A stretch of DNA of 64,000 nucleotides, from NCBI RefSeq assembly GCF_016026235.1, contig NZ_CP065613.1. One strand, 5' to 3'. The stretch is from Escherichia coli. Its GTDB lineage: Bacteria > Pseudomonadota > Gammaproteobacteria > Enterobacterales > Enterobacteriaceae. The notes beneath the pieces are model-generated. The model was not told where the DNA came from. It worked only from the letters and a program-made list of their open reading frames with translations, and made no database searches. Position numbers and translations under genes: made by a program. Below are positions 1-64,000 of the stretch, piece by piece. How positions within the stretch are numbered: the stretch's first letter is position 1; every line of letters begins with the position of its first letter.

Positions 1-573
1 ATGACCTTGCTAAAAAAAGGGGCGGCGGCAGATAAAAACAGCGCCCGCGTATCCATCATGATGGGACGCGTGTTTATGGCGAAAGGAGAATACGCCAAAG
101 CCGTCGAAAGTTTGCAACGCGTGATATCCCAGGACAGAGAACTGGTCAGCGAAACGCTGGAAATGTTGCAAACCTGCTATCAGCAGTTGGGTAAAACTGC
201 CGAATGGGCAGAATTCCTGCAACGCGCGGTGGAAGAGAACACCGGTGCCGATGCTGAATTGATGCTTGCTGATATCATCGAAGCGCGCGACGGTAGTGAG
301 GCCGCACAGGTCTATATTACGCGCCAGCTTCAGCGTCATCCGACCATGCGTGTGTTCCATAAGTTAATGGATTACCACTTAAATGAAGCGGAAGAAGGGC
401 GTGCCAAAGAGAGCCTGATGGTGCTGCGTGACATGGTTGGCGAAAAGGTACGTAGTAAGCCTCGTTATCGCTGCCAGAAATGTGGTTTTACCGCATACAC
501 CCTCTACTGGCATTGTCCGTCTTGTCGGGCCTGGTCAACCATTAAACCGATTCGCGGTCTTGATGGCCTGTAA
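1..573 (+). CDS. lapB: LapB/YciM (LPS assembly regulator), C-terminal part; 5' end lies outside the window
   Basis: ORF 1..573; C-terminal rubredoxin-like CxxC...CxxC motif (CQKCGF...CPSC) typical of LapB; position immediately upstream of pyrF. Confidence 0.85.
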   Translation: MTLLKKGAAADKNSARVSIMMGRVFMAKGEYAKAVESLQRVISQDRELVSETLEMLQTCYQQLGKTAEWAEFLQRAVEENTGADAELMLADIIEARDGSEAAQVYITRQLQRHPTMRVFHKLMDYHLNEAEEGRAKESLMVLRDMVGEKVRSKPRYRCQKCGFTAYTLYWHCPSCRAWSTIKPIRGLDGL

Positions 574-765
574 TTTTTTAAAAAAACCGATTTTAGTTAC
601 AACATACTAGTTATTGATGTCCCATTGTGCTCCGGCAACGACGGCGCAGAAAAAGCCTGCCAGGGGAGAAATCGCAACTGTTAATTTTTTATTTCCACGG
701 GTAGAATGCTCGCCGTTTACCTGTTTCGCGCCACTTCCGGTGCCCATCATCAAGAAGGTCTGGTC

Positions 766-1503
766 ATGACGTTAACTGCTTCATCTTCTTCCCGCGCTGT
801 TACGAATTCTCCTGTGGTTGTTGCCCTTGATTATCATAATCGTGATGCCGCGCTGGCCTTTGTCGACAAGATCGACCCACGCGATTGTCGTCTGAAGGTC
901 GGCAAAGAGATGTTTACATTGTTTGGGCCACAGTTTGTGCGCGAACTTCAACAGCGTGGTTTTGATATCTTTCTTGACCTGAAATTCCACGATATCCCCA
1001 ACACTGCAGCGCACGCTGTCGCTGCTGCAGCTGACTTAGGCGTGTGGATGGTGAATGTTCATGCCTCTGGTGGGGCGCGTATGATGACCGCAGCGCGTGA
1101 GGCACTGGTTCCGTTTGGCAAAGATGCACCGCTTTTGATTGCTGTGACAGTGTTGACCAGCATGGAAGCCAGCGACCTGGCCGATCTTGGCGTGACACTG
1201 TCACCTGCAGATTATGCAGAACGTCTGGCGGCACTGACGCAAAAATGTGGCCTTGATGGTGTGGTGTGTTCTGCTCAGGAAGCTGTGCGCTTTAAACAGG
1301 TATTCGGTCAGGAGTTCAAGCTGGTTACGCCGGGCATTCGTCCGCAGGGGAGTGATGCTGGTGACCAGCGCCGCATTATGACGCCAGAACAGGCGTTGGC
1401 GGCTGGTGTTGATTATATGGTGATTGGTCGCCCGGTAACGCAATCGGTAGATCCAGCGCAGACGCTGAAAGCGATCAACGCCTCTTTACAGCGGAGTGCA
1501 TGA
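766..1503 (+). CDS. pyrF: Orotidine-5'-phosphate decarboxylase
   Basis: ORF 706..1503; likely true start at the internal ATG (MTLTASSSS...), giving ~245 aa; OMP decarboxylase signature VVVALDY...[10 protein letters not shown]. Confidence 0.93.
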
Positions 1504-1829
1504 TGAGTGATTCCAACAGCCGTCTGGTCTACTCAACGGAAACCGGACGTATTGATGAGCCAAAAGCGGCCCCAGTACGCCCTAAAGGCGATGGTGTGGT
1601 GCGTATTCAGCGTCAGACCAGTGGACGTAAAGGTAAGGGCGTTTGCCTGATTACCGGTATCGATCTCGATGATGCCGAACTGACAAAACTTGCAGCGGAA
1701 CTGAAGAAAAAATGCGGCTGCGGCGGAGCAGTTAAAGATGGAGTTATTGAAATCCAGGGCGATAAGCGTGATTTATTAAAATCACTACTTGAAGCGAAAG
1801 GGATGAAGGTAAAACTCGCAGGCGGTTAA
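1503..1829 (+). CDS. yciH: SUI1/eIF1-like translation factor YciH
   Basis: ORF 1500..1829 ([11 protein letters not shown]...); start overlaps the pyrF stop (ATGATGA), suggesting translational coupling. Confidence 0.9.
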   Translation: MSDSNSRLVYSTETGRIDEPKAAPVRPKGDGVVRIQRQTSGRKGKGVCLITGIDLDDAELTKLAAELKKKCGCGGAVKDGVIEIQGDKRDLLKSLLEAKGMKVKLAGG

Positions 1830-1834
1830 CATAA

Positions 1835-1860
1835 AAAGCCACGGATATATCCGTGGCTTT
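1835..1860. terminator. Bidirectional intrinsic terminator between yciH (+) and osmB (-)
   Basis: Perfect hairpin AAAGCCACGG-ATATAT-CCGTGGCTTT; followed by a T-run on the minus strand (osmB side) and TTCGAATATTTT on the plus side. Confidence 0.65.
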
Positions 1861-1954
1861 CGAATATTTTACTGTGTGTATTATTCAGTTATTTCGTACT
1901 GAACAGAATCAAGCGTATTATAATTGCGAGTCGATAATCGACATTTATTTACGA

Positions 1955-2173
1955 TTATTTACCGACCTGGTGACCAATAACACCACCGACAGCTGCGCCA
2001 CCTAATGTACCCAACGTACTGCCATCGGTCAGTACTGCACCGCCTAATGCCCCTGCACCCGCGCCGATTGCGGTGTTGCGGTCCCGTTTAGACCAGTTAG
2101 AACAGGCACTCAGAGACATTGCCAGGGTAATTGCCAGAACAGCCGCGGTCATTTTTTTGCTCGTTACAAACAT
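1955..2173 (-). CDS. osmB: Osmotically inducible lipoprotein OsmB
   Basis: 72 aa; lipobox LSAC after the signal peptide; glycine-zipper rich mature region. Confidence 0.93.
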   Translation of the reverse strand: MFVTSKKMTAAVLAITLAMSLSACSNWSKRDRNTAIGAGAGALGGAVLTDGSTLGTLGGAAVGGVIGHQVGK

Positions 2174-2441
2174 AATACTCTCTCCTGAATTTATGATTCA
2201 CGGAAGTAAGCTCTCTATAACTATAATAGCTAAGAATAAGCCTGGTGAAATTATTCCGTGAAATCCGCTCGCGCGCAGGGTTATATCACGCAGGTGATAA
2301 TGACTTCCTGTTATATCGCTGATAATAATTTTATATCTTGAGAGTGTTAATAACAGGTAAATAGTCTTAATTATCAACCAGGAATCATCTTAGAGCGGAT
2401 GATTTGCCAAACTGCAAATCATCCGTAGAGAAGGGAAATGG

Positions 2442-3191
2442 TTAAATGTCAACGACGTGAACGGTGAGTTTACTGTGCTCAAGATGCATCAGATCGCTGG
2501 CGCGTATTTTCGAATCGGTAATCACGCGATTGAATCGCTCAACGGGACCGATGGAGTATGAATGTACAGCACCAAATTTCGAGCTGTCAGTCAGGACTAT
2601 CGCTTCGCACTCTTTTTCCAGCACGGCATTGACCACATCGGTACGCATCATATCGCGACCGGTGAATCCAGTTTCAGGTTGCCAGCCATCAATACCAATA
2701 AATGCTTTGCTGAAATGCACCTGCTGGATGCACTGGCGTGTCAACGGGCCAACCATACTTTCGCTTTTTTTCTGGTACATGCCACCGAGCAAAATGACTT
2801 CACAAGGCGCGTCTTTCAGCAAATGCGCGATGTAGCTGCTGACCGTGATGATAGTGACATTTTTCTTCTGCTCCCCCAGAGTCCGGGCGAGCAGGGCATT
2901 GCTGCTGCCATTTTCGATAAAGATGGTTTCGCCCGGTTGAACCAGTGACGCGGCAAACTCGGCGAGTTCACGCTTCAGCGTATAGTTGCTCATCATACGG
3001 GTTTCGACGTCATCACTATCAAGCGAAACTGCAAAGCCATGTGCACGGCGGAGGTAACTCAGTTTTTCGAGGGTGTTGAGATCCTGGCGAATGGTAACTT
3101 CAGAAACTCCAGTGGCTTTTGCCAGATCGGTTACGCTAACCTGACCCTGGTCAATGACCATCTGTAGAATAGTTTGTTGTCGGGAATTCAT
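2442..3191 (-). CDS. yciT: DeoR-family transcriptional regulator YciT
   Basis: 249 aa; N-terminal HTH (QQTILQMV...[20 protein letters not shown]) plus DeoR C-terminal sugar-binding domain. Confidence 0.9.
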
Positions 3192-3280
3192 CGCTGTAAT
3201 TCTTATAACGTTATAATACTAAATAAAAAAATACTGACGCGCCGGGCATCCTCAAATAGGAAAACCTGAAGGCACGATTG

Positions 3281-3463
3281 TTAAATCTCCCACGGTGCCT
3301 TCGGGATGTCTGGCGTAGATTCAGCAACCTGGCGCAAGAGTTCTGCTTTAAGTATCTCGAGATTATGGATCGCAGAGTGGTAATCGCCTGCCACAAGGAT
3401 ATCTAACACAATATCAATACGTTCGGCAACGCGCTGGGCATCAAATTCAGACATCAAGGACAT
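3281..3463 (-). CDS. yciZ: Small protein YciZ (UPF0509 family)
   Basis: ORF 60 aa; true start possibly the internal Met (MSEFDAQRV...) at 3454. Confidence 0.7.
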
Positions 3464-3601
3464 CCTTATAGCAAAAGGGGGAAAATGAATAATGCAAAAA
3501 TTGCCGCTAAAAGAGAAGTGTTTAACAGCAACGGCTAATTATCATCCAGGAATACGATATATAATGACGGGATATAGCGCTAAGTATATATATTCATCTA
3601 C

Positions 3602-5587
3602 TTATGCGCGCTTCAGATAGCGTTTATACCAGCGTTCGAAGGCGACGGCGGGCATCGGTTTGGCAAACAAAAATCCTTGCCGCTCATTGATCCCGTTCTT
3701 GGTTAAAAAAGCATCTTCCTTTGCACTCTCTACACCTTCGGCGATCACCTGAAGATTCAATGCCTGGGCCACAGCGACGATCGCCCGGACCAGTGACTGC
3801 GAGACAGGTTGTTTGTGAATATCTCGAACAAAAACCTGGTCAAGTTTGATGGCATCGATCGGAAAGCGCGCCAGTTGCGAAAGTGAAGAGTAGCCGGTAC
3901 CAAAATCATCCAGATGCACTTGCGCACCTAGTTGGCTAAATTGTTGAATAACAGACAGTGCCAGTTCATCATTCTCAATCAGACAACTCTCTGTCAGTTC
4001 AACATCTATAGGGCAGTATTCAAAATTGAGTTCCTGGAGAACCTGTTTCAGGGCGGTGAAAATGGTTTGATCGGCGAGCTGACGTGCAGAAATATTTACC
4101 GCCACTCGCAGGTTTATGCCTTTATCCCGCCACTTTGCCACCTGGCGTACGACATCGAGAATCACCCAACGGCCTAAAGGCACAATTAGCCCTGACTCTT
4201 CGGCGTAGGAAATGAAGTCCAACGGTGGAATCAACCCACGTTCAGGTGACTGCCAACGTACTAGTGCTTCCAGACTGCGCACTTCGCCACGCCAGGTGAT
4301 TTTCGGTTGATAGTGAATAACCAACTGATCGTTTTCCAGTGCTTTACGCAAGTTGGTATCCAGCCAGAGATATTCAAATACCCGCTGATTCATTTCTGGA
4401 GTAAAAACGCAAAATTGTCCTCGTCCGCCTTCCTTCGCTGTGTACATTGCTGTGTCGGCGTGACGAATAATAGTCGCGCTGTCCGAACCATGTTCGGGAG
4501 AGAGCGAAATACCTACTGAACAGCTGGTATAAACTTCAATTAAACCAATACGAAAGGGGAGGCGTAAGCGGGTCAAAATTCGTGATGCCATTGCTTCCAG
4601 CGCGCTTTGTGAGGTATTGGATGCCAGTACCAGAAACTCATCGCCACCTGGACGCGCCAACACCTGGTCATGTTCGAGACAGCTTAAAATAGCCAATGAC
4701 ACGTCGCGTAATAACTGGTCACCAAACAAATGCCCATAGGCGTCGTTGACCTTTTTAAAATTATCCAAATCAAGATACACAACCCCAACTTTATTGTTAT
4801 CTGCCTGATTAATAGCGTGATCGATTAACTCCTGCATTGCGTTACGATTCGGCAGTCCGGTGATACTGTCGGTATTTGCCAGAATACGCAGTCGCTCCTG
4901 AGCGCGGCGCTCTTCGGTAATGTCGGTACCGGAACAGATTAAAAAAATCTCGTTTTTGCCACTGCCGCTGTGGACAAATTTATTGCGAAACAGAAACAGC
5001 CGCTGGCCTTTACGTGTTGGTATCCACAGTTCGACTTCATATGCATTGCCGCTTCGAAAAAATACACGGTTATTGCGCCTGGATGCCGCAGCTTCACGAC
5101 GGCTCATAAACAGTTTAAACACGCTTTGCCCAATGACGTCGTGTTCTTTCAACCCTGTGTAATCTTCACATAACCGATTGAAGCGTTGGATATTCCCCCG
5201 GCTGTCGAGAATCACTATTGCGGAATGTGCTTCAGAAACTACCTGCTCAGCAAAGGAAAGCCCGTGTGATAAATCACGAGCAACCGCCGGTGTGTCATGC
5301 CATGCAGACGCGTTGCCAGCCCATTCCCGTTTATTGATTTTTCGTCCTACCAGATGCACAGAAAGATCGCTTTCATCGACGGTCAGACTCATCATCAGGC
5401 TGGAGGTGATGACCGTCATTTCCCTGATGCGAGCAGCCTGTTCGGCAGATAACTGCAATGTACGATCAGGTTCTGTGGTTTCGGTGGTAGAAAAGCGCAA
5501 AACATCGCTGCTTTCCGTCAACCGCCAGTATGGATTGTGCGATCCGAGAAAGTTGTACAACGTTGTGGACTCCCTAACGGTTTTCAT
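3602..5587 (-). CDS. pdeR: c-di-GMP phosphodiesterase PdeR (PAS-GGDEF-EAL)
   Basis: 661 aa; degenerate GGDEF region followed by an EAL domain (EVLARW...DDFGTGYSSL). Confidence 0.9.
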   Translation of the reverse strand: MKTVRESTTLYNFLGSHNPYWRLTESSDVLRFSTTETTEPDRTLQLSAEQAARIREMTVITSSLMMSLTVDESDLSVHLVGRKINKREWAGNASAWHDTPAVARDLSHGLSFAEQVVSEAHSAIVILDSRGNIQRFNRLCEDYTGLKEHDVIGQSVFKLFMSRREAAASRRNNRVFFRSGNAYEVELWIPTRKGQRLFLFRNKFVHSGSGKNEIFLICSGTDITEERRAQERLRILANTDSITGLPNRNAMQELIDHAINQADNNKVGVVYLDLDNFKKVNDAYGHLFGDQLLRDVSLAILSCLEHDQVLARPGGDEFLVLASNTSQSALEAMASRILTRLRLPFRIGLIEVYTSCSVGISLSPEHGSDSATIIRHADTAMYTAKEGGRGQFCVFTPEMNQRVFEYLWLDTNLRKALENDQLVIHYQPKITWRGEVRSLEALVRWQSPERGLIPPLDFISYAEESGLIVPLGRWVILDVVRQVAKWRDKGINLRVAVNISARQLADQTIFTALKQVLQELNFEYCPIDVELTESCLIENDELALSVIQQFSQLGAQVHLDDFGTGYSSLSQLARFPIDAIKLDQVFVRDIHKQPVSQSLVRAIVAVAQALNLQVIAEGVESAKEDAFLTKNGINERQGFLFAKPMPAVAFERWYKRYLKRA

Positions 5588-5787
5588 GATGCATATCCTC
5601 CGGTTAACAGCGGAGTCCGCGGTTAAATAAAAGGAACAACATGACTTACATGAAATTAACGGCGGCTAAACGCATTGTTTTTTTATATATTTATTTGTAA
5701 TCCAGTTTTGGAAAAACGCCAGTTTTCAAACGAAAGTCAGTTAAAAAATCTGCCTGGATATAACGAAGGTAGAGCGGGGAAATAAAC

Positions 5788-5810
5788 GGCCCATCCATGA
5801 GGAATGGGCC
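5788..5810 (-). terminator. Intrinsic terminator downstream of rnb
   Basis: Hairpin GGCCCAT-N9-ATGGGCC 12 bp after the rnb stop, followed on the minus strand by GTTTATTTCC. Confidence 0.5.
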
Positions 5811-5821
5811 GTGAAAGGAGA

Positions 5822-7756
5822 TTACGCGACCGGGCGCGCAATAATGCTGCGGGTTTCCATGCGGACTTCGGCAATGGTGACGTCAATAACGTCAGTTACT
5901 TTGTAAACCGTTTCACCTTTAATTTGTACAGTGCCGTTTTCCTGGCTGCAAACCAGTTCATCGCGCATAGCGTGTAAGAAAGGTGCCGGAATAAAGGCGA
6001 TAGCGCCGTTATCAACCAAACGCACACGCATGCCGCCACGGCTGATATCGACAATTTCCGCCGCGAAACGGGTGTCGGTCCCGGCTTTGTCTTTCAGGAA
6101 GCGTGCGTATAACCAGTCGCCAACATCACGTTCTGCCATCCGGTTGAGACGGCGACGCTCGGCCATTTGGACAGTGATTTCATCCTGTGGGCGCGTCGCA
6201 GTTTCGCCTTTGATAACCGCTTTCAGCAGACGGTGGTTGATCATGTCGCCATATTTACGGATCGGCGAAGTCCAGGTGGCGTATGCTTCCAGACCGAGGC
6301 CAAAGTGAGGACCGGGTTCAGTGCTAATTTCAGCAAATGACTGGAAGCGACGAATGCGGCTGTCGAGGAAACCAGTTGGTTGCGCATCCAGTTCACGACG
6401 CAGTTTGCAGAAACCGTCCAGCGTGAGCACTTCTTCGGCATCGACATGCAGACCGTGCGTTTTCAGCAACGCTGCCAGCGCGTCGGCATTCGCCGGATCA
6501 AAGCCCATATGCACGTTATAGATGCCAAAACCGAGCTTATCGCGCAGTACGCGGGCCGCACAAATGTTAGCGGCAATCATCGCTTCTTCGACGATACGGT
6601 TGGCAATGCGACGAGGCTCGGCGACGATATCCAGCACTTCACCTTTTTCACCGAGAATAAAGCGGTAATCCGGGCGATCTTTAAACACCAGTGCGTGGTT
6701 ATGACGCCACTCGCCGCGGCGTTGGCAAATTTGCGCTAGCAAACGGACTTGTTCGGCAATTGCTTCACTTTCAGGCTGCCAGTCACCGGTATTTTCCAGC
6801 CAGTCAGAAACCTGGTCATACACCAGCTTTGCTTTGGATTCGATGGTGGCGGCAAAGAATTCGATATTATCTTCAATGGTGCCATCAGCGGAGAGCGTCA
6901 TGCGGCATGCCAGTACCGGGCGGACTTCATTGGCGCGCAGTGAGCAGAGATCGTCAGAAAGCTCGCGAGGCAGCATAGGGATGTTGAAGCCAGGCAGATA
7001 GTTGGTGAATGCGCGAATTTTCGCGGCTTTGTCCAGCTTGCTGCCTTCAGCAATCCACGCGGTTGGATCGGCAATCGCCACAATCAGCTGAAGTTTGTCA
7101 TCCGGCAACGCCTTAGCGAAAAGGGCGTCATCCATATCTTCTGTGCTGGCACTGTCGATGGTGACAAAATCCAGCGCGGTCAGATCTTCACGAACCAGAC
7201 CTTCATCGAGCATTTCGGTAGCGACGCCGTCTGGTGCTTCTTTTTCCAGATTATGGCGCGCAAGTGTAACCCACCACGGTACAAAGTGGTCGTCACCAAA
7301 AGTGATGTATTGTGTCAGTTCTGCATAGAAAGAACGATCGCCTTTCAGCGGATGACGGCGCATTTCGGCAACCGCCCAGTCGCCTTCTTTAAACTCGTGG
7401 TTCAGGCCACGGGCTGCGCGGCAAGGAATGGCGTCTTTTAAGAGTGGATGATCAGGAACGATGGCCAGACGGTCATTTTTGCCCTGAACTTTACCCACGA
7501 AACGAGTCAGGAACGGTTCAACCAGTTCTTCTGGCTCTGCGGATTCACGTTCTTTTTCACTGTGGATCACCGCGATAATTCGGTCGCCATGCATGACTTT
7601 TTTCATCTGCGGCGGCGGAATGAAATAACTTTTTTGCGCGTCGACTTCCAGGAAGCCAAAGCCTTTTTCTGTGGCTTTTACCACCCCTTCAGCGCGTGGC
7701 GTCTGGGAATGCAGTTGCTGTTTAAGCTGCGCTAGCAGCGGGTTGTCCTGAAACAT
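5822..7756 (-). CDS. rnb: Exoribonuclease II
   Basis: 644 aa; RNB catalytic domain and C-terminal S1 domain. Confidence 0.95.
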
Positions 7757-7823
7757 AATTGTCTATTTTGGTGGCCATTAGAGCGGCTGACAGTTTTACG
7801 CGAATCTGTCTGACGCGGCAAGG

Positions 7824-8951
7824 TTAATATGTCTCACCCAACGCGATTTTTAAGCGATTTATCCAGCCACACAGCCCGCTCCATACCAGCAGATTAATAA
7901 TCTGCGTTGATGATTTTTCGTGTTCGAGTAAAGGGCTGAACTGGGCGGCGCTAAAGCGATCGGGTGCTCGGGTCAGCCATTGTATCGCCTGAACGGTAGC
8001 GTGCTCAACAGAATGACGGTCAGCCCATTGGTTAATTTCATTTTCGCCCTTGCGCAGAAGGGGGCTGATTTTTTTATATTCATTTGATGAATCCATACAG
8101 GCGGCAAAACAAGCAGGACTGCCATTTATCCGCGCGCATAACAACGCCGCAAGCTGATTATCCGGCTGTGTATTAACCCGTGTACTGTTTAACAACCTTT
8201 CGAGAAGGGAAAGTGAAATAGGGTGGAGAGAGAGTGTTTCGGCCAGTTGGCAAAGTTCTGCTGTTGAACTTTTTGTGTACTCTTCAGGTAGTTTTTCCAC
8301 CTCATAGCTGCTTCGCCAGCGTATTGATTCATCAGCAAACAGTGACGCGTCGGCGTAGTTTTGTATTTCCAGACCGGGTAACCAGCGTACCGGGTGCCCG
8401 AGATAAGCCTGAAATGTCGCAATGGTCCGCGCCTGAAAGCCAATAAAACCAATGATTTGGTTAATGATCACACAGTCCCAGGCAGTAAGACCGACGTCAT
8501 TCAGATGCTGGCGCGATCGGTTGTCGATAATAGAAGGCGAGCTAGCCAGTTGGCGGGCATATTGCGTGATTTGTGCCAACCTATGATTGCTTTCCCTGGA
8601 GGAATCAGGCCCGGGGAGCGGCGTAAGTCGCGCCGAATAGTAGTTACATAACCGCTGGACGCCGCAAACCTGAGCAACCGTCAGGGCCGTAGACAAGCGT
8701 TCATAAGCGGTGAAGGTCTGTGAACGGGTCACGGTAAGCTGGTCAGGGAACAATTCCACTGCAAGAACGCGCGCAGGGACCAGCCATGAAAGGAAGGGAG
8801 CCAGCGTTTCTTCATCATGGATCACGTCGAGCAGAAAGGGATCGCTGACCTTTGCGGCTTCCGGGACCAGAGGCAGAACGTCATACTCCGCAGTACTGGA
8901 TTGCGTTTCATGATACCAGTGGCTTTTGCCGGTGATGTGGCGTTGTTCCAT
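7824..8951 (-). CDS. yciW: Uncharacterized protein YciW (CMD/AhpD-like)
   Basis: ORF 7824..9029; probable start at the internal Met ([13 protein letters not shown]...) giving ~375 aa. Confidence 0.8.
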
Positions 8952-9095
8952 GGGCGCTCCTTGGTCGTAAAGGAAATCGTTATCCTGACGCAAGGCGGGA
9001 AGGGGAGAAAGACGGATCGGCGATAACAAATATCAGAAAGGTATAACAGAGATAACGGGCGGCAGAACGCCGCCCAATATTTACCAACAGAATGA

Positions 9096-9884
9096 TTATT
9101 TCAATTCGAGTTCGTTCATTGCAGCGATGCTGAAACCGCCGTCAACGTGGACCACTTCACCGGAGATACCGGCAGAGAGATCGGAGCACAGGAATGCCGC
9201 AGAGTTACCCACATCTTCAATAGTAACGGTACGGCGAATCGGGGTAACGGCTTCGCAATGAGCCAGCATTTTGCGGAAGTCTTTGATGCCGGAGGCCGCC
9301 AGAGTACGGATCGGACCAGCAGAGATGGCGTTAACACGCACACCTTCCGGACCCATCGCGTTCGCCATATAGCGCACGTTCGCTTCCAGAGACGCTTTTG
9401 CCAGACCCATAACGTTGTAGTTCGGGATAGCGCGCTCAGCGCCAAGGTAGGAAAGGGTCAGAAGGGCAGAACCCGGATTCAGCATGGAGCGGCAAGCTTT
9501 TGCCATTGCAACGAAGCTGTAGGAGCTGATGTCGTGGGCAATTTTGAAGCCTTCACGGGTAACGGCGTTAACATAGTCACCATCCAGCTGATCGCCAGGT
9601 GCAAAACCAATAGAGTGTACGAAACCGTCAAATTTCGGCCAAACTTTCCCCAGTTCAGCGAACATGGTGTCGATGCTGGCATCTTCTGCAACATCGCACT
9701 GCAGAACGATGTCAGAACCCAATTGAGCGGCAAATTCTTCTACGCGGCCTTTCAGTTTGTCGTTCTGGTAGGTGAATGCCAGTTCAGCTCCTTCGCGGTG
9801 CATCGCCTGAGCGATACCGTAGGCGATGGACAGTTTGCTGGCAACACCGGTTACCAGAATGCGCTTACCGGAAAGAAAACCCAT
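9096..9884 (-). CDS. fabI: Enoyl-[acyl-carrier-protein] reductase (NADH)
   Basis: 262 aa; [28 protein letters not shown]... SDR fold with the FabI Tyr/Lys active-site region. Confidence 0.95.
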
Positions 9885-10024
9885 AGCTTTAATCCTTATT
9901 GTTGATGCTTGTTGTGCCTGAAAATCAGGCGATTCGTCGTTTTAGTAAACAGTACGAACAGATAAACGGTTATTATAATCAACCTGGCTGTGAGTGGCTA
10001 TAGCTGCCAGGTCCGACCGGAGCA

Positions 10025-10306
10025 GGGTGCGGGCAGGGTGGGCGCTTTTCCCCTCACCCTAACCCTCTCCCCAGAGGGGCGAGGGGACCGTATTGTGCAA
10101 ATATTGTCACCCCAGCAACAAACAGGCTTATACAGCCCCCTAACCCTTTCAGGGCGTTGGCTGGGGTGAGAGTGAATGGTGGTTCAGACCTTGCCGAATA
10201 TTCTTCATCATCCGCCTCCATGTTTTCACCACAACAGCTATTCGGCTCGGTCGGCCCCCTCGCCCTTTCAGGGAGAGGGTTGGGGTGAGGGTGACCGGCG
10301 GTTCAG
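10025..10306. repeat. Three copies of a ~55 bp GC-rich hairpin repeat (Box C-like) between fabI and ycjD
   Basis: Copy 1 ~10025-10088 (CCCTCACCCTAACCCTCTCCCCAGAGGGGCGAGGGG); copies 2 (~10136-10190) and 3 (~10253-10306) are direct repeats of each other and the inverse of copy 1; each is internally palindromic. Confidence 0.6.
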
Positions 10307-10633
10307 TTCCTGCAGAATAATCTCCAGCACCGCCTCCTCATTACAATCAATCTCGTTATTCCAGAAACGCAGCACGGTCCAGCCCTGCGACTCAAGCCAG
10401 CTAGTGCGCCTGGAATCATAGGCAACTGCCAAATCATGCTGCCCACCATCCAGCTCAACGACTACACGCGCCGAGCAGCAAGCAAAATCGAGAATGTAGC
10501 TCCCCACCGGATGTTGACGGCGAAATTTGAAATCACCAAAACGTCGGCTGCGAAGATATCGCCAGAGCTTTCGTTCCTGCAAAGTGAGATTGCGTCTTAA
10601 ATCACGCGCATTTGATTTTATTTTATCCATCAC
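10268..10633 (-). CDS. ycjD: DUF559 (Vsr-like endonuclease fold) protein YcjD
   Basis: 121 aa ORF; the C-terminal codons (RRSPSPQPSP) are encoded by repeat copy 3. Confidence 0.8.
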   Translation of the reverse strand: MMDKIKSNARDLRRNLTLQERKLWRYLRSRRFGDFKFRRQHPVGSYILDFACCSARVVVELDGGQHDLAVAYDSRRTSWLESQGWTVLRFWNNEIDCNEEAVLEIILQELNRRSPSPQPSP

Positions 10634-10700
10634 CTCATTCTGACAAGATTTAATCTCTTGTCAGAATGAGGTGAATAATCTGGAAGGAGGATTCAGAAAA

Positions 10701-11507
10701 TTAGCGATCTTTACGCCACGCATCCGCCGTCAATGCCTCGCCAAAATGACCGGCAATCAGCCGTTTGGTGAGTTCATGCAGCGGCGATGCCAGCACATCC
10801 GCGGTGCTGCCTCGCTCGACAACCTCGCCCTGATGCATCACCAGCACCTGGTCGCTAATGTGCTTCATCATTCCGATATGCTGGGTAACATAAATATACG
10901 AAATGCCCTGTTTTTCCTGTAATTCCAGCATCAGATTAATCAACTGCGAACGCATCGACATATCCAGTGAAGCGAGGGCTTCATCGGCAATAATGACTTT
11001 TGGGCGCAATATCAGCGCGCGCGCCAGACCCAGACGCTGTTTTTGCCCGGGGGCCAACATATGCGGATAGTAACTGACGTGATCCGGTAGCAGCCCAACC
11101 ATACGCATCGTTTCAATAATCTGTTTGCGACGCTGTTCCGGTTCCAGGTTGGTGTTCAGGCGCAGTGGAAAATCCAGAATTTGCGAGATACGTTGACGGG
11201 GATTCAACGAGGTCGAAGGATCCTGAAAAATCATGCGAATACGCTGACTGCGGAAGGAATAATCGCCAAAATGCAGTGGATGATCGTCAATCAATAACTC
11301 GCCGCTGGTAGGCTCTATCATTCCCGCCAGCATTTTTGCCAGCGTGGATTTACCCGAACCATTCTCGCCAATAATCGCCAGTGTCTGGCCTTCACGTAGC
11401 GTAAAGCTCAAGGGTTTTACCGCTTCTACGGTCTGACGACGAAACCAGCCGGTCCGGTAGCGGAACGTTTTACTTAAATTACGCACTTCAAGCAGCGTTT
11501 CGATCAT
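10701..11507 (-). CDS. sapF: Peptide/putrescine ABC transporter ATPase SapF
   Basis: 268 aa; Walker A GENGSGKST, ABC signature and Walker B. Confidence 0.9.
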   Translation of the reverse strand: MIETLLEVRNLSKTFRYRTGWFRRQTVEAVKPLSFTLREGQTLAIIGENGSGKSTLAKMLAGMIEPTSGELLIDDHPLHFGDYSFRSQRIRMIFQDPSTSLNPRQRISQILDFPLRLNTNLEPEQRRKQIIETMRMVGLLPDHVSYYPHMLAPGQKQRLGLARALILRPKVIIADEALASLDMSMRSQLINLMLELQEKQGISYIYVTQHIGMMKHISDQVLVMHQGEVVERGSTADVLASPLHELTKRLIAGHFGEALTADAWRKDR

Positions 11508-11508
11508 C

Positions 11509-12501
11509 TCACTCTTTCTCCATGTTCAGCGGGAAATGACAGGCATAGAGATGATTTTTCGCCCCCGTCAAACGTGGCGTCACAATGCATTCTCGTTGTG
11601 CATACGGGCAACGTGGCCCCAGACGACAACCAATCGGTAACTGTTCCAGCAGTGGGATAGCGCCGGGCAGCGTATTGAGGCGACTTTTATGCGGCATCGC
11701 GCTGCCGAAGTCTGGTATCGCGCGGATCAGCGCTTGGGTATAAGGATGATGTGGCATCGTCACCAACTCCTTACTCGGCGCGGTTTCCACTGTTTGACCG
11801 CAGTAAAGCACGTTAATTTTATCCGCCCATTGGCTAAGCATTTGTAAGTCATGGCTGATAAGCAAAATAGTGGTATTGCTGTTTTGGTTGAGACGCGTCA
11901 GCAGGCGAAAGATTTGCGCCTGGGTTGTTGGCTCCATTGAGTTGGTCGGTTCGTCAGCAATCAGCAGACGCGGTTGATTCGCCAGTGCAATGGCTATCAT
12001 CACTTTCTGACATTCACCTTCGGTCAACTCATAGGGAAAACTGCGCATCGCATCTTTGTGATCTTTAATCCCCACGCGGTGCAGCAGTTCAATGGCACGG
12101 CGTTTGCGCCAGCCAAAACGCTGCCACCAACGGCCTTTATAGGTCCAGGCTGGGATGTTTTGCATCAACTGGCGACCCACACGTTCTGAAGGGTCAAGAC
12201 ACGACTGCGGTTCCTGGAAAATCATCGACACGTTATGGCCAACCAGTTTGCGCCGTTCGCGTGCGGAGAGACGCAGCAAATCGATATCATCAAAACGCAT
12301 ACGGTCAGCAGTAACACGCCAGTTATCTTTATTCACCCCACAAATCGCTTTCGCAATCAAACTCTTGCCGGAACCGGATTCACCAACAAGACCGCGGATT
12401 TCACCTTCGGTTAAGGTCATACTTACCCGGTCGACGGCTTTAACCCACTCATCACCGGTTTTAAATTCAATGGTCAGGTTACGAATATCGAGTAATGGCA
12501 T
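11509..12501 (-). CDS. sapD: ABC transporter ATPase SapD
   Basis: 330 aa; Walker A GESGSGKS; stop is adjacent to the sapF start. Confidence 0.9.
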
Positions 12502-13391
12502 TATTCCACCCCCGCAATAATCGCACGACGAACGCCATCGCCAAGGAGGTTAACCAACAACACGCTAATCATAATTGCCGCACCTGGCAGCATGACAGTC
12601 CACGGGGCGACATAAATCAGTTCCAGCGCATCACCGAGCATCGCTCCCCATTCAGGCGAGGGGAGTTGTGCGCCGAGATCGAGAAAGCCCAGCGCGGCGA
12701 TATCGAGAATTGCCATCGACAGTGCGCGGGTGATCTCGGTGACCAGCCCGGCGGTGATGTTTGGCATCACAGCAAACCAGAGAATATTCAGCGTTGATGC
12801 GCCATCCAGACGGGCGGCGATAACGTACTCTTTTTCCAGTTCGTCATGCACCATGCTGTAAATCGAACGTACCATACGCGGCAGCAATGCCAGCCAGACA
12901 GCAAACATAGCGTGGGACAAACTCGGTCCGGCAAACGCTACAACGATAATTGCCAACAGCAGGGAAGGGATCGCCAGTAAGGTATCCAGAATATGGTTAA
13001 GCACCGCTGAGCGGAGGCCGTGTGTCGCCCCGGCGAAGGTGCCCAGTACCAGGCCACAGATCGTCGCGGCAAGCGTCACCACAAATGCGCCACCCACGGT
13101 TGGCGCAGCTCCGCTCAGTAAACGGCTTAAAACATCGCGTCCGAGGTCGTCAGTCCCCAGGAAGAAAGAAACTTCGCCATAGCGCGACCATGATGGCGGC
13201 AATAATTGATAACCGAGAAATTGCTGGTCGATGCCGTAAGGCGCAAACCAGCCGCCAAAAATACACAGTACAGCCAGCCCCGCGCAGCCGTACAGGCCGA
13301 CCATCGCAGAGGCGTCACTATAAAATTTGCGCCAGGCGGTACGCAGCGTGCCCGGCGGGCGCTTTTCGCTGTATACGCTATCGTAAGGCAT
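12501..13391 (-). CDS. sapC: ABC transporter permease SapC
   Basis: 296 aa polytopic membrane protein, Opp/Dpp-type permease. Confidence 0.9.
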
Positions 13392-14343
13392 ACCATTCCT
13401 TATGTTTCAGAGGGTTAGCCATGGCACCCAAAATATCAGAAATCACGTTAACAATAATGACCAGTGAGCCACACACCATCACTCCGGCGGAAATGGCTGC
13501 GTAATCCTGCTGGCGGATGGCGTTAATTAACCAGCGCCCTAAACCCGGCCAGCTAAAAACCATTTCGGTGATCATCGCCAGCGTCAGCATGGTGGAAAAC
13601 TGTAAGCCCAGGCGAGGAATAACCGGCGGTAACGCGTTATGCAGAACGTGGCGACGCAAAATAGTAAAGCGCGACAAACCGCGGGTCGCCGCCGCTTTTA
13701 CATAGTTCTGGTCATACACTTCAATAGTGCTGATACGCATCAGGCGGATCACTTCAGTTGTTGGCGCAACCGACAGGGTGATCACGGGCAATATCATATG
13801 GCGGATTGCGCTCATGATCATTTCATCCCGCCATGGTGAGTCCGAAAGCCAGGCATCAATCAACGCAAAACCGGTAATCGGTTTCACTTCGTAGAGCAGA
13901 TCGAAACGCCCTGAAACGGGCAACCAACCTAGCGTGAGTGAACAAAACAGTGTCAACAGAAGCGCCAGCCAGAACACCGGGATTGAAAAGCCCAGTAAGG
14001 CGATGGCGTTGATCAAGTTATCCTGCCACTTATGGCGCGTAATCCCGGCAATCATCCCCACGGGGATGCCAACAATCAGCGCAAAACCGAAGGCGAGGAT
14101 GCACAGTTCCATCGTCGCCGGGAAGACCTCTTTTAACTGTTCGGCAATTGGTTGACCGTTAATGCTGGAAACACCAAAATCCCAGTGGATCAGGCCATTA
14201 AACCAGAACACCCAGGCATTCCACAGTGACGCGCCTTGTAACGGCGCGTGTGGAGTGAAATAGCTCAAGCTGAAGCCAACGAAGGTCAGCAGGAACAAGG
14301 TGACAATCAATAACAAAATGCGGCGTAAGGTGAAGATAATCAT
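13378..14343 (-). CDS. sapB: ABC transporter permease SapB
   Basis: 321 aa polytopic membrane protein; overlaps the sapC start. Confidence 0.9.
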
Positions 14344-15983
14344 GGTTTTTTCACCTCATCCTGTTTCTCGCGATACACCCCAGCAAAGGAGGCGTTACCA
14401 AACGGGCTAAGTACCAGACCTTTGATATCGTACCGATAGGCCTGCAAACGCAATGACGACGCCAGCGGCAAAATGGGCAATTCCTGCGCCAGAATACTCT
14501 GCGCTTCGTCATAGGCTTCAATACGCGCCGCCAACTGCTGCGAGGAGAGCGCCTTACGCAACACGCTGTCGAATTTCGGATCGCACCAGTGGGCGAGGTT
14601 GGTCTGTGAATGAATTGCCGCGCAGCTCAGTAACGGACGGAAGAAACTGTCCGGGTCGTTACTGTCCGTCGCCCAACCGGATAACGTCAGATCATGGCTC
14701 ATATCCATCAACCGCGCCTCCTGAAAGCGACCTTCTACCGGCACAATCACCACTTTTACGCCAACCTGCGCCATATCCGCCTGAATCAGTTCGGCAGTTT
14801 TCAGTGGACTGGGGTTCCACGCCTGCGAACGTGTGGGCACCCACAGTTTCAGCGTTAAATTTTCCAGCCCCAACGACTTCAACTGTTCGCGCGATTTCGC
14901 CGGATTGTATTCAGTAATTTTAGCCTCGTTGTCATAGGCCCACGAGGCGCGCGGTAAAATAGAGGCCGCCGTTTCAGCCGTACCATAATAGATGGATTGC
15001 ATCAGGCGCTGGTTATTAATCGCCAGTGCCAGCGCATGGCGGACAGCGGGATTATTTAGCGGCGGTTTGGCGGTGTTAAATGCCAGATAGGCGACGTTCA
15101 TCCCAGGACGCAGCGTTAAACGCAAGCGCGGGTCGTCACGCAAAATGGATAGCTGGCTGGCAGCAGGCCAGGCCAGAACGTCGCATTCCCCGGTCAGGAG
15201 TTTAGACAGACGTCCGGTGCCGCCGGAGCCTAAATCCACCACCACCTGCGGCATTAACGGTTTACCGCGCCAGAAGTCATCATGACGTTGTAGGCGAATA
15301 AATTGCCCGGCGCGGTATTCCGACAACTGATACGGTCCAGTGCCGACCGGTTGACGGTCGAGTTGCTCCTGGCGATCTTCTTTCTCTAACTTCCGGGCAT
15401 ATTCTGCCGACATGACCGAAGCATAATGGGTTGCGAGGTGCCACAAAAAAGAAGCATCCGGCTGAGCCAGACGGAACTCAACGGTATGATTATCCAGTTT
15501 ACGGACGCTTTTCACGTTATCGGCAAATTGCAGGCTGTCGAAGTAGGGGAAGTTGCTGCCGTTGACGTTATGCCACGGGTTGTTGCGGTCAAAAATTCGC
15601 TGGAAGGTAAACACCACATCGTCGGCATTCATTTTACGAGTGGGAGTAAACCAGTCGGTTTTTTGAAACGGAACATCGCGACGCAGGTGGAAGCGATAGG
15701 TCGCGCCGTTGTCGAGTACTTCCCAGCTTTCGGCAAGTTCCGGCATCAGGCGATAGGTATAGGGATCGACATCCAGCAGTCGATCATAAAACTGGGCGGC
15801 AAGGGTATCGACAATTAACCCACTGCTCGCTTTGGATGGGTTAAAGGTGTTGACTTGCCCGCTGACGCAATAGACAAAACCGCTGTCGCGGATATCAGCA
15901 TGCGGGGGGGATTCAGGCGCGGCGATTGCCTGACCACTCACAAGTCCAGCAATCACCAAAAGAGACGATAATACCTGGCGCAT
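14340..15983 (-). CDS. sapA: Periplasmic substrate-binding protein SapA
   Basis: ORF 14340..16034; probable start at [21 protein letters not shown] (signal peptide); family 5 SBP. Confidence 0.88.
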
Positions 15984-16230
15984 AATATTAGGGATTTTAT
16001 GTAAAGAGGCTATCTTACTAATATTTAATGACATTTGCCATTACCGTTTGTGTTCAGGGGTCGTAATGAGGGCCGTGTGGTTGGTCGTTGAACAGGTGGC
16101 GTCGCCATCTGTTCAACATTCGTACCCGTGATTTCTCTATAACTATAACTCACAGAACAACTTAGCGAGGAGCAGAGCGGTACGATCGTGAGAAACCCAT
16201 TAAAGCACGCTGCAGTGCGTGTCATTGTTA

Positions 16231-16262
16231 GCCGGATGCGGCGTGAACGCTTTATCTGGACA
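16231..16262. repeat. REP (repetitive extragenic palindromic) element
   Basis: GCCGGATGCGGCGTGAACGCTTTATCTGG matches the REP consensus; lies downstream of ymjA. Confidence 0.55.
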
Positions 16263-16294
16263 ACGATACTGACCGATCGTCTGCAATTAAATAA

Positions 16295-16540
16295 TTACTC
16301 ATTACCCCATTGATTCAAAAACTCTGCGATCTCATCAATGCGTACGGGATTAATCCCCGCTTCAGCAGCCATTTCATGTTGGGCTTCTTCGCTGATCTCT
16401 TCATTGTTCATCAAACGGGTGAGCAGTAACTGGAAGTAGTGGGCCAGCGGTGTGCGTTCAGCCTCTGCGACAGGCTCTGCGCATTCGGTCGCGTACTCAT
16501 CGGCAATATCAAAATATTTTAGCGGGATATCGTGGTTCAT
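16295..16540 (-). CDS. ymjA: Small acidic protein YmjA (DUF2543)
   Basis: 81 aa [22 protein letters not shown]... Confidence 0.8.
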
Positions 16541-16673
16541 TATTTGCCCCTGGGGTTAATGCGCTAAGCATAAGGGCGGATGATAGCACTCGTGATCCGG
16601 GTCATACATCTTTTTATAGTTAATGGCGCGGCGCATTACCCTCAGGCAGGATAATGCGGCGCGCATCCGACTA

Positions 16674-18059
16674 TTACGTTTCGCTCACCGGCGTTCTGTC
16701 ACCTTCGTACAGCGGCACTTTGCGATAGCGGCGGATCAGATACCACAAATATGCGCCGCCTAACGAAGCCCATACCAGACCCAGCGTCAGCGAGGTGGCT
16801 TCGAGGTTAATCCACAGCACGCCGACCGTCAGCGCGCCAACCAGCGGCATTAATAAATAGTGGAAGTGTTCCTTCCAGCTTTTATTCATTCCTTTGCGCC
16901 GCCAGAAGTGGTTGAACACCGACAGGTTAACGAAGGTAAACGCTACCAACGCGCCGAAGTTAATTAACGCTGTGGCGGTAACTAAATCGAAGAACAGCGC
17001 CGACATCGCGACAATTCCGACCATAATGACGTTCAGTGCCGGAGTCCGCCATTTTGGGTGCACATAGCCAAACACGCGCTCCGGAAACACATTGTCGCGC
17101 CCCATCACATACAGCAGACGTGACACGCTGGCATGTGAGGCCAGGCCAGACGCTAACGTGTTCACAAACGTGGTGCAGAGGAAAATCGACTGGAACAGCT
17201 TACCGCCGACGTAGAGTGCAATTTCAGGCAGTGCGGCGTCCGGGTCTTTAAAGCGGCTGATATCGGGGAAGAACAGCTGCATAAAGAACGACGCCGCGAT
17301 AAAGATAACGCCACCATAGACCGCCGTCAGGAAGATGGCTTTCGGGATCACGCGTGCGGCGTCTGGTGTCTCTTCCGAAAGTGTGGTCACCGCATCGAAA
17401 CCGAGGAACGAGAAACAGACAATCGTCGCCCCGGTAATAATCGGAATCAGATGCGCGTTCTCGCTGATAAACGGCTGAAGTGACCAGACGGTGCCAACGC
17501 CTTCTCCTTTATGCAGTCCCTGAACCACCAGGAAGATAAACACCACCATGATGGAGATTTGCACCAGTACAAACAGGGTATTGAAGTTAGCGACCAGGTT
17601 GACGCTCTTCAGATTCGCGGCGGTTAAAATGGCGACGAAGGTTACCACCCACACCCACGGCGGCACTTCCGGGAAGAGGGCGGAGAGATAGATTTTCGCC
17701 AACAAAACGTTGATCATCGGCAAAAAGAGATAATCCAGCAGTGATGACCAGCCGACCATAAATCCGACGTGCGGGTTAATCGACTTTTGCGCGTAGGTAT
17801 AGGCCGAACCGGCCTCCGGAAACTGGCGAACCAGTTTGCCGTAGCTGATAGCGGTAAACAGCACGCCCGCCAGCGCCAGCAAATAGGACGCCGGGACGTG
17901 ACCGTCGCTAATGCCAGATACAATGCCAAAGGTATCGAACACAGTCATCGGCGTGAGATAGGCCAGACCCATCATTACCACCTGCCACAATTTCAGTGAT
18001 TTTCGCAGACGGGTTTTGCCGGGTTGCGCAGCAATATTCAGTGGTGAATTAATAGCCAT
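16674..18059 (-). CDS. puuP: Putrescine importer PuuP (APC family)
   Basis: ORF 16674..18113; probable start at [12 protein letters not shown]; about 12 transmembrane segments. Confidence 0.9.
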
Positions 18060-18361
18060 AATTGCTGCCTCCCCTGCGTAATAAGGTTTGCGGTCGTGTC
18101 GACCTGAAATCAAACCTGTTTAGCAAGGGAAGCAAAGGGGGCGGAGTCCAGTCAGTCGCAGGAGGGGCGCATACGCAGCCTCCCTCGCCATGCGGGGATT
18201 TAATCATCGGCATCATCTCATTTCCTCGTCACAGTCTTAATCGTTAACGGAAGCCCGTTGCCGCCTGCGCTCCATAACGCGACATCCGGGAAATGTCTGG
18301 ATTACCAGCAAATGTCAGGCCTGGCTCCGCTCAGGCCGATGAAACAACCCCGCAAGGGGTA

Positions 18362-19780
18362 CTATGCGTTTTTCAACATCCACTCAATTTCTGTTTCTGT
18401 GATGAGGCGCTCAAACTGCAACAGCTCATCATTTTTACAGGCGTGAAACACATGGCAAAACCGTTCGCCTAAATAGCGGCGCAGGTGATCATTCTCGATA
18501 AACTCACCCAGGGCATCGCTCTGGCGAATCGGGAAGGGTAAGCCATCCTGTTCCAGCCCGTTGCCTTCGACTTCTTCCTGCAACGGCAGCTCGTTATCAA
18601 GACCGTGCAAAATACCGGCAAAAATGGCTGCCATCACCAGATATGGGTTGGCATCGGCACCCGCCACGCGATATTCCACGCGGTGATTATGGCGATCGCC
18701 GCATGGAATACGCAGGGCGACGGTACGGTTATTATGGCCCCACGACGCCTGCGTCGGTACATACATCCCCGGCTGGAAGCGGCGATACGAGTTCACGTTT
18801 GGTGCCAGCAACGCCATTGATGACGGCATCAGATCGATCATTCCGGCGAGCATTTTTTTCAGCAGCGGCGAATCTTCGCCTTCCGCGTCAGAAAGCACGT
18901 TCTCGCCACGATTATTTTGCATACTGATATGGATATGCATTCCGCTGCCCGCGTGCTCTTCATACGGCTTCGCCATAAAAGTGGCGTGCATCTTATGCTT
19001 TTCTGCCATCAGACGCACCAGGCGTTTTAGTGCCAGCGCATCATCGCAGGCTTCCAGCACGTTATCAGTATGGTAAAGGTTGATTTCAAACTGACCCGGC
19101 GAGGCCTCAGCGACCGCGCCATCTGCCGGAATCAGCTGTAACTGCGCCAGTTCATCAATATCATTGAGCACATCGGCGAAGTGGTTGAGGTTATCAACCG
19201 AGTAAACCTGGCTTTGTGTATTGCGGTCATCGGTGCCGGGCGCGCAGGGCGGCTGCAGATACCCTTCAGCGTCGCGCTGACGATCCAGTAAATAGAACTC
19301 CAGCTCTACCGCTACGACCGGGAACAATCCGCGCTGGCGCAGCTGCTGCCACAGGCGGTTAAGAACGTTCCGCGGCTCAACGTCAAAGGGAGCGCCATCT
19401 TCATCGACCATGGTCAGGAGCATCTGACCGATAAACTCTGGATCGGCGGCAGAAGGGGTTAAGGAACCAAGAACAGGGACACAGGTACGATCCGGCTCAC
19501 CCATTTCCTGACCCAGGCCTGCTTCTTCTACTACGTTGCCCAGAATATCCATTGCAAACACCGAGGCCGGGAAATAACACCCTTTCTCGAGCTTCTTCAG
19601 GCTTGAAACAGGAATACGTTTTCCACGGAAGCAACCATTCAAATCGGTAAGTAAAACATCAACATATTGCGTATTCGGGTAGCGCTCCAGGTAGCGTTTC
19701 ACTTCCTGCGTAAAGGCGCTACCCCGCCTCTCTTCTGACTGCTGAACAAAGTTCTCTACTTCAACGATATTGGTTTCCAT
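18362..19780 (-). CDS. puuA: Gamma-glutamylputrescine synthetase
   Basis: ORF 18362..19858; probable start at METNIVEVENF; glutamine synthetase-like catalytic domain. Confidence 0.9.
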   Translation of the reverse strand: METNIVEVENFVQQSEERRGSAFTQEVKRYLERYPNTQYVDVLLTDLNGCFRGKRIPVSSLKKLEKGCYFPASVFAMDILGNVVEEAGLGQEMGEPDRTCVPVLGSLTPSAADPEFIGQMLLTMVDEDGAPFDVEPRNVLNRLWQQLRQRGLFPVVAVELEFYLLDRQRDAEGYLQPPCAPGTDDRNTQSQVYSVDNLNHFADVLNDIDELAQLQLIPADGAVAEASPGQFEINLYHTDNVLEACDDALALKRLVRLMAEKHKMHATFMAKPYEEHAGSGMHIHISMQNNRGENVLSDAEGEDSPLLKKMLAGMIDLMPSSMALLAPNVNSYRRFQPGMYVPTQASWGHNNRTVALRIPCGDRHNHRVEYRVAGADANPYLVMAAIFAGILHGLDNELPLQEEVEGNGLEQDGLPFPIRQSDALGEFIENDHLRRYLGERFCHVFHACKNDELLQFERLITETEIEWMLKNA

Positions 19781-19916
19781 GATTCTTCGCCTTTGGTTTG
19801 TTTTCCGCTCGTTATCAAAGCGTAAAATATAATGACCACTATTCGAATCTGTATGCAAACTAAATGTTTGTTAAATGTTAAATTGAGTTTGCAAAAATGA
19901 AAACCCACTGCTAGAT

Positions 19917-19936
19917 TGAAAAAATATTGAACATAA
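19917..19936. promoter_or_regulatory. Candidate PuuR operator in the divergent puuA-puuD control region
   Basis: AAAAATATTGAACAT resembles the recalled PuuR motif AAAATATAATGAACA; related AAATGTT repeats lie at 19862-19885. Confidence 0.35.
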
Positions 19937-19991
19937 AGGTCATTTAAACCGCAGTAATGGCGATAATTTAGTCCACTTTGTGAGATTGAGC

Positions 19992-20756
19992 ATGGAAAAT
20001 ATAATGAACAATCCGGTTATCGGTGTCGTAATGTGCAGGAACAGGCTTAAGGGTCATGCGACCCAGACTCTGCAAGAAAAGTACCTGAATGCCATCATCC
20101 ACGCAGGCGGTTTGCCAATTGCGCTGCCACATGCGCTGGCGGAACCGTCCTTACTTGAACAACTTTTGCCGAAACTCGATGGCATTTATCTTCCTGGTAG
20201 TCCCAGCAATGTGCAGCCGCACCTATATGGTGAAAACGGCGATGAGCCTGACGCCGATCCCGGGCGTGATCTTCTGAGCATGGCGTTAATTAATGCCGCA
20301 CTCGAAAGGCGCATCCCCATTTTCGCCATCTGCCGGGGTTTACAGGAACTGGTGGTGGCAACCGGTGGTTCGTTGCATCGCAAGCTGTGCGAACAGCCTG
20401 AATTGCTGGAACATCGGGAAGATCCCGAACTGCCGGTGGAACAGCAATATGCACCGTCGCATGAAGTTCAGGTTGAAGAGGGGGGATTACTGTCTGCGTT
20501 GTTACCTGAATGTAGCAACTTTTGGGTAAACTCTCTGCATGGACAAGGGGCGAAGGTCGTTAGCCCACGGTTGCGTGTTGAAGCTCGCTCGCCGGATGGC
20601 TTAGTTGAGGCGGTTAGCGTCATCAATCATCCTTTTGCGCTGGGCGTACAGTGGCACCCGGAATGGAACAGTAGCGAGTACGCGCTTTCGCGTATATTGT
20701 TCGAGGGCTTTATCACCGCTTGTCAGCACCATATCGCTGAAAAACAGCGACTCTGA
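19992..20756 (+). CDS. puuD: Gamma-glutamyl-gamma-aminobutyrate hydrolase
   Basis: ORF 19980..20756; class I glutamine amidotransferase-like with catalytic Cys in AICRG. Confidence 0.9.
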   Translation: MENIMNNPVIGVVMCRNRLKGHATQTLQEKYLNAIIHAGGLPIALPHALAEPSLLEQLLPKLDGIYLPGSPSNVQPHLYGENGDEPDADPGRDLLSMALINAALERRIPIFAICRGLQELVVATGGSLHRKLCEQPELLEHREDPELPVEQQYAPSHEVQVEEGGLLSALLPECSNFWVNSLHGQGAKVVSPRLRVEARSPDGLVEAVSVINHPFALGVQWHPEWNSSEYALSRILFEGFITACQHHIAEKQRL

Positions 20757-20782
20757 CCACTACAGTTTAAGGAAATGCAAAT

Positions 20783-21340
20783 ATGAGTGATGAGGGACTG
20801 GCGCCAGGAAAACGCTTGTCGGAAATCCGCCAGCAGCAGGGGCTTTCACAACGTCGTGCCGCCGAACTCTCCGGGCTGACTCACAGTGCTATCAGTACGA
20901 TAGAACAAGATAAAGTCAGCCCTGCCATCAGTACGCTGCAAAAGCTGCTGAAGGTGTATGGTCTGTCACTCTCGGAATTCTTTTCCGAGCCGGAAAAACC
21001 TGATGAGCCGCAGGTCGTCATTAATCAGGACGATTTAATTGAGATGGGCAGTCAGGGTGTGTCAATGAAGCTGGTTCATAACGGTAACCCGAATCGCACG
21101 CTGGCGATGATCTTTGAAACGTACCAGCCGGGCACAACCACTGGGGAAAGAATTAAGCATCAGGGTGAGGAAATAGGCACTGTACTGGAAGGTGAAATTG
21201 TTCTGACGATTAATGGTCAGGATTACCACCTCGTCGCGGGGCAAAGTTATGCCATTAATACCGGCATCCCGCACAGTTTCAGTAATACGTCGGCAGGTAT
21301 TTGCCGAATTATCAGCGCCCATACGCCCACCACGTTTTAA
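20783..21340 (+). CDS. puuR: HTH/cupin repressor PuuR
   Basis: 185 aa; N-terminal XRE-type HTH (LSQRRAAELSGLTHSAISTIEQ) and C-terminal cupin. Confidence 0.9.
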   Translation: MSDEGLAPGKRLSEIRQQQGLSQRRAAELSGLTHSAISTIEQDKVSPAISTLQKLLKVYGLSLSEFFSEPEKPDEPQVVINQDDLIEMGSQGVSMKLVHNGNPNRTLAMIFETYQPGTTTGERIKHQGEEIGTVLEGEIVLTINGQDYHLVAGQSYAINTGIPHSFSNTSAGICRIISAHTPTTF

Positions 21341-21489
21341 TCTTTTTGTTCTGTAAGCCGGGTAAGCGCAATGCGCCCAGCAATCCATAAAGAATGTCGC
21401 CAGAAATAAACGGGCATACGGCCCGGGGATCTCTGCGCCCTGACGTTCACAAACTGCATATATCTGATAGACGTGAAACAGGAGTCATA

Positions 21490-22977
21490 ATGAATTTTCA
21501 TCATCTGGCTTACTGGCAGGATAAAGCGTTAAGTCTCGCCATTGAAACCCGCTTATTTATTAACGGTGAATGTACTGCTGCGGCGGAAAATGAAACCTTC
21601 GAAACATCCGATCCGGTTACCCAGGCACCGCTGGCGAAAATTGCCCGCGGCAAGAGCGTCGATATCGACCGTGCGGTGAGCGCAGCACGCGGCGTATTTG
21701 AACGCGGCGACTGGTCACTCTCTTCTCCGGCTAAACGTAAAGCGGTACTGAATAAACTCGCCGATTTAATGGAAGCCAACGCCGAAGAGCTGGCACTGCT
21801 GGAAACTCTCGACACCGGCAAACCGATTCGTCACAGTCTGCGTGATGATATTCCCGGCGCGGCGCGCGCCATTCGCTGGTACGCCGAAGCGATCGACAAA
21901 GTGTATGGCGAAGTGGCGACCACCAGTAGCCATGAGCTGGCGATGATCGTGCGTGAACCGGTCGGCGTAATTGCCGCCATCGTGCCGTGGAACTTCCCGC
22001 TGCTGCTGACTTGCTGGAAACTCGGCCCGGCGCTGGCGGCGGGAAACAGCGTGATTCTAAAACCGTCTGAAAAATCACCGCTCAGTGCGATTCGTCTCGC
22101 CGGGCTGGCGAAAGAAGCAGGTCTGCCGGATGGCGTACTGAACGTAGTAACGGGTTTTGGTCATGAAGCGGGGCAGGCGCTTTCGCGTCATAACGATATC
22201 GATGCCATCGCCTTTACCGGTTCAACCCGTACCGGGAAACAGCTGCTGAAAGATGCGGGCGACAGCAACATGAAACGCGTCTGGCTGGAAGCGGGCGGCA
22301 AAAGCGCCAACATCGTTTTCGCTGACTGTCCGGATTTGCAACAGGCGGCAAGCGCCACCGCAGCAGGCATCTTCTACAACCAGGGGCAGGTGTGCATCGC
22401 CGGAACGCGCCTGTTGCTGGAAGAGAGCATTGCCGATGAATTCTTAGCCCTGTTAAAACAGCAGGCGCAAAACTGGCAGCTGGGGCATCCGCTCGACCCC
22501 GCAACCACCATGGGCACCTTAATCGACTGCGCCCACGCCGACTCGGTCCATAGCTTTATTCGGGAGGGCGAAGGTAAAGGGCAACTGCTGCTGGATGGCC
22601 GCAACGCCGAACTGGCTGCGGCCATCGGCCCGACAATCTTTGTGGATGTAGACCCGAATGCGTCCTTAAGCCGCGAAGAGATTTTCGGTCCGGTGCTGGT
22701 GGTCACGCGTTTCACATCAGAAGAACAGGCGCTACAGCTTGCCAACGACAGCCAGTACGGCCTTGGCGCGGCGGTATGGACGCGCGACCTCTCCCGCGCG
22801 CACCGCATGAGCCGACGCCTGAAAGCCGGTTCCGTCTTCGTCAATAACTACAACGACGGCGATATGACCGTGCCGTTTGGCGGCTATAAGCAGAGCGGCA
22901 ACGGTCGCGACAAATCCCTGCATGCCCTTGAAAAATTCACCGAACTGAAAACCATCTGGATAAGCCTGGAGGCCTGA
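21490..22977 (+). CDS. puuC: Gamma-glutamyl-gamma-aminobutyraldehyde dehydrogenase
   Basis: ORF 21394..22977; start at MNFHHLAYWQ (ATG 21490 after GGAG); aldehyde dehydrogenase catalytic Cys region QGQVCIAG. Confidence 0.9.
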   Translation: MNFHHLAYWQDKALSLAIETRLFINGECTAAAENETFETSDPVTQAPLAKIARGKSVDIDRAVSAARGVFERGDWSLSSPAKRKAVLNKLADLMEANAEELALLETLDTGKPIRHSLRDDIPGAARAIRWYAEAIDKVYGEVATTSSHELAMIVREPVGVIAAIVPWNFPLLLTCWKLGPALAAGNSVILKPSEKSPLSAIRLAGLAKEAGLPDGVLNVVTGFGHEAGQALSRHNDIDAIAFTGSTRTGKQLLKDAGDSNMKRVWLEAGGKSANIVFADCPDLQQAASATAAGIFYNQGQVCIAGTRLLLEESIADEFLALLKQQAQNWQLGHPLDPATTMGTLIDCAHADSVHSFIREGEGKGQLLLDGRNAELAAAIGPTIFVDVDPNASLSREEIFGPVLVVTRFTSEEQALQLANDSQYGLGAAVWTRDLSRAHRMSRRLKAGSVFVNNYNDGDMTVPFGGYKQSGNGRDKSLHALEKFTELKTIWISLEA

Positions 22978-22978
22978 A

Positions 22979-24259
22979 ATGACCGAACATACCAGCAGTT
23001 ATTACGCCGCCAGTGCGCATAAATACGCGCCATTCGACACGCTGAATGAGTCAATCACCTGCGACGTTTGCGTGGTCGGCGGCGGCTATACCGGGCTGTC
23101 TTCCGCGCTACATCTGGCGGAAGCGGGCTTTGACGTAGTGGTTCTCGAAGCCTCACGCATCGGCTTTGGCGCCAGCGGACGCAACGGCGGACAGCTTGTG
23201 AACTCCTACAGCCGCGACATTGACGTGATCGAAAAAAGCTACGGCATGGACACCGCCCGTATGCTCGGCAGCATGATGTTTGAGGGTGGTGAGATCATCC
23301 GCGAACGTATCAAACGTTATCAGATTGACTGCGACTACCGCCCCGGCGGTCTGTTTGTGGCGATGAATGATAAACAGCTCGCCACACTTGAAGAGCAGAA
23401 AGAGAACTGGGAACGCTACGGCAATAAACAGCTGGAGATGCTGGACGCCAACGCCATTCGCCGCGAGGTCGCCAGCGATCGCTACACTGGTGCGCTGCTG
23501 GATCACAGCGGCGGGCATATTCACCCGCTGAACCTCGCCATTGGTGAAGCGGACGCTATCCGCCTGAACGGCGGGCGCGTGTATGAGCTTTCCGCAGTGA
23601 CGCAGATCCAGCACACCACGCCCGCCGTAGTGCGTACAGCCACAGGTCAGGTGACGGCGAAGTATGTGATTGTCGCCGGGAATGCCTACCTGGGCGATAA
23701 AGTGGAGCCGGAGCTGGCGAAACGCAGCATGCCGTGCGGCACGCAGGTGATCACCACCGAGCGGCTGTCGGAAGATTTAGCCCGTTCCCTTATCCCGAAA
23801 AACTACTGTGTGGAAGACTGTAACTATCTGCTTGATTACTATCGTCTTACCGCCGATAACCGCCTGCTGTATGGCGGCGGCGTAGTGTACGGCGCGCGCG
23901 ACCCGGATGACGTTGAGCGTCTTGTGGTGCCGAAACTGCTGAAAACCTTCCCGCAGTTGAAGGGCGTGAAAATCGACTATCGCTGGACGGGCAACTTCCT
24001 GCTGACCCTGTCACGGATGCCGCAGTTTGGTCGCCTCGATACCAACATCTATTACATGCAGGGTTACAGCGGCCACGGCGTCACCTGTACTCATCTCGCC
24101 GGACGTTTGATTGCCGAACTGCTGCGCGGCGACGCCGAACGTTTCGATGCCTTCGCCAATCTGCCGCATTACCCGTTCCCCGGCGGGCGCACACTGCGTG
24201 TGCCGTTTACCGCGATGGGCGCGGCTTATTACAGCCTGCGCGATCGTCTGGGCGTTTAA
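22979..24259 (+). CDS. puuB: Gamma-glutamylputrescine oxidase (FAD)
   Basis: 426 aa; FAD-binding GxGxxG (VVGGGYTGLS). Confidence 0.9.
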   Translation: MTEHTSSYYAASAHKYAPFDTLNESITCDVCVVGGGYTGLSSALHLAEAGFDVVVLEASRIGFGASGRNGGQLVNSYSRDIDVIEKSYGMDTARMLGSMMFEGGEIIRERIKRYQIDCDYRPGGLFVAMNDKQLATLEEQKENWERYGNKQLEMLDANAIRREVASDRYTGALLDHSGGHIHPLNLAIGEADAIRLNGGRVYELSAVTQIQHTTPAVVRTATGQVTAKYVIVAGNAYLGDKVEPELAKRSMPCGTQVITTERLSEDLARSLIPKNYCVEDCNYLLDYYRLTADNRLLYGGGVVYGARDPDDVERLVVPKLLKTFPQLKGVKIDYRWTGNFLLTLSRMPQFGRLDTNIYYMQGYSGHGVTCTHLAGRLIAELLRGDAERFDAFANLPHYPFPGGRTLRVPFTAMGAAYYSLRDRLGV

Positions 24260-24296
24260 TTTCCGATTAACAGTGAAGAGTCAAAAGGTGTGAAAC

Positions 24297-25562
24297 ATGA
24301 GCAACAATGAATTCCATCAGCGTCGTCTTTCTGCCACCCCGCGCGGGGTTGGCGTGATGTGTAACTTCTTCGCCCAGTCGGCTGAAAACGCCACGCTGAA
24401 GGATGTTGAGGGCAACGAGTACATCGATTTTGCCGCAGGCATTGCGGTGCTGAATACCGGGCATCGCCACCCTGAACTGGTCGCGGCGGTGGAGCAGCAA
24501 CTGCAACAGTTTACCCACACCGCGTACCAGATTGTGCCGTATGAAAGCTACGTCACCCTGGCGGAGAAAATCAATGCCCTTGCGCCGGTGAGCGGGCAGG
24601 CTAAAACCGCGTTCTTCACCACCGGTGCGGAAGCGGTGGAAAACGCGGTGAAAATCGCCCGCGCCCATACCGGACGCCCTGGCGTGATTGCGTTTAGCGG
24701 CGGCTTTCACGGTCGTACGTATATGACTATGGCGTTAACTGGAAAGGTCGCGCCGTACAAAATCGGCTTCGGCCCGTTCCCTGGTTCGGTGTATCACGTA
24801 CCTTATCCGTCAGATTTACACGGCATTTCAACACAGGACTCCCTCGACGCCATCGAACGCTTGTTTAAATCAGACATCGAAGCGAAGCAGGTCGCGGCCA
24901 TTATTTTCGAACCGGTGCAGGGCGAGGGCGGTTTCAACGTTGCGCCAAAAGAGCTGGTTGCCGCCATTCGCCGCCTGTGCGACGAGCACGGTATTGTGAT
25001 GATTGCTGATGAAGTGCAAAGCGGCTTTGCGCGTACCGGTAAGCTGTTTGCCATGGATCATTACGCCGATAAGCCGGATTTAATGACGATGGCGAAAAGC
25101 CTCGCGGGCGGGATGCCGCTTTCGGGCGTGGTCGGTAACGCGAATATTATGGACGCACCCGCGCCGGGCGGGCTTGGCGGCACCTACGCCGGTAACCCGC
25201 TGGCGGTGGCTGCCGCGCACGCGGTGCTCAACATTATCGACAAAGAATCACTCTGTGAACGCGCGAATCAACTGGGCCAGCGTCTGACAAACACGCTGAT
25301 TGATGCCAAAGAAAGCGTTCCGGCCATCGCGGCGGTACGCGGTCTGGGGTCTATGATCGCGGCTGAGTTTAACGATCCGCAAACGGGCGAACCGTCAGCG
25401 GCGATTGCGCAGAAAATCCAGCAACGCGCGCTGGCGCAGGGGCTGCTTCTGCTGACCTGTGGCGCATACGGCAACGTGATTCGTTTCCTGTATCCGCTGA
25501 CCATCCCGGATGCGCAATTCGATGCGGCAATGAAAATTTTGCAGGATGCGCTGAGCGATTAA
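24297..25562 (+). CDS. puuE: 4-aminobutyrate aminotransferase (PLP)
   Basis: 421 aa; class III aminotransferase. Confidence 0.9.
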   Translation: MSNNEFHQRRLSATPRGVGVMCNFFAQSAENATLKDVEGNEYIDFAAGIAVLNTGHRHPELVAAVEQQLQQFTHTAYQIVPYESYVTLAEKINALAPVSGQAKTAFFTTGAEAVENAVKIARAHTGRPGVIAFSGGFHGRTYMTMALTGKVAPYKIGFGPFPGSVYHVPYPSDLHGISTQDSLDAIERLFKSDIEAKQVAAIIFEPVQGEGGFNVAPKELVAAIRRLCDEHGIVMIADEVQSGFARTGKLFAMDHYADKPDLMTMAKSLAGGMPLSGVVGNANIMDAPAPGGLGGTYAGNPLAVAAAHAVLNIIDKESLCERANQLGQRLTNTLIDAKESVPAIAAVRGLGSMIAAEFNDPQTGEPSAAIAQKIQQRALAQGLLLLTCGAYGNVIRFLYPLTIPDAQFDAAMKILQDALSD

Positions 25563-25579
25563 TAGCCCAACGCAATAAT

Positions 25580-25660
25580 GTCTGATACGCTGCGCTTATC
25601 AGACCTGCAAACGACGTATTGATTATGTATGCCGGATAAGGCGTTCACGCCGCATCCGGC
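25580..25660. repeat. BIME: two REP elements between puuE and pspF
   Basis: GTCTGATACGCTGCGCTTATCAGAC (25580-25604) and GCCGGATAAGGCGTTCACGCCGCATCCGGC (25631-25660). Confidence 0.65.
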
Positions 25661-25679
25661 AAGTTGTATTGCCCAAATG

Positions 25680-26657
25680 CTAAATCTGGTGCTTTTTCAA
25701 CAACGCGCGGAACTGATGATAGGTTAACCCCAGCAATTCAGCCGCGCGCTTTTGGTTATATTTCCCCTGTTGCAAACTGAGTTGCAGTAACTCTTTTTCC
25801 TGCTGCATCTGAAACTCGCGTAAATCCAGCGGCAGCGTCGGGAGCGAGGTGGTTTCTGAAACGGCGATGGTTTCTTCAGAGGGACGCCGTTTAAAGGGAT
25901 CAATAATGATGTCATCAAGCGGATAATCGCTGGTGCCGTGGCGATACACTGAACGTTCCACCACGTTTTTCAATTCACGAATATTTCCCGGCCAGCGATA
26001 ATTCAGCAATGTTTCTCTGGCGCGCTCCGTAAACCCCGGGAACAGAGGCAGTTTGATTTCCCGACACATCTGGATGGCAAAGTGTTCTGCCATCAACATA
26101 ATGTCGCTTTCACGCTCGCGCAGTGGCGGCAGTTGCACAACATCGAACGCTAGTCGGTCGAGCAGATCAGCGCGAAAAGTACCTTCATTGACCATCGCCG
26201 GGAGATCGGCATTCGTTGCACATACCAGCCGCACATTCACCTGCAATGGCTGACTACCGCCTACGCGCTCCAGTTCACCGTACTCAATCACGCGCAATAA
26301 TTTTTCCTGCACCATCATCGGTGCCGTAGCGAGTTCATCAAGAAATAGCGTACCGCCGTCGGCACGTTCAAATCTCCCTGGATGACGTTTTTGCGCACCG
26401 GTAAACGCGCCAGCTTCGTGACCAAACAGTTCGGAATCCAGCAGATTTTCATTTAACGCCGCGCAGTTAAGGGAAATAAACGGCCCTTGCCAACGGGAGG
26501 AGAGATAATGCAGGCGGCTGGCGATCAGCTCTTTACCGGTGCCGCGCTCGCCGATGATGAGCACAGGTTTGTCCAGCGGTGCGAGATGCGAAACCTGTTC
26601 CAGCACTTCGAGAAAGCTGTTCGCCTCACCAAGTAAATTATCTTTGTATTCTGCCAT
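25680..26657 (-). CDS. pspF: Sigma-54 dependent activator PspF
   Basis: ORF 25680..26672; AAA+ domain with GAFTGA loop, C-terminal HTH; start probably MAEYKDNLLGEA. Confidence 0.9.
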   Translation of the reverse strand: MAEYKDNLLGEANSFLEVLEQVSHLAPLDKPVLIIGERGTGKELIASRLHYLSSRWQGPFISLNCAALNENLLDSELFGHEAGAFTGAQKRHPGRFERADGGTLFLDELATAPMMVQEKLLRVIEYGELERVGGSQPLQVNVRLVCATNADLPAMVNEGTFRADLLDRLAFDVVQLPPLRERESDIMLMAEHFAIQMCREIKLPLFPGFTERARETLLNYRWPGNIRELKNVVERSVYRHGTSDYPLDDIIIDPFKRRPSEETIAVSETTSLPTLPLDLREFQMQQEKELLQLSLQQGKYNQKRAAELLGLTYHQFRALLKKHQI

Positions 26658-26751
26658 GATGAAATTCGCCACTTGTTAGTGTAATTCGCTAACTCATCCT
26701 GGCATGTTGCTGTTGATTCTTCAATCAGATCTTTATAAATCAAAAAGATAA

Positions 26752-27492
<741 letters not shown>

Positions 27493-27545
27493 TAACATCC
27501 AGGCGGCGTCCGAACGCGCCGCCGCTCATCGTCTAAGGAGTACTT

Positions 27546-27770
27546 ATGAGCGCGCTATTTCTGGCTATTCCGTTAACCATTTTTGTGCTGTTTGTTTTAC
27601 CGATCTGGTTATGGCTGCATTACAGCAATCGTTCTGGTCGCAGTGAATTGTCGCAAAGTGAGCAGCAGCGATTAGCGCAACTGGCTGATGAAGCAAAACG
27701 GATGCGCGAACGTATTCAGGCGCTGGAATCTATTCTTGATGCAGAACATCCGAACTGGAGGGATCGCTAA
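27546..27770 (+). CDS. pspB: Phage shock protein B
   Basis: 74 aa, single transmembrane segment. Confidence 0.9.
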   Translation: MSALFLAIPLTIFVLFVLPIWLWLHYSNRSGRSELSQSEQQRLAQLADEAKRMRERIQALESILDAEHPNWRDR

Positions 27771-28129
27771 TGGCGGGCATTAATCTCAATAAAAAATTAT
27801 GGCGTATTCCACAGCAGGGCATGGTCCGCGGCGTCTGCGCCGGGATTGCCAACTATTTTGATGTACCGGTAAAACTGGTGCGTATCCTGGTGGTGCTGTC
27901 GATTTTCTTCGGTCTGGCGCTGTTTACCCTGGTTGCTTACATCATTTTGTCATTTGCGCTTGATCCAATGCCGGACAACATGGCCTTTGGTGAGCAGCTA
28001 CCTTCCAGCAGCGAATTGCTGGATGAAGTCGACCGTGAACTGGCGGCAAGTGAAACGCGTTTACGCGAGATGGAACGTTATGTCACTTCCGATACTTTCA
28101 CGTTACGTAGCCGTTTCCGTCAACTGTGA
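27770..28129 (+). CDS. pspC: Phage shock protein C
   Basis: 119 aa; start overlaps the pspB stop. Confidence 0.9.
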
Positions 28130-28137
28130 GGAAAGTT

Positions 28138-28359
28138 ATGAATACTCGCTGGCAACAGGCCGGGCAAAAGGTAAAGCCTGGTTTCAAATTAGCAGGCAAG
28201 CTGGTACTTCTTACCGCACTGCGCTATGGCCCGGCGGGTGTAGCGGGCTGGGCGATAAAATCAGTTGCTCGCCGACCGCTGAAAATGTTGCTGGCTGTGG
28301 CGCTGGAACCGCTGTTAAGTCGGGCTGCTAATAAACTGGCACAGCGTTATAAAAGGTGA
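28138..28359 (+). CDS. pspD: Phage shock protein D
   Basis: ORF 28126..28359; probable start at [10 protein letters not shown]. Confidence 0.85.
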
Positions 28360-28433
28360 GGGGAGTTTCGCAAAAATTGTTAAATCTCAGGCGTATAATG
28401 GATGGCAATTTTCATCCATAGAAGGACGCTTAC

Positions 28434-28748
28434 ATGTTTAAAAAAGGCTTACTTGCTCTGGCACTGGTGTTTTCACTGCCCGTTTTCGCCGCTGAACACT
28501 GGATCGATGTTCGTGTTCCAGAGCAGTATCAGCAAGAGCACGTTCAGGGGGCCATCAATATTCCCCTGAAGGAAGTGAAAGAGCGCATTGCCACCGCCGT
28601 TCCGGATAAAAACGACACCGTGAAAGTGTATTGCAATGCCGGACGCCAGTCAGGGCAAGCAAAAGAGATCCTTAGCGAGATGGGATATACCCACGTTGAG
28701 AACGCCGGTGGCCTGAAAGACATCGCAATGCCGAAGGTCAAAGGTTAA
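28434..28748 (+). CDS. pspE: Periplasmic rhodanese (thiosulfate sulfurtransferase) PspE
   Basis: 104 aa; signal peptide and rhodanese active-site Cys (CNAGRQS). Confidence 0.9.
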   Translation: MFKKGLLALALVFSLPVFAAEHWIDVRVPEQYQQEHVQGAINIPLKEVKERIATAVPDKNDTVKVYCNAGRQSGQAKEILSEMGYTHVENAGGLKDIAMPKVKG

Positions 28749-28763
28749 AAGAATTCACCATGA

Positions 28764-28788
28764 GCGGCGCTTATGCGCCGTTTTTTTT
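28764..28788 (+). terminator. Intrinsic terminator after pspE
   Basis: Stem CGGCGC-TTAT-GCGCCG followed by T8. Confidence 0.75.
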
Positions 28789-28932
28789 CTGTCACACCTT
28801 ATTTACATCCCCATAGATTATTTGCGTCAGCTCACAAATACGCTTTTTCCCTGGTAAAAAATGATTTCCTGCGTGACTAAAACCCTTGTGCTCAATTGAC
28901 AGTTTATTTTCTGCGGAGTAGTCTCTCGTTTC

Positions 28933-28948
28933 ATGGGACCGCTACCAC
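28933..28948. promoter_or_regulatory. Candidate YcjW (LacI-family) operator 1, upstream of ycjM
   Basis: ATGGGACCGCTACCAC: imperfect dyad with central CG (TGGnAnC-GnTnCCA pattern), 12 bp upstream of the ycjM ATG; identical 16-mer at 38860-38875. Confidence 0.55.
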
Positions 28949-28959
28949 GGAAAGGCAAC

Positions 28960-30639
28960 ATGAAACAGAAAATTACGGATTACCTGGACGAAATCTACGA
29001 TGGAACATTTACCGCAACTCATTTACAGAAACTTGTAACGCGTCTTGAGAGTGCGAAACGATTAATTACACAGCGACGTAAAAAACACTGGGATGAAAGT
29101 GATGTCGTGTTAATTACCTATGCCGATCAATTTCACAGCAATGATTTAAAACCATTACCCACATTTAATCAGTTTTACCATCAATGGCTGCAAAGCATTT
29201 TTTCACATGTTCATTTGTTGCCGTTTTATCCATGGTCATCTGATGATGGCTTTTCGGTAATTGATTATCATCAGGTCGCCAGTGAAGCGGGGGAGTGGCA
29301 GGATATTCAGCAACTCGGTGAATGCAGTCATTTAATGTTTGATTTTGTCTGCAACCATATGTCGGCAAAAAGTGAATGGTTTAAAAACTATTTACAACAG
29401 CATCCAGGTTTTGAAGATTTTTTTATTGCCGTTGACCCGCAAACCGATCTCAGCGCCGTCACTCGCCCGCGTGCGTTACCGTTATTAACGCCATTCCAGA
29501 TGCGCGATCATTCAACGCGCCATTTATGGACCACCTTTAGTGACGATCAAATTGACCTGAATTACCGTAGCCCTGAAGTGTTGCTGGCGATGGTGGATGT
29601 TTTACTCTGTTACCTTGCGAAAGGTGCTGAGTATGTCCGCCTGGATGCCGTTGGCTTTATGTGGAAAGAGCCGGGAACAAGCTGCATCCATCTGGAAAAA
29701 ACACATCTGATTATCAAACTGTTACGGTCGATTATTGATAACGTTGCGCCAGGTACAGTGATCATTACCGAGACCAATGTTCCGCATAAAGACAACATTG
29801 CTTACTTTGGCGCAGGCGATGACGAAGCACATATGGTGTACCAGTTCTCGCTGCCGCCACTGGTGCTGCATGCGGTGCAAAAACAGAACGTTGAGGCGCT
29901 TTGTGCGTGGGCGCAAAACCTGACACTACCTTCCAGCAACACCACCTGGTTTAACTTCCTCGCCTCTCACGATGGCATCGGGCTAAACCCGCTACGGGGC
30001 TTGTTGCCTGAAAGCGAAATATTAGAGCTGGTCGAGGCGTTACAGCAGGAAGGTGCATTAGTAAACTGGAAAAATAATCCCGACGGTACACGCAGTCCGT
30101 ATGAAATAAATGTGACCTATATGGATGCGTTAAGCCGCCGTGAGAGTAGCGATGAAGAACGTTGCGCCAGGTTTATTCTCGCCCATGCGATTTTGTTAAG
30201 TTTCCCCGGTGTGCCAGCGATATATATTCAAAGTATTCTTGGCTCGCGTAATGATTACGCAGGTGTCGAAAAACTCGGATATAACCGTGCGATTAACCGT
30301 AAAAAATATCACAGTAAAGAGATAACCCGAGAACTGAACGATGAAGCTACATTAAGGCATGCGGTATATCATGAGTTGTCGCGTTTAATTACACTTCGTC
30401 GCAGCCATAACGAGTTTCATCCGGATAATAATTTTACCATCGATACGATTAATTCATCCGTAATGCGTATTCAAAGAAGTAACGCTGATGGTAATTGTCT
30501 GACTGGATTGTTTAATGTCAGTAAAAATATTCAGCATGTAAATATTACTAATCTGCATGGTCGGGATCTGATTAGTGAAGTTGATATATTGGGTAATGAA
30601 ATAACGCTGCGCCCCTGGCAGGTTATGTGGATTAAATAA
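28960..30639 (+). CDS. ycjM: GH13_18 sucrose-phosphorylase-like glycoside phosphorylase (glucosylglycerate phosphorylase)
   Basis: ORF 28933..30639; start at MKQKITDYLDE. Confidence 0.88.
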   Translation: MKQKITDYLDEIYDGTFTATHLQKLVTRLESAKRLITQRRKKHWDESDVVLITYADQFHSNDLKPLPTFNQFYHQWLQSIFSHVHLLPFYPWSSDDGFSVIDYHQVASEAGEWQDIQQLGECSHLMFDFVCNHMSAKSEWFKNYLQQHPGFEDFFIAVDPQTDLSAVTRPRALPLLTPFQMRDHSTRHLWTTFSDDQIDLNYRSPEVLLAMVDVLLCYLAKGAEYVRLDAVGFMWKEPGTSCIHLEKTHLIIKLLRSIIDNVAPGTVIITETNVPHKDNIAYFGAGDDEAHMVYQFSLPPLVLHAVQKQNVEALCAWAQNLTLPSSNTTWFNFLASHDGIGLNPLRGLLPESEILELVEALQQEGALVNWKNNPDGTRSPYEINVTYMDALSRRESSDEERCARFILAHAILLSFPGVPAIYIQSILGSRNDYAGVEKLGYNRAINRKKYHSKEITRELNDEATLRHAVYHELSRLITLRRSHNEFHPDNNFTIDTINSSVMRIQRSNADGNCLTGLFNVSKNIQHVNITNLHGRDLISEVDILGNEITLRPWQVMWIK

Positions 30640-30652
30640 AAAGGAACATCTC

Positions 30653-31945
30653 ATGATTAAATCAAAAATCGTGCTGTTATCAGCACTGGTTTCCTGCGCC
30701 CTGATTTCAGGCTGTAAAGAAGAAAATAAAACGAATGTATCCATCGAATTTATGCATTCTTCGGTGGAGCAGGAGCGCCAGGCCGTTATCAGTAAATTGA
30801 TTGCCCGTTTTGAAAAAGAAAACCCTGGCATCACCGTTAAGCAAGTGCCCGTGGAAGAAGATGCCTATAACACTAAAGTCATTACTCTTTCACGTAGCGG
30901 TTCGCTGCCGGAAGTGATCGAAACCAGCCATGACTACGCCAAAGTGATGGACAAAGAGCAGCTTATCGATCGCAAAGCGGTTGCCACAGTCATCAGCAAC
31001 GTTGGTGAAGGCGCGTTTTACGATGGCGTACTGCGTATTGTGCGTACCGAAGATGGTAGCGCATGGACCGGTGTTCCTGTCAGCGCCTGGATTGGCGGTA
31101 TCTGGTATCGCAAAGATGTGCTGGCAAAAGCGGGGCTTGAGGAGCCGAAAAACTGGCAACAGCTGCTGGACGTTGCACAGAAACTGAATGACCCGGCGAA
31201 TAAAAAATACGGCATTGCGCTGCCTACAGCAGAAAGCGTGTTGACGGAACAATCCTTCTCCCAGTTTGCGTTATCCAACCAGGCTAACGTCTTTAACGCC
31301 GAAGGCAAAATCACCCTTGATACACCAGAGATGATGCAGGCACTGACCTATTACCGCGACCTTGCTGCCAACACTATGCCGGGTTCTAACGACATCATGG
31401 AAGTGAAAGACGCCTTTATGAACGGCACCGCGCCGATGGCGATTTACTCCACCTATATCCTTCCGGCTGTGATTAAAGAAGGCGACCCGAAAAACGTCGG
31501 TTTCGTGGTGCCAACCGAGAAAAACTCTGCGGTCTACGGCATGTTGACCTCGCTGACCATTACCGCCGGGCAAAAGACCGAAGAGACGGAAGCAGCAGAA
31601 AAATTTGTCACCTTTATGGAGCAGGCAGACAACATTGCCGACTGGGTGATGATGTCGCCAGGTGCTGCGCTGCCGGTGAATAAAGCGGTTGTCACTACCG
31701 CCACCTGGAAAGACAACGACGTTATTAAGGCGCTGGGTGAACTACCGAATCAGCTAATCGGTGAACTGCCAAATATTCAGGTCTTTGGTGCAGTAGGGGA
31801 TAAAAACTTTACCCGCATGGGTGATGTGACGGGTTCTGGCGTGGTGAGCTCCATGGTGCATAACGTCACCGTGGGTAAAGCCGATCTCCCTGGCACGCTG
31901 CAAGCGAGCCAGAAAAAGCTGGATGAACTGATCGAACAGCACTAA
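30653..31945 (+). CDS. ycjN: Sugar ABC transporter periplasmic binding protein
   Basis: 430 aa; lipoprotein-type signal (LISGC). Confidence 0.9.
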   Translation: MIKSKIVLLSALVSCALISGCKEENKTNVSIEFMHSSVEQERQAVISKLIARFEKENPGITVKQVPVEEDAYNTKVITLSRSGSLPEVIETSHDYAKVMDKEQLIDRKAVATVISNVGEGAFYDGVLRIVRTEDGSAWTGVPVSAWIGGIWYRKDVLAKAGLEEPKNWQQLLDVAQKLNDPANKKYGIALPTAESVLTEQSFSQFALSNQANVFNAEGKITLDTPEMMQALTYYRDLAANTMPGSNDIMEVKDAFMNGTAPMAIYSTYILPAVIKEGDPKNVGFVVPTEKNSAVYGMLTSLTITAGQKTEETEAAEKFVTFMEQADNIADWVMMSPGAALPVNKAVVTTATWKDNDVIKALGELPNQLIGELPNIQVFGAVGDKNFTRMGDVTGSGVVSSMVHNVTVGKADLPGTLQASQKKLDELIEQH

Positions 31946-31965
31946 ACCCAGGACAGGAATCCGCA

Positions 31966-32847
31966 ATGAACAGGCTTTTTTCAGGTCGTTCCGATATGCC
32001 CTTTGCGCTGCTGCTTCTCGCGCCCAGCTTATTACTGCTGGGTGGTCTGGTGGCCTGGCCAATGGTGTCGAATATCGAAATCAGTTTTTTACGTCTGCCG
32101 CTCAATCCCAACATCGAGTCAACCTTTGTTGGGGTGAGTAACTATGTGCGTATCCTCTCCGAGCCCGGCTTCTGGCACTCGCTGTGGATGACGGTCTGGT
32201 ATACCGCGCTGGTGGTGGCGGGCAGCACCGTCCTCGGGCTGGCAGTGGCGATGTTTTTCAACCGCGAGTTCCGCCTGCGCAAAACCGCGCGTTCGCTGGT
32301 GATCCTCTCCTACGTAACGCCGTCCATTTCGCTGGTGTTTGCCTGGAAATACATGTTCAACAACGGCTACGGCATTGTGAACTACCTCGGCGTCGATCTT
32401 CTGCATCTCTATGAGCAGGCACCACTGTGGTTCGATAATCCGGGCAGTAGCTTTGTGCTGGTGGTGCTGTTCGCCATCTGGCGCTACTTCCCGTATGCCT
32501 TTATCTCGTTTCTGGCGATTTTGCAGACCATCGACAAATCGCTGTACGAAGCGGCAGAGATGGATGGCGCTAATGCCTGGCAACGGTTTCGTATCGTCAC
32601 GCTGCCCGCGATTATGCCGGTCCTGGCGACGGTGGTGACCCTGCGCACCATCTGGATGTTCTACATGTTCGCGGATGTTTATTTGCTGACGACCAAGGTC
32701 GATATTCTCGGTGTATATCTCTACAAAACCGCCTTTGCCTTTAATGACTTAGGGAAAGCGGCGGCGATCTCGGTGGTGCTATTCATCATTATTTTCGCTG
32801 TCATTCTGCTGACCAGAAAACGGGTGAACCTCAATGGCAACAAATAA
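31966..32847 (+). CDS. ycjO: Sugar ABC transporter permease
   Basis: 293 aa; MalF/G-type permease. Confidence 0.9.
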   Translation: MNRLFSGRSDMPFALLLLAPSLLLLGGLVAWPMVSNIEISFLRLPLNPNIESTFVGVSNYVRILSEPGFWHSLWMTVWYTALVVAGSTVLGLAVAMFFNREFRLRKTARSLVILSYVTPSISLVFAWKYMFNNGYGIVNYLGVDLLHLYEQAPLWFDNPGSSFVLVVLFAIWRYFPYAFISFLAILQTIDKSLYEAAEMDGANAWQRFRIVTLPAIMPVLATVVTLRTIWMFYMFADVYLLTTKVDILGVYLYKTAFAFNDLGKAAAISVVLFIIIFAVILLTRKRVNLNGNK

Positions 32848-33676
32848 ACGCACACTCAGTCGCATCGGTTTTTACTGCGGGCTGGCGCTGTTTCTCATCA
32901 TCACGCTATTTCCGTTTTTTGTGATGCTGATGACCTCGTTCAAGGGCGCGAAAGAGGCGATCTCACTGCATCCTACGCTGCTGCCGCAGCAGTGGACGCT
33001 GGAGCATTACGTCGACATTTTTAACCCGATGATTTTCCCGTTTGTCGACTACTTCCGTAACAGTCTGGTGGTGTCGGTGGTTTCATCCGTGGTGGCGGTA
33101 TTCCTCGGCATTCTTGGGGCTTACGCGCTTTCCCGCCTGCGCTTTAAAGGTCGGATGACCATCAATGCCAGCTTTTACACGGTGTATATGTTCTCTGGCA
33201 TTTTGCTGGTGGTGCCGCTGTTCAAAATCATCACCGCGCTGGGCATTTACGACACCGAGATGGCGCTGATCATCACCATGGTGACGCAAACTCTGCCCAC
33301 CGCCGTGTTTATGCTGAAAAGCTACTTCGACACCATCCCCGATGAGATCGAAGAAGCGGCGATGATGGATGGCCTCAACCGTCTGCAAATTATCTTCCGC
33401 ATCACCGTGCCGTTGGCGATGTCCGGGCTGATATCCGTGTTCGTCTACTGCTTTATGGTGGCGTGGAACGACTATCTGTTTGCGTCGATTTTCCTCTCCA
33501 GCGCCAGCAATTTCACCTTACCGGTGGGCCTGAACGCGCTGTTCAGTACGCCAGATTACATCTGGGGACGGATGATGGCGGCCTCACTGGTGACCGCATT
33601 GCCGGTGGTGATTATGTATGCGCTTTCGGAACGTTTTATTAAGAGTGGTTTGACCGCCGGTGGCGTGAAGGGCTAA
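32834..33676 (+). CDS. ycjP: Sugar ABC transporter permease
   Basis: 280 aa; overlaps the ycjO end. Confidence 0.9.
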   Translation: MATNKRTLSRIGFYCGLALFLIITLFPFFVMLMTSFKGAKEAISLHPTLLPQQWTLEHYVDIFNPMIFPFVDYFRNSLVVSVVSSVVAVFLGILGAYALSRLRFKGRMTINASFYTVYMFSGILLVVPLFKIITALGIYDTEMALIITMVTQTLPTAVFMLKSYFDTIPDEIEEAAMMDGLNRLQIIFRITVPLAMSGLISVFVYCFMVAWNDYLFASIFLSSASNFTLPVGLNALFSTPDYIWGRMMAASLVTALPVVIMYALSERFIKSGLTAGGVKG

Positions 33677-33706
33677 AGCGGCCAGTTTCTTTACAAGGAG
33701 TTTTAA

Positions 33707-34759
33707 ATGAAAAAGTTAGTAGCCACAGCACCCCGTGTTGCTGCGCTGGTTGAGTATGAAGATCGGGCGATTTTAGCCAATGAAGTGAAAATCCGCGTGC
33801 GTTTCGGCGCACCGAAACACGGAACGGAAGTGGTCGACTTCCGCGCCGCCAGCCCGTTTATCGATGAAGACTTTAACGGCGAATGGCAGATGTTCACTCC
33901 GCGTCCGGCAGATGCGCCGCGCGGCATTGAGTTTGGCAAATTCCAGCTTGGCAACATGGTGGTTGGCGACATTATCGAGTGCGGCAGCGACGTTACCGAC
34001 TACGCGGTGGGCGACAGCGTATGCGGCTACGGCCCGCTCTCCGAGACGGTCATCATTAACGCGGTGAATAACTACAAGCTGCGCAAAATGCCGGAAGGCA
34101 GCTCGTGGGAAAACGCCGTTTGTTACGACCCGGCGCAGTTTGCCATGAGCGGCGTGCGCGATGCCAACGTGCGCGTGGGTGATTTTGTTGTGGTGGTAGG
34201 GCTTGGCGCGATTGGTCAAATTGCCATTCAACTGGCGAAACGCGCTGGCGCGTCGGTCGTGATTGGCGTCGATCCTATCGCCCATCGCTGTGATATTGCC
34301 CGTCGCCACGGCGCGGATTTCTGCCTTAACCCCATTGGTACTGACGTAGGCAAAGAGATCAAAACGCTGACCGGCAAGCAGGGTGCCGATGTGATTATCG
34401 AAACCAGCGGCTATGCCGACGCGCTGCAATCGGCGTTCCGCGGTCTGGCCTACGGTGGCACCATCTCCTATGTCGCGTTTGCCAAACCATTTGCTGAAGG
34501 TTTTAACCTCGGACGCGAAGCGCATTTCAATAACGCCAAAATTGTTTTCTCCCGCGCGTGCAGCGAACCGAACCCGGATTATCCGCGCTGGAGCCGTAAG
34601 CGTATTGAAGAAACCTGCTGGGAACTGCTGATGAACGGTTATCTCAATTGCGAAGATTTAATCGACCCGGTAGTGACCTTTGCCAATAGCCCGGAAAGCT
34701 ACATGCAGTATGTCGATCAGCATCCGGAACAGAGCATCAAAATGGGCGTTACGTTTTAA
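33707..34759 (+). CDS. ycjQ: Zn-dependent medium-chain sugar dehydrogenase
   Basis: 350 aa; MDR family with GLGAIG Rossmann motif. Confidence 0.9.
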   Translation: MKKLVATAPRVAALVEYEDRAILANEVKIRVRFGAPKHGTEVVDFRAASPFIDEDFNGEWQMFTPRPADAPRGIEFGKFQLGNMVVGDIIECGSDVTDYAVGDSVCGYGPLSETVIINAVNNYKLRKMPEGSSWENAVCYDPAQFAMSGVRDANVRVGDFVVVVGLGAIGQIAIQLAKRAGASVVIGVDPIAHRCDIARRHGADFCLNPIGTDVGKEIKTLTGKQGADVIIETSGYADALQSAFRGLAYGGTISYVAFAKPFAEGFNLGREAHFNNAKIVFSRACSEPNPDYPRWSRKRIEETCWELLMNGYLNCEDLIDPVVTFANSPESYMQYVDQHPEQSIKMGVTF

Positions 34760-34776
34760 TTCAAAGGAATGAAAAA

Positions 34777-35565
34777 ATGAAAATAGGCACACAGAATCAG
34801 GCATTCTTTCCGGAAAACATTCTGGAGAAATTTCGTTATATCAAAGAGATGGGCTTCGATGGTTTTGAGATTGACGGCAAACTGCTGGTCAACAATCTCG
34901 AAGAAGTCAAAGCAGCAATCAAAGAAACCGGTTTACCGGTGACCACCGCCTGCGGTGGCTATGACGGTTGGATTGGCGACTTTATCGAAGAGCGTCGTCT
35001 TAATGGCTTAAAGCAGATCGAACGCATTCTCGAAGCGCTGGCAGAAGTGGGGGGTAAGGGTATCGTCGTTCCGGCAGCGTGGGGCATGTTTACCTTCCGC
35101 TTACCGCCGATGACCTCGCCGCGTAGCCTGGACGGCGACCGCAAAATGGTGAGTGATTCCCTGCGCGTACTGGAACAGGTCGCCGCGCGTACCGGAACCG
35201 TGGTGTATCTCGAACCGTTAAACCGCTATCAGGATCATATGATCAACACCCTCGCCGATGCCCGCCGTTACATCGTCGAAAACGATCTTAAACATGTACA
35301 GATTATCGGCGATTTCTATCACATGAATATCGAAGAAGATAACCTGGCGCAGGCGCTGCATGACAACCGCGACCTGCTCGGTCATGTGCATATTGCGGAT
35401 AACCATCGCTACCAGCCGGGCAGCGGCACCCTGGATTTCCACGCGCTGTTTGAACAGCTGCGCGCGGATAACTATCAGGGCTATGTAGTGTACGAAGGGC
35501 GTATCCGGGCGGAAGATCCTGCCCAGGCGTACCGTGATTCGTTGGCCTGGTTGCGTACCTGCTAA
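34777..35565 (+). CDS. ycjR: Sugar phosphate isomerase/epimerase (TIM barrel)
   Basis: 262 aa. Confidence 0.9.
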   Translation: MKIGTQNQAFFPENILEKFRYIKEMGFDGFEIDGKLLVNNLEEVKAAIKETGLPVTTACGGYDGWIGDFIEERRLNGLKQIERILEALAEVGGKGIVVPAAWGMFTFRLPPMTSPRSLDGDRKMVSDSLRVLEQVAARTGTVVYLEPLNRYQDHMINTLADARRYIVENDLKHVQIIGDFYHMNIEEDNLAQALHDNRDLLGHVHIADNHRYQPGSGTLDFHALFEQLRADNYQGYVVYEGRIRAEDPAQAYRDSLAWLRTC

Positions 35566-35574
35566 GAGGTCTTT

Positions 35575-36630
35575 GTGAAAAGTGCAATGACAAGCTCTCC
35601 GCTGCGGGTCGCGATAATAGGCGCAGGCCAAGTGGCGGATAAGGTTCATGCTTCGTACTACTGCACCCGCAACGATCTGGAACTGGTGGCTGTCTGTGAC
35701 AGCCGCCTTTCCCAGGCGCAGGCGCTGGCAGATAAATACGGTAATGCATCCGTGTGGGACGATCCGCAGGCCATGCTGCTGGCGGTGAAACCTGATGTGG
35801 TTAGCGTCTGCTCACCTAACCGTTTTCATTACGAACATACCCTGATGGCACTGGAAGCGGGCTGCCATGTGATGTGCGAAAAACCGCCCGCCATGACGCC
35901 AGAACAGGCGCGGGAAATGTGCGATACCGCGCGCAAACTGGGCAAGGTGCTGGCCTACGACTTTCACCATCGTTTTGCGCTCGATACGCAACAGCTGCGT
36001 GAACAGGTGACCAACGGCGTTTTGGGAGAGATTTACGTTACCACCGCCCGCGCCCTGCGTCGCTGCGGCGTTCCCGGCTGGGGCGTCTTTACCAATAAAG
36101 AACTGCAGGGTGGTGGCCCGCTGATCGACATCGGCATTCATATGCTGGATGCTGCGATGTATGTGCTGGGCTTTCCGGCGGTGAAAAGCGTGAATGCGCA
36201 TAGCTTTCAAAAGATCGGCACGCAAAAGAGCTGTGGTCAATTTGGCGAGTGGGATCCGGCAACTTATAGCGTCGAAGATTCGCTGTTTGGCACCATTGAA
36301 TTTCATAACGGCGGCATTCTGTGGCTGGAAACGTCATTTGCACTCAACATCCGCGAACAGTCGATTATGAACGTCAGCTTTTGTGGTGATAAAGCCGGTG
36401 CGACGCTGTTTCCAGCACATATCTACACCGATAACAACGGTGAATTAATGACGCTGATGCAACGGGAAATGGCAGACGACAACCGCCATTTGCGCAGCAT
36501 GGAAGCCTTTATCAATCACGTACAGGGCAAGCCCGTGATGATAGCCGACGCCGAGCAGGGGTACATCATCCAGCAACTGGTGGCGGCGTTGTATCAATCC
36601 GCAGAAACAGGGACGCGTGTGGAATTATGA
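35575..36630 (+). CDS. ycjS: Gfo/Idh/MocA-family NAD-dependent oxidoreductase
   Basis: 351 aa; N-terminal Rossmann LRVAIIGAGQVA. Confidence 0.9.
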   Translation: MKSAMTSSPLRVAIIGAGQVADKVHASYYCTRNDLELVAVCDSRLSQAQALADKYGNASVWDDPQAMLLAVKPDVVSVCSPNRFHYEHTLMALEAGCHVMCEKPPAMTPEQAREMCDTARKLGKVLAYDFHHRFALDTQQLREQVTNGVLGEIYVTTARALRRCGVPGWGVFTNKELQGGGPLIDIGIHMLDAAMYVLGFPAVKSVNAHSFQKIGTQKSCGQFGEWDPATYSVEDSLFGTIEFHNGGILWLETSFALNIREQSIMNVSFCGDKAGATLFPAHIYTDNNGELMTLMQREMADDNRHLRSMEAFINHVQGKPVMIADAEQGYIIQQLVAALYQSAETGTRVEL

Positions 36631-38894
36631 CCAGGCCAGTAACGTTATCAGAACCCCATTTCAGCCAGCATACCCTGAACAAGTATGCATCGCTGATGGC
36701 GCAGGGGAACGGCTATCTTGGGCTTCGCGCCAGCCATGAAGAAGATTACACGCGCCAGACGCGAGGGATGTATCTGGCGGGGCTGTATCATCGGGCGGGA
36801 AAAGGTGAAATCAACGAACTGGTGAACCTGCCTGATATCTTGGGGATGGAGATTGCCATAAATGGTGAGGTTTTCTCGTTATCCCGCGAAGCCTGGCAGC
36901 GTGAACTTGACTTTGCCAGTGGAGAATTACGCCGTAGCGTTGTCTGGCGTACCAGCAACGGCACAGGTTACACCATCGCCAGCCGTCGCTTTGTTTCGGC
37001 AGACCAACTGCCGCTCATTGTGCTGGAAATCACTATTACGCCACTGGACGCCGACGCGTCAGTGCTGATTTCAACAGGTATCGACGCTACGCAAACCAAC
37101 CACGGTCGCCAACATCTCGACGAAACCCAGGTGCGGGTGTTTGGTCAGCATCTGATGCAGGGGATCTACACCACCCAGGATGGACGCAGTGATGTGGCCA
37201 TCAGCTGTTGCTGTATGGTGAGCGGTGATGTGCAGCAATGCTATACCGCCAAAGAGCGCCGTTTGCAGCAACATACCAGTGCGCAGCTTCATGCAGGCGA
37301 GACAGTGACGTTGCAAAAACTGGTGTGGATCGACTGGCGGGATGACAGGCAAGCCGTTTTAGACGAGTGGGGCAGCGCGTCGCTTCGCCAGCTTGAAATG
37401 TGCGCGCAGCAGAGTTACGACCAACTTCTTGCAGTATCAACAGAAAACTGGCGTCAATGGTGGCAGAAACGTCGTATCACGGTAAATGGCGGCGAAGCGC
37501 ACGATCAGCAAGCGTTAGATTATGCGCTTTATCATCTGCGCATCATGACGCCTGCCCACGACGAGCGCAGCAGCATTGCGGCAAAAGGCTTAACCGGCGA
37601 AGGCTACAAAGGCCACGTTTTCTGGGATACAGAAGTATTTTTGTTACCGTTTCATCTGTTTAGCGATCCGACGGTTGCCCGAAGTTTACTGCGTTATCGC
37701 TGGCACAACTTGCCAGGCGCGCAGGAGAAAGCGCGACGCAACGGCTGGCAGGGCGCGCTATTTCCGTGGGAAAGCGCGCGCAGCGGCGAAGAAGAGACGC
37801 CGGAATTTGCCGCCATTAACATTCGCACCGGGCTGCGGCAAAAAGTGGCCTCGGCGCAGGCGGAACATCATCTGGTGGCCGATATCGCCTGGGCGGTTAT
37901 TCAATACTGGCAGACCACGGGGGATGAAAGTTTCATTGCGCATGAAGGCATGGCGCTACTTCTGGAAACTGCAAAGTTCTGGATTAGCCGCGCGGTGAGG
38001 GTTAACGACCGTCTGGAAATTCATGATGTTATTGGGCCTGACGAATATACCGAACATGTCAATAATAACGCCTTCACCAGCTATATGGCGTATTACAACG
38101 TCCAGCAGGCGCTGAGTATTGCCCGCCAGTTTGGCTGTAGCGACGATGCGTTTATCCATCGCGCCGAAATGTTCCTTAAAGAACTGCGGCTGCCAGAAAT
38201 TCAGCCCGACGGCGTTTTGCCGCAGGATGATTCGTTTATGGCTAAGCCGGCGATTAATCTGGCGAAATACAAAGCGGCGGCGGGGAAGCAAACCATTCTG
38301 CTGGATTATTCACGCGCAGAAGTGAACGAGATGCAAATCCTCAAACAAGCTGATGTGGTGATGCTCAATTACATGCTGCCGGAGCAGTTCTCAGCGGCAT
38401 CGTGTCTTGCCAATCTGCAATTTTATGAACCGCGCACTATTCACGACTCGTCATTAAGTAAAGCAATCCACGGCATTGTTGCCGCACGCTGTGGCCTGCT
38501 GACCCAAAGTTATCAGTTCTGGCGCGAGGGGACTGAAATCGATCTTGGTGCTGATCCGCATAGTTGTGATGATGGTATCCATGCTGCCGCAACTGGCGCT
38601 ATCTGGCTGGGGGCGATTCAGGGTTTTGCCGGGGTGAGCGTGCGTGACGGTGAATTGCATCTCAATCCGGCGTTACCTGAGCAGTGGCAACAGTTGTCTT
38701 TCCCTCTGTTCTGGCAGGGCTGCGAATTACAGGTCACGCTCGACGCGCAGCGTATTGCGATTCGAACTTCTGCGCCCGTTTCACTGCGTTTGAACGGGCA
38801 GCTTATATCCGTGGCTGAAGAATCTGTTTTCTGTTTGGGTGATTTTATTTTGCCCTTCAATGGGACCGCTACCACACATCAGGAGGATGAATGA
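36627..38894 (+). CDS. ycjT: GH65 glycoside phosphorylase (kojibiose phosphorylase)
   Basis: 755 aa; start overlaps the ycjS stop. Confidence 0.9.
38860..38875. promoter_or_regulatory. Candidate YcjW operator 2, inside the 3' end of ycjT and upstream of ycjU
   Basis: Exact copy of ATGGGACCGCTACCAC, 16 bp upstream of the ycjU ATG. Confidence 0.55.
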
Positions 38895-39550
38895 AACTGC
38901 AAGGGGTAATTTTCGATCTGGATGGTGTAATCACCGATACCGCGCATCTGCATTTCCAGGCGTGGCAGCAGATTGCCGCTGAAATTGGCATCAGCATTGA
39001 TGCGCAGTTTAACGAATCCCTAAAAGGGATCAGCCGCGATGAGTCTCTGCGGCGCATTCTGCAACACGGGGGCAAAGAGGGCGACTTTAACTCGCAGGAG
39101 AGGGCGCAACTGGCGTATCGCAAAAATCTGCTCTATGTCCACTCACTGCGCGAGTTGACGGTCAACGCTGTTCTACCCGGCATTCGCTCTTTGCTGGCAG
39201 ATCTCCGTGCACAGCAGATCCCGGTTGGGCTGGCTTCTGTCTCCCTGAATGCGCCGACGATTTTAGCGGCGCTGGAGCTGCGCGAGTTTTTCACCTTCTG
39301 CGCGGATGCTTCCCAACTTAAAAACTCGAAACCGGACCCGGAAATCTTTCTCGCCGCCTGTGCAGGGCTGGGCGTGCCGCCGCAGGCATGTATCGGCATT
39401 GAAGATGCGCAGGCGGGCATTGACGCCATTAACGCCAGCGGTATGCGCTCGGTGGGGATCGGCGCGGGCATAACCGGGGCGCAATTACTATTGCCTTCAA
39501 CGGACTCCCTGACCTGGTCGCGGTTATCGGCCTTCTGGCAAAACGTATAG
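38891..39550 (+). CDS. ycjU: Beta-phosphoglucomutase (HAD superfamily)
   Basis: 219 aa; HAD motif I ([10 protein letters not shown]). Confidence 0.9.
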
Positions 39551-39563
39551 CAAAGGAATCAAC

Positions 39564-40646
39564 ATGGCTCAGCTTTCGTTACAACATATTCAAAAAATCT
39601 ACGATAACCAGGTGCATGTGGTGAAGGACTTCAACCTGGAAATTGCCGATAAAGAGTTCATCGTGTTTGTCGGTCCGTCAGGCTGCGGTAAGTCGACCAC
39701 CCTGCGCATGATTGCTGGGCTTGAGGAGATCAGCGGCGGCGATCTGTTGATCGACGGCAAACGAATGAATGACGTTCCAGCCAAAGCACGCAATATAGCG
39801 ATGGTGTTCCAGAACTACGCGTTGTATCCGCATATGACGGTTTACGACAACATGGCGTTTGGCCTGAAGATGCAAAAAATCGCCAAAGAGGTGATTGATG
39901 AGCGGGTGAACTGGGCGGCGCAAATTCTCGGCCTGCGTGAGTACCTGAAACGCAAGCCGGGCGCGCTTTCCGGCGGGCAACGCCAGCGTGTGGCGCTCGG
40001 GCGGGCGATTGTGCGCGAAGCGGGCGTGTTTTTAATGGATGAACCACTCTCTAACCTTGATGCCAAGCTGCGCGTGCAAATGCGCGCAGAGATCAGCAAG
40101 CTGCACCAGAAGCTGAATACCACCATGATCTACGTGACCCACGATCAGACCGAAGCGATGACCATGGCGACGCGGATTGTGATTATGAAGGATGGGATTG
40201 TTCAGCAAGTTGGTGCGCCGAAAACGGTTTATAACCAACCAGCGAATATGTTTGTTGCCGGATTTATTGGATCACCGGCGATGAATTTTATTCGTGGCAC
40301 GATCGATGGCGATAAATTCGTTACGGAAACGCTTAAATTAACCATTCCCGAAGAGAAATTAGCGGTTCTGAAAACACAGGGAAGTTTGCATAAGCCCATC
40401 GTGATGGGAATACGTCCGGAAGATATTCATCCGGACGCGCAAGAGGAAAATAACATTTCCGCCAAAATTAGCGTGGCAGAATTAACCGGTGCGGAATTTA
40501 TGCTCTACACCACGGTTGGGGGGCACGAGTTAGTGGTCCGTGCTGGTGCGTTAAATGATTATCATGCAGGAGAAAATATCACTATTCATTTTGATATGAC
40601 GAAATGTCATTTCTTTGATGCAGAAACGGAAATAGCAATTCGCTAA
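39564..40646 (+). CDS. ycjV: Sugar ABC transporter ATPase (MalK-like), full length
   Basis: 360 aa; Walker A GPSGCGKST, signature LSGGQRQR, C-terminal regulatory domain present. Confidence 0.9.
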   Translation: MAQLSLQHIQKIYDNQVHVVKDFNLEIADKEFIVFVGPSGCGKSTTLRMIAGLEEISGGDLLIDGKRMNDVPAKARNIAMVFQNYALYPHMTVYDNMAFGLKMQKIAKEVIDERVNWAAQILGLREYLKRKPGALSGGQRQRVALGRAIVREAGVFLMDEPLSNLDAKLRVQMRAEISKLHQKLNTTMIYVTHDQTEAMTMATRIVIMKDGIVQQVGAPKTVYNQPANMFVAGFIGSPAMNFIRGTIDGDKFVTETLKLTIPEEKLAVLKTQGSLHKPIVMGIRPEDIHPDAQEENNISAKISVAELTGAEFMLYTTVGGHELVVRAGALNDYHAGENITIHFDMTKCHFFDAETEIAIR

Positions 40647-40690
40647 ATACAGGGGGAAGGCATTCCCCCAGAATAATACAAGGAACAATA

Positions 40691-41596
40691 ATGAAAAAGT
40701 TATTACCCTGTACCGCACTGGTGATGTGTGCGGGAATGGCCTGCGCACAGGCCGAGGAAAAGAACGACTGGCACTTTAATATCGGCGCGATGTACGAAAT
40801 AGAAAACGTCGAGGGTTATGGCGAAGATATGGATGGGCTGGCGGAGCCTTCAGTCTATTTTAATGCCGCCAACGGGCCGTGGAGAATTGCTCTGGCCTAT
40901 TATCAGGAAGGGCCGGTAGATTATAGCGCGGGTAAACGTGGAACGTGGTTTGATCGCCCGGAGCTGGAGGTGCATTATCAGTTCCTCGAAAACGATGATT
41001 TCAGTTTCGGCCTGACCGGCGGTTTCCGTAATTATGGTTATCACTACGTTGATGAACCGGGTAAAGACACGGCGAATATGCAGCGCTGGAAAATCGCGCC
41101 AGACTGGGATGTGAAACTGACTGACGATTTACGTTTCAACGGTTGGTTGTCGATGTATAAATTTGCCAACCATCTGAACACTACCGGTTACGCTGATACC
41201 CGTGTCGAAACGGAAACAGGTCTGCAATATACCTTCAACGAAACGGTTGCCTTGCGAGTGAACTATTATCTCGAGCGCGGCTTCAATATGGACGACAGCC
41301 GCAATAACGGTGAGTTTTCCACGCAAGAAATTCGCGCCTATTTGCCGCTGACGCTCGGCAACCACTCGGTGACGCCGTATACGCGCATTGGGCTGGATCG
41401 CTGGAGTAACTGGGACTGGCAGGATGATATTGAACGTGAAGGCCATGATTTTAACCGTGTAGGTTTATTTTACGGTTATGATTTCCAGAACGGACTTTCC
41501 GTTTCGCTGGAATACGCGTTTGAGTGGCAGGATCACGACGAAGGCGACAGTGATAAATTCCATTATGCAGGTGTCGGCGTAAATTACTCGTTCTGA
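40691..41596 (+). CDS. ompG: Outer membrane porin OmpG
   Basis: 301 aa; signal peptide and beta-barrel ending in a C-terminal aromatic residue (YSF). Confidence 0.9.
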   Translation: MKKLLPCTALVMCAGMACAQAEEKNDWHFNIGAMYEIENVEGYGEDMDGLAEPSVYFNAANGPWRIALAYYQEGPVDYSAGKRGTWFDRPELEVHYQFLENDDFSFGLTGGFRNYGYHYVDEPGKDTANMQRWKIAPDWDVKLTDDLRFNGWLSMYKFANHLNTTGYADTRVETETGLQYTFNETVALRVNYYLERGFNMDDSRNNGEFSTQEIRAYLPLTLGNHSVTPYTRIGLDRWSNWDWQDDIEREGHDFNRVGLFYGYDFQNGLSVSLEYAFEWQDHDEGDSDKFHYAGVGVNYSF

Positions 41597-41610
41597 TAAT
41601 GGGCTAAATT

Positions 41611-41685
41611 GCCGGATGCGGCGCGAGTACTTTATCCGATCTATAAATGTAGGCCGGATAAGATGCGCTAGCATCGCATCCGGCA
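41611..41685. repeat. BIME: two REP elements between ompG and ycjW
   Basis: GCCGGATGCGGCGCGAG...CTTTATCCG and GCCGGATAAGATGCGCTAGCATCGCATCCGGC. Confidence 0.65.
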
Positions 41686-41706
41686 TTCAGGCAAGGTAGC
41701 TGGTAT

Positions 41707-42705
41707 TTATTTCAGCGTCATATGCGTGGCAACGGTAATATTCTGTGGTGACGGTTTTCCAGAAATTAAGCGGAATAATAACTCGCAGCTTTTTTGACCT
41801 AACTCCTGCGTCGGAACATCGATGCCGCCTGGTGCAGGCGTTAAAATAAACGACAGCGTTTCATTACTATAACCCACCACCGCTAACTGCTGCGGAATAG
41901 CAATATTTTTCTCTGCCGCCGCACGATAAATGCTCATTAATTTCAGGCTGTCAGTGGCAAACACTGCCTCAGGCAACGGTGACTGACTTAATAATTGCCG
42001 TGCTGCTTGCAGTGCTGTTTCATGGGTATAACCGCCATCAACAATCCATTCATCACGCACTGCAATATTATGCGCGGACAGACTTTGCTTATAGCCATTA
42101 ACGCGGTCAACCGAAACATGGACATCAAGCGACGCATGCAGACAGGCAATATTTTGATGCCCACTTTCAATTAATGCATCGGTCAACGCAATGCTGTCGC
42201 CAAAATTATCGGTATCGACAGAATAAACATGGGCATATTGACCTTCAACTTTGCCAATCACCACCACAGGAATATCGTATTTATCAAGTTGGGCAAAAAA
42301 TGACTCATCCGCTGGCGAACTTAGCATAATAATGCCTTTAATCATTTTCTGCTTAATTTTGCTTTCACATTTTTGTAAGTCTTCTGCCAGGTTGTGCGAC
42401 GTTTGTAATATCACGTCGAAACCTTCTTCTTCCGCTTTGGCGGTGATGGCATGTAGAACTTCTGAGAAAAACGGATTACCCGCCGTAGTTTTGGTCGAAC
42501 GGGTAGAAATCACCATAATGGCATCAAAACCCGAAGAGGTCAGCGCGCGGGCCAGCTTGTTTGGCTGATACTGTAATTCTTCAATGGCCCGTAACACTTT
42601 TTCGCGCGCTTCCGGGGAGATATTAGTTTGCTTATTCAGCACGCGTGATACGGTGGATTTTGATACGCCTGCAACCCTGGCAATATCATAAATAGTAGGG
42701 GACAT
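41707..42705 (-). CDS. ycjW: LacI-family transcriptional repressor YcjW
   Basis: 332 aa; N-terminal HTH ([21 protein letters not shown]) and periplasmic-binding-protein-like core. Confidence 0.9.
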
Positions 42706-42859
42706 AGGTCAGGAACTCCGTCCGAACGTGAATGCTGCACATCTTATGGAGTTCGCCCGTCGATGACAACACGGGCAGTTGATAATCAATGGCCTGGCCC
42801 CCACATTCATATCCTTACGAATGATTTTTTTCTGGTCTTCAGAGCAGCACAGGACAGCA

Positions 42860-44257
42860 ATGAAGCGACTTAAAAATGAACTTAATGCGCTGGTGAATCG
42901 GGGTGTCGACAGACATCTGCGCCTCGCCGTAACCGGACTAAGCCGCAGCGGCAAAACAGCGTTTATCACTGCGATGGTCAATCAGTTGCTCAATATTCAC
43001 GCCGGAGCACGCTTGCCGCTGTTAAGCGCGGTGCGTGAAGAGCGTCTGCTGGGCGTAAAACGCATTCCTCAGCGTGACTTTGGCATTCCGCGCTTCACAT
43101 ATGATGAAGGACTGGCGCAGTTATATGGCGATCCTCCCGCCTGGCCGACGCCTACGCGCGGCGTCAGCGAAATTCGCCTGGCGCTACGCTATAAATCGAA
43201 CGATTCGCTGCTGCGCCACTTTAAGGATACCTCCACGCTGTATCTGGAGATTGTGGATTACCCTGGCGAATGGCTGCTCGACCTGCCGATGCTGGCGCAG
43301 GATTACTTAAGCTGGTCGCGGCAGATGACAGGCTTGCTCAATGGTCAGCGCGGCGTGTGGTCGGCGAAATGGCGGATGATGTGCGAAGGTCTGGACCCGT
43401 TAGCGCCTGCCGACGAAAACCGACTGGCAGACATTGCCGCCGCGTGGACCGATTATCTCCACCACTGTAAACAGCAGGGGCTGCACTTTATTCAGCCTGG
43501 GCGCTTTGTCTTGCCGGGGGATATGGCAGGTGCGCCCGCGCTGCAATTCTTCCCGTGGCCGGATGTCGATGCCTGGGGCGAGTCCAAACTGGCGCAGGCC
43601 GATAAGCACACCAATGCCGGAATGCTGCGCGAGCGGTTTAATTATTACTGCGAGAAGGTGGTGAAGGGGTTCTATAAGAATCATTTTCTGCGCTTTGACC
43701 GCCAGATTGTGCTGGTGGATTGCCTGCAACCTCTCAACAGTGGGCCACAGGCATTTAATGATATGCGTCTGGCACTGACGCAGCTGATGCAAAGTTTCCA
43801 CTACGGGCAGCGCACGCTGTTTCGCCGCTTATTCTCGCCGGTTATCGACAAACTGCTGTTTGCCGCGACGAAAGCGGACCATGTAACGGTCGATCAGCAC
43901 GCCAATATGGTTTCATTACTGCAACAACTGATTCAGGATGCCTGGCAAAATGCGGCGTTTGAAGGGATTAGTATGGATTGCCTGGGGCTGGCCTCGGTGC
44001 AGGCGACCACCAGCGGCATTATTGACGTCAACGGCGAGAAAATTCCGGCATTGCGCGGTAACCGGCTCAGCGATGGTGCGCCTCTCACCGTTTACCCCGG
44101 TGAAGTTCCTGCGCGTTTGCCCGGTCAGGCGTTCTGGGACAAGCAAGGGTTCCAGTTTGAAGCGTTTCGCCCGCAGGTGATGGATGTCGACAAACCACTA
44201 CCGCATATTCGTCTTGATGCTGCGCTGGAATTTTTAATAGGAGATAAATTGCGATGA
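42860..44257 (+). CDS. ycjX: YcjX family P-loop NTPase
   Basis: ORF 42779..44257; start at MKRLKNELN (ATG 42860); Walker A GLSRSGKT. Confidence 0.85.
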
Positions 44258-45315
44258 CCGAACCGTTAAAACCACGTATTGATTTCGACGGTCCGCTGGA
44301 GGTCGATCAGAATCCAAAATTCAGGGCGCAGCAGACCTTTGACGAAAATCAGGCGCAAAATTTTGCCCCGGCCACGCTCGACGAAGCGCAGGAAGAAGAG
44401 GGGCAAGTCGAAGCGGTAATGGACGCAGCGTTACGTCCGAAACGCAGCCTGTGGCGCAAAATGGTGATGGGCGGGCTGGCTCTGTTTGGCGCAAGCGTTG
44501 TCGGGCAGGGCGTGCAGTGGACAATGAATGCCTGGCAAACTCAGGACTGGGTGGCGCTGGGTGGATGTGCCGCTGGGGCATTGATTATCGGCGCTGGCGT
44601 AGGTTCTGTGGTAACAGAGTGGCGGCGCTTATGGCGCTTGCGACAGCGCGCCCATGAACGCGACGAAGCGCGTGATTTATTGCATAGCCACGGAACCGGC
44701 AAAGGCCGCGCATTTTGCGAAAAACTGGCGCAGCAGGCGGGCATCGATCAGTCACATCCGGCGCTGCAACGCTGGTATGCCTCAATCCATGAAACGCAAA
44801 ACGACCGTGAAGTGGTCAGTTTGTATGCGCATTTGGTCCAGCCAGTTTTAGATGCCCAGGCGCGGCGCGAAATCAGCCGTTCGGCAGCGGAATCAACGTT
44901 GATGATTGCGGTCAGCCCGCTGGCGCTGGTGGATATGGCATTTATCGCCTGGCGCAATCTGCGTTTGATTAATCGCATCGCCACGCTGTATGGCATTGAA
45001 CTGGGGTATTACAGCCGTTTGCGCCTGTTCAAGCTGGTATTGCTGAATATCGCTTTCGCCGGAGCCAGCGAATTGGTGCGCGAAGTGGGGATGGACTGGA
45101 TGTCGCAAGATCTCGCTGCTCGTTTGTCTACCCGCGCAGCTCAGGGGATTGGTGCTGGGCTTCTGACTGCACGACTCGGGATTAAAGCTATGGAGCTTTG
45201 CCGCCCACTGCCGTGGATTGACGATGACAAACCTCGCCTCGGGGATTTCCGTCGTCAGCTTATCGGTCAGGTGAAAGAAACGCTGCAAAAAGGCAAAACG
45301 CCCAGCGAAAAATAA
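44254..45315 (+). CDS. ycjF: YcjF family inner membrane protein (DUF697)
   Basis: 353 aa; overlaps the ycjX stop. Confidence 0.85.
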
Positions 45316-45374
45316 TGCAATATCGGGTGCTGACCGGATATCTTTACGCCGAAGTGCCCGTTTTTCCGTCTTTG

Positions 45375-45392
45375 TGTCAATGATTGTTGACA
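45375..45392. promoter_or_regulatory. TyrR box in the tyrR promoter region
   Basis: TGTCAA-TGATTG-TTGACA, a palindrome matching the TGTAAA-N6-TTTACA pattern, 70 bp upstream of the tyrR ATG. Confidence 0.6.
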
Positions 45393-45462
45393 GAAACCTT
45401 CCTGCTATCCAAATAGTGTCATATCATCATATTAATTGTTCTTTTTTCAGGTGAAGGTTCCC

Positions 45463-55203: not shown

Positions 55204-56496
55204 CTGAGGAATCCCCAGAAAACAAGACAGGCATAGTGAGATGTGATCTAATTGATTGTGCTAACAATTTCAAGGAGATCACCACTATGCCTGCACGTTC
55301 ATTATGCCAAAATTTCCTTAACAATATACTGGCCCCTTTGCATCTTTACCGTCAAAAATCACTGATTGACGCAACTAATGCTGTAATAAATGGCGCTTCC
55401 CTCACACTTACCAGTATCGGGCGTCATTTAACCGGTACGGCATCAGTTAAAAACAAAATAAAGCGGGTGGATCGACTGTTGGGGAATCGACATTTGCAAA
55501 ATGAGGTTTCCACCATTTTTCAGCGAATTACCCAAAAGATTACGCGGGGAATGTCTCGTGTTGTGATACTCATTGACTGGAGTGCTTATCATGCCTCTCG
55601 TTTTCAGCTTTTGCGGGCAAGCCTGGCATGTGACGGGCGTTCTTTACCGTTGATGAGTTGTGTCGTTCCATCATCACAGACAGCGAATGCAGATGTACAT
55701 GAGCGTTTTCTGGAATCGCTTGCTGAGTGCTTTTCCCCGGGACTGATGTCATTGTTATTACAGATGCCGGTTTTCAGGGGCGATGGTTCCAACAGCTCCG
55801 CTCCCGTGGCTGGACCTATATTTGCCGGGTACTGGGCAATCATTATTACAATGTTGGTAATGGCTGGGAAAAGGTGTCGGACTCAGGCACAAAAGCATCA
55901 ACGACAGCAATTTATTTAGGTGAAGGCCTGCTGGGTCGAGATAAAAATGCACAACATGAAGGGCATTTTTATCTTTATAAAAGTAAGCCTAAAGGTCGTA
56001 GATTTAAACGCTCGAAGGAAAGAGCAACCAGACCATCGGTGACGGCTAAAGCTCGTACTGCCGGGAAATCACCATGGTTTATTTTCACAAACAGTACTGA
56101 GTTCTCGCCAAAACAGGTAATGAAATTATACAGCCGTAGAATGCAAATTGAGCAAAATTTCAGGGATGAAAAAAATCCTCGCTGGGGATTTGGACTACGG
56201 TTTGGTGCCAGTCATTCATCCGGGCGGGTCACGGTATTGAGTCTGATCGCAACATTAGCCAGTATCATTATGTGGTTAAGCGGTTTCAGCCTGGAAAACA
56301 AAGGGATACATCATAAATATCAGGCAAATACAGTGAAGCACAGGCGAGTCATCTCGTTATTAAAACTGGCGGAGAATGTGATTCGACATTCTCCACTCAT
56401 ACTAAACACACTGTCACTTGACGCAGGGCTGAAAGTTCTACAGCAACGGTATACCAATATGATAATGGTTTACTAAATTTTCTGGGGATCCCTCAG
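55204..56496 (+). mobile_element. IS10-like (IS4-family) insertion sequence, copy 1 (1293 bp)
   Basis: Terminal inverted repeats CTGAGGAATCCCCAGAAAA / TTTTCTGGGGATCCCTCAG; flanked by direct repeat AGATTGTCC(C). Confidence 0.9.
55287..56476 (+). pseudogene. IS10-like transposase, frameshifted (copy 1)
   Basis: Reading frame splits into ORFs 55197..55919 and 55727..56476; C4 run at 55735-55738 where copy 2 has C5. Confidence 0.85.
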
Positions 56497-57931
56497 AGAT
56501 TGTCCCCGGCGTTGCGACTCAGTGGAAAAGTAATGACAACCGTATCTGGACTTTTACCCTGCGCGATAACGCAAAATGGGCGGATGGCACACCGGTAACG
56601 GCGCAAGATTTTGTCTACAGCTGGCAACGTCTGGTGGACCCGAAAACGCTATCGCCATTTGCATGGTTTGCCGCGCTGGCGGGAATCAACAACGCACAGG
56701 CGATTATTGATGGTAAAGCTACGCCAGACCAGCTTGGCGTCACCGCAGTTGATGCCCATACTTTGAAAATTCAGCTTGATAAACCGTTGCCGTGGTTTGT
56801 GAATTTAACCGCTAACTTTGCCTTCTTCCCGGTGCAAAAAGCCAACGTAGAAAGCGGTAAAGAGTGGACGAAACCCGGAAATCTGATCGGCAATGGCGCT
56901 TATGTTCTTAAAGATCGCGTAGTCAATGAAAAACTGGTCGTGGTACCGAATACCCATTATTGGGATAACGCCAAAACGGTGCTGCAAAAAGTGACTTTCC
57001 TGCCAATTAATCAGGAATCCGCAGCCACTAAGCGTTACCTCGCGGGGGATATTGATATCACCGAATCCTTCCCGAAAAATATGTATCAGAAGCTGTTGAA
57101 GGATATTCCGGGGCAGGTTTATACGCCGCCGCAGCTCGGGACCTATTATTATGCGTTTAACACGCAAAAAGGGCCGACGGCAGATCAGCGCGTTCGCCTG
57201 GCATTAAGTATGACGATAGATCGCCGCCTGATGACCGAAAAAGTGTTGGGAACGGGCGAAAAGCCAGCGTGGCATTTTACACCAGATGTTACCGCCGGAT
57301 TTACGCCGGAACCTTCGCCGTTTGAACAAATGAGTCAGGAAGAACTGAATGCGCAGGCAAAAACTTTGTTGAGCGCAGCTGGTTATGGTCCGCAAAAACC
57401 GCTGAAGCTGACGCTTTTGTATAACACTTCAGAAAACCATCAAAAAATTGCGATTGCTGTAGCATCGATGTGGAAAAAGAACCTTGGCGTAGATGTTAAA
57501 TTGCAAAATCAGGAATGGAAAACCTATATCGATAGCCGTAACACCGGCAATTTTGATGTTATCCGCGCCTCGTGGGTGGGGGATTATAATGAACCCTCCA
57601 CTTTCCTGACATTATTAACGTCAACGCATTCAGGAAATATTTCACGCTTTAACAATCCGGCATACGACAAAGTTCTGGCCCAGGCATCGACGGAAAATAC
57701 CGTTAAAGCGCGTAATGCCGATTACAACGCGGCAGAAAAAATCCTCATGGAGCAAGCACTGATTGCACCAATTTATCAATATACCAATGGACGATTAATC
57801 AAGCCGTGGCTGAAAGGTTATCCCATTAATAACCCGGAAGATGTGGCGTACAGCCGGACTATGTATATTGTGAAGCATTGATGTGATGGGAACTGGCGTT
57901 ACCCTTGTGGATAACGCCAGTGATGTCTGAT

Positions 57932-58963
57932 TTAGCGCCCCTGTTCCGGCGGTGTAATGTTATCCATATACAGCGTCTGGCTGGGGAAGGCAAAGTCCGC
58001 GCCGTGTGACTGCACAATATCGATAATCTTCAAATAAACGTCTTGCTGTGCAGCAAGCCATTCAGCCCATACCGTGGTTTTGGTAAAGCAATAAACCATA
58101 ATATTCAATGACGAGTCGGCAAACTGGTTGAAATAAACCAGTAAGGTTTGTCGCTGGTCGATGGCCGGGTGATTTTTCAGCATCTCACGTACGGCTTCGA
58201 CAATAACGCCCACTTTTGCCGCATCCTCATAACGTAAACCAATGGTCGTGGTAATGCGGCGGTTGGTCATTCGTCCTGGGTTTTCTACGCTGATCGACGA
58301 AAACAGCGAGTTCGGTACGTACAATGGACGATTATCAAAGGTCGTAATTTTGGTAATTCGCCAGCCAATTTCCGCTACTGTACCTTCGATATTTCTGTCC
58401 GGTGAACGGATCCAGTCGCCAATACTGAAAGGACGGTCGAAATAGAGCATGATCCCGGAAAAGAAATTGCTCAGAATATCTTTACCGGCCATACCGACAG
58501 CCAGACCACCAATACCACCAAAGGTCAGCAAGCCAGAAAGGCTCATGCCGAAATGTTCGCCATAAAGCAGAACAAGCACCACAATAATGGTGATTTTGAT
58601 AATGCGCGACATAATCCGCGCACTGGTGATATCGCGACCTTTTTTAATCTGCTGTTTTTCAAACTGATTAATCAGCAAAAATAGCTTAATCGTCAGAATA
58701 ACCGCAATCAGGGACGTACAGATAAAATCGATAACGCCTGGGGTGATAAATTTGAGTTTATAGTTTTCTATAACATAATTAATAATGCTACCAACAGCAC
58801 TGATAATTATGGTGTAGATTAAAAATTGCACCGCATGGAATAAAAAACCTTTTCTTTTACGATTTCCGCGGCGAAACCAAAAGCTCATCAGAATCAATGC
58901 TGCGCAGCTACCGAAAATAATGACCAGATTAAGCGCATTATTTGTAAACAGTTCAGCGATCAT
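57932..58963 (-). CDS. ynaI: MscS-family mechanosensitive channel
   Basis: 343 aa; N-terminal transmembrane helices and MscS beta-domain. Confidence 0.9.
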
Positions 58964-59206
58964 TGTTTTATCAGGCTCCTCCAGATAATTGTCGTCATGC
59001 CGGAAACCCCTGGCGGGGCTATTTTACCGCGACAATTCATTCAGATCATCAATAGTCAGGGAAGGAAGTAGCAACATTAGCTAACTAATCAATGCGTTGA
59101 TTGTAAATCCAGCTAAGAGGTGAGGTTTTCAGAGCAGACAACGGTGAAATGTCATGGTATTGTTACGTTTAGGTAACAAGAAATTTGTCTGCACAAGGAT
59201 TACATC

Positions 59207-59464
59207 ATGATTATGGCGAAACTGAAGTCAGCGAAAGGGAAGAAATTTCTCTTTGGTTTGTTGGCGGTTTTCATTATTGCGGCGTCGGTTGTGACTCGCG
59301 CGACTATCGGCGGCGTTATAGAACAGTACAATATTCCGCTGTCTGAGTGGACGACATCAATGTATGTGATTCAGTCATCGATGATTTTTGTTTATAGCCT
59401 GGTTTTTACTGTGTTGCTGGCAATCCCGTTAGGAATTTATTTCCTTGGTGGCGAAGAGCAGTAA
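59207..59464 (+). CDS. ynaJ: Small inner membrane protein YnaJ (DUF2534)
   Basis: 85 aa with two hydrophobic segments. Confidence 0.8.
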   Translation: MIMAKLKSAKGKKFLFGLLAVFIIAASVVTRATIGGVIEQYNIPLSEWTTSMYVIQSSMIFVYSLVFTVLLAIPLGIYFLGGEEQ

Positions 59465-59473
59465 GTAAAAAAT

Positions 59474-59493
59474 AGGCCCGATAACTCGGGCCT
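59474..59493. terminator. Bidirectional intrinsic terminator between ynaJ (+) and uspE (-)
   Basis: Stem GGCCCG-ATAACT-CGGGCC; minus strand continues with ATTTTTTAC. Confidence 0.65.
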
Positions 59494-59513
59494 TGTCAGT
59501 TATTGAAGAGTCG

Positions 59514-60464
59514 TTAATCGTCTTCTTCGTCATCCAGCTCAACGGGTGTCTGATACTGGTCAGGTTTAATGACCAGCAGGTCGCAGCGAAGATGATCAAT
59601 CACCTGTTCCGCCGTGTTGCCGAGGAATGCTGCTGAAATACCGGTACGTCCTACCGTGCCCAGAACCACAATCCCCGCCTGTAAGTGCTCCGCCAAATCA
59701 GGAATCACCTCTTCTGGCAGACCTTTTTCTACGTGCGTCATGTTTTCATTAATGCCGAATTTCTGCCGCAGAGCTTTCATTGCCAGCAAATGTTGCCCAC
59801 GAATGGCATCGTTATAAACGCTCGGATCAAATTCCGGCAGTTCAATCGCGATATTAATTGGCGTTACTGGGTAAGCGCCAACCAGATGAACTTCGGTATG
59901 GTTGACTTGTTCTGCCAGTTCGATCGTCTCTTTGACCAGTTTTTCATTGAGCGCATTATGATACGGCTCTTCACTGGCGAGATTCACCGCCACCAGCGCC
60001 TTACCTCCTTCCGGCCACGGCTGGTCTTTCACCATCCACACCGGGCTTGGGCATTTGCGTAACAGATGCCAGTCCGTTGGCGTAAAAATCACCGCTTCCA
60101 GACGGTCATGTTGGTGCGCCATTTTTAGCACCAAATCGTGCCCGCCGCTGATCACTTCCTGAATGATGGCTTCGAAAGGACGGTTATGCCAGACCACTTT
60201 AATTTCAATGGGAACGCCAGCATTGAGATAATATTTTGCCTGCTCGTGGATCCAGGCTGTACGCTGGCTGATGACGCCCTGACGCATAGCCGTACGTTCG
60301 TCCGGGGAGAGCAGGGTGGTCATTTCGTATGAGAAGTCATAGATCGGCAAAAAGGCTTTAATTTTGCCACCAATCCGTTGATGTAAATAAACAGCTCGCC
60401 GCAATGCTGGTTGGTCGTCCTGGTTAGGATCGATAACAACGAGCATGTTCTGATACATAGCCAT
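59514..60464 (-). CDS. uspE: Tandem-domain universal stress protein E
   Basis: ORF 59514..60491; probable start [12 protein letters not shown]; two UspA domains. Confidence 0.9.
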
Positions 60465-60615
60465 ACAGGGTCTCCTTACAACAACTGTCAACGCAGTTTG
60501 TAATTAAAAGATTAACCCATATCTGGTGAATGAAACAGTGATGAACCTTCTGCCAGATCAATAAATCAGAAAAATTTAATGATATGACAGAAGGATAGTG
60601 AGTTATGCGGAAAAA

Positions 60616-61368
60616 TCAGGCAACGTTACGCGTATGACCAGCAAGCTGGGCCAGCGCATCGTTATTTTCGATGGTGATGTATTTACCTTTGACTGCCAGC
60701 ATACCGCTTTTCTGGAAGCGACCTAGCAGACGGCTGATGGTTTCTACCGTCAGGCCCAGATAGTTACCGATATCGCCACGAGTCATCGTCAGGCGGAATT
60801 CACGAGGGGAGAAGCCGCGTTGGGCAAAACGACGGGACAGGTTGTAGATGAATGCAGCCAGACGTTCCTCGGCATTTTTCTTCGACAACAGCAAGATCAT
60901 GTCCTGATCGCCTTTGATTTCACCGCTCATCAGACGCATCATCTGCTGACGCAGATTCGGCATTTTACCGGACAAATCGTCCAGCGTTTCGAACGGGATT
61001 TCACATACCATCGAGGTTTCCAGCGCCTGAGCGAAGCTCGGGTGATGGCCGCTGCCGATGGCGTCAAATCCCACCAGGTCGCCAGCTAAATGGAAACCAG
61101 TGATTTGCTCGTCGCCTTGCTCAGTGATGGTATAACTTTTAATCGTACCGGAGCGGATGGCATAAAGCGATTTAAGTTCATCACCAGCCTTAAACAGCGT
61201 CTGGCCTTTCTGAATAGGCTTCTTCCGCTCAATGATATTATCAAGCTGATCAAGCTCATGTTCGTTGAGTGTGAACGGGATGCAAAGCTGGCTGATGCTG
61301 CAATCCTGGCAATGGATAGCACAACCGCCAGACTGAATGCGCCGTATAATTCGCTTTTCCGGGATCAT
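60616..61368 (-). CDS. fnr: Anaerobic global regulator FNR (CRP family, [4Fe-4S])
   Basis: ORF 60616..61425; start at [29 protein letters not shown] (N-terminal Cys cluster); C-terminal HTH. Confidence 0.95.
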
Positions 61369-61387
61369 AGGTCTGCTCAAGCCGTAA

Positions 61388-61401
61388 TTGATATTTGTCA
61401 A
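61388..61401. promoter_or_regulatory. FNR-box-like site in the fnr promoter (candidate autoregulation site)
   Basis: TTGAT-ATTT-GTCAA versus consensus TTGAT-N4-ATCAA; 20-33 bp upstream of the fnr ATG. Confidence 0.5.
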
Positions 61402-61497
61402 TTTTAACATCTTTTTAGGGAGCAAGTAAGTCTAAGCAAACCTTAACAGCAGAGAATTCCGATATTAGATGTAAATATATGTCTATCTATTTGAAAA

Positions 61498-61515
61498 CCC
61501 TTAAGTTGTTAAGGG
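61498..61515 (-). terminator. Intrinsic terminator downstream of ogt
   Basis: Stem CCCTTAA-GTTG-TTAAGGG; minus strand continues with TTTTCAAA. Confidence 0.6.
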
Positions 61516-61562
61516 TAACTTTACATAAAAGTGTGAACAAGCTGGCACAAATTGTTTAATGT

Positions 61563-62078
61563 TTACAGCAAAAGATAACCTTCGTGGCGCAATAACCACT
61601 CTTTTCGCTGAACTCCGCCTGCATATCCGGTCATGGTGCCGTTTCGGCCAATAACCCGATGGCAAGGTACGACGATGCTGATGGGATTCGATCCGTTTGC
61701 CGCACCAACGGCACGCGCCGCGCCAGGGCGGCCCAATTGTTCAGCCAGTTGGCCGTAATGCATTACCTGCCCGCAGGGGATAGTGCGTAGAGTTTTCCAG
61801 ACTTCGCGCTGAAATGGCGTCCCCCCTGTGGCAGTGGGAAGCGTATCAATAATGCTAAGATTACCGGCAAAATAATCACGAAGCTTGTCGCTTAAACCGC
61901 CTGGGTTGGTGGCAGAAATGCGCTCATAGCCTTCTTTGCGATAATGGATGTCCAGCAGCTGCACCATGCGTTCGCTGTACTCTTCCCATTCAACCGCCCG
62001 CAGGCGAAATTGCTCATCGCAAATCACCCACAGTGGACCCAGTGGCGTGGCAATTTTTTCTTCAAGTAATCTCAGCAT
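61563..62078 (-). CDS. ogt: O6-alkylguanine-DNA alkyltransferase
   Basis: 171 aa; active site PCHRV. Confidence 0.93.
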
Positions 62079-62112
62079 CCGTTCTCTCTTAAGACAAACG
62101 TGGGTAAATCCC

Positions 62113-63406
62113 CTGAGGAATCCCCAGAAAACAAGACAGGCATAGTGAGATGTGATCTAATTGATTGTGCTAACAATTTCAAGGAGATCACCACTATGCC
62201 TGCACGTTCATTATGCCAAAATTTCCTTAACAACATACTGGCCCCTTTGCATCTTTACCGTCAAAAATCACTGATTGACGCAACTAATGCTGTAATAAAT
62301 GGCGCTTCCCTCACACTTACCAGTATCGGGCGTCATTTAACCGGTACGGCATCAGTTAAAAACAAAATAAAGCGGGTGGATCGACTGTTGGGGAATCGAC
62401 ATTTGCAAAATGAGGTTTCCACCATTTTTCAGCGAATTACCCAAAAGATTACGCGGGGAATGTCTCGTGTTGTGATACTCATTGACTGGAGTGCTTATCA
62501 TGCCTCTCGTTTTCAGCTTTTGCGGGCAAGCCTGGCATGTGACGGGCGTTCTTTACCGTTGATGAGTTGTGTCGTTCCATCATCACAGACAGCGAATGCA
62601 GATGTACATGAGCGTTTTCTGGAATCGCTTGCTGAGTGCTTTTCCCCCGGGACTGATGTCATTGTTATTACAGATGCCGGTTTTCAGGGGCGATGGTTCC
62701 AACAGCTCCGCTCCCGTGGCTGGACCTATATTTGCCGGGTACTGGGCAATCATTATTACAATGTTGGTAATGGCTGGGAAAAGGTGTCGGACTCAGGCAC
62801 AAAAGCATCAACGACAGCAATTTATTTAGGTGAAGGCCTGCTGGGTCGAGATAAAAATGCACAACATGAAGGGCATTTTTATCTTTATAAAAGTAAGCCT
62901 AAAGGTCGTAGATTTAAACGCTCGAAGGAAAGAGCAACCAGACCATCGGTGACGGCTAAAGCTCGTACTGCCGGGAAATCACCATGGTTTATTTTCACAA
63001 ACAGTACTGAGTTCTCGCCAAAACAGGTAATGAAATTATACAGCCGTAGAATGCAAATTGAGCAAAATTTCAGGGATGAAAAAAATCCTCGCTGGGGATT
63101 TGGACTACGGTTTGGTGCCAGTCATTCATCCGGGCGGGTCACGGTATTGAGTCTGATCGCAACATTAGCCAGTATCATTATGTGGTTAAGCGGTTTCAGC
63201 CTGGAAAACAAAGGGATACATCATAAATATCAGGCAAATACAGTGAAGCACAGGCGAGTCATCTCGTTATTAAAACTGGCGGAGAATGTGATTCGACATT
63301 CTCCACTCATACTAAACACACTGTCACTTGACGCAGGGCTGAAAGTTCTACAGCAACGGTATACCAATATGATAATGGTTTACTAAATTTTCTGGGGATC
63401 CCTCAG
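62113..63406 (+). mobile_element. IS10-like (IS4-family) insertion sequence, copy 2 (1294 bp, intact)
   Basis: Same terminal repeats as copy 1; flanked by direct repeat GGTAAATCC(C); same orientation as copy 1. Confidence 0.9.
62196..63386 (+). CDS. IS10-like DDE transposase (IS4 family)
   Basis: 396 aa; motifs IKRVDRLLGNRHL, ITDAGF, YSRRMQIEQNFRD, YQANTV match IS10 transposase blocks; SD AAGGAG 9 nt before the ATG. Confidence 0.88.
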   Translation: MPARSLCQNFLNNILAPLHLYRQKSLIDATNAVINGASLTLTSIGRHLTGTASVKNKIKRVDRLLGNRHLQNEVSTIFQRITQKITRGMSRVVILIDWSAYHASRFQLLRASLACDGRSLPLMSCVVPSSQTANADVHERFLESLAECFSPGTDVIVITDAGFQGRWFQQLRSRGWTYICRVLGNHYYNVGNGWEKVSDSGTKASTTAIYLGEGLLGRDKNAQHEGHFYLYKSKPKGRRFKRSKERATRPSVTAKARTAGKSPWFIFTNSTEFSPKQVMKLYSRRMQIEQNFRDEKNPRWGFGLRFGASHSSGRVTVLSLIATLASIIMWLSGFSLENKGIHHKYQANTVKHRRVISLLKLAENVIRHSPLILNTLSLDAGLKVLQQRYTNMIMVY

Positions 63407-63554
63407 GGTAAATCCCCGGACCTATCGGCAGACCAACAAGATACCACGCCAGCAACATCAGCAGCCATACCACCAAAAAGATAAGCGGATAGGGCAAGAC
63501 TAACGAATAGTAAGTACCCAGTTTCGCGTCTGGTTTGTCGCAGTCTGATAGCAT
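63348..63554 (-). CDS. Small hydrophobic ORF whose native C-terminus is replaced by IS-derived codons
   Basis: ATG at 63552-63554 (MLSDCDKPDAKLGTYYSLVLPYPLIFLVVWLLMLLAWYLVGLPIGPGIYP...); the frame runs into the IS end at 63406; without the IS it would end ...GIYPRLS ~10 bp before the ogt start; no clear SD. Confidence 0.25.
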   Translation of the reverse strand: MLSDCDKPDAKLGTYYSLVLPYPLIFLVVWLLMLLAWYLVGLPIGPGIYPEGSPENLVNHYHIGIPLL

Positions 63555-64000
63555 AAAGCGATTTTTTGATTTTTCTGCCTGAAGAAATGAGGGCAAGCCA
63601 TCACATGGATCGAGGGTGGGATAATTCCAGTCAGTGAAATTTTACCGTAGGCTATCTGTTATTTGATTCTGTGGCGTGATAGCCGCCAGACACCACTGAA
63701 CTCGTCACTCATTCCCCAATCCCGGCGAGAATGTGGTTATTTACAGAGCTAAAAATGAATAAAAAATAGAGCCTGTCGACATCCGCCAGACTCTACAGTA
63801 CACACAGCAGTGCATCCTCGTCTTAAATCCGGCCTGGGGTCCTTGTGACCGGTGACAGTGTTATAACGGTTTTACCCATCCGTTGCCAATTTTCTTCAGT
63901 GACAGATTTCACGAAAATATAAGTTAAATCATTTGTCTTGTGATTGCATAATCATGCATCGTTAATCGACGAGTAAATTTACCGGGCGAGTAGCCCGTTC

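Follow-up and report, generated by a model that had tools for sequence, protein, structure and literature searches.

Stem-loops in bacterial 5' leaders can influence mRNA decay, and the hairpin of the ompA leader is an example. Template switching at quasipalindromes is also established in E. coli genetics, through the Ripley model and the quasipalindrome reporters in thyA and lacZ. The near-perfect palindrome that we analyzed in the leader of sapA can be compared with both. Like leader hairpins that affect mRNA decay, it would form a stable stem-loop within the first 50 nt of a transcript, has no role in termination, and is followed by an unstructured segment. Unlike the ompA hairpin, its stem does not begin directly at the 5' end but 13-18 nt into the transcript, and it is unconserved beyond E. 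coli and confined to minor transcripts from a distal promoter. As at quasipalindrome hotspots, the changes in the sapA leader seem to cluster in one arm and to run towards complementarity, and correction of the single mismatch may be recurrent. The process in the sapA leader differs from those hotspots in that it is inferred from natural variation in approximately 20 genomes plus outgroups, and in that some of the recurrent changes (C>T giving G.T) lessen perfect complementarity. Our reading, to which we give about an even chance, is that the palindrome forms an RNA stem-loop peculiar to this lineage, within the long 5' leader of sapA. Its effect on the long sapA mRNA would be at most modest.

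The palindrome lies at 16087-16117 (minus strand) of the window, by which we mean the whole 64-kb stretch of E. coli DNA that was analyzed, and its sense strand reads GUUGAACAGAUGGCG-A-CGCCACCUGUUCAAC. A repeat search returned arms of 15 nt each at 16087-16101 and 16103-16117 (GTTGAACAGGTGGCG and CGCCATCTGTTCAAC) that are complementary at 14/15 positions (93%) around a 1-nt centre. This confirmed the description in an earlier note on this DNA of a near-perfect 31-bp inverted repeat with 15-bp arms, a single mismatch and a one-base centre. The note had placed it at 16087-16120; the content was right and the position was off by one, the quoted string being 16086-16119, a difference that is immaterial. 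In the transcript, the 5' arm is GTTGAACAGATGGCG (16103-16117, minus strand) and the 3' arm, which is the fast-evolving one, is CGCCACCTGTTCAAC (16087-16101, minus strand). The repeat had also been located between ymjA and sapA, approximately 100-135 bp upstream of sapA, and we measured 104-134 nt 5' of the sapA ATG.

The sapA coding sequence (14340-15983, minus strand, start at 15983) is the gene downstream of the leader. The ymjA coding sequence (16295-16540, minus strand) has its own promoter, from which read-through RNA crosses the hairpin, and puuP is on the minus strand, like sapA and ymjA. The 311-nt spacer between ymjA and sapA is 94-100% identical in 5,421 of 5,426 complete E. coli genomes, and the K-12 RefSeq annotation has no feature inside it. 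An in-frame ATG at 16034 lengthens the mechanical sapA open reading frame to 564 aa. The segment 15984-16034 is nevertheless leader and not coding, because it carries 1-nt indels: the window is without a T that is present in K-12, and the Citrobacter lengths differ.

To judge by searches of shuffled sequence, repeats of this quality are rare. Three loci in the window (16087, 10634 and 47009) have arms of at least 15 nt with no more than 1 mismatch and a loop of no more than 8 nt, and none was found in 30 first-order Markov shuffles of the window. A degenerate palindrome pattern matched the window once, at this locus, and had 0 matches in 100 shuffles. A binomial estimate gives approximately 0.025 such repeats by chance per 64 kb and approximately 2 per 4.6-Mb genome. 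The palindrome is therefore unusual locally, yet its occurrence by chance somewhere in the genome is not impossible, and rarity alone is no proof of function. It was found at a median of 1 place per genome across 5,421 E. coli genomes, and no second copy was found in the 64-kb window.

Published transcript starts place the palindrome within sapA RNA. Kim et al. 2012 (PMC3415461, supplementary file 2) listed a sapA start 148 nt before the ATG in K-12, with 2 reads. The SMRT-Cappable-seq data of Yan et al. 2018 (PMC6131387, Supplementary Data 2) have a sapA start at 1357263, 153 nt before the ATG, a proximal sapA start at 1357133, 23 nt before the ATG, and the operons ymjA-sapA and ymjA-sapA-sapB, which begin at the ymjA promoter (1357699/1357701). 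We carried the K-12 start coordinates over to the window by alignment. The distal sapA promoter, P2 (16130-16147, minus strand), has its -10 hexamer TATAGT at 16142-16147 and starts at 16135 (K-12 1357263) and 16130 (K-12 1357258). The proximal promoter, P1, lies with a highly conserved block at 16005-16050 (minus strand), with the -10 hexamer TAAGAT at 16012-16017 and the start at 16005 (K-12 1357133). A sigma-70 SELEX peak in the spacer was assigned to a predicted ATGACA-15-TTTAAT promoter upstream of P2 (Shimada 2014), and the locus was not found in the text of the Cappable-seq report (Ettwiller 2016).

The palindrome thus lies 3' of the starts mapped 148 and 153 nt before the ATG and 5' of the start codon, as a leader stem-loop should. 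It occupies +19 to +49 of the P2 transcript that starts at 16135, or +14 to +44 of the one that starts at 16130. It is also inside the ymjA-to-sapA read-through RNA, and lies 82-112 bp upstream of the proximal P1 start. P2 is a weak promoter, with 2 reads in Kim et al. 2012 (PMC3415461), so few sapA mRNAs bear the hairpin.

The predicted fold of the sense RNA is a 14-bp stem that closes a 3-nt loop and contains one A.C mismatch; its energy is -18.6 kcal/mol (35 nt), with z = -6 relative to dinucleotide-shuffled sequence. Within the P2 leader, 13 pairs of the hairpin are predicted with a probability of at least 0.94, and the hairpin is present in both the MFE and the centroid folds of the whole intergenic RNA. 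An RNA processing hairpin was one of two identities offered in the earlier note, and the hairpin as such gained from these results: the palindrome is transcribed, with a mapped distal start 5' of it, and it is predicted to fold. P2 transcripts have 13-18 unpaired nucleotides 5' of the stem, which is not the arrangement of a 5'-terminal protective hairpin of the ompA type. Directly 3' of the hairpin is a C-rich, G-poor leader segment (16045-16086, minus strand; 18 C and 6 G in 42 nt). If the hairpin acts at all, it would act as a structural element of the long leader and not as a DNA operator. Only a minority of sapA transcripts come from P2 or the ymjA promoter; on these, the hairpin could slow RNase E in its 5'-to-3' scanning or offer a double-stranded processing site.

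The comparison within E. coli covered twenty sequences, from the window, from K-12 and from 18 further genomes. They contained at least 7 alleles of the hairpin, with energies from -7.5 to -23.3 kcal/mol. The window allele (14/15 complementary, -18.6 kcal/mol) is identical over 61 nt in approximately 30% of 5,422 records. The allele of K-12 and relatives has CGTCAC for CGCCAC, which adds one G.U pair (-15.9 kcal/mol), and the allele of O157:H7 and O104:H4 is a perfect palindrome (15/15, -23.3 kcal/mol). The B2/ST131 allele, in ST131 and relatives, has two changes (-12 kcal/mol), and two further alleles, with energies of -14 and -20.6 kcal/mol, were found in four strains (L085/L099 and L086/L096). 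Strain N96 (L092, NZ_CM169999.1, positions 151-211) has a rare broken allele, AACCACCTGAACAAC, in which four clustered changes in the 3' arm reduce the energy to -7.5 kcal/mol. This allele, which largely abolishes the hairpin, occurred in 1 genome among the 5,422 records; a hairpin of -11 kcal/mol or stronger is kept in nearly all of 5,421 genomes. With natural alleles ranging from -7.5 to -23 kcal/mol, the precise stability of the hairpin is unconstrained. In one of the strains compared, L090 (E. coli 88-3493, NZ_CP027457.1), sapA is annotated as a frameshifted pseudogene.

The density of polymorphism in the repeat (5/31) equals that in the rest of the spacer (40/283), and so gives no sign of purifying selection on the repeat; the P1 and P2 blocks vary clearly less. 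The 3' arm holds three of the five common polymorphisms, two of them C>T sites at which the change is inferred to have recurred. On the sense strand, C>T accounts for four of the five variable sites, and each of these changes yields a G.U pair or mends the A.C mismatch. Compared with the flanks, the excess of C>T falls short of significance (4:0 versus 7:6), and it could be a mutational bias. The pattern also fits a mild preference for changes that spare RNA pairing.

When changes were mapped on a tree of the flanking sequence, 8 fell in the 31 nt of the repeat (3 homoplastic) and 88 in the 911 nt of the flanks (9 homoplastic), in what is a small sample. The change that mends the A.C mismatch, giving the perfect palindrome, was found on two backgrounds, and for two variable sites 3 nt apart all four possible haplotypes were present. 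Both observations favor recurrent mutation, recombination being possible as well. In this small sample, the alleles hint at recurrent mutation that includes recurrent correction to a perfect palindrome.

We then compared the leader across species with a SapA scan that took one genome per species and yielded 80 loci. Four Escherichia species were compared (E. coli, L002, L003, which is E. whittamii, and L004). Among the SapA-scan loci, ymjA was upstream of sapA in the three non-coli Escherichia loci only, and puuP was upstream of ymjA in E. whittamii alone, L002 and L004 lacking it there. All four Escherichia species have an identical 5' arm, GTTGAACAGATGGCG, which in Citrobacter is approximately 80% conserved. 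In sister species, 4-6 of the 15 positions of the 3' arm differ; this arm is CACATCCAGTGCGAC in E. whittamii, where 8/15 positions are complementary, and TACCACCAGTGCAAC in L004, the second such species, where 10/15 are. In Citrobacter, the 3' arm is unrelated and only 3-6 of 15 positions are complementary. For comparison, the arms are complementary at 14/15 positions in the window, 13/15 in K-12 and 12/15 in L002. Folding z scores ranged from -2 to -7 for the E. coli alleles, with -2.9 for L002, the closest relative, -0.6 in both E. whittamii and L004, and approximately -0.8 on average in Citrobacter, with most values near 0. The homologous segment of E. whittamii, L004 and Citrobacter folds no better than shuffled sequence.

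Thirteen Citrobacter-type loci have other genes upstream, yet have approximately 180 nt of sapA upstream sequence in common with E. coli. This shared sequence includes a near-invariant P1 block and a recognizable P2 sequence, with no palindrome at the corresponding position. The Citrobacter RNA is predicted to form two short helices with an 8-nt loop, and that of E. coli one continuous stem with a 3-nt loop. A two-helix model taken from one Citrobacter sequence had 76.5% paired cells, against 18-45% in slid controls. Its covariation was weak (0.230 versus 0.166; 11/500 shuffles), and RNAalifold on the Citrobacter alignment gave just a 4-bp stem of -1.25 kcal/mol. There may be an older, weak pairing tendency. 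As far as the sampled sequences go, the strong palindrome is a novelty of the E. coli lineage, and among them only E. coli and L002, its closest relative in the sample, have a strong hairpin.

A metagenome scan for further Citrobacter-type leaders with the pattern GTANATTCAAAGTGGA was unspecific, and only L186 and L188 were genuine among 120 stretches. In Salmonella, Enterobacter and C. gillenii, the C-terminus of what looks by eye like a pspF sequence adjoins sapA, and the spacer is unrelated. One Citrobacter locus, L014, has a 206-aa regulator-like open reading frame and a large membrane-protein open reading frame upstream of sapA.

The differences between E. coli and its relatives seem to be concentrated in one arm. 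Against E. whittamii, the E. coli 3' arm differs at 6/15 positions, the 5' arm at 0/15 and the rest of the spacer at 13% (p = 0.012); against L004, the 3' arm differs at 4/15 (p = 0.16). If Citrobacter is taken as the outgroup, the branch to Escherichia seems to be where most of the complementarity arose. It seems to have been improved later in E. coli, by G>T at one position and by C>T repair in some lineages, and to have eroded in the sister Escherichia species. The 3'-arm changes would have made that arm complementary to the conserved 5' arm, and a quasipalindrome (template-switch) mutation is proposed as their source from the pattern only. Since the change is one-armed, clustered and directed towards complementarity, the palindrome was probably produced in this way. 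The four-change 3' arm of N96 is another clustered, one-armed change. We also considered a small inversion, the E. coli 3' arm corresponding to an inverted Citrobacter direct repeat (ATGTTGA twice), and dropped it as inseparable from transitive similarity.

Several other identities for the palindrome were weighed against a leader stem-loop. One is that it marks the 3' end of ymjA mRNA, as a weak terminator or attenuator or as a stabilizer hairpin that blocks exonucleases. It does share its strand with ymjA and lie 178 nt past the ymjA stop, with a REP-like element in between, and its stem is stable. Like Rho-independent terminators, the stem contains G+C and has a short loop; unlike them, it has no U-tract, is read through and has no mapped 3' end. 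There is no T-run after the palindrome on either strand, and the minus-strand sequence that follows, GACCAACCACACGG, has no U-run, as the earlier note had pointed out. A scan for promoter and terminator consensus found no sites, with 0 terminators in 15800-16700, and the Term-seq tables of Adams 2021 have no entry for ymjA, sapA or these coordinates. Capped full-length reads from the ymjA promoter (Yan et al. 2018, PMC6131387) pass the palindrome and continue into sapA and sapB. Taken together, the reads that cross it, the missing U-tract, the empty scan and the missing 3' end indicate that the palindrome is not a terminator, and the note's judgment that an intrinsic terminator was unlikely held up. 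The palindrome is also absent from other Escherichia species that retain ymjA, and we regard a role at the ymjA 3' end as very remote. The other identity in the earlier note, a binding site for a dimeric regulator, would make the palindrome a DNA operator at which a bound factor blocks elongation from P2 and from the ymjA promoter, or activates P1 from approximately -97. In its favor, the dyad is near-perfect, and perfect in O157:H7 and O104:H4, and, as with dimeric-repressor operators such as the PuuR sites of puuA-puuD, it lies between two promoters of a polyamine-related cluster. The arms share TGAACA with the PuuR-type 15-mers of the neighboring puuA-puuD region, and the K-12 annotation calls the sap operon a putrescine exporter. 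The conservation check, which the earlier note had named as a possible refutation, went against it, however. E. whittamii and L004 keep one half-site alone, their 3' arm having diverged, and Citrobacter has neither palindrome nor dyad. Conserved half-sites with conserved spacing were found in neither the Escherichia sisters nor the 13 Citrobacter-type loci. The distance between the complementary segments differs between genera, which fits RNA pairing and is hard to square with a dimeric operator of fixed spacing. Within E. coli, polymorphism is at a neutral-like density and common alleles break the DNA symmetry. The 15+1+15 dyad is also much longer than usual operators, the PuuR 15-mer had no match in the palindrome within 3 mismatches, the matS consensus had none within 2, and the truly conserved dyad of the promoter region is elsewhere, at 16026-16043. 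No regulator or binding data were found in the literature on the ymjA-sapA spacer. An operator is thus improbable, and of the two earlier ideas, the RNA hairpin is the better.

A more serious rival is that the palindrome is a functionless by-product, a chance or template-switch quasipalindrome that is incidentally transcribed and drifts neutrally, with no effect on sapA or ymjA. We think this somewhat unlikely. It would account for the absence from sister species and Citrobacter, for a polymorphism density that matches the spacer next to the much more conserved P1 and P2 blocks, and for the wide spread of allele energies, with one natural allele largely broken; approximately 2 such repeats per genome are in any case expected by chance. 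It accounts less well for the finding that four of five polymorphic sites, and 7/8 inferred changes, keep pairing in the sense RNA, when approximately one third would be expected, or for the recurrence of the change that repairs the mismatch. The hairpin also certainly sits in real transcripts, so it could hardly be without any physical effect on the leader RNA. At the other extreme, the hairpin might be a recent, E. coli-specific tuning element of sapABCDF, in which recurrent quasipalindrome mutation creates alleles of very different stem strength that set the level of the long sapA transcript in each lineage. We regard this as remote. If it were true, the palindrome would be a mutational 'dial' that works through leader RNA structure, and its settings would run from the perfect palindrome of O157:H7 and O104:H4 through the weaker stem of B2/ST131 to near loss in one strain.

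The leader stem-loop that we favor carries little weight for regulation at large: the operon encodes a non-essential transporter, and the hairpin, previously unannotated, sits on one of its minor transcripts. The locus has modest value as a clean natural example of a near-perfect palindrome that would have arisen within one species from a non-palindromic ancestor, with the adjacent regulatory blocks fixed. It is also a caution that dyad symmetry need not mean an operator, and the comparative data favor the dyad at 16026-16043.

That conserved dyad, TAATGGCAAATGTCATTA (16026-16043, minus strand), overlaps the -35 and spacer of the proximal promoter P1. It lies in the block ACAAACGGTAATGGCAAATGTCATTAAATATTAGTAAGATAGC (16008-16050, minus strand), which is almost invariant in Escherichia and the 13 Citrobacter-type loci, and parts of which are recognizable in Klebsiella loci. 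The block looks like the real operator or promoter core of sapA, and the dyad is more likely than the 31-bp palindrome to be a candidate control site of sapA. In the puuA-puuD divergent region, a PuuR-like 15-mer (AAAATATAATGAMCA-like) occurs in three copies at 19824-20010 with 0-2 mismatches, which we take to be PuuR operator repeats; with up to 3 mismatches, 2.2 matches are expected in the whole window.

We also considered REP/BIME elements, since the palindrome, like them, is intergenic, transcribed, hairpin-forming and 3' of a gene. This candidate was rejected: the palindrome is present once in each E. coli genome and has no sequence relation to REP, and an Rfam scan of 15000-17500 with E up to 10 found nothing on it. 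The only Rfam match was a sub-threshold naRNA4/REP-like one upstream of the palindrome (19.5 bits versus a gathering score of 59.5), at a degenerate REP-like hairpin pair just 3' of ymjA (16194-16261, minus strand). This degenerate element is 80 nt upstream of the palindrome in the same transcript; it is absent from the K-12 RefSeq annotation and is deleted in Escherichia sp. MOD1-EC7003 (L002). Likewise rejected as the reason for the repeat was a 21-codon open reading frame, MLNRWRRHLFNDQPHGPHYDP (16054-16119, minus strand), which starts at 16119, approximately 1 base before the hairpin, and runs through it. No stop interrupts the frame in the three other Escherichia species, but the encoded amino acids vary freely over the 3' arm. 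The frame lacks a clear Shine-Dalgarno sequence and is not retained in Citrobacter. In the literature, ymjA appeared in a Topo IV paper as a linked marker only and in a NaF paper as listed Nac-regulated only.

The window contains two other inverted repeats of comparable quality. The one at 10634-10670, CTCATTCTGACAAGA TTTAATC TCTTGTCAGAATGAG, is perfect, with a 7-nt loop, and lies between a 268-aa open reading frame (SapF-sized) and the next open reading frame downstream. Shimada 2014 assigned a CTGACA-16-CAGAAT promoter to ycjD, and this promoter is inside the repeat, with one hexamer in each arm. The other, at 47009-47045 (16-17 bp; AATATGCCTGATGGTGCAACACCATCAGGCATATT), lies between the convergent open reading frames 45436-47004 (plus strand) and 47048-47554 (minus strand), and looks like a bidirectional terminator hairpin. 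The matS consensus, GTGACRNYGTCAC, has a perfect match at 1192-1204 (GTGACACTGTCAC), which is consistent with a location of the window in the terminus macrodomain.

Follow-up and report, generated by a model that had tools for sequence, protein, structure and literature searches.

SpeFL (ornithine; speF-potE) and TnaC are metabolite-sensing leader peptides, and the glgC and cstA leaders are repressed by CsrA. The closest analogue of the locus described here is mgtQ, a small open reading frame (ORF) located within the Salmonella mgtCBRU operon between the upstream gene mgtC and the transporter gene mgtB (PMC8092293). An inhibitory stem-loop overlapping mgtQ traps the ribosome-binding site (RBS) of the transporter gene, and translation of mgtQ frees this site (PMC8092293). 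A B12 riboswitch system reported for Mycobacterium tuberculosis has the order structured RNA, upstream ORF (uORF), and regulated gene (PMC11260477). What has been published on the YmjE family (PF23692) is that the protein is made and that its gene adjoins puuP, and nothing more (VanOrsdel et al. 2018, PMC6001520). Relative to that publication, the wider uORF family, the hairpin masking the puuP Shine-Dalgarno (SD) sequence, and the upstream RNA described below are new.

In the window, the 64-kb stretch of Escherichia coli DNA analyzed in this study, puuA (18362-19780) and puuP (16674-18059) both lie on the minus strand. The spacer between the puuA stop codon TAG (18362..18364, minus strand) and the puuP start codon AUG (18057..18059, minus strand) measures 302 nt in E. 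coli (18060-18361), in agreement with the gap of about 300 bp between co-oriented genes given in a preliminary description of this DNA. The spacer was also rightly called GC-rich: its GC content (~0.54-0.56) equals that of the flanking coding DNA and is far above that of the puuA-puuD intergenic region (0.29-0.37). Both hairpins named in that description were present and proved to be conserved, CCCCTTGCGGGG directly 3′ of the puuA stop codon (18359-18348) and GGCCTGAGCGGAGCCAGGCC at 18337-18318. The spacer is not a plain non-coding gap, since RefSeq places ymjE (54 aa) at 18049-18213. It consists of four parts, namely a terminator-like hairpin, a structured RNA of ~140 nt, ymjE, and a hairpin masking the puuP SD. 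The suggestion that the spacer decouples expression of the transporter from that of the synthetase holds as a general idea; the mechanisms proposed for it are mostly not those favored by the data, and the strongest signals are translational. We place the emphasis on translation rather than transcription because of the conserved, translated uORF (ymjE) and the conserved hairpin sequestering the puuP SD. Our main reading is that the spacer is a post-transcriptional control module in the puuA-ymjE-puuP mRNA, in which PuuP would be made only when ymjE is translated and initiation at ymjE would be set by the upstream RNA; we give this reading a probability of about 0.6.

The ymjE uORF spans 18049..18216 (minus strand) and has 55 codons from the first AUG. 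It is annotated in RefSeq under the name 'YmjE family protein', with 54 aa and a start at 18213, and its product matches Pfam PF23692 with 147.6 bits (cutoff 27). The SD region of ymjE, GAGGAAAUG (18219..18227, minus strand), contains CGAGG, which is invariant in 30 sequences and located 7 nt upstream of the first AUG. The stop codon UAA (18051-18049) lies 11 nt inside puuP, giving an overlap of 11 nt between the two genes. Production of YmjE has been established in the literature by detection of the protein with a chromosomal tag (PMC6001520; bioRxiv 10.1101/511675), and its abundance in LB stationary phase was among the lowest of the tagged small proteins (bioRxiv 10.1101/511675).

We found a uORF of 55-70 codons in 40 of 40 Enterobacteriaceae puuA-puuP loci, always ending 11 nt inside puuP, and uORFs were also present in Franconibacter, Hafnia, Serratia, and Erwinia. 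This wider family, with members in Klebsiella, Citrobacter, Cedecea, Hafnia, and Serratia, falls mostly under the Pfam cutoff. The frame was open in all 31 loci scored, with no stop in 1,949 codons versus 102 and 71 stops in the other two frames, and the uORFs of these loci have nine different lengths, every one in frame. The uORF-puuP junction AUGNNNAUUAA/G is identical in Franconibacter, Hafnia, and Serratia, and the uORF stop codon is invariant although the puuP codon 3 position it uses is synonymous. In Erwinia sp. 198, the uORF was suspected to be fused in frame to puuP; translation ruled this out and gave a separate uORF of 25 codons.

The first 13 codons of ymjE show third-position wobble (summed entropy of 2.65, 5.59, and 11.87 by codon position), and the N-terminal peptide is under constraint at the amino acid level. 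An SRS(K/E)YGP motif is conserved in the uORF peptides of Citrobacter, Franconibacter, Hafnia, and Serratia; E. coli YmjE does not carry SRSKYGP. A conserved N-terminus is unnecessary for the mere melting of a hairpin and hints at an extra role of YmjE, either as a nascent-peptide effect or as a free small protein. Small proteins encoded beside transporter genes often regulate those transporters, and YmjE might be a free-standing protein of this sort that modulates, for example, PuuP or PuuA, with the conserved RNA features being ordinary expression signals. The detectable protein and its constrained N-terminus fit this explanation. However, the middle of the protein is unalignable between genera, the length lies between 25 and 72 codons, the SD hairpin and the puuP RBS dictate the C-terminal half, and no hydrophobic segment is present. 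Furthermore, natural E. coli alleles (P0008 and P0009), judged from their protein sequences, appear to have local frameshifts that return to frame, and the ORF is wholly absent in Pantoea sp. BAV 3049. We consider this explanation unlikely.

The hairpin sequestering the puuP SD occupies 18065..18135 (minus strand), with the anti-SD CUUCCC (18132-18127) paired to the SD GGGGAGG (18074-18068). Its folding energy is -37.9 kcal/mol (z = -5.53), and none of 200 shuffled sequences folded as low. The SD was paired in the minimum-free-energy fold of all 10 further species, even when the hairpin interior was unrelated. Compensatory changes occurred at 6 of 12 pairs, including an SD/anti-SD pair (C-G to U-A in 8 sequences), a result reached by none of 500 shuffles. 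The puuP SD is thus predicted to be sequestered in a stem-loop lying on the path of ribosomes that translate the uORF. In the proposed mechanism, the SD would be locked in this long, stable hairpin wholly within the ymjE reading frame; ribosomes on ymjE would melt the hairpin and then terminate at the UAA that lies 8 nt beyond the puuP AUG. Because the hairpin would be melted by ymjE ribosomes, PuuP would be made only with ymjE translation, by coupling through unmasking and/or re-initiation. Synthesis of the transporter PuuP is probably turned on through translational control.

This arrangement resembles mgtQ in that a small ORF inside an operon precedes a transporter gene whose RBS would be freed by translation of that ORF, although for ymjE the inhibitory stem-loop and its opening are predicted. 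The two differ in size and probably in mode of action: mgtQ has 8 codons and acts via ribosome-destabilizing acidic codons (PMC8092293), whereas ymjE has 55 codons (25-72 in relatives), a conserved N-terminal peptide, and an end 11 nt inside puuP. In addition, ymjE is preceded by a separate conserved structure of 140 nt.

The ymjE interior (18136..18177, minus strand) is variable and not alignable between genera. It is C-rich and G-poor (C 27-39% versus G 18-28%, C-biased in 31 of 31 loci), and it is possible that it would serve as a Rho loading region when ymjE is untranslated. An untranslated ymjE, or an early ribosome stall, would then expose this region to Rho and end transcription before or inside puuP, so that ymjE would be a leader peptide controlling transcription, like tnaC and speFL. 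Such Rho-dependent attenuation could act alongside SD masking. The C excess in every locus speaks for it, and the conserved N-terminal peptide with its SRS(K/E)YGP motif suggests a nascent-peptide function; on the other hand, the composition bias is only moderate, the SRSKYGP motif has been lost from the E. coli peptide, and the portions of the tables searched list no bicyclomycin-sensitive 3′ end on this strand for puuP or ymjE. We regard Rho-dependent attenuation as doubtful. With SpeFL and TnaC, ymjE shares a short ORF with a conserved peptide upstream of a polyamine-related or amino acid transport or catabolism gene, and a C-rich region downstream. It differs from them in showing no sequence similarity, in being longer, and in having its conserved part at the N-terminus rather than at the stop codon.

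Upstream of ymjE, alignments A2-A4 and the RNAalifold consensus gave a structured leader RNA, model R1 (18207..18346, minus strand). R1 consists of hairpins P1-P3 within a tentative long-range helix, P0, and its 3′ end comprises the ymjE RBS and start codons. Across the alignment, 98% of the cells at paired positions could pair, compared with 24-39% when the partners were slid. The covariation score was 0.181 versus 0.102, and 0 of 500 shuffles reached it; when diverged homologues were added, compensatory changes appeared at 11 of 24 pairs. A covariance model of R1 scored 148.7 bits at this locus. P1 (GGCCUG-AGCGGAGC-CAGGCC; 18318..18337, minus strand) has an invariant CGGAG loop and a covarying stem with compensatory changes at all four stem pairs (GC, AU, UA, and CG). 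It is identical to the second hairpin of the preliminary description, which proved to be the P1 stem of this larger conserved RNA rather than a stand-alone processing site. In P2 (CUGG-UAAU-CCAG; 18297..18308, minus strand), one pair alternates among U-A, A-U, and C-G (14, 14, and 4 sequences, respectively), and the remaining pairs are invariant. P3 (18254..18290, minus strand) has an outer stem CCCG/CGGG, an inner stem GUCGC/GCGGC, and a loop with an invariant GGA; its variation is slight and compensatory changes are few. The P0 and P3 helices are nearly invariant, and P0 is broken in diverged homologues. Covariation therefore points to a multi-stem structure of R1 most strongly at P1 and P2 and weakly at P0 and P3.

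Folded alone, the E. coli R1 sequence was no better than its shuffles (z = -1.3). Its mean pairwise identity among 10 genera was 0.758, compared with 0.584 at puuA third codon positions. Of 4373 E. coli genomes, 4334 carry the 140 nt at an identity of 99% or more; for the adjacent puuP coding DNA, only 319 reach this level. No second copy of R1 was found in the window, elsewhere in E. coli genomes, or in the Serratia and Rahnella loci. The Serratia leader is distinct from R1 and consists of a GGCGUACAGGACGCC hairpin and an SD. A scan of 16000-20500 against Rfam 15 (E ≤ 10) gave no match in the spacer, including to any described riboswitch class, and the 140-nt RNA was absent from Rfam and from the literature searched. 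In Pantoea sp. BAV 3049, the R1 element stands directly upstream of the puuP SD with no uORF, an arrangement that ties R1 to control of the adjacent downstream initiation site. The locus shares with the M. tuberculosis system its order of structured RNA, uORF, and downstream gene; it differs in that R1 has no Rfam riboswitch match, occurs at one locus per genome, and lies inside an operon instead of in a 5′ UTR.

A further element within R1 is CAUUUCC (18289..18295, minus strand), the complement of GGAAAUG in the ymjE SD (18225-18219), which overlaps the P3 outer stem. This candidate pairing is part of the minimum-free-energy fold in E. coli, and 95% of the alignment cells were paired with almost no variation. 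It is possible that CAUUUCC:GGAAAUG is an alternative anti-SD pairing in the modeled structure.

In principle, the hairpins could have arisen by chance in a GC-rich remnant or a REP-type repeat with no function, and the whole spacer folded as a single sequence gave a z of only -2.0. The conservation, the covariation, and the open-frame statistics contradict this explanation, which we consider negligible. Since the stems covary and the 140 nt are nearly identical across E. coli genomes, the spacer structure goes beyond chance. A REP/BIME repeat was ruled out: megablast and blastn found the sequence in a single copy per genome, so the spacer is not a member of the REP family, and no Rfam REP or naRNA model matched in it.

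At the DNA level, the conserved 140 nt might be a promoter or operator for a separate ymjE-puuP transcript, for example one dependent on sigma-54 with NtrC or AtoC, or one controlled by PuuR; the preliminary description had likewise raised an internal promoter. RegulonDB listed puuP among the sigma-54-related promoters, and one study reported AtoC ChIP signal at a site within ymjE codons 2-8 (PMC3118216). We did not adopt the AtoC site, which is downstream of any candidate promoter and was seen with over-expressed AtoC. When the consensus TGGCAC-N5-TTGCW was searched with strict GG-N10-GC spacing, the spacer contained the match AGGCCTGACATTTGCT (18322-18307). However, this sequence has 3 mismatches to the consensus, and the window contains 99 such matches against 127 expected by chance. 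The GG-to-GC spacing shifts by 0-2 nt among relatives, and Citrobacter and Cedecea have lost the GG. The portions of the sigma-54 ChIP-seq supplements searched for puuP, puuA, and ymjA contain no puuP or ymjA site and none in the spacer; the only site at the puu locus is inside puuD (window 20071-20086) and faces puuA. These genes do not appear in a second paper on sigma-54. A sigma-54 promoter was rejected for the weak match, the unconserved spacing, and the location of the only site in those portions of the supplements inside puuD. Scanning of the gene strand detected no sigma-70-like promoter in the spacer, and a search with the PuuR box consensus recovered its three expected puuA-puuD sites but gave no match in the spacer. 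Moreover, covarying stems with invariant loops are the reverse of a palindromic protein-binding site, and the authors who floated a separate promoter concluded that puuAP acts as an operon. An internal promoter or operator is very unlikely on these grounds.

Immediately after puuA, a terminator scan flagged the hairpin ACCCCUUGCGGGGU (18360-18347) with the U-rich tail UGUUUCAUCG (18346-18337) as terminator-like (18337..18360, minus strand); the scan gave 2 sites versus 0.5 ± 0.7 in shuffled sequences. The stem has 5 pairs, 4 of them G-C, and a 4-nt loop, as in the GC-rich stem-loop of an intrinsic terminator, and the tail has 5 U in 8 nt, with interruptions. The earlier statement that the hairpins lack a U-tract is wrong for this one, which has TGTTTCATCG directly after it. 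A short GC hairpin 2-8 nt past the puuA stop codon also occurs in Escherichia, Klebsiella, Enterobacter, Raoultella, and Lelliottia, with U-tails of varying quality, and REP-like hairpins replace it in some species. The hairpin is possibly a weak or partial terminator, or a 3′-end protective hairpin for puuA; the partial terminator suggested earlier finds a basis in the flagged hairpin and its tail, but the stem is short and the U-tract is interrupted.

If this hairpin were a partial intrinsic terminator, or a processing or stabilizing site, most transcripts would end after puuA and less puuP mRNA would be made. The 5-bp GC hairpin followed by UGUUUCAU, and its recurrence in several genera, sometimes in REP-like form, make such decoupling at the transcript level a possible, though not a probable, account of the spacer. 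Besides the weaknesses of the stem and tail, the U-tail is missing altogether in several genera, conservation within the spacer is lowest in the post-puuA segment, and the 140-nt element, the uORF, and the SD hairpin are all left unexplained. For this strand of the spacer, the portions of the Term-seq tables searched list no 3′ end, under conditions in which the operon is poorly expressed. Transcript-level decoupling could be compatible with the translational model, in which the short post-puuA hairpin would be an additional weak terminator or 3′ stabilizer.

The reading frame, the structures, and their conservation and covariation were obtained directly in this study. From these and from the folding models we infer the dependence of puuP on ymjE translation, the regulation of ymjE initiation by R1, and what R1 senses. 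In the translational model, initiation at ymjE would be set by the ~140-nt three-hairpin RNA, which carries the ymjE SD and starts at its 3′ end and GGA in invariant loops. This RNA would be the likely sensor, responding to a bound protein such as CsrA or to a small cation such as a polyamine. As in the CsrA-repressed leaders of glgC and cstA, several GGA motifs are present, at 18328 (P1 loop), 18273 (P3 loop), and 18225 (SD), ~50 nt apart, and by analogy CsrA may bind there. GGA is the constant part of the P1 and P3 loops in the diverged Franconibacter, Pantoea, and Erwinia homologues. The presence of GGA within an SD is trivial. Ribosome footprints on puuA were up 0.84 log2 in a csrA mutant, and the Potts 2017 table lists no CsrA CLIP peak for puuA. 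The 140-nt element, possibly together with the YmjE N-terminal peptide, might also sense putrescine or another polyamine directly and gate PuuP translation, which we consider quite improbable. If true, it would be a natural polyamine-responsive riboswitch or leader in Enterobacterales, unnoticed within a well-studied E. coli operon; to our knowledge, no natural polyamine-responsive element of this kind has been described.

PuuP imports putrescine with high capacity and is not known to be subject to feedback inhibition, so its synthesis needs tight control. PuuR, ArcA, FNR, sigma-S, and sigma-54, the known regulators of the puu genes, act on transcription at the puuA-puuD region. To this, a conserved translational gate before puuP would add a post-transcriptional layer, and YmjE, so far an orphan small protein, would acquire a testable role. 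The gate would also be a second case, and one far more widely distributed, of a uORF inside an operon that unmasks the RBS of a transporter gene, and the E. coli catalogue would gain a structured RNA without an Rfam family. Binding of polyamines or of CsrA by the sensor, if it proved true, would connect the uptake of putrescine with polyamine homeostasis or the carbon-storage network.

puuA (18362-19780, minus strand) and puuP (16674-18059, minus strand) are separated by a 302-nt spacer (18060-18361), which is 100% identical in many RefSeq E. coli chromosomes. The GC content of the spacer (~0.54-0.56) equals that of the flanking coding DNA, and that of the puuA-puuD intergenic region is far lower (0.29-0.37). 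Both hairpins quoted from the spacer in the preliminary description were present (CCCCTTGCGGGG, 18359-18348; GGCCTGAGCGGAGCCAGGCC, 18337-18318). However, its statement that there is no U-tract was inaccurate because UGUUUCAUCG follows the first hairpin, which was flagged by a terminator scan. The spacer is also not empty of genes; it contains RefSeq ymjE (54 aa; 18049-18213, minus strand), which shares 11 nt with the start of puuP. The observation was partly confirmed, and its interpretation as a processing site, partial terminator, or internal promoter that decouples transporter from synthetase expression was partly supported. In current usage, puuAP-ymjE is a single operon (bioRxiv 10.1101/2024.06.27.601034), and puuAP was judged to behave as an operon by authors who had weighed whether puuP has its own promoter (PMC8674398). 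Of 5426 complete E. coli genomes, 1053 lacked both the spacer and the 5' part of puuP; the puuP-ymjE locus is therefore absent from ~19% of strains. Downstream of ymjA, 16194-16261 (minus strand) gave a weak Rfam match to the REP-derived RNA naRNA4 (19.5 bits, E = 3.4), which is probably the REP111 element tied to puuA/puuP in a transcriptome paper.

Synthesis of YmjE has been shown by chromosomal SPA tagging, and a tetracycline ribosome-profiling screen likewise gave a positive result (PMC6001520); YmjE was among the lowest-abundance tagged small proteins (bioRxiv 10.1101/511675). A PuuA scan of species-representative genomes yielded 80 loci, including 40 Enterobacteriaceae loci with puuP after puuA (Escherichia, Pseudocitrobacter, Klebsiella, Raoultella, Enterobacter, Lelliottia, Huaxiibacter, Citrobacter, Cedecea, Buttiauxella, Trabulsiella, and Pluralibacter). 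All 40 had a spacer of 266-426 nt with coding-like GC and, within it, a 55-70-codon ORF ending exactly 11 nt inside puuP. Across 31 loci (1,949 codons), the ymjE frame contained no stop codon, and the other two frames contained 102 and 71. Since the ORF occurs in nine different lengths and its middle is not alignable between genera, the frame has been kept through many indels. Its stop codon UAA is invariant even though the first base falls on a synonymous site of puuP codon 3. Codons 1-13 encode MMQMFKYP(H/Q)GEGG in most genera, and variation is mainly at third positions (summed entropy at positions 1, 2, and 3: 2.65, 5.59, and 11.87), indicating that the N-terminal peptide is constrained at the amino-acid level. 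Judged from sequence comparison, the ymjE uORF is kept open by selection.

Outside this core set, Franconibacter has uORFs of the same kind with 60 and 62 aa, Hafnia one with 72 aa, and Serratia some with 61-65 aa; the junction AUGNNNAUUAA/G is common to all three genera. The uORFs of Erwinia were shorter (25 and 41 aa). The motif SRS(K/E)YGP is common to many lineages and was lost in E. coli, and the Pfam YmjE model places only part of the wider family above its cutoff. Judged from protein sequences, some E. coli YmjE variants (alleles P0008 and P0009) show an apparent local frameshift and return to frame (ATHGLRPLCLPLLNRF versus a stretch of 16 residues), which would fit selection for an open frame and not for peptide sequence. 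An Enterobacteriaceae-type puuA-uORF-puuP locus with 90% identical PuuA also occurred in a record titled Chryseobacterium sp. 18061 (L072), probably a contamination or mislabelled assembly.

The Shine-Dalgarno (SD) sequence of puuP, GGGGAGG (18074-18068), is predicted to pair with CUUCCC (18132-18127) within ymjE, in a hairpin at 18065-18135 (minus strand; -37.9 kcal/mol). In E. coli, this fold had a z of -5.5, and none of 200 shuffles was as stable. A consensus fold of 31 spacers recovered the anti-SD/SD helix and the inner CAGGUUUG/CAAACCUG helix, with compensatory changes in 6 of their 12 pairs, including a C-G to U-A switch of an anti-SD/SD pair in eight sequences. The two helices were paired in 95% of cells, compared with 35-66% when the partners were slid along the alignment, and their covariation score (0.273 vs. 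0.165) was reached by none of 500 shuffles. The puuP SD was paired in the minimum-free-energy fold of all ten further species (z -1.2 to -5.5), and the pairing held in Franconibacter, Hafnia, and Serratia despite a different hairpin-interior sequence. Because a ribosome reading ymjE would traverse this hairpin and stop 8 nt past the puuP AUG, we infer from the uORF/hairpin geometry that translation of puuP would be coupled to that of ymjE by unmasking or re-initiation.

The best-conserved part of the spacer is an element of ~140 nt upstream of ymjE (18207-18346, minus strand), alignable across genera with a mean column identity of 81%. Over ten genera, its mean identity was 0.758, compared with 0.584 at puuA third codon positions. 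It was at least 99% identical in 4334 of the 4373 E. coli genomes carrying it; the first 660 nt of puuP reached at least 99% identity to the window in only 319 E. coli genomes. The consensus structure comprises P1 (18337-18318, the second hairpin of the preliminary description), P2 (18308-18297), P3 (18290-18254), and, more tentatively, a helix P0 that would close the structure by pairing GCAUCAU (18345-18340) with AUGAUGC at the ymjE start codons (18215-18210). In the MAFFT alignment, 98% of cells paired, compared with 24-39% when slid, and the covariation score (0.181 vs. 0.102) was reached by none of 500 shuffles. P0 and P3 hardly vary, which leaves their pairing unproven, and P0 does not hold in the diverged homologues. 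The E. coli element alone folded no better than shuffles (z = -1.3). In its fold, CAUUUCC (18295-18289) is paired with the ymjE SD as an alternative, and the alignment, with almost no variation at these positions, is compatible with this candidate pairing.

A covariance model built on this alignment was run on the relatives' loci and the window. Weaker homologues were obtained in Franconibacter, Pantoea sp. BAV 3049, Erwinia sp. 198, and Pluralibacter gergoviae, and no second copy was found in the window; Rfam had no match for the element. With Franconibacter, Pantoea, and Erwinia added, compensatory changes occurred in 11 of 24 pairs, in an alignment that was model-fitted and biased towards structure. 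In Pantoea sp. BAV 3049, the element lies directly before the puuP SD with no uORF between, which ties it to control of the next initiation site. Pluralibacter gergoviae (L037, 4920-5011) has lost P1 and P2 in a spacer of only 266 nt; it still has a uORF with ymjE-type SD and start, together with the hairpin that masks the SD. In Serratia loci (L044-L052 and L059, ~4920-5045), puuA is followed by a conserved leader of another type, in which a hairpin GGCGUACAGGACGCC with a GGA loop motif is placed 13 nt upstream of a GAGGAA SD; this leader lies directly before puuP in short-spacer loci and before a 61-65-codon uORF in long-spacer loci (L045, L047, L053, and L055), and was not detected by the model.

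In the E. coli-type element, stems vary and loops are fixed, with GGA kept in P1, P3, and the ymjE SD, a pattern that fits RNA structure better than a palindromic DNA operator. As for DNA-level explanations, puuP was at one time listed in RegulonDB among sigma-54-related promoters, and an AtoC ChIP site has been claimed for puuP (PMC3118216). That site, GCCATGCGGGGATTTAATCA (18189-18208, plus strand), matches ymjE codons 2-8 in reverse complement and hence falls on the conserved block encoding the N-terminus. The spacer holds a single sigma-54-like sequence, AGGCCTGACATTTGCT (18322-18307), with three mismatches; its spacing shifts by 0-2 nt between genera, GG is missing in some, and such matches were no commoner in the window than expected by chance. 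In the published sigma-54 ChIP-seq supplements searched, there was no entry for puuP or ymjA, and the only match for puuP, puuA, and ymjA was a site inside puuD (20071-20086), facing puuA. The sequence there, AGGTACTTTTCTTGCA (minus strand, 5' part of puuD), points to puuA and is contained in the ChIP-seq motif CAGGTACTTTTCTTGCAG, classed as intragenic-antisense in puuD (Bonocora et al. 2015). This puuD-internal site may be the sigma-54 promoter that databases attach to puuA/puuP. A search with AAAATATAATGAACA, which we take to be the PuuR-box consensus, located three sites in the puuA-puuD region but not a single one in the spacer. These three, with 0-2 mismatches, lay at 19824-19838, 19919-19933, and 19996-20010 (plus strand), in or around the puuA-puuD intergenic region, and the window contained 7 matches compared with 2.2 expected. 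No sigma-70-like site was found on the gene strand of the spacer.

We favor, with a probability of about 0.6, a model of translational control on a puuA-ymjE-puuP mRNA. All three genes would be carried on one mRNA, and the puuP RBS would be shut by the hairpin within ymjE. Translation of ymjE would open this hairpin and bring ribosomes to the puuP AUG, and the upstream three-hairpin RNA would control ymjE initiation. CsrA is a reasonable lead as the sensor partner, given the invariant GGA loops and SD; in the one relevant dataset, puuA had no CLIP peak and its ribosome footprints were modestly increased in a csrA mutant. A polyamine-responsive RNA or nascent peptide would be a more novel possibility. 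Rho-dependent attenuation is also possible, for which the C-rich ymjE interior and conserved peptide leave room.

Conservation in the spacer is lowest just after puuA, where a short GC hairpin recurs 2-8 nt past the puuA stop in Escherichia, Klebsiella, Enterobacter, Raoultella, and Lelliottia, with U-tails of variable quality; some species have REP-like hairpins instead. The GC hairpin is plausibly a weak terminator or 3'-protective, either being compatible with the favored model. Two Enterobacter-like species (L024 and L025) carry inserted REP-like palindromes, such as GCCCGGCCTACGG...TGTAGGCCCGGTAAGCG, that separate the puuA stop from the conserved element, which marks the first ~90 nt after the stop as tolerant and unconstrained.

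ymjE itself is already known. In the literature searched, no paper was found that connects puuP with a riboswitch, leader peptide, uORF, or translational coupling, and we found no account of the wider uORF family, of the hairpin masking the SD, or of the upstream RNA. Among described systems, mgtQ of Salmonella comes closest, an 8-codon ORF between mgtC and mgtB whose translation frees the mgtB RBS from an inhibitory stem-loop (PMC8092293). The puuA-ymjE-puuP module would share this unmasking logic. It differs from mgtQ in that its uORF is far longer and conserved at the N-terminus, its overlap with the transporter gene is fixed at 11 nt, it includes a separate conserved upstream RNA, and it is spread over several families of Enterobacterales. 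The spacer module is a real, selected feature, which we classify as a putative uORF-dependent translational gate inside an operon, combined with a structured leader.

Follow-up and report, generated by a model that had tools for sequence, protein, structure and literature searches.

Our analysis shows that an exact 16-nucleotide repeat framing the ycjM-ycjT block carries two operators for the LacI-family repressor YcjW, one (O_M) directly upstream of ycjM and the other (O_U) directly upstream of ycjU. Two earlier studies located both sites and tested them by experiment (Luhachack et al, 2019, PMC6599011; Gao et al, 2021, PMC8464067), and the preliminary description that proposed them is correct on a point that was already known. 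We hold with high confidence that O_M serves to block the operon at the ycjM promoter, and that O_U adds a second layer of repression. The cross-species footprint of the operators, the placement of the ycjM promoter and the constraint on the ycjT coding frame go further than what we found in PMC6599011 and PMC8464067.

A match search of the window (the whole 64-kb stretch of DNA analyzed here) located the exact 16-mer ATGGGACCGCTACCAC at 28933-28948 and 38860-38875, as previously described, with both copies on the + strand and 9,927 bp apart. No further copy was found in the window, even when up to three mismatches were allowed. The first copy ends 11 nt before the ycjM ATG at 28960, and the second ends 15 nt before the ycjU ATG at 38891; since this ATG overlaps the ycjT stop codon (ATGA), the second copy falls within the last codons of ycjT. 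The copies diverge right outside the 16 nt, with c versus a at the base before and g versus a at the base after. The flanking A and C that complete the 16-mer vary in other genera, and the functional unit is the 14-bp core TGGGACCGCTACCA, which occupies 28934-28947 in O_M and 38861-38874 in O_U and lies 12 nt and 16 nt, respectively, from the two start codons. An ATG at 28933, formed by the first three bases of the 16-mer in the ycjM frame, was rejected as the true ycjM start: it has no Shine-Dalgarno sequence, and the frame is closed in other genera. The annotated ycjM start in other genera lies 10-14 nt past the operator.

The core has the dyad form TGGnAnC-GnTnCCA that was reported for it, with half-sites (TGGGACC and TGGTAGC) alike at five of seven positions. 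Read as TGGGACC followed by GCTACCA, it conforms to LacI/GalR-family operators, which are dyads of ~14-20 bp with a central C-G. The repeat by itself says little, as the preliminary description had cautioned: an i.i.d. model predicts 0.48 exact direct 16-mer pairs in 64 kb, and we set the bare repeat aside as not significant because four more non-IS direct repeats of 16-18 nt occur in the window (1378/35893, 5777/26471, 5904/49004 and 50162/51485). When we scanned the window with a position weight matrix built from known and orthologous YcjW sites, both operators scored 20.2 bits. The best remaining site in the 64 kb scored 12.2 bits, and the scan revealed no additional YcjW site, including an autoregulatory one at the ycjW promoter. 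No RNA element was found at either operator; Rfam gave a single match in the whole window, to McaS (63758-63853). A predicted YcjW motif was reportedly tested by Zuo and Stormo in 2014. YcjW is not named in the main text of Ravcheev 2014.

The genes from the start of ycjM to the end of ycjT span 28960-38894 on the + strand, as assigned from open reading frames and the RefSeq annotation of the matching MG1655 region. Downstream of O_U, open reading frames and annotation place ycjU (pgmB, beta-phosphoglucomutase), ycjV (an ABC ATPase) and ompG (a monomeric porin) at 38891-41596 on the same strand; ycjV is intact in this non-K-12 strain and encodes 360 amino acids. The LacI-family gene said to follow the cluster is indeed there: ycjW lies past ompG and convergent with it, at 41707-42705 on the minus strand. 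Its 332-amino acid product matches CcpA, PurR, RbsR and LacI in the Protein Data Bank as well as NCBIfam LacI-family models, and carries the RefSeq name 'DNA-binding transcriptional repressor YcjW', all of which place it in the LacI/GalR family. The linkage of ycjW to its target genes is kept in all full-length loci. On the other side, the upstream neighbor of the ycjM control region is pspE, which together with a terminator-like hairpin (28762-28783, from a terminator scan) is annotated at 28434-28783 on the + strand.

Binding, repression and inducer release have all been demonstrated in published experiments. By ChIP-seq with FLAG-tagged YcjW, Luhachack et al found their top two regions directly ahead of the ycjM start codon and at the ycjT/ycjU junction, with a 14-bp motif common to both (PMC6599011). 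Purified YcjW shifted their ycjM EMSA probe LL58, which is identical to window positions 28916-28965 and contains O_M. The EMSA probes in that study were from ycjM, narP and cyaA, and we found none for the ycjU site in its primer list. The YcjW-DNA complex was disrupted by 0.5-1 mM kojibiose and not by sucrose or trehalose; the authors doubted that kojibiose is the natural inducer (PMC6599011). Deletion of ycjW raised ycjM, ycjT, ycjU and ompG mRNA by 20-60 fold, and mildly derepressed pspE (PMC6599011). In the ChIP-exo data of Gao et al, the two strongest YcjW peaks are assigned to ycjU (S/N 1665) and ycjM (S/N 840) (PMC8464067). After conversion between genome versions, their ycjM interval appears to lie ~106 bp downstream of O_M, and our matrix scan found no YcjW motif at that apparent position. 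The assignment of both sites to YcjW thus has ChIP-seq and ChIP-exo peaks at each of them, along with the EMSA at ycjM, behind it (PMC6599011; PMC8464067). We found nothing that argues against the operator identity of the two sites.

We compared 79 loci across species. The preliminary description had made its case depend on conservation in related genomes, and we found that 30 enterobacterial species, from Escherichia, Citrobacter, Salmonella diarizonae, Enterobacter, Leclercia, Lelliottia and others, carry the 14-bp core unchanged in both places; YcjT in these species has a median identity of ~64% to the protein in the window. In each of the 50 enterobacterial loci that include its region, and in Firmicute loci too, O_M is invariant or conforms to the motif at the equivalent position. 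O_U is present in 49 loci, 46 of which keep the core, read in the same frame. Where the operators vary, in Buttiauxella, Atlantibacter, Chimaeribacter and Firmicutes, every site conforms to TGGKASCGSTMCCA, and the Chimaeribacter operator is a perfect palindrome, TGGGAGCGCTCCCA. The distal site is absent in Chimaeribacter and the Firmicute relatives. The operator footprint at orthologous positions is strong, and adds to the published mapping.

The position of O_M points to control of initiation. We identified a predicted sigma-70 promoter for ycjM at 28896-28924 on the + strand, with a -35 element TTGACA (28896-28901), a 17-nt spacer and a -10 element TAGTCT (28919-28924). No other promoter-like site on the + strand scores as high anywhere in the window; a strict consensus scan missed this one, the -10 element matching at only three of six positions. 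In almost every Enterobacterales locus, TTGACA and TAG(T/A)(C/T)T recur at a constant 37-38 nt from the operator; in Chimaeribacter the distance is 34-35 nt. From these elements we infer a transcription start near 28931-28932, which would put O_M at about +3 to +16, with the -10 element ending 9 nt before the operator. O_M therefore has the promoter-occluding arrangement, an operator over the promoter and inferred start region. YcjW bound here, immediately past the -10 element, would block initiation or promoter escape for the entire ycjMNOPQRSTUV-ompG operon, and kojibiose or a related alpha-glucoside frees O_M from the repressor.

Upstream of this promoter we identified a CRP-like box, TTATTTGCGTCAGCTCACAAAT, at 28818-28839 on the + strand, centered at about -103.5 from the predicted ycjM start. 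Of 50 enterobacterial loci, ~47 have the box, at -70.5, -93.5 or -103.5/-104.5 relative to the predicted start, and in more distant species it is nearer the CRP consensus (e.g. AAATTTGAGTTAGTTCACATTT). We regard it as a putative CRP site; no published link between CRP and ycjM was found in the literature searched.

O_U lies within the coding tail of ycjT, where it is read as nnT GGG ACC GCT ACC Ann and specifies Gly-Thr-Ala-Thr. Such a site could be a chance repeat like the four other 16-18-mers that recur in the window, or, being in coding sequence with its frame fixed, could be kept solely for the peptide and have no function as DNA. The synonymous positions contradict this explanation. Among 93 positions of ycjT that encode invariant four-fold-degenerate residues, the third base is invariant at only four, and these are the four O_U codons; the other 89 vary at the third base, with a mean top-base frequency of 0.56. 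The longest invariant run in ycjT is the 14 nt at O_U (the next longest is 6 nt), and the YcjT tail flanking O_U varies freely whereas the synonymous positions under it are frozen. In Buttiauxella, which carries a variant operator, the peptide is altered along with it (Gly-Ser-Gly-Thr), and in Atlantibacter the O_U site is intergenic. In addition, ChIP-exo occupancy at O_U is the strongest in the genome (PMC8464067). We consider it next to impossible that O_U is a chance repeat or merely a conserved peptide, and the synonymous-site analysis rules out a protein-level cause of its conservation.

The proposed second layer of repression on ycjU-ycjV-ompG would act from O_U, 9.9 kb downstream of O_M, where the repressor is found in vivo directly before the ycjU ribosome-binding site. 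For its mode of action we infer two candidates, which fit the data equally well. In one, O_U blocks polymerases reading through from upstream as a roadblock, for which we put the chances a little short of even. O_U has the location expected of such a site, lying in a transcribed region and away from any conserved promoter. Published qRT-PCR of the ycjW deletion (PMC6599011) gives derepression of 28-62x for ycjM itself, 20-26x for ycjT, 39-58x for ycjU and 34-47x for ompG, so that the rise of ycjU and ompG is roughly double that of ycjT. The difference, small at twofold and an indirect measure, is consistent with an additional block at O_U.

In the other, YcjW at O_U would cover a promoter lying within the 3' end of ycjT, making ycjU-ycjV-ompG a repressible unit of its own; we consider this possible, if somewhat doubtful. 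The twofold excess of ycjU and ompG over ycjT would be expected here too. O_U is placed like O_M before the next gene, with operator, Shine-Dalgarno sequence and ATG within 8-23 nt, and in E. coli a -10-like TATTTT (38846-38851) lies 9 nt from O_U, just as TAGTCT does from O_M. In some Firmicutes, moreover, ycjU adjoins ycjW and is transcribed separately. Against this, TATTTT has no accompanying -35 element, and across the 49 loci we found no positionally conserved sigma-70 promoter near O_U and only weak candidates in E. coli. The best mean score near O_U in these loci is 4.18, compared to 6.18 for the ycjM promoter on an equal scale. The best E. coli candidate, with a -10 element ending at 38808/38809, varies even within Escherichia, and a conserved GAyTTy block ahead of O_U is accounted for by a conserved Asp-Phe in YcjT. 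A promoter repressed by O_U would be a weak and non-conserved one, and might depend on an activator or be of a non-canonical type.

A third arrangement, in which one repressor complex bound to both operators cooperates through DNA looping in the style of lac O1-O2 or gal OE-OI, is suggested by the presence of two identical high-affinity sites in one operon, both occupied in vivo. YcjW ends ~13 residues past its alignment to the LacI core, so it lacks the C-terminal tetramerization helix of LacI, in this respect resembling the dimeric PurR and CcpA. A published homology model likewise predicts a YcjW dimer (PMC8464067). We dropped looping on the missing helix and on the 9,927 bp between the sites; the Firmicute relatives and Chimaeribacter also manage without the distal site, and we regard this arrangement as very improbable.

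Returning to the roadblock, we tentatively propose that O_U is a conserved in-coding operator that works as a roadblock or insulator and not as a promoter operator. It would provide a second, independent lock on the large-channel porin OmpG, YcjU and YcjV against read-through from the 10-kb upstream block, and across Enterobacteriaceae constraint at the DNA level may have given kojibiose phosphorylase an otherwise meaningless Gly-Thr-Ala-Thr in its variable C-terminal tail. If true, a roadblock at O_U and the CRP-like box conserved at about -103.5 would together make an operon architecture that we did not find described in PMC6599011 or PMC8464067. The operon ties the catabolism of rare alpha-glucosides (kojibiose, glucosylglycerate) to expression of the porin OmpG, and its neighbor pspE links it to backup H2S production and antibiotic tolerance (PMC6599011). 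O_U may explain why ompG is silent in the laboratory, a modest question for operon specialists. More broadly, the case serves well as a positive control for operator prediction from raw sequence: the preliminary description had the operators, their dyad form and their two positions right, and all three had been confirmed by earlier experiments.

The closest known system is the published K-12 YcjW regulon itself (PMC6599011; PMC8464067), whose two sites, 14-bp motif, repressor and operon are all the same as those described here; in contrast to it, the strain in the window is not K-12 and has an intact ycjV. The lac operon similarly combines a promoter-proximal operator just past the start (O1, +11) with a second in coding sequence (O2, in lacZ, +401), under a LacI-family repressor that is freed by a disaccharide-type inducer. 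The LacI tetramer loops O1 and O2 over 401 bp, whereas YcjW has no tetramerization helix, and 9.9 kb and eight genes separate its sites. Dimeric LacI-family repressors can hinder elongating polymerase, as PurR does at its roadblock in purB and CcpA at cre sites in coding regions; these sites are all found within a few hundred nucleotides of the start of the unit. O_U differs from them in its position, a junction between genes far into a 13-kb operon, and any roadblock there is putative. Finally, gal resembles the YcjW system in that a single LacI-family dimer has two operators (OE and OI), of which one lies in the first structural gene, but the gal operators are 113 bp apart and loop with HU, a geometry that is unavailable to the YcjW sites.

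The + strand carries two exact copies of the 16-mer ATGGGACCGCTACCAC, at 28933-28948 and 38860-38875, and a search of the window at up to three mismatches yielded no third match. The window covers the E. coli pspE/ycjMNOPQRSTUV-ompG/ycjW region, with 99.9% identity to MG1655 over the tested stretch and ~98% across the aligned 41 kb. The ABC transporter ATPase gene ycjV (39564-40646) is an intact 360-aa ORF here and a frameshifted pseudogene in K-12 MG1655, indicating that the window comes from a non-K-12 strain. With the ycjM ATG at 28960 and the ycjU ATG at 38891, overlapping the ycjT stop codon, the preliminary description had correctly given the distances to both starts, the position of the second copy within the 3′ end of ycjT, and the imperfect dyad TGGnAnC-GnTnCCA with its central CG. 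Its caution that chance could yield one such repeat was also borne out: an i.i.d. model predicts ~0.5 exact direct 16-mer pairs per 64 kb, and the window holds four further direct repeats of 16-18 nt outside IS elements, so the repeat is no proof by itself. The argument for operators stands on motif, positions, and conservation. A weight matrix derived from known sites and orthologous ones assigns 20.2 bits each to the ycjM-proximal site (O_M; core 28934-28947) and the site at the ycjT/ycjU junction (O_U; core 38861-38874), and 12.2 to the runner-up in the window. We also noted an inverted 20-nt repeat of the REP-element type, GCCGGATGCGGCGTGAACGC, in two intergenic regions (16231-16250 and 25641-25660).

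Published data bear directly on both sites. ChIP-seq of chromosomally tagged YcjW identified a 14-bp LacI-type motif common to the bound regions at ycjM and ycjT/ycjU (Luhachack et al, 2019; PMC6599011). The EMSA probe from that study, LL58 (GAGTAGTCTCTCGTTTCATGGGACCGCTACCACGGAAAGGCAACatgAAAC), matches window 28916-28965 with no differences; purified YcjW shifted this probe and kojibiose freed it. In the same study, deletion of ycjW increased expression of ycjM 28-62-fold, ycjT 20-26-fold, ycjU 39-58-fold, and ompG 34-47-fold. By ChIP-exo, the top two YcjW peaks were ycjU (S/N 1665) and ycjM (S/N 840), and a palindromic motif was reported (Gao et al, 2021; PMC8464067). RefSeq names the ycjW product “DNA-binding transcriptional repressor YcjW”. 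The repeat is thus confirmed, and its interpretation as a pair of YcjW operators is supported and already published. For ChIP-exo intervals, we take the coordinate offset to be ~1976. The ycjM interval (NC_000913.2 1368320-1368355; PMC8464067) then falls at about window 29040-29075, inside ycjM and seemingly ~106 bp downstream of O_M, with no operator-like sequence beneath it, while the ycjU interval matches O_U exactly.

The predicted ycjM promoter, with a perfect -35 TTGACA (28896-28901), a 17-nt spacer, and a -10 TAGTCT (28919-28924) ending 9 nt before the operator, is the top promoter-like site on the window's + strand. Its distance from the operator is fixed in nearly all Enterobacterales loci and slightly shorter in Chimaeribacter, and direct reading of one Neobacillus locus showed the same arrangement. 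A position-averaged scan gave this promoter a score of 6.18, where the background was 2.73 ± 0.50. Given this placement, O_M would span ~+3 to +16 from the predicted start, a start-proximal region that lac O1 likewise covers. Further upstream, a conserved CRP-like box, TTATTTGCGTCAGCTCACAAAT (28818-28839), recurs in ~47 of 50 enterobacterial loci, centered at -70.5, -93.5, or -103.5/-104.5 from the predicted start, with a one-turn step between Enterobacter-type and Escherichia-type positions. The box matches the CRP consensus more closely in distant species (AAATTTGAGTTAGTTCACATTT), and we found no CRP-ycjM link in the literature searched.

We anchored 79 loci from species-representative genomes on YcjT and located the genes of the cluster in every one. 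The order ycjM...ompG followed by convergent ycjW is found in Escherichia, Citrobacter, Salmonella diarizonae, Enterobacter, Leclercia, Lelliottia, Buttiauxella, Atlantibacter, Siccibacter, and others; in Firmicutes (Neobacillus, Gottfriedia, Listeria), ycjW is divergent from ycjM. Phylogenetic footprinting, the check proposed in the preliminary description, revealed an identical core, TGGGACCGCTACCA, at both positions in 30 species. In an overlapping but not identical set of 33 genomes with the exact core in ycjT, median YcjT identity to the window protein is 64%. Core variants in the remaining lineages all conform to TGGKASCGSTMCCA: Buttiauxella carries TGGTACCGCTCCCA at ycjM and its reverse complement at ycjU, Chimaeribacter has a perfect palindrome, TGGGAGCGCTCCCA, at the ycjM position only, and in Firmicutes ycjM is preceded by 2-5 copies of TGGGAGCGGTACCA, with no operator at the ycjU position. 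Only the 14-bp core is conserved, as the extra A and C of the E. coli 16-mer differ among genera. The identical TGGGAGCGGTACCA copies lie between ycjW and ycjM in loci L054 (1970-2200; Neobacillus bataviensis), L053, L060, and L044; in L054, the first follows TTGACA-17 nt-TATATT by 7 nt, three more belong to a leader tandem repeat of 55 bp, and the last copy is 13 nt before the ATG.

Both operator regions were found in ~4,900-5,000 of 5,426 complete E. coli genomes, and substitutions spare the core in three of the four divergent strains sampled. The fourth, O157:H7 RIMD 0509939 (compared with window 28870-28982), has T10C in O_M, a 1-nt deletion immediately downstream of the core, and an annotated ycjM frameshift, suggesting that the cluster is decaying in this lineage. 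Escherichia sp. MOD1-EC7003 has one change in each operator. In E. coli FDAARGOS_943, an ISEc60 copy lies between uidR and ompG, directly upstream of the latter (locus L082, 595-2744), indicating that the ycjM-ycjV block was rearranged away from ompG-ycjW. The window itself has two direct copies of this IS4-like element (55200-56496 and 62109-63406; ~1.3 kb each, ~99.8% identical), flanking mppA', ynaI, ynaJ, uspE, fnr, and ogt. The first disrupts mppA and has its transposase broken by a 1-nt indel into two ORFs (55197-55919 and 55727-56476); the other copy, which follows ogt, retains an intact 428-aa ORF (62100-63386). Against Rfam, the window gives a single match, the McaS/IsrA small RNA gene (63758-63853, minus strand; RF00115, 108.8 bits).

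The C-terminal tail of YcjT is variable, and O_U falls within it, encoding Gly-Thr-Ala-Thr, with the frame kept in 46 of 49 loci. Among the 33 species that share the E. coli-type core, YcjT has 93 invariant four-fold-degenerate residues, and only the four in O_U have an invariant third base, a contrast rather than an independent test of significance since these species were picked for carrying the site. The longest invariant nucleotide run in ycjT in this set is the 14-nt operator; the next is 6. The peptide changes with the operator variant (Gly-Ser-Gly-Thr in Buttiauxella), and in Atlantibacter the site is intergenic, so it is the DNA that is under selection.

Derepression of ycjU and ompG is ~2 times that of ycjT (values from PMC6599011), which is compatible with an added block at O_U. 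We tentatively favor a roadblock, in which YcjW at O_U would halt polymerases arriving from upstream. Repression of a weak internal promoter by O_U is possible but somewhat more doubtful: the position-averaged scan found no positionally conserved sigma-70 promoter with O_U (best mean score 4.18, nothing near the operator), and the E. coli candidates near it are weak and not kept within Escherichia. The remaining, smaller probability goes to another effect or none. In the alignment with LacI, YcjW covers residues 5-313, and it stops 13 residues further on; it thus lacks the tetramerisation helix. This makes looping between O_M and O_U across 9.9 kb very unlikely, and in lacking the LacI tetramerisation helix YcjW resembles PurR and CcpA, which are dimeric.

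Follow-up and report, generated by a model that had tools for sequence, protein, structure and literature searches.

The 64-kb stretch of Escherichia coli DNA analysed here (the window) carries a complete ycjV that is very probably the ancestral form of the gene; on this reading K-12 lost one G from it, and the other differences between the two sequences are ordinary lineage events. We put the probability of this explanation at roughly 93%. The intact gene tells us more about K-12 than about the window, which simply holds the wild-type state of a gene broken in the reference strain, so that little is gained from the window itself. That ycjV is a pseudogene in K-12 and intact elsewhere is already in the literature, and the differences between window and K-12 that had been listed from the sequence are ordinary, documented strain-to-strain variation.

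As reference we used K-12 NC_000913.3, positions 1335000-1410000 with annotation. The entire window was aligned to it by blastn, and every window gene was also compared singly with its K-12 counterpart. Collinearity with the window extends over K-12 1341155-1400392, and two long collinear blocks (window 1-49471) are 98-98.5% identical. A sequence-only reading of the window had named several loci that differ from the K-12 annotation; the alignment shows that they do differ and that the reading was right.

ycjV (39564-40646, + strand, ATG to TAA) encodes a complete MalK/MsmX-type ABC transporter ATPase of 360 amino acids. It lies between ycjU/pgmB (38891-39550) and ompG (40691-41596), with ycjW convergent downstream, which is the gene order of the E. 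coli ycjMNOPQRSTUV-ompG operon; this ycjU-ycjV-ompG-ycjW synteny, combined with 25 differences from K-12 in 1083 nt, identifies it as the orthologue of the K-12 locus. Pfam domains were found for ABC_tran (residues 21-162, 1.3e-31), OB_MalK (236-288, 55 bits vs. a cutoff of 27) and TOBE_2 (282-351, 40 bits vs. 21). The catalytic motifs are all present: Walker A (GPSGCGKS, 37-44), Q-loop (VFQ, 81-83), LSGGQ (135-139), Walker B (VFLMDE, 155-160) and H-loop (THD, 192-194). YcjV passes the NCBIfam model of the UgpC-type subfamily (NF008653; 484.3 bits, cutoff 432). With the MalK equivalog model NF008233 it scores 431.6 bits, and since this falls below the cutoff of 568 we regard YcjV as a MalK paralogue and not as MalK itself. 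Bacillus subtilis MsmX (PDB 6YIR), a multitask sugar ABC ATPase, is 65% identical to YcjV over the full length (E = 9e-150) and shares the arrangement of a nucleotide-binding domain followed by C-terminal OB/TOBE domains. However, MsmX belongs to another organism, has other partners and serves several permeases; YcjV may be dedicated to YcjOP. E. coli MalK (PDB 1Q12 and others; E = 8e-100) has a YcjV-like fold family and motifs, but its regulatory interactions (MalT, EIIAGlc) cannot be assumed for YcjV. Taken together, the Pfam domains, the ATPase motifs, the UgpC-type score and the identity to MsmX make YcjV a MalK/MsmX-type sugar-importer ATPase. Its partners in the window, the binding-protein gene ycjN and the two BPD_transp_1 permease genes ycjO and ycjP, are intact (30653-33676). 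Gene order and Pfam content around ycjN, ycjO, ycjP and ycjV are the same in eight other assemblies, and eight unrelated NCBI assemblies with an identical YcjT protein each encode a 360-amino-acid YcjV.

In K-12 the orthologous locus between ycjU (pgmB) and ompG, 1380821-1381902, is annotated as two pseudogenes with a one-base overlap, ycjV' (b1318) and ymjB (b4524). It differs from the window gene by 24 substitutions and one indel (97.7% nucleotide identity). The indel sits in a homopolymer run at 40518-40523 (+ strand), GGGGGG in the window and GGGGG in K-12. Being one G short, the K-12 gene is out of frame from codon 319/320 and ends at 322 amino acids; the frameshift cuts TOBE_2, and the protein lacks its final 41 residues, roughly half of the TOBE domain. 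Judged from the alignment, ymjB is the out-of-frame tail of ycjV, and our literature search found no paper that pairs the two names. Over the first 318 codons there are two amino-acid changes (A232S and G273E). The other 22 substitutions are synonymous, a sign that the full-length frame has long been under purifying selection; the pattern fits a K-12 lesion that would be recent and would have followed a long period of such selection. Both the alignment and the NC_000913.3 annotation thus bear out the sequence-only reading, which had taken ycjV to be a K-12 pseudogene that is full length here and had placed the gene exactly. In published work, K-12 ycjV is widely treated as a pseudogene and serves as a neutral integration site (PMC10380740), and it is labelled as a pseudogene in resequencing tables (PMC4786092). 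The ABC protein encoded by an intact ycjV, which MG1655 lacks, has been described in isolates that are K-12-like but not K-12 (PMC8009128); the same paper cites reports of an involvement of ycjV when EHEC colonises the bovine intestine.

The rest of the operon is also in good order. ycjM, N, O, P, Q, R, S, T and U (28960-39550, + strand) have their K-12 lengths and no internal stops. The porin gene ompG (+ strand, 301 amino acids), the last of the operon, is intact with two amino-acid differences from K-12, as is ycjW (41707-42705, - strand, 332 amino acids), the LacI-type repressor of the operon, with five. Thus ycjM-V, ompG and ycjW are all full length relative to K-12, have no premature stops and show 0-19 amino-acid differences. 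The claim of an intact ycjM-V transporter for kojibiose or glucosides therefore stands at the level of sequence as far as the genes go; its substrate label is putative and was drawn from operon context. YcjW represses ycjM-V-ompG and is released by kojibiose in vitro (PMC6599011). The binding protein YcjN is a lipoprotein; YcjO and YcjP are predicted to form the permease and YcjV to be its ATPase (PMC11543891). MG1655 does not grow in minimal medium with kojibiose as sole carbon source, and the natural substrate of the Ycj pathway is still unclear (PMC6599011).

These data are consistent with a model in which the window ycjV would be the ancestral, species-typical gene and the transporter genes would stand under YcjW repression within the ycjMNOPQRSTUV-ompG operon. 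A YcjV dimer would power the YcjO/YcjP permease and so import a glucoside delivered via OmpG and the lipoprotein YcjN. In K-12, loss of one G from the run of six would have removed about half of the TOBE regulatory domain and impaired transport. From the sequences we infer that YcjV is functional in the window lineage and that the K-12 truncation abolishes transport. The truncated transporter ATPase of K-12 is an obvious candidate explanation for the failure of MG1655 on kojibiose; a search of the accessible literature found no paper linking the two. A broader proposal, in which the frameshift is the reason both for that failure and for the substrate of the Ycj pathway having stayed unclear, and in which the G run is a recurrent site of inactivation, is speculative and on balance doubtful. 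Were it true, strains with an intact 360-amino-acid YcjV, including the window strain, would import the true Ycj substrate. With its transporter ATPase truncated, K-12 serves poorly as a reference strain for work on the Ycj sugar pathway.

The lineage of the window was examined against 5,426 complete RefSeq E. coli genomes, a set that does not include Shigella genomes. The best identity in this set over window 24001-49000 was 98.8%, which, with the 98-98.5% to K-12, confirms that the window comes from a non-K-12 lineage, as had been proposed. None of the 5,426 has these IS junctions with matching orientation. The closest relatives that we found are FDAARGOS_943, 99.5-100% identical across alignable blocks from position 40658 of the window onward, and two draft assemblies that carry the same rare YcjX allele (45 blocks of a public collection). 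A contig of the draft GCA_902503985.1 matches the window at 99.96% identity and ends within ISEc20, at the site found in the window. The YcjT allele is very common (47,665 blocks listed), and an exact YcjT match is for that reason uninformative about lineage. The window thus comes from a rare E. coli lineage in which IS elements are expanding. Its identity to K-12 is markedly mosaic in places (16674-25562 and 42860-44257), falling to 93.1% in ycjX, 95.2% in puuB and 95.4% in puuP, while psp, sap and ymjA are 99.5-100% identical to K-12; the mosaic is consistent with recombination tracts.

Such a background invites the view that ycjV is intact only transiently, in a lineage undergoing IS-driven reductive evolution of the Shigella/EIEC kind that no longer uses its ycj system. 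There are three IS copies in the 64 kb, and mppA and a hydrolase gene are disrupted. FDAARGOS_943 carries 38 ISEc60 places, one of which lies between the ycjV position and ompG and is joined to uidR, a rearrangement. This ISEc60 also occurs abundantly in strain CFSAN029787, which we take to be an enteroinvasive E. coli. However, none of the 12 cluster genes is shortened or has a premature stop, amino-acid changes in them are few, and the two relatives that share the rare YcjX allele also keep a 360-amino-acid YcjV. We therefore consider transient survival unlikely and retain the reading of an ancestral, species-typical gene. Selection on the ycj operon may nonetheless be relaxing in the window lineage, since the lineage is IS-rich, mppA and the hydrolase paralogue are disrupted by IS elements, and ompG has been separated from the operon in FDAARGOS_943.

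Allele frequencies place the exception on the side of K-12. We counted exact matches to a 61-mer spanning the six-G run and to the corresponding K-12 60-mer with five. The six-G probe matched 4,416 of the 5,426 complete genomes and the five-G probe 370; the ycjV probe had no match in 431. Given 4,416 against 370 exact matches, intact ycjV is the species norm and K-12 the exception. The differences pointed out in the sequence-only reading are thus real, but their direction has to be inverted: measured against the species it is K-12 that deviates at ycjV. Among the first 60 five-G genomes listed (370 in total), 57 are K-12 or its laboratory derivatives (such as MG1655, DH5alpha, DH1, C600, J53 and NCM3722). 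The remaining three are the large pathogenic (STEC) genomes 2014C-3051, 08-00022 and 95-3192. RefSeq flags ycjV as 'frameshifted' in the two that we inspected, 2014C-3051 and 08-00022; the former allele has 21 differences from K-12 and six from the window, the latter five from K-12. Five G in these non-K-12 STEC genomes reflects either recurrent slippage or long-read homopolymer assembly error.

The same three genomes bear on whether the run acts as a slip-strand switch that toggles the transporter recurrently, so that K-12 would not carry a one-off lesion. Five G is found on at least three allelic backgrounds, as a switch would predict. On the other hand, six G make a rather short run for a contingency locus, clearly non-K-12 genomes make up only three of the first 60 listed, and long-read homopolymer error explains them equally well; we regard a switch as quite improbable. 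A purely technical origin of the difference, by an error of sequencing or assembly in either the window or K-12, can in effect be dismissed: although a five- or six-G run is a classic error site and the few long-read STEC assemblies with five G could be errors, the six-G state is exact in 4,416 independent genomes, the five-G state recurs in several hundred independently sequenced K-12 derivatives and is curated as two pseudogene features, and the population counts rule out an assembly artefact for K-12 vs. the species. The one-off loss of a G in K-12 is the reading that we keep.

The remaining differences are most probably ordinary lineage-specific events: ymjC/ymjD deletions, probably old, on the K-12-like branch, strain-specific insertions of IS5, ISEc20 and ISEc60, an abg operon that was lost, and an ERIC repeat that is either there or missing. 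Window 49472-52613 stands in place of about 150 bp of K-12 (ymjC/ymjD) by blastn. It includes an intact gene for an SDR/NmrA-like NAD(P)-binding protein (49632-50270, - strand, 212 amino acids; Pfam NAD_binding_10, 3.7e-54, and NmrA, 3.7e-10) that is identical to the protein of strain A16; K-12 ymjC corresponds to its first 139 nt, an N-terminal fragment. Beside it lies an alpha/beta-hydrolase gene, a paralogue of ycjY, which is cut by ISEc20 into a C-terminal part (50291-50870, - strand) and an N-terminal part (52322-52671, - strand). Joining the two parts with the IS removed gives a clean open reading frame of 309 amino acids, which differs from the strain A16 protein at three residues and is 42% identical to YcjY. 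K-12 ymjD is the first 58 nt (about 19 codons) of this gene. ycjY itself (52671-53591, - strand, 306 amino acids) adjoins the paralogue and is intact. The gene-by-gene comparison thus agrees with the earlier view that the NmrA-like gene and the second hydrolase are full length here save for the IS, and fragments in K-12.

To see how widespread these states are, all 5,426 genomes were probed with the intact A16 version, and percentages were taken from evenly sampled rows. The full three-gene form is found in 1,271 of the 5,426 genomes. The SDR gene alone accounts for about 30% of the sampled rows, and a K-12-like double deletion for about 40%, including O104:H4, ATCC 11303 and ETEC strains. The fragment state of ymjC/ymjD is therefore not specific to K-12. 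The counts correct two impressions: intact ycjV is normal, and ymjC/ymjD fragments are common to much of E. coli.

The window contains three IS insertions that K-12 lacks, as had been noted from the sequence; blastn identifies them as one ISEc20 and two ISEc60. Both elements are 99.0-99.8% identical to named RefSeq copies, and their insertion sites are lineage-specific. ISEc20 (IS110 family, about 1449 bp, 50871-52319 with boundaries ± 2 bp, + strand; named from the annotation of matching genomes) lies in a C-run of the hydrolase paralogue. Its transposase (51098-52294) scores 239 bits with the 'RNA-guided transposase' model NF033542 (cutoff 140), and the junction shows a 2-bp ambiguity only, within the C-run, and no long target duplication. 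ISEc20 occupies this site in nine of the 5,426 genomes (three O55:H7-type and six O145:H28) and is missing from it in the near-identical sister genome FDAARGOS_943. The window copy is 99.7% identical to the O55:H7 copy, with flanks at 99.1-99.5%. The distribution suggests independent, sequence-specific insertions at one target.

The first ISEc60 copy (IS4 family, 1291 bp, 55205-56495, + strand; blastn and gene comparison) is inserted in mppA after nt 240 and is flanked by a 12-bp target duplication, GAGATTGTCCCC. Its transposase gene is frameshifted by a 1-bp deletion (C5 to C4 at 55734). mppA (54965-57881), which encodes the murein tripeptide binding protein, is inactivated after codon 80; its neighbours in murein peptide recycling, mpaA and ycjG, are intact. 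The second copy (1292 bp, 62114-63405, + strand) lies in a 3' remnant of abgT with the target duplication GGGTAAATCCCC and encodes an intact transposase of 396 amino acids (62196-63386; NF033591, 360 bits, cutoff 152). The ends of the element are TGAGGAATCCCCAGAAAAC and its near-complement, the duplications are 12 bp at both copies, and the window ISEc60 is 99.8% identical to annotated ISEc60. FDAARGOS_943 has both ISEc60 copies at identical sites with identical 12-bp target duplications and flanks at 99.5-100%, but in the opposite orientation (36802-38095 and 44618-45915 of the segment compared). Independent insertion at strongly preferred targets, inversion in place and an assembly artefact are all possible explanations. 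The targets resemble near-palindromes of a G-run, a spacer and a C-run: GGGGGAAGGCATTCCCCC (40653-40670), GGGGAGATTGTCCCC (55190-55204) and GGGTAAATCCCC (62100-62115). The first of these, in the ycjV-ompG intergenic region, is empty in the window and occupied by ISEc60 in FDAARGOS_943, where the element is joined to uidR and the rearrangement separates ompG from the ycj genes. IS186 has similar GGG...CCCC-type targets, and we considered it as a relative of ISEc60; similarity between the two transposases is limited to a short motif (E = 0.008), and the idea was rejected.

The IS5 copy that K-12 carries between ynaI and ynaJ is missing from the window, again as had been noted. K-12 IS5F (1396044-1397238) has no counterpart; the alignment blocks on either side meet directly, overlapping by 4 bp at an empty CTAA target (59081-59084). 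FDAARGOS_943 has an IS5-family element of about 0.9 kb with a programmed frameshift at 59085-59087. Two different IS5-family elements have thus entered adjacent positions of this spacer (59081-59087), and both sites are empty in the window.

Three differences from K-12 go beyond those read from the sequence at the outset: the disruption of mppA by the first ISEc60, the absence of an ERIC-like element and the loss of abg. The 122-bp ERIC-like repeat of K-12 between puuR and puuC is lacking at 21387-21389 (blastn). About 5 kb of K-12 is missing at abg, comprising most of abgT (its 5' part), abgB, abgA and most of abgR. This cuts the abg operon, for p-aminobenzoyl-glutamate utilisation, down to a 149-nt remnant of the abgT 3' end (63406-63541, - strand; blastn and gene comparison). 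The small RNA McaS (63758-63853, - strand; RF00115, 108.8 bits, gathering score 42) is kept beside the deletion. The sequence between the abgT remnant and McaS is only 81.6% identical to the 3' end of K-12 abgR. In the sister genome FDAARGOS_943, smrA is preceded here by genes for an AraC-family regulator and an HlyD-family protein and by an MFS efflux gene with a frameshift.

Follow-up and report, generated by a model that had tools for sequence, protein, structure and literature searches.

Two directly repeated ISEc60 copies around fnr in an Escherichia coli chromosome and the target sites they occupy

Two copies of the IS4-family element ISEc60 lie in direct orientation, 5,616 bp apart, on an Escherichia coli chromosome and bracket the genes mppA(3')-ynaI-ynaJ-uspE-fnr-ogt. 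They are very probably two independent simple insertions, positioned by the target preference of the element. ISEc60 itself is a catalogued member of the IS4 family that was already known, and the arrangement is an ordinary one. Our window, i.e., the whole stretch of DNA analyzed, comprises 64,000 nucleotides, and the gene content between the copies agrees with the RefSeq annotation of homologous loci, in native chromosomal order. What we state on ISEc60 activity, mechanism and target choice was derived from sequence and comparison.

Searching the window for the terminal 19-mer CTGAGGRATCCCCAGAAAA gave exactly four hits, at 55204 (+), 56478-56496 (-), 62113 (+) and 63388-63406 (-), against none in shuffled sequences. 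The two copies delimited in this way, A and B, show two differences, i.e., a single T/C substitution (55325 in A, 62234 in B) and a run of five C in B (62644-62648) that is one C shorter in A (55735-55738). A first-pass annotation of this DNA had described the two IS4-family copies as near-identical and alike in orientation, and this description was borne out. The inverted repeats of ISEc60 span 19 bp with one mismatch. The 396-aa transposase matched PF01609 as well as the NCBIfam model NF033591 for IS4-family transposases (360.5 bits, cut-off 152), and it contains the YREK signature LYSRRMQIEQNFRDEK, which the BLASTP alignment covered up to NFR, DEK being read from the DNA. The features of the IS4 family were all found, namely a DDE_Tnp_1/IS4 transposase, Y-(2)-R-(3)-E-(6)-K downstream of the catalytic E region, short inverted repeats and a duplication of fixed length.

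Over its full 1294 bp the element shares 99.5-100% nucleotide identity with RefSeq and PLSDB copies annotated as 'IS4-like element ISEc60 family transposase', the name being the NCBI PGAP annotation of the RefSeq copies. The Enterobacteriaceae protein entry of this name has exactly the transposase sequence found here, and copy B is 100% identical to the ISEc60 copy of E. coli RMDEC364. Nothing essential differs from annotated ISEc60; copy A departs from it by one SNP of its own and a 1-bp deletion that may be an artefact. Annotated copies reside on chromosomes and large plasmids of enteroinvasive-type E. coli and on plasmids of Shigella dysenteriae and E. albertii. In the literature we found no description of the ISEc60 target preference, and the element name was mentioned only in passing. 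In the GTDB species-representative genomes, a scan for ISEc60 termini found a single partial end, which belongs to Candidatus Erwinia dacicola; these genomes yield no target sites because ISEc60 is too rare among them.

Table 1. Features of the ISEc60-bracketed locus (positions in the window).
Feature	Coordinates	Strand	Remarks
mppA 5' fragment	54965..55207	+	80 codons; TGA stop from first ISEc60 bases
Target duplication A, left	55194..55203		AGATTGTCCC; single occurrence at empty site in L002
ISEc60 copy A	55204..56496	+	1293 bp; IRL 55204-55222, IRR 56478-56496; private T at 55325
Copy A transposase frame	55287-55919		N-terminal ORF that remains; frame broken by missing C (C-run 55735-55738)
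Target duplication A, right	56497..56506		AGATTGTCCC
mppA 3' portion	56497..57881	+	inactivated by copy A insertion
ynaI, low-conductance mechanosensitive channel	57932..58963	-	intact
ynaJ	59207..59464	+	intact
uspE	59514..60464	-	intact, 316 aa by homology to annotated loci
fnr	60616..61368	-	intact, 250 aa by homology to annotated loci
ogt CDS	61563..62078	-	34 nt of native upstream sequence left; promoter now right of copy B
Target duplication B, left	62103..62112		GGTAAATCCC; within ogt 5' leader = abgT 3' remnant
ISEc60 copy B	62113..63406	+	1294 bp; IRL 62113-62131, IRR 63388-63406
Copy B transposase gene	62196-63386		intact, 396 aa, PF01609, Y-2-R-3-E-6-K motif
Target duplication B, right	63407..63416		GGTAAATCCC
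Rest of abgT 3' remnant	63417..63538	-	holds displaced ogt promoter incl. extended -10 TGGTATCTT

Each copy carries its own perfect 10-bp duplication, and we hence regard the two as independent simple insertions, as had been proposed before. AGATTGTCCC and GGTAAATCCC occur once each at the empty site of E. coli 2013C-4974. The duplication had initially been read as a 9-bp repeat plus an extra C, which has to be corrected to 10 bp. A 9-bp duplication with a C owned by the element was ruled out: on the right the terminus CTCAG is fixed and the base that follows varies (A or G). By symmetry the left end is therefore CTGAG and the duplication has 10 bp.

IS10 generates a 9-bp duplication at the symmetric hotspot NGCTNAGCN. 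The label IS10-like from the first reading is apt for the termini, which follow CTGA(A/G)G(A/G)ATCCCC with GAATCC at the end where the transposase gene starts and the Dam site GGATCC at the opposite one (CTGAGGAATCCCC and CTGAGGGATCCCC in ISEc60, CTGAAGAATCCCC and CTGAAGGATCCCC in an IS10A copy). Also, the sizes are similar (1294 bp for ISEc60, 1328 bp for IS10), both transposases are of the DDE/YREK type, and two IS copies mobilizing the DNA between them would fit IS10/Tn10 and ISEc60 alike. The label does not extend to the element as such, however, since the ISEc60 transposase is just 36% identical to the IS10A and ISVsa5 transposases and 10 bp at G|GGGAWWTCCC|C are duplicated instead of 9 bp at the IS10 hotspot. 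With this identity, duplication length and consensus, the element being IS10 itself was ruled out. In Tn10, moreover, the IS copies are inverted, whereas the ISEc60 copies here are direct. A megablast search against plasmids gave only records annotated as ISEc60 or IS4 family among the matches listed.

The target motif G|GGGAWWTCCC|C was obtained from 19 distinct insertion sites with 10-bp duplications, drawn from a few related E. coli and Shigella genomes in which selection besides the transposase may have shaped the set. It is symmetric, with G at positions -1, 1 and 2, C at positions 9, 10 and +1 and an A/T-rich core; one site had a duplication of 11 bp. A target preference unlike that of IS10 had been suspected, and the preference does differ, yet it is symmetric as well; the TCCC seen at the left IS end of both insertions is one half-site of this motif. 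We scored the 61,372 positions of the IS-free window with a leave-out matrix trained on the 17 other sites. The ogt site ranked 2nd, and the mppA site was 15th in its true register and took 1st place when the register was moved by 1 bp. The ISEc60 matrix favors a 4-bp core, i.e., GGGG-N4-CCCC. The ogt site reads GGG-N5-CCCC, and the mppA site, GGGG-AGATTGT-CCCC, fits the IS186-type target GGGG(N6/N7)CCCC exactly with N7.

IS186 inserts in either orientation into this palindromic GGGG(N6/N7)CCCC target (PMC5009759). ISEc60 likewise favors a short core between a G-rich and a C-rich arm and inserts both ways, and the mppA site is common to both elements. The two are otherwise clearly different: their transposases share the YREK-region signature only (BLASTP E = 0.008 over 22 aa), the best NCBIfam models are IS4_2 for ISEc60 and IS4_1 for IS186, and the IS186 termini (CATAAGCG...) are unrelated to those of ISEc60. 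At mppA, IS186 duplicates 11 bp (GGAGATTGTCC), whereas the 10 bp duplicated by ISEc60 are shifted towards the C-run. It is a tentative and rather doubtful proposal that ISEc60 is highly site-selective for GGGG-AWWT-CCCC with a 10-bp duplication and has converged on the target of the distantly related IS186. As the target resembles the inner part of the terminal repeat of ISEc60 (GGRATCCCC), one transposase surface would be suggested to read both ends and target.

The occupied sites recur in other lineages. E. coli RMDEC364 has ISEc60 in mppA at the identical base, in forward orientation and with the same duplication, in flanks that diverge by 0.6-1.9%. At the mppA site of L021, L025 and L027 the element was found in reverse orientation, and seven other loci have IS186 there. 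The uidA-uidR and hokB-ydcA sites also received repeated ISEc60 insertions in both orientations. In L021 and L025 the copies are inverted, the fnr segment is flipped and the duplication halves are swapped, i.e., recombination between ISEc60 copies at the mppA and ogt sites has happened in nature. We attribute it to the target motif that ISEc60 and IS186 strike the same sites repeatedly.

Repeats of 1.3 kb are a classic cause of misassembly, and the window has a homopolymer indel in copy A that is absent from a second assembly. The view that both copies are an artefact, i.e., a repeat duplicated or misplaced in assembly, is nevertheless already contradicted by the data, and we give it next to no credence. 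The copies have differing, perfectly matched 10-bp duplications and a distinguishing SNP, and related strains carry ISEc60 at both sites in another configuration. Moreover, the whole structure is repeated in L028 (GCA_900449985.1), an independent assembly of the same strain, whose 17,367-bp alignment to the window has a single gap and no mismatch. A short-read contig of 5,952 bp from GCA_001907545.1 has one end precisely at the end of copy A and the other at the start of copy B; this contig and four similar ones terminate exactly inside both IS copies. A collapsed or duplicated repeat had been named as grounds for rejecting the structure; since L028 and several short-read contigs reproduce it, it is not an artefact. 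The missing C itself is a separate matter. With four C in the window against five in copy B, the copy A transposase is truncated at 210 aa, and records of the same 210-aa product exist for four other loci. That copy A is truly defective and leaves the unit one transposase source, as the first-pass annotation had assumed, is thus a serious option but not the one we favor, as L028 has five C and an intact 396-aa gene. In GCA_900449095.1, one of the assemblies with the 210-aa product, many genes are split, pointing to indel errors, and errors in homopolymer length are typical of long-read assemblies. The frameshift may therefore be a homopolymer sequencing error; of the claim of one intact transposase gene, the intactness of copy B stands and the defect of copy A is uncertain, the missing C not being found in the same-strain assembly.

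Occupancy of mppA and ogt could also be shared with other lineages through descent or recombinational transfer of one ancestral insertion, without any hotspots. RMDEC364 agrees in base, orientation and duplication, and its IS and copy B share 100% identity; the first mismatches in its flanks appear 131 bp and 334 bp away from the element. The forward insertion common to this strain and ours could hence be inherited or transferred by recombination and not be independent. As a general account, however, shared descent is improbable in view of the opposite ISEc60 orientation at the mppA site in L021, L025 and L027, of IS186 at this site in many lineages, of two further sites with both orientations and one with both 10-bp and 11-bp duplications, and of top scores for both occupied sites under a matrix trained on unrelated sites. 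Still less probable is a working composite transposon, i.e., an 8.2-kb unit that arrived or moves as a whole. Tn9 is an example of a composite transposon whose IS copies are direct repeats, and the composite-like architecture noted earlier is present in two direct copies with intact, correctly oriented outer ends (IRL at 55204, IRR at 63406) and an intact transposase gene in copy B. But the outer flanks, AGATTGTCCC and GGTAAATCCC, share no single duplication around the whole unit, each copy having its own, and the native gene order of E. coli is preserved both within the unit and beyond it. The collections searched held the unit at its native chromosomal locus and in no second genomic context, and all contexts recovered for the mppA fragments were this locus as well. 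On genuine plasmids the 5.6-kb internal segment was not found; its matches there were chromosome fragments labelled as plasmids, in full synteny. The same search also gave an Enterobacter segment with 80% identity. Neither these mislabelled fragments nor the Enterobacter segment was retained as a sign of ISEc60 mobilization. Transposition of IS10-type elements drops steeply with length, and their transposase prefers to act in cis. The unit would be competent on paper as a composite transposon, and nothing indicates movement, past or present; the claim that the segment could be mobilized found no sign in its favor.

We thus retain two independent insertions. By analogy with IS10, ISEc60 would probably move by cut-and-paste. 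It very probably landed in the two best-fitting target sequences of the neighborhood and duplicated 10 bp at each. The intact genes ynaI, ynaJ, uspE and fnr are now enclosed by 1.3-kb direct repeats. RecA-dependent recombination between them would remove about 6.9 kb and fuse the copies into a single hybrid IS, with AGATTGTCCC to its left and GGTAAATCCC to its right. Such a junction was absent from a small sample of roughly 30 distinct ISEc60 junction pairs; the deletion makes no unique ORF that could be looked up. A precedent exists at the same locus, where two IS5 copies flanking ynaJ-uspE-fnr in K-12 W3110 recombine at high frequency and delete fnr (PMC2072959). This lends support to the earlier prediction that recombination between the ISEc60 copies would delete fnr, uspE and ogt. 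The IS5 pair of W3110 and MG1655 stocks likewise forms direct repeats around fnr, in contrast to ISEc60 belongs to another family and encloses a shorter interval, from downstream of ynaI to upstream of ogt (PMC2072959). Also, the IS5 deletion was observed in laboratory stocks, whereas for the ISEc60 pair of natural isolates deletion is predicted only.

Copy A inactivates mppA. RefSeq annotates mppA as a pseudogene at the identical junction in RMDEC364, and 677 contigs are recorded with the 80-aa product; an exact look-up of the 87-aa MppA' ORF gave no record. At the other end, the abg operon is naturally deleted in the lineage of this strain. With promoter elements assigned after PMC7419079, the extended -10 of ogt, TGGTATCTT, ends 55 nt upstream of the ATG and the insertion lies 25-34 nt upstream. 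As judged from these assignments, copy B parts ogt from the -10, the -35 and both NarL sites of its NarL-dependent promoter. We infer an effect on ogt expression, and transcription from the displaced promoter may run through the IS. A promoter and terminator consensus scan of 61950-62350 found no outward promoter at the ogt-side IS end.

In an IS-rich E. coli genome this is a routine configuration, relevant chiefly for users of this strain or for the interpretation of fnr-negative variants. The arrangement would account for the mppA knockout and for an ogt gene cut off from nitrate/NarL control. Moreover, it places fnr, the master anaerobic regulator, between direct repeats able to delete it, as shown for IS5 in K-12 stocks. 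The main interest lies in the strict site choice of ISEc60, whose motif is usable to predict landing sites and would help to interpret parallel pseudogenes and inversions across genomes of Shigella and enteroinvasive E. coli. If ISEc60 is indeed site-selective, breakpoints would recur predictably at the mppA site and in the ogt leader, and the fnr-uspE segment would form a cassette open to natural inversion and deletion in lineages of Shigella and enteroinvasive-type E. coli.

The pair of direct insertion sequences that the first-pass annotation had described around mppA(3')-ynaI-ynaJ-uspE-fnr-ogt was borne out, with coordinates that matched the exact outer ends of the two elements, and most of its interpretation held. 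The two copies, A and B, lie on the same strand at a spacing of 5,616 bp, and the 64-kb window contains their terminal 19-mer CTGAGGRATCCCCAGAAAA at four places, shuffled sequence at none. They differ at two places only, i.e., T/C at 55325/62234 and one C fewer in the C5 run of copy A (55735–55738 vs 62644–62648 in copy B), and the missing C splits the copy A transposase gene. The duplication flanking each copy had to be corrected to a length of 10 bp; in E. coli 2013C-4974, where both sites are empty, AGATTGTCCC and GGTAAATCCC are each present singly.

Coordinates of the two ISEc60 copies, their target duplications and the copy B transposase gene
Feature	Position	Strand	Description
Copy A	55204-56496	+	1293 bp
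Copy B	62113-63406	+	1294 bp
Target duplication of copy A, AGATTGTCCC	55194-55203 + 56497-56506		perfect 10-bp direct repeat
Target duplication of copy B, GGTAAATCCC	62103-62112 + 63407-63416		perfect 10-bp direct repeat
Transposase gene of copy B	62196-63386		intact, 396-aa

The element, first named IS10-like, is ISEc60. Megablast against complete E. coli genomes and PLSDB plasmids returned copies of 99.5–100% identity annotated as 'IS4-like element ISEc60 family transposase'. Full-length ISEc60 was found in only 14 of 5,426 E. coli genomes, one of them with 38 matching places on its chromosome, and also on large plasmids of enteroinvasive-type E. coli and on plasmids of Shigella dysenteriae and E. 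albertii. Its transposase matches PF01609 and the NCBIfam IS4-family model (360 bits) and carries the Y-2-R-3-E-6-K signature. A literature search on ISEc60 gave passing mentions only; the element and this type of arrangement are already known. The transposase is 36% identical to those of IS10A and ISVsa5, whereas the termini are nearly equal (CTGAGGAATCCCC and CTGAGGGATCCCC in ISEc60, CTGAAGAATCCCC and CTGAAGGATCCCC in an IS10A copy). ISEc60 may therefore fairly be said to resemble IS10, but it is a different element. The closest distinct relative seen was an unannotated IS4-family transposase of a Shigella flexneri plasmid (H105, NZ_CP026099.1, 99735-100925) with 51.6% identity, IS10 being much further away. 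Among 100,044 species-representative genomes, the only terminus match was to one end of ISEc60, in the insect symbiont Candidatus Erwinia dacicola (L003, NZ_MAYS01000218.1, 906-930). The right inverted repeat of ISEc60 carries GGATCC with a Dam site and the left one GAATCC (62113-62200 and 63388-63406; copy A alike), exactly the difference found in the IS10A copy. GATC also occurs at element positions 42 and 74, directly upstream of the transposase start, which suggests IS10-style control by Dam methylation.

We examined whether the two copies could be an assembly artefact. An independent assembly of the same strain, L028 (GCA_900449985.1, annotated Escherichia coli and reached via an exact-protein index), aligned with 17,367 bp of the window without a mismatch and with a single gap, and has the same two-copy structure. 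Moreover, a further assembly includes a short-read contig of 5,952 bp that begins in the right end of copy A and ends in the left end of copy B, as expected of a repeat-limited assembly of a two-copy structure, and four similar contigs are on record. With both sources showing the same structure, the pair is not an artefact. The sole gap is the C-run indel, and copy A of L028 encodes the full 396-aa protein; one of the assemblies may therefore have a wrong homopolymer length, which would account for the copy A frameshift. The earlier view of a single intact transposase agrees with the frameshift in the window but not with the C5 run and intact gene in L028. A truncated 210-aa transposase product also occurs at other loci, including an assembly with many split genes.

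Insertion junctions were gathered by exact look-up of transposase variants and from other loci fetched. A 10-bp duplication was found at 19 distinct sites and an 11-bp one at a single site; several copies had unmatched flanks, the mark of rearrangements. The site alignment is symmetric, with G dominant at -1, 1 and 2, C at 9, 10 and +1, and an A/T-rich core, giving the consensus G|GGGAWWTCCC|C. The TCCC noted before beside the left IS end makes up one of the two halves of the palindrome. We then scored the window, without the IS copies and one duplication each (61,372 positions), with a matrix of 17 sites from which the two window sites were left out. The ogt site ranked second. For the mppA site the true register came 15th, and a 1-bp shift of the register placed it first. 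Both insertions therefore lie where the ISEc60 preference predicts, and this preference alone can explain the closeness of the two copies.

The motif resembles the IS186 target GGGG(N6/N7)CCCC, a sequence seldom present in E. coli that is repeatedly struck in both orientations (PMC5009759). The target is better described as symmetric and IS186-like. The mppA site reads GGGG-AGATTGT-CCCC. A truncated 80-aa MppA product is on record in 677 contigs of E. coli and Shigella flexneri, and in seven of the ten contexts shown the interrupter was IS186 at the same site (1339 bp, with the 11-bp duplication GGAGATTGTCC where the insertion was simple). The two transposases have only the YREK-region signature in common and differ in their best NCBIfam models; the common target preference is therefore not due to close relatedness. 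At two comparison loci, IS186 copies at the mppA hotspot had non-matching flanks (L020, 10239-12354; L022, 10239-11576), and the far flank in L020, GGATTAATCCCC, matches the third-ranked motif site of the window, at ~16348 near the puu genes. Larger rearrangements mediated by IS186, in which the fnr side is removed or relocated, therefore also have a breakpoint at the mppA hotspot.

ISEc60 itself recurs at these sites. RMDEC364 has an ISEc60 insertion in mppA that agrees with that of the window in both base position and orientation; its flanks differ by 0.6–1.9%, and the mismatches nearest to the IS are 131 and 334 bp away. At locus L027 the element occupies the mppA site in opposite orientation. 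In L021 and L025 both window sites are filled, with the copies mutually inverted and the ogt-to-mppA3' segment flipped. The duplication halves are swapped, i.e., AGATTGTCCC / reversed IS / GGGATTTACC on the ogt side and GGGACAATCT / forward IS fragment on the mppA 3' side. Junctions of this kind are what homologous recombination between inverted copies leaves behind. Both orientations were also found at the uidA-uidR and hokB-ydcA sites, the latter with an additional IS-10 bp-IS tandem arrangement. This tandem (L005, 1418-4015, also L006; GCA_031665585.1, intergenic) consists of two full copies 10 bp apart, with the outer duplication GGGATTTTCC and the spacer GGGATTTACC, one base different, as though a second copy had inserted into the target duplication of the first. 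By coincidence, this spacer is identical to the ogt-site duplication in reverse complement. The hokB-ydcA site is also filled in L031 (11-bp duplication) and L039 (10-bp duplication, opposite orientation).

In annotated homologous loci the native order is pgrR-mppA-ynaI-ynaJ-uspE-fnr-ogt-abgT. Copy A breaks mppA behind its first 80 codons, and the shortened reading frame closes with an IS-derived stop codon; ynaI, ynaJ, uspE and fnr are intact. Copy B lies inside an abgT remnant, with its duplication 25–34 nt upstream of the ogt start codon. The -10 hexamer of the ogt promoter is TATCTT, of the extended type, and the NarL sites lie at -44.5 and -77.5 (PMC7419079); TGGTATCTT ends 55 nt upstream of the ATG. 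By these distances the whole promoter is cut off from the ogt coding sequence, with copy B placed between them in the ogt leader; from this layout, NarL control of ogt would be lost. The E. coli lineage that matches the window best (99.4% identity) has already lost the abg operon down to a 144-bp abgT remnant. In the window (63417-64000), abgT-abgB-abgA-abgR is missing except for a ~130-bp abgT 3' remnant and an abgR remnant; in 2013C-4974, of the closest E. coli lineage, genes for an AraC-family regulator and for HlyD and MFS efflux come next. Since this lineage has lost abg as well, the loss predates the IS insertion. Upstream of pgrR, an IS110-family element (~50870-52317), annotated ISEc20 in related genomes and absent from L025 and L021, interrupts an alpha/beta-hydrolase gene. 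Fifty-six Enterobacter plasmid records (H99-H103 and 51 others) carry a segment ~80% identical to ynaI-ynaJ-uspE-ogt, with an APH(3')-I gene within the match where annotation was listed; 57 of 65 matching plasmid records were typed conjugative. This is therefore a homologous chromosomal block captured on plasmids of another genus, with no link to ISEc60.

The pair had also been regarded as a composite-transposon-like unit. With intact outer ends and a transposase source, such a unit could transpose on paper, but the outer flanks share no duplication, the passenger genes stand in native order, and all occurrences found of the 5.6-kb interior were chromosomal, including chromosome fragments that had been submitted as plasmids, so that these comparisons gave no sign of movement. 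The proposed deletion of fnr, uspE and ogt by recombination between the copies is sound in its logic, and a direct precedent exists: a W3110 stock loses ynaJ-uspE-fnr at high frequency through recombination between the two IS5 copies on either side, and fnr deletions are known from MG1655 stocks (PMC2072959). No natural deletion derivative occurred among the ISEc60 junctions read, a small sample. Our analysis adds to the known element a target motif, evidence for the two sites as recurrent hotspots common to IS186, and evidence of natural recombination between copies there.

Follow-up and report, generated by a model that had tools for sequence, protein, structure and literature searches.

A missing C in the transposase gene of an ISEc60 copy in Escherichia coli mppA: homopolymer under-call or recent mutation

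In the stretch of Escherichia coli DNA analysed here (64,000 nucleotides of contig NZ_CP065613.1, assembly GCF_016026235.1; hereafter the window), ISEc60, an IS10-like element of the IS4 family, is present as two direct copies. The copy inserted in mppA is one C short in a homopolymer run within its transposase gene, and as written its reading frame is split. The leading explanation, to which we give about an even chance, is that the run was under-called by a single base and the error was never corrected. A real and recent loss of the base is only slightly less probable, and readings in which the shortened tract has a function of its own are improbable. The two copies and their boundaries are the following.

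55204..56496, + strand: ISEc60 copy 1, 1293 bp, in mppA and in the same orientation as mppA; two differences from copy 2
55204..55222, + strand: left terminal repeat (IRL) of copy 1, CTGAGGAATCCCCAGAAAA, the same as the IRL of copy 2
56478..56496, − strand: right terminal repeat (IRR) of copy 1, CTGAGGGATCCCCAGAAAA, with one mismatch relative to IRL, the same as the IRR of copy 2; GATC at 56487..56490
55194..55203, no strand: left target-site duplication (TSD) of copy 1, 10 bp, AGATTGTCCC
56497..56506, no strand: right TSD of copy 1, 10 bp, AGATTGTCCC
62113..63406, + strand: ISEc60 copy 2, 1294 bp, canonical sequence, at the ogt/abgT junction
62103..62112 and 63407..63416: TSD pair of copy 2, 10 bp, GGTAAATCCC
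62196..63386, + strand: intact transposase gene of copy 2, 396 aa, with C5 at 62644..62648

The 19-nt terminal repeat CTGAGGAATCCCCAGAAAA was found at four sites (55204 on the + strand, 56496 on the −, 62113 on the + and 63406 on the −), against a chance expectation of 0.01. Each copy in the window has a perfect 10-bp TSD of its own, which indicates that both are simple insertions. The mppA frame at copy 1 stops on a TGA that comes from the IS terminus (55205..55207). In both copies the transposase frame is open 5' of its ATG, across IRL and into the flank (55197..55286 and 62100..62195).

The element is a known one. Copy 2 is 100% identical over 1294 bp to elements in eleven E. coli records whose product is named 'IS4-like element ISEc60 family transposase' by NCBI/PGAP, and its exact transposase is already recorded as an ISEc60 family transposase. 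This protein matches the IS4 family model NCBIfam NF033591 with 360.5 bits (cut-off, 152) and Pfam DDE_Tnp_1 with 74 bits over residues 98-302; copy 1 meets the IS4-family transposase models only when the missing C is put back. By motif position, the catalytic triad is D97 (LIDWS), D160 (ITDAGF) and E289 (MQIEQNF). A PDB sequence search with the transposase gave no meaningful match. Copy 1 departs from the named ISEc60 (WP_001111632.1) by one synonymous base and by the length of the run, of which only the C4 makes a functional difference.

Several features relate ISEc60 to IS10. The IS10A and ISVsa5 transposases share 36% amino acid identity with that of ISEc60 over 93% of the protein, and the catalytic residues of IS10, D97, D161 and E292, are close in number to those of ISEc60. 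The termini of ISEc60 resemble those of IS10 and Tn10 as well, starting with CTGAG..ATCCCC. The right end of ISEc60, GGGATCCCC, contains a GATC (Dam) site (56487..56490), whereas the left end, GGAATCCCC, has none at the corresponding place (55209..55213), and IS10 also has GATC at just one of its two ends. This one-ended arrangement may make the activity of the ISEc60 ends Dam-dependent. The two elements differ in the target. A 10-bp TSD was found at all 11 simple ISEc60 insertion sites examined, lying within a G-run/N4-7/C-run target, whereas IS10 generates 9-bp TSDs and has the target hotspot NGCTNAGCN. The targets of the 11 sites are quasi-palindromic, of the form G3-6 / N4-7 / C3-5. In its choice of target, ISEc60 thus resembles the preference of IS186 and not the 9-bp hotspot of IS10.

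The differences between the copies and their effects on the reading frame are located as follows.

55731..55741, + strand: T4-C4-G3 tract (consensus T4-C5-G3), with a C-run at 55735..55738 that is one base short
55287..55919, + strand: 5' ORF (ORF1), 152 native residues including D97, then 58 out-of-frame residues and a stop at 55917..55919
55727..56476, + strand: 3' ORF (ORF2), in the native frame from residue 151, with D160 and E289
55325, + strand: synonymous T in the codon for Asn13 (consensus C), shared with four other assemblies of this clone

A preliminary description of this DNA had reported that copy 1 lacks one base of a poly-C tract, and alignment of the copies bears this out, with exactly two differences: T55325 against C62234, and one C fewer. 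The tract reads TTTTCCCCGGG in copy 1 (T at 55731-55734, C at 55735-55738; C4) and TTTTCCCCCGGG in copy 2 (C at 62644-62648; C5), in the shared context TTTTCCCC(C)GGG, and the earlier placement of the loss at 55731..55740 is correct. The transposase frame is split, and the ORFs described for its two parts (55197..55919 and 55727..56476) are both in the program-made ORF list. The annotated start is the ATG at 55287, in agreement with the start that PGAP gives the 396-aa WP_001111632.1 in the copy at the same site in strain RMDEC364. The C-run corresponds to codons 150-151, and the frame breaks after residue 152, within DDE_Tnp_1, parting D97 from D160 and E289; neither ORF can therefore be a transposase. 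A Pfam search detected no domain in the 210-aa product of ORF1, and that of ORF2 matches only the C-terminal part of DDE_Tnp_1 (profile positions 77-176). One uninterrupted ORF with all three DDE residues is absent from copy 1 as written and present in copy 2. The claim that copy 1 is inactivated therefore stands for the sequence as written, which makes no transposase; the deletion itself may be biological or an error of the sequence.

The second difference had been described as synonymous, which is the case: it falls at the third position of codon 13, AAT in copy 1 and AAC in copy 2, both encoding Asn. The T is carried by UGFA01 and JARKNJ01, in long contigs, and by two short-read contigs that span mppA into the IS. 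Since these four other assemblies of the same clone have it, the T is real.

The same relatives bear on the C-run. UGFA01000002.1 is identical to window positions 42273..62670 over 20,399 bp, T55325 included, and the sole difference is the C-run, which is C5 there. JARKNJ010000002.1, which covers the mppA copy only, belongs to a slightly more distant member of the clone (2 SNPs in 9.9 kb) and has the same insertion, the T and C5. The presence of C5 in both assemblies at the same insertion makes C5 ancestral for copy 1 and C4 a singleton, private to the window among the three assemblies that span this insertion. UGFA01 has C5 in both copies, which comes close to the observation that the preliminary description had named as decisive against a loss, namely C5 in both copies on resequencing, although these assemblies derive from other DNA preparations. 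Look-ups with YcjN and YcjT, made for extending the UGFA01 comparison past 20 kb, returned about 50,000 blocks each, from unrelated lineages.

In the databases, a 91-bp query with C4 had no exact match in 69 records that hold ISEc60, at 155 places (92 in complete E. coli genomes and 63 in plasmids). Exact-pattern scans of a collection of species-representative genomes gave nothing for the C4 tract, nor for C4 to C6, and a scan of metagenomes gave one contig, with C5.

Several results favour an artefact. UGFA01 is identical over 20,399 bp save for the C-run, and JARKNJ01 also has C5; none of the 155 places of ISEc60 in plasmids and complete E. coli genomes matches the C4 query exactly; and one-base homopolymer deletions, this very C4 included, occur in visibly error-prone long-read assemblies. 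A lone discrepancy in homopolymer length inside a repeat, with everything else perfect, is the residual error expected of a long-read consensus. The ends of the IS are 532 bp and 762 bp away from the run, which sits in a multi-copy repeat where, judging from assembly practice, short-read polishing would be expected to be unreliable, and a residual long-read error there could survive it. Copy 1 is an ordinary insertion of a cut-and-paste element into mppA, with intact ends and a 10-bp TSD, and on this reading its true sequence would be that of an intact, autonomous ISEc60 like copy 2.

Against an artefact stands the accuracy of the window's other homopolymers. None of the 89 other runs of at least five bases in the 20.4 kb common to UGFA01 differs, and between 20655 and 48900 all 32 testable long runs have the length that occurs most often in 14 other E. 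coli loci. Within the two IS copies, the 13 other runs of at least five bases are correct, both A7 runs included. All other indels of the window relative to RMDEC364 fall outside established genes: one is in a hypothetical ORF of 35 aa, another is a 12-bp change at the end of ycjD that keeps the frame, and the third is an edge effect of the alignment next to the IS110 insertion. Copy 2, from the same assembly and with the same local context, is C5, which means that no fully penetrant context-specific error is at work. Two further points argue against an artefact: C4 exists elsewhere as a real, inherited allele, and an indel in ogt, C6 versus C7, also separates members of this clone. The ogt run is at 61821..61826 (C6 in the window, + strand); it is C7 in the short-read, same-clone contig CABWDS010000108.1, which has a truncated Ogt of 112 aa. 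That strain has an empty mppA site, which indicates that copy 1 was inserted after copy 2 in this clone.

The tract varies in other ISEc60 copies. Three other assemblies have the exact 210-aa frameshift product on record; it lies there at other loci, and every copy has a 10-bp duplication to itself. CP026877.1 contains two ISEc60 copies with C4 and a third in which G4 is shortened to G3, and comparison with an E. coli of 99.1% identity shows three more one-base homopolymer deletions in the 2.9 kb beside one of these copies (around uidA). We considered the C4 copies of CP026877.1 as evidence that C4 elements transpose and rejected them as untrustworthy, given an assembly so riddled with homopolymer deletions. 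UGBT01 contains several further one-base homopolymer deletions. At a locus near murJ, C4 is found in both UGBG01 and UGBT01 (NCTC assemblies), whose mppA-site copies are C5, and the agreement of the two argues for a real C4 allele there. In the Illumina-derived Logan contigs SRR7591051 and SRR12584083, which hold a 98%-identical subtype of ISEc60 at one locus and are three substitutions apart, C4 is the only indel; it is a real, inherited allele.

Lengths other than C4 and C5 also occur. C6 is the only indel of a copy on an E. albertii plasmid, and further variants are C6 in NCTC assemblies and T3 in E. coli OK1357. A 94%-identical relative has G3 shortened to G2 at the tract; it was rejected as a case of conserved frameshift at the same spot, since the copy is decayed, with indels at five sites (six gapped bases). 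The ISEc60 tract therefore tends to change in length, in nature as well as when a consensus is called from long reads, in a sample that is biased because several copies were found by searching with the frameshift product itself. Several public long-read assemblies with ISEc60 (CP026877.1, UGBT01 and CP091399.1) have dense one-base homopolymer deletions, and in one of them the bases at CCGG sites are garbled; a frameshifted IS copy in such an assembly is not to be taken at face value.

The alternative that survives best is a real slipped-strand loss of one C in T4C5G3, which would have taken place recently, after the insertion and after the split from UGFA01, and would have left copy 1 dead and non-autonomous. 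We regard it as a serious possibility, somewhat short of an even chance. It accords with the otherwise flawless homopolymers of the window and with the variation of natural copies at the tract (C4 in the Logan contigs and near murJ, C6, T3 and G2), some of which were found via the frameshift product. The break parts D97 from D160 and E289, and IRL, IRR and TSD are intact. It is weakened by the C4 being private among the three assemblies across this insertion and, on a rough estimate, by the absence of any SNP in 20.4 kb relative to UGFA01, which allows only a short time for one particular run of five bases to mutate. The preliminary description had called a homopolymer slip the likely cause and added sequencing error as a caveat; the caveat gains from the C5 of the sister assemblies, and the slip takes second place, narrowly, to the under-call.

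The description of copy 1 as a non-autonomous element with a defective transposase and intact IRL, IRR and TSD holds only if the deletion is real. In that case copy 1 could move only if the transposase of another copy reached its ends. Copy 2 had been presented as the donor, but each chromosome record of the related strains examined has ISEc60 at 6-38 places, and with an element that is multi-copy, copy 1 need not depend on copy 2 as its sole source of transposase. Work on Tn10 points to a preference of IS10 transposase for acting in cis. Such a preference is likewise reported for IS10, among other IS elements (PMC12903888); rescue in trans would thus be inefficient, which also speaks against the real loss as far as it invokes such rescue. 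Copy 2 lies only 5.6 kb away, and one may speculate that it might have some action on copy 1. C4 copies occupy several loci and have separate TSDs; two of these copies come from the error-prone CP026877.1, and the C4 of the window arose in place.

Three readings would give the shortened tract a function. First, T4C5G3 could be a hypermutable spot at which the transposase is toggled off (C4, C6, T3) and potentially back on, and C4 copies may retain slight activity by slipping −1 on C_CCG_GGA; we hold this to be very unlikely. If the reading of a hypermutable or slipping tract were true, ISEc60 would carry a built-in attenuation switch.

Second, and just as improbable, the 210-aa product of ORF1 could, if the deletion is real, bind the ends of ISEc60 without cutting them and so dampen the activity of other copies. 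InsA of IS1 and OrfA of IS911 are trans inhibitors and provide the model for such a role. The sole point in its favour is that the native start is kept in ORF1, along with 152 native residues that precede the catalytic core. The domain search of ORF1, however, revealed none that binds DNA, the aberrant tail of 58 residues may destabilise the product, and the proposal depends on the deletion being real. To our knowledge, there is no precedent in the IS10 group for a trans inhibitor of this kind.

Third, the C4 could be decoded by −1 frameshifting, which would make copy 1 an attenuated but autonomous element, or the tract could be a reversible on/off switch of the transposase. This concerns the following feature.

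55736..55742, + strand: C_CCG_GGA heptamer, formally X_XXZ_ZZN and in the zero frame, made by the deletion; judged non-functional

A −1 slip on this heptamer gives ...ECFSPGTDV..., the same as copy 2, and hence the exact wild-type protein. In favour are the C4, C5 and C6 alleles in the databases and the C4 copies at several loci with their own 10-bp TSDs, although two of these copies come from the assembly full of homopolymer deletions. A run of five bases is short for a contingency locus, which counts against a switch. As in copy 1, elements of the IS1 and IS3 families with programmed −1 frameshifting have overlapping ORFs in the 0 and −1 frames with an X_XXZ_ZZN heptamer in the overlap; theirs is a conserved, functional layout with efficient A/U-rich motifs and stimulators (PMC4066793), whereas copy 1 is a singleton with a poor motif and no stimulator. 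In E. coli, GGN codons in the A site and mixed pyrimidine/purine heptamers are poor shifters, motifs without a stimulator reach just 2-10 times the background of 0.055%, and adding the IS3 pseudoknot did not make C_CC.G_GG.C shift (Sharma et al. 2014, PMC4066793). No stimulatory RNA structure is evident in the 119 nt downstream of the heptamer, whose folding energy of −28.4 kcal/mol is no better than that of shuffled sequences (mean −32.4; z = +1.1). With C_CCG_GGA in the poor GGN, mixed pyrimidine/purine class (PMC4066793), a two-ORF layout that is not conserved (no exact C4 match in 69 records, 155 places) and a C4 that arose in place on a C5 background, this is the least probable of all the readings, and we dismiss programmed frameshifting.

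The site of copy 1 deserves attention in itself. The mppA target GGGGAGATTGTCCCCGG (55190..55210) is a hotspot for insertions, with the core GGGG-AGATTGT-CCCC. In this clone and in RMDEC364, ISEc60 lies there in the + orientation; FDAARGOS_943, UGBG01 and UGBT01 have it in the − orientation. IS186/IS421, a different element of the IS4 family with a 370-aa transposase, uses the same GGGG-N7-CCCC site of mppA in many E. coli and Shigella genomes, and a truncated MppA fragment of 80 aa is recorded in 937 blocks. We considered the mppA insertion of RMDEC364 as orthologous to copy 1 and rejected this, given that the flanks differ by 0.6-1.7%, the IS copies are nearly identical, and the hotspot is used in both orientations and by IS421; it is probably an independent insertion. 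FDAARGOS_943 matches the 2.5 kb flank at 100% and has both IS copies in the opposite orientation; its other IS content differs.

In UGBT01 and UGBG01, an ISEc60 copy (4240..5533) has the mppA target on one side and the reverse-complemented ogt-side target on the other, with no duplication. These mismatched flanks imply that the segment mppA'-ynaI-ynaJ-uspE-fnr-ogt was inverted there by recombination between two opposed copies. Elsewhere in the window, an alpha/beta hydrolase gene is interrupted by an IS110-family element (50870..52319) that encodes a DEDD transposase of 398 aa (51098..52294). The clone is marked by this insertion: UGFA01, JARKNJ01 and several short-read assemblies have it, and RMDEC364 and FDAARGOS_943 lack it. 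At the 3' side of copy 2 (63539..64000), the match to RMDEC364 ends past a 133 bp remnant of abgT, which appears to have been truncated or replaced by other DNA.

Taken together, our results describe a known element whose transposase frame is broken in an ordinary way, by one base, and the break itself may not be real; what is seen here may be regarded as known in kind. Frameshifted IS copies are routine in the IS-rich genomes of E. coli and Shigella. If the C4 is an artefact, the consequence would be an annotation error only, in which an intact transposase is labelled a pseudogene, as C4 would make PGAP call a frameshifted pseudogene. Homopolymer calls in multi-copy IS elements of long-read assemblies need checking, and sister assemblies serve this purpose. 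For the biology of ISEc60, the 10-bp duplication at G-run/C-run targets and the mppA hotspot that it has in common with IS186/IS421 are of modest value to the specialist.

Follow-up and report, generated by a model that had tools for sequence, protein, structure and literature searches.

An ISEc60 insertion in the Escherichia coli ogt leader that displaces the native NarL-activated promoter, with rescue of the gene by the element unproven

In the 64,000-nt stretch of Escherichia coli DNA analysed here (the window; contig NZ_CP065613.1), a copy of the IS4-family element ISEc60 lies in the leader of ogt, and the case is one of ordinary promoter displacement in which rescue of the gene by the element is unproven. 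We hold with moderate confidence that nitrate control of ogt is lost and that the gene has, at most, low constitutive expression by read-through, rather than a take-over of its transcription by an IS promoter.

The ogt gene itself is intact. Its 171-aa product matches NCBIfam NF007626 over the full length of the model (1-171/171, 386.6 bits), is identical to the protein of the IS-free strain E. coli 2013C-4974, and differs from K-12 Ogt at one residue (Table 1). The initial annotation had placed the left end of the IS (62113) 34 bp from the ogt ATG (62078, minus strand), and these coordinates are correct. The element (copy 2) begins at 62113 with CTGAGGAATCCCCAGAAAA, its terminal inverted repeats IRL and IRR match at 18 of 19 positions, and the 10-bp target duplication GGTAAATCCC is present on both sides (ogt-side copy, 62103-62112). 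The insertion is inside the 49-nt ogt 5' UTR, between +25 and +26, with +16 to +25 duplicated; the retained leader still includes the native Shine-Dalgarno region (GGGATTTACCCACGTTTGTCTTAAGAGAGAACGG). Deletion of 62113-63416 (the IS plus one GGTAAATCCC) exactly restores the empty site of 2013C-4974 around the junction. No exact match to the ogt-IS junction was found in GTDB species-representative genomes, and megablast against complete E. coli genomes found the junction in its present orientation in 0 of 5426 and the inverted form in one.

Table 1. Coordinates of features at and around ogt in the window
Feature	Position	Strand	Remarks
ogt, O6-alkylguanine-DNA alkyltransferase	61563..62078	-	intact ORF, 171 aa
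Retained native ogt leader	62079..62112	-	34 bp, old +16 to +49
ISEc60 copy 2 (IS4 family, IS10-like)	62113..63406	+	1294 bp; IRL 62113-62131, IRR 63388-63406
U-rich tract CUUGUUUUCU	62126..62135	-	directly 3' of hairpin, 13-22 bp inside IS tip
pIN-like inward promoter	62133..62161	+	predicted
Hairpin of predicted antisense (RNA-OUT-like) transcript	62203-62136	-	68 nt
ISEc60 transposase	62196..63386	+	396 aa, intact
pOUT-like outward promoter, extended -10 TGgCATAAT	62218-62210	-	predicted, reads toward ogt
Terminator-like hairpin in IS right end	63279..63306	-	pattern scan, chance-rate match; on path from native promoter
Promoter-like TCTACA-18-GATAAT, IS right end	63347..63376	+	pattern scan, chance-rate match; outward to displaced ogt promoter
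abgT 3' remnant (pseudogene) plus 58 nt of IS sequence	63348..63596	-	the small hydrophobic ORF of the initial annotation
Right copy of duplication GGTAAATCCC	63407..63416		+25..+16 of native ogt transcript
Displaced native ogt promoter	63431..63516	-	published K-12 sites mapped onto window
Native ogt +1	63431	-	now 1353 nt from ogt ATG
Native extended -10 TGgTATCTT	63446-63438	-	mapped from published K-12 promoter
NarL II	63483-63468	-	mapped from published K-12 promoter
NarL I	63516-63501	-	mapped from published K-12 promoter
ISEc60 copy 1	55204..56496	+	in mppA, duplication AGATTGTCCC

In K-12, the ogt promoter comprises NarL I at -77.5, NarL II at -44.5, and an extended -10, with the site centres 65 and 32 bp away from that -10 (PMC7419079; PMC9314961). 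The NarL I and NarL II sequences in the window are those of K-12, both spacings to the -10 are reproduced, and the promoter region as a whole is near-identical. This strain shares the extended -10 and the pair of 7-2-7 NarL sites with the NarL-activated promoter described for K-12 (Squire et al., 2009; Ruanto et al., 2020, PMC7419079). Unlike in K-12, however, the promoter no longer adjoins its gene: seen from ogt, the +1, the extended -10, and the two NarL sites all lie beyond the IS, and 1304 bp (IS plus duplication) now come between the promoter and both the leader and the coding sequence of ogt. The estimate in the initial annotation that any native promoter would be more than 1.3 kb away is thereby borne out, with the +1 (63431) at a distance of 1353 nt from the ATG. 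The mapping supports the view that ISEc60 cuts the native NarL- and nitrate-responsive promoter off from ogt. Upstream of about -107, the sequence differs from that of K-12, since this lineage has lost most of abgT. What remains of abgT is the small hydrophobic ORF whose last three codons were said to be replaced by the IS, which is confirmed: the ORF is a C-terminal AbgT remnant corresponding to about 47 residues at the end of K-12 AbgT (508 aa), and the IS-free strain carries it as an annotated pseudogene. The frame ends in GPGIYPRLS and a stop codon at the empty site, and in GPGIYPEGSPENLVNHYHIGIPLL and a stop codon with the IS in place; an exact search for the chimeric abgT'-IS ORF returned no record.

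Copy 2 is 100% identical over 1294 bp to copies annotated as 'IS4-like element ISEc60 family transposase'. Its transposase scores 360.5 bits against NF033591 (cut-off 152), which identifies an IS4-family DDE transposase, and shares 36% identity over 375 aa with the IS10 transposase (E = 1e-74). The label 'IS10-type' thus stands as a family assignment (IS4, NF033591), but the element is ISEc60 and not IS10 itself. It was also correctly recognized as the second copy in the window: copy 1, 6.9 kb away, disrupts mppA, and its transposase ends after 210 aa through a 1-bp deletion in a C-run. The nearest relative genome has about 38 ISEc60 copies, with many pseudogenes. Seven independent ISEc60 duplications fit a target preference of GGG-N4-CCC, with the next base mostly C; at the ogt leader site of K-12, a T interrupts the C4 run. 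As the leader site fits the preference, selection is unneeded to explain where the element landed. The 10-bp duplication of ISEc60 contrasts with the 9-bp target duplications of IS10. In the literature, ISEc60 and ISSfl1 were found in annotation-level mentions only.

The ogt-facing end of ISEc60 has promoter-like sites in both directions. The predicted inward (pIN-like) site pairs a -35 AAGACA (62133-62138) with an extended -10 TGaTCTAAT (62153-62161) across a 17-bp spacer; our own position weight matrix (PWM) scan ranks it at the 99.96th percentile for the window, and TGTGATCTA is conserved in relatives. A Dam site, GATC at 62154, overlaps this -10 within TGATCTAAT. The predicted outward (pOUT-like) site has an extended -10 and no recognisable -35, and its start is predicted at about 62203, 7 nt into the transposase ORF (ATG 62196). 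The offset in IS10 is identical (+7; RNA-OUT start 115, transposase ATG 108). Nine diverged relatives all share the T, G, C, A, T, and final T of the outward -10, two codon wobble positions included, and neighbouring wobble bases at non-critical promoter positions vary among the same relatives. Conservation of this -10 could partly reflect conserved V/L-C-Q residues. The proposal of the initial annotation that the transposase-proximal end carries an outward promoter facing ogt is supported at the sequence level only, by the conserved TGgCATAAT, the IS10-like +7 offset, and the precedent of IS10 at otsBA.

The tool-based promoter and terminator scan, which demands a -35, found nothing directed toward ogt in the IS left end; match counts from its pattern scan equal chance expectation, so that it provides weak evidence. 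Our -35/-10 matrix scan placed the pOUT-like site 7th and missed the genuine IS10 pOUT that served as a control, and, being unreliable both ways, it is used solely for the pIN-like site and for coordinates. Neither pattern nor matrix scans found a promoter-like site in the 34-bp gap between the IS and ogt, whether alone or formed jointly with the IS tip. A hybrid promoter combining a -35 in the IS tip with a -10 in the gap was considered and rejected, as no acceptable -10 is present.

The predicted outward start opens straight into the 68-nt hairpin, which alone has a dG of -31.5 kcal/mol; the 132-nt stretch that includes it has z = -5.0 versus shuffles. Across nine relatives, the pairing holds in 90% of cells; one pair shows AU/CG/UA covariation, and G-U pairs are confined to the minus strand. 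In the U-rich tract that follows, TGTCTnnTTTT is invariant or longer (U7) in 9/9 relatives. Together, the hairpin and U-tract look like an intrinsic terminator for a short antisense RNA within the IS, some 10-20 bp in from its tip. On the plus strand, the inverted repeat is predicted to hide the transposase ribosome-binding site (RBS) and ATG in read-in transcripts. A d'Aubenton-Carafa-style terminator score was rejected because it is negative for rrnB T1 and lambda tR2 and cannot quantify efficiency.

This predicted arrangement resembles pIN, pOUT, and RNA-OUT of IS10 (RF00240; Simons et al., 1983). There, too, the inward -10 overlaps a Dam GATC, outward transcription begins within the transposase ORF at an offset of 7 nt, a long hairpin RNA complements the region where transposase translation begins, and read-in transcripts could have their RBS and ATG masked by an inverted repeat. 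The hairpin sequences are, however, unrelated. RF00240 gave no match at E <= 1 in 61400-63700, whereas the positive control, IS10, was detected at positions 46-115 with 98.8 bits. Furthermore, ISEc60 has a U-tract after the hairpin where the IS10 tail is UAUCCACCUU, and its control region is 24 bp nearer the IS tip (ATG at IS position 84 vs. 108 in IS10). IS10 RNA-OUT also ends past a strong hairpin, yet POUT activates neighbours, and read-through in ISEc60 could be substantial.

The closest comparison for the locus as a whole is IS10 at +12/+13 of the otsBA leader, from which POUT reads into otsB (Stoebel et al., 2009, PMC2744996). In both cases, an IS4-family, IS10-type element separates the mapped transcript start from the start codon, its transposase-proximal end is toward the gene, and the gene is cut off from its native regulated promoter (RpoS at otsBA, NarL at ogt). 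The cases differ in that repeated selection of one orientation and measured expression are on record for otsBA, whereas the ogt arrangement is described from sequence. They differ further in the element, ISEc60 having a conserved U-tract after its predicted outward transcript, and in the natural occurrence of the opposite orientation at the same ogt site. That inverted allele is in E. coli FDAARGOS_943, the closest complete genome, where ISEc60 has the same duplication and Ogt is an intact 171-aa ORF with one residue different. The orientation of ISEc60 at ogt does not, therefore, appear to be selected.

We propose that ISEc60, by its own target preference, inserted in the 49-nt leader, and that the NarL-activated promoter, itself intact, now points into the IS right end. 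Because the IS separates promoter and gene, nitrate control of ogt would be lost. At the ogt-facing end, an inward transposase promoter would be opposed by an outward promoter inside the transposase gene that leads into the long hairpin, and the outward transcript would end at the hairpin and U-tract, most simply read as terminating a short transposase-controlling antisense RNA of about 75 nt. With the outward transcript terminated at this point, ogt would receive only the fraction that reads through, and its expression is expected to be low, constitutive, and nitrate-independent.

We consider two other readings unlikely. If the pOUT-like promoter were strong and the terminator poor, the element would take over ogt fully, with constitutive expression of at least native-like level, as for otsBA. 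Such a take-over would have a precedent of nearly the same geometry in IS10 (leader insertion at +12/+13, POUT toward the gene; PMC2744996), and it would be in keeping with the well-conserved extended -10, with the intact ogt and Shine-Dalgarno region, and with the IS10 RNA-OUT hairpin, which is similarly stable and still reads out. It is opposed by the U-rich tract right after the hairpin, conserved in the ISEc60 subfamily and unlike the IS10 tail, and by the FDAARGOS_943 allele, which speaks against selection for the present orientation. The conserved hairpin and U-tract after the start, together with the inverted allele, likewise leave unsupported the earlier suggestion that ogt depends on the outward promoter of the IS. 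If, instead, the outward transcript were fully terminated, or the outward promoter inactive, ogt would be essentially untranscribed, and the insertion a neutral or mildly harmful hot-spot hit amid IS expansion. The conserved terminator-like structure, the gap devoid of promoter-like sites (the hybrid with the IS tip included), the tolerance of both orientations at the site, the additional disruption of mppA, and the high copy number and many pseudogenes of the nearest relative all agree with silencing. However, ogt is a perfect ORF in both strains, although the insertions may be recent; intrinsic terminators are rarely complete; and IS10-type outward promoters are typically strong, according to Simons et al. 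(1983) as cited in PMC2744996.

A further route to ogt transcription, which we regard as very improbable, would start at the displaced native promoter, or at another promoter deep in the IS, and cross the element antisense to the transposase, keeping some nitrate control. The native promoter is intact and correctly directed, and a pattern scan gives minus-strand promoter-like sites in the IS at 62780-62752, 63247-63220, and 63327-63298, although internal matches of this kind occur at the chance rate (5 found vs. 4.2 expected). The path is 1.35 kb long with a longest stop-free stretch of 78 codons, such that Rho-dependent termination is expected. Transcripts would also have to pass the terminator-like hairpin at 63306-63279 and then the hairpin and U-tract at 62203-62126.

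Opposite ISEc60 orientations with identical duplications occur between related genomes at four sites, and one such pair is formed by isolates from one study and country that have near-identical ISEc60 repertoires. The single difference between the inverted repeats, at position 7, flips together with the element. Homologous recombination was rejected as the source of the flip, because recombination within the IS cannot swap the end that abuts a given flank. It is conceivable, but rather improbable, that ISEc60 flips in place or cycles by precise excision and re-insertion at hot spots, so that sister strains would offer different IS ends to the neighbour of one and the same site. At ogt this would amount to a heritable switch between two expression states, with the pOUT/terminator end toward ogt in the present strain and the other end toward it in FDAARGOS_943.

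In the usual view, nitrate metabolism yields nitrosating, DNA-alkylating by-products whose damage Ogt repairs. In K-12, ogt is coupled to nitrate respiration via NarL. If this coupling is lost in a pathogenic, IS-rich E. coli lineage, G:C to A:T mutation could become more frequent during anaerobic growth on nitrate in the gut; alternatively, inducible ogt expression may have been replaced by a low constitutive level. The empty, present, and opposite-orientation alleles of close relatives constitute a clean natural test case, and would allow the transcription that leaks from each end of an uncharacterised IS10-like element to be measured.

In the gene order of this region, fnr–ogt–IS–abgT remnant, the second ISEc60 copy (copy 2) adjoins ogt with a gap of 34 bp to the start codon, as the initial annotation had observed, and the native ribosome-binding region is retained in this gap. 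Several E. coli genomes and plasmids carry annotated ISEc60 copies with 100% identity to copy 2. The inverted repeats of copy 2 agree at 18 of 19 positions (the right one ending at 63406), and its transposase shares 36% identity over 375 aa with that of IS10. Removal in silico of copy 2 and one copy of the direct repeat yields, around the junction, exactly the empty site found in E. coli 2013C-4974.

Experimental dissection of the K-12 ogt promoter has shown that NarL binds two 7-2-7 sites (centers -77.5 and -44.5) and that an extended -10 element is present, at 65 and 32 bp, respectively, downstream of the two NarL site centers (PMC7419079, PMC9314961). The register was set by the substitution positions (-83/-72 and -50/-39) and the primer sequences in the paper's supplement; upstream of the IS, the window is near-identical to K-12 (about -107 to the ogt ATG), and both spacings are reproduced. 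At the empty site the ogt ATG is at +50 and the duplication corresponds to +16 to +25; therefore, the IS lies inside the 49-nt leader. The complete native promoter is intact and is now directed into the IS right end, its mapped start 1353 nt from the ogt ATG, which bears out and makes precise the earlier statement that it is more than 1.3 kb away. A hot-spot insertion in the leader has cut ogt off from its NarL-dependent promoter, and we infer that nitrate induction of ogt is lost.

Table. Features of the ogt region and of the two ISEc60 copies.
Feature	Coordinates	Strand	Details
ogt	61563-62078	minus	intact 171-aa ORF; Ogt equivalog model matched end to end
ISEc60 copy 2	62113-63406		1294 bp; left end begins CTGAGGAATCCCCAGAAAA
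ISEc60 transposase	62196-63386		396 aa; IS4 family
10-bp direct repeat	62103-62112 and 63407-63416		GGTAAATCCC; both sides of copy 2
U-rich tract	62135-62126		CUUGUUUUCU; directly 3' of hairpin
Hairpin	62203-62136	minus	68 nt; predicted outward transcript begins exactly at its foot
Inward promoter-like site	62133-62161	plus	AAGACA-17-bp spacer-TGaTCTAAT; prediction
Outward extended -10	62218-62210	minus, toward ogt	TGgCATAAT; no recognisable -35; prediction
NarL I	63516-63501	minus	TACTTACTATTCGTTA; mapped from K-12
NarL II	63483-63468	minus	TATCTTTTTGGTGGTA; mapped from K-12
Extended -10 of ogt	63446-63438	minus	TGgTATCTT; mapped from K-12
+1 of ogt	63431	minus	C; mapped from K-12
ISEc60 copy 1	55204-56496		inside mppA; own duplication
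Orientation-flip loci	window 62113-63406 and 55204-56496; L012 (FDAARGOS_943) 10515-11808 and 2697-3990; L013/L014; L018/L019/L023		L-numbers denote comparison loci

The small hydrophobic ORF whose last three codons are replaced by the IS, a reading that was correct, corresponds to the final ~47 codons of abgT: K-12 AbgT (508 aa) ends in ...KPDAKLGTYYSLVLPYPLIFLVVWLLMLLAWYLVGLPIGPGIYPRLS, and the window is identical up to ...GIYP, where the IS begins. Because this ORF is an AbgT pseudogene fragment, annotated as such in the IS-free relative, the replacement is without functional weight. The abgABT operon is almost wholly missing in the window lineage; what is left is ~143 nt from the 3' end of abgT (window ~63417-63560 and beyond; 3690-4049 in comparison locus L001), just sufficient for the ogt promoter to be preserved as far as about -107. 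A LysR-pseudogene and AraC-family genes occupy the place upstream of the remnant, and K-12 regulatory sites beyond -107, if any, are absent from this lineage.

The IS end facing ogt is a conserved IS10-like control region. The -10 region of the inward promoter-like site overlaps GATC, and further downstream come a ribosome-binding site (AAGGAG) and the start codon of the transposase gene. The initial annotation held that this end carries an outward promoter facing ogt; to this can be added a conserved extended -10 element directed toward ogt, the promoter being predicted from sequence. Its predicted start (~62203) lies 7 nt into the transposase gene, counted from the A of the ATG, an offset identical to that of IS10 RNA-OUT; in a control, the Rfam RNA-OUT model matched IS10 positions 46-115 (98.8 bits), with the IS10 ATG at 108. 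A search of ISEc60 with the same model gave no match, and the ISEc60 control region is outside the Rfam RNA-OUT family, though the layout is the same as in IS10. The left ends were aligned across nine diverged relatives (~70% DNA identity), including ISSfl1 and elements of E. fergusonii, Yersinia, Klebsiella, and Salmonella. None of them departs from the T and G of the extended -10 or from the bases at hexamer positions 1, 2, 3, and 6. This invariant set includes two codon wobble positions (third bases of K/Q/S and V/L codons), whereas the neighboring wobble bases, at the non-critical "n" and the base upstream of TG, vary. Because critical wobble bases are fixed and adjacent non-critical ones are not, this pattern, in a small sample, suggests selection on the predicted promoter beyond coding. 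At the IS right end, a pattern match to TCTACA-18-GATAAT (63347-63376, plus strand) points outward, head-on toward the displaced ogt promoter; this promoter-like site would face ogt in the orientation found in strain FDAARGOS_943.

A conserved terminator-like structure closes the predicted outward transcription unit. The hairpin alone has a dG of -31.5 kcal/mol, and a 132-nt stretch containing it has z = -5.0 against shuffles. Among the nine relatives, standard pairs occupy 90% of pair cells (23-44% for slid controls), and one pair occurs as AU, CG, and UA. G-U pairing on the minus strand is seen at several positions where the plus strand would have A-C mismatches. The U-rich tract is invariant or longer (U7) in all nine, whereas IS10 is without such a tract after its hairpin (tail UAUCCACCUU). 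The simplest reading is a predicted intrinsic terminator; the discrete antisense RNA released there would be ~75 nt long, with its end 13-22 bp inside the IS tip. A terminator score failed its controls and gives no terminator efficiency. In transcripts entering from outside, this inverted repeat, read as the plus strand, would bury the transposase ribosome-binding site and ATG, an arrangement that resembles the fold-back protection of IS10. In four relatives (Yersinia, E. coli MY504, Klebsiella, and S. salamae; L005-L008, alignment A1 columns 16-27), a 12-bp insert, TAATGGGCGGGT, lies between the terminal repeat and the U-tract, and the segment downstream of the hairpin is longer.

Neither a tool scan nor our own scan found any credible promoter within the 34-bp gap, or a hybrid promoter formed with the IS tip. 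There is about an even chance that ogt has lost nitrate control and is reached only by read-through past the terminator from the antisense promoter, which would be the most that ogt receives. The proposal that ogt is driven by an IS-borne promoter is reasonable, though not established, because a take-over of otsBA by IS10 has been published; by analogy, the same geometry could permit it here, although full take-over of ogt appears unlikely. Effective silencing of ogt, with the same predicted terminator lying in the path of the outward transcript, is doubtful to the same degree. It is highly improbable that ogt is reached by read-through from its native promoter or from another, internal one: native-promoter transcripts must cross 1.35 kb antisense to the transposase, with no stop-free stretch longer than 78 codons, and pass a terminator-like hairpin (63306-63279) and then the hairpin and U-tract near the IS tip. 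Rho-dependent termination is expected, on general grounds, along this route.

Target preference alone is enough to explain the presence of ISEc60 at ogt. Seven distinct duplications (AGATTGTCCC, GGTAAATCCC, TGGTTATCCC, GGGTTTCCCC, GGGCGATCCC, GGGGTAGCCC, and GAGAATTCCC) fit GGG-N4-CCC, usually followed by C; they are 10 bp long, whereas IS10 duplicates 9 bp. The plus strand of the ogt leader in the window lineage reads GGGTAAATCCCC, and K-12 has A for the first C of that run (minus strand T for G). This change, at 63417 (+15 of the leader; minus strand GGGGATTTACC vs. GGGTATTTACC in K-12), completes the plus-strand C4 run and probably turned the leader into an ISEc60 target. The targets often lie inside a longer G-run/C-run palindrome (junctions at 55194-55203/56497-56506 and 62103-62112/63407-63416 in the window, and in L013, L015, L016, L018, and L020), and the IS tips, GGAATCCCC, resemble the target. 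Copy 1 differs from copy 2 by one SNP (55325 T vs. 62234 C) and by loss of one C from a C5 run (55734 vs. 62644), which leaves it with a transposase truncated after 210 aa; copy 2 is intact and has the consensus sequence.

The ogt-IS junction of the window was absent from all 5426 complete E. coli genomes searched. In FDAARGOS_943, the genome most similar to the window across the flanking 5.6 kb (99.7% identity), ISEc60 occupies exactly the same ogt site with the same duplication, but is inverted, its right end toward ogt; ogt is an intact 171-aa ORF with one residue different, and the mppA copy, too, has the orientation opposite to that in the window. Close relatives include both orientations as well as the empty site. 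Homologous recombination inside the IS cannot change the end that adjoins a given flank, and the sole inverted-repeat difference (position 7) flips together with the element; therefore, the opposite orientations represent either independent insertions or whole-element flips. FDAARGOS_943 also has an extra IS5-family element between ynaI and ynaJ (L012 6583-7427), absent from the window, and the two are thus related yet distinct IS-expanded strains. Opposite orientations are found at the ampH/iprA site in 2023CK-01509 and FDAARGOS_943, and at the CS1-fimbrial/TcfC operon site in RMDEC332 ("+") and in RMDEC364 and VL46 ("-"), the flanks and the duplication being the same in each; three strains with ISEc60 at a tssG site share a single orientation. 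Across related genomes, four sites (the ogt leader, mppA, ampH/iprA, and CS1-fimbrial/TcfC) have opposite ISEc60 orientations within identical 10-bp duplications. These flips imply that the element either excises precisely and inserts repeatedly at its hot spots or flips in place. The ogt insertion adds a further case, in an uncharacterised IS, to a well-known phenomenon, and the orientation flips are its more unusual by-product.
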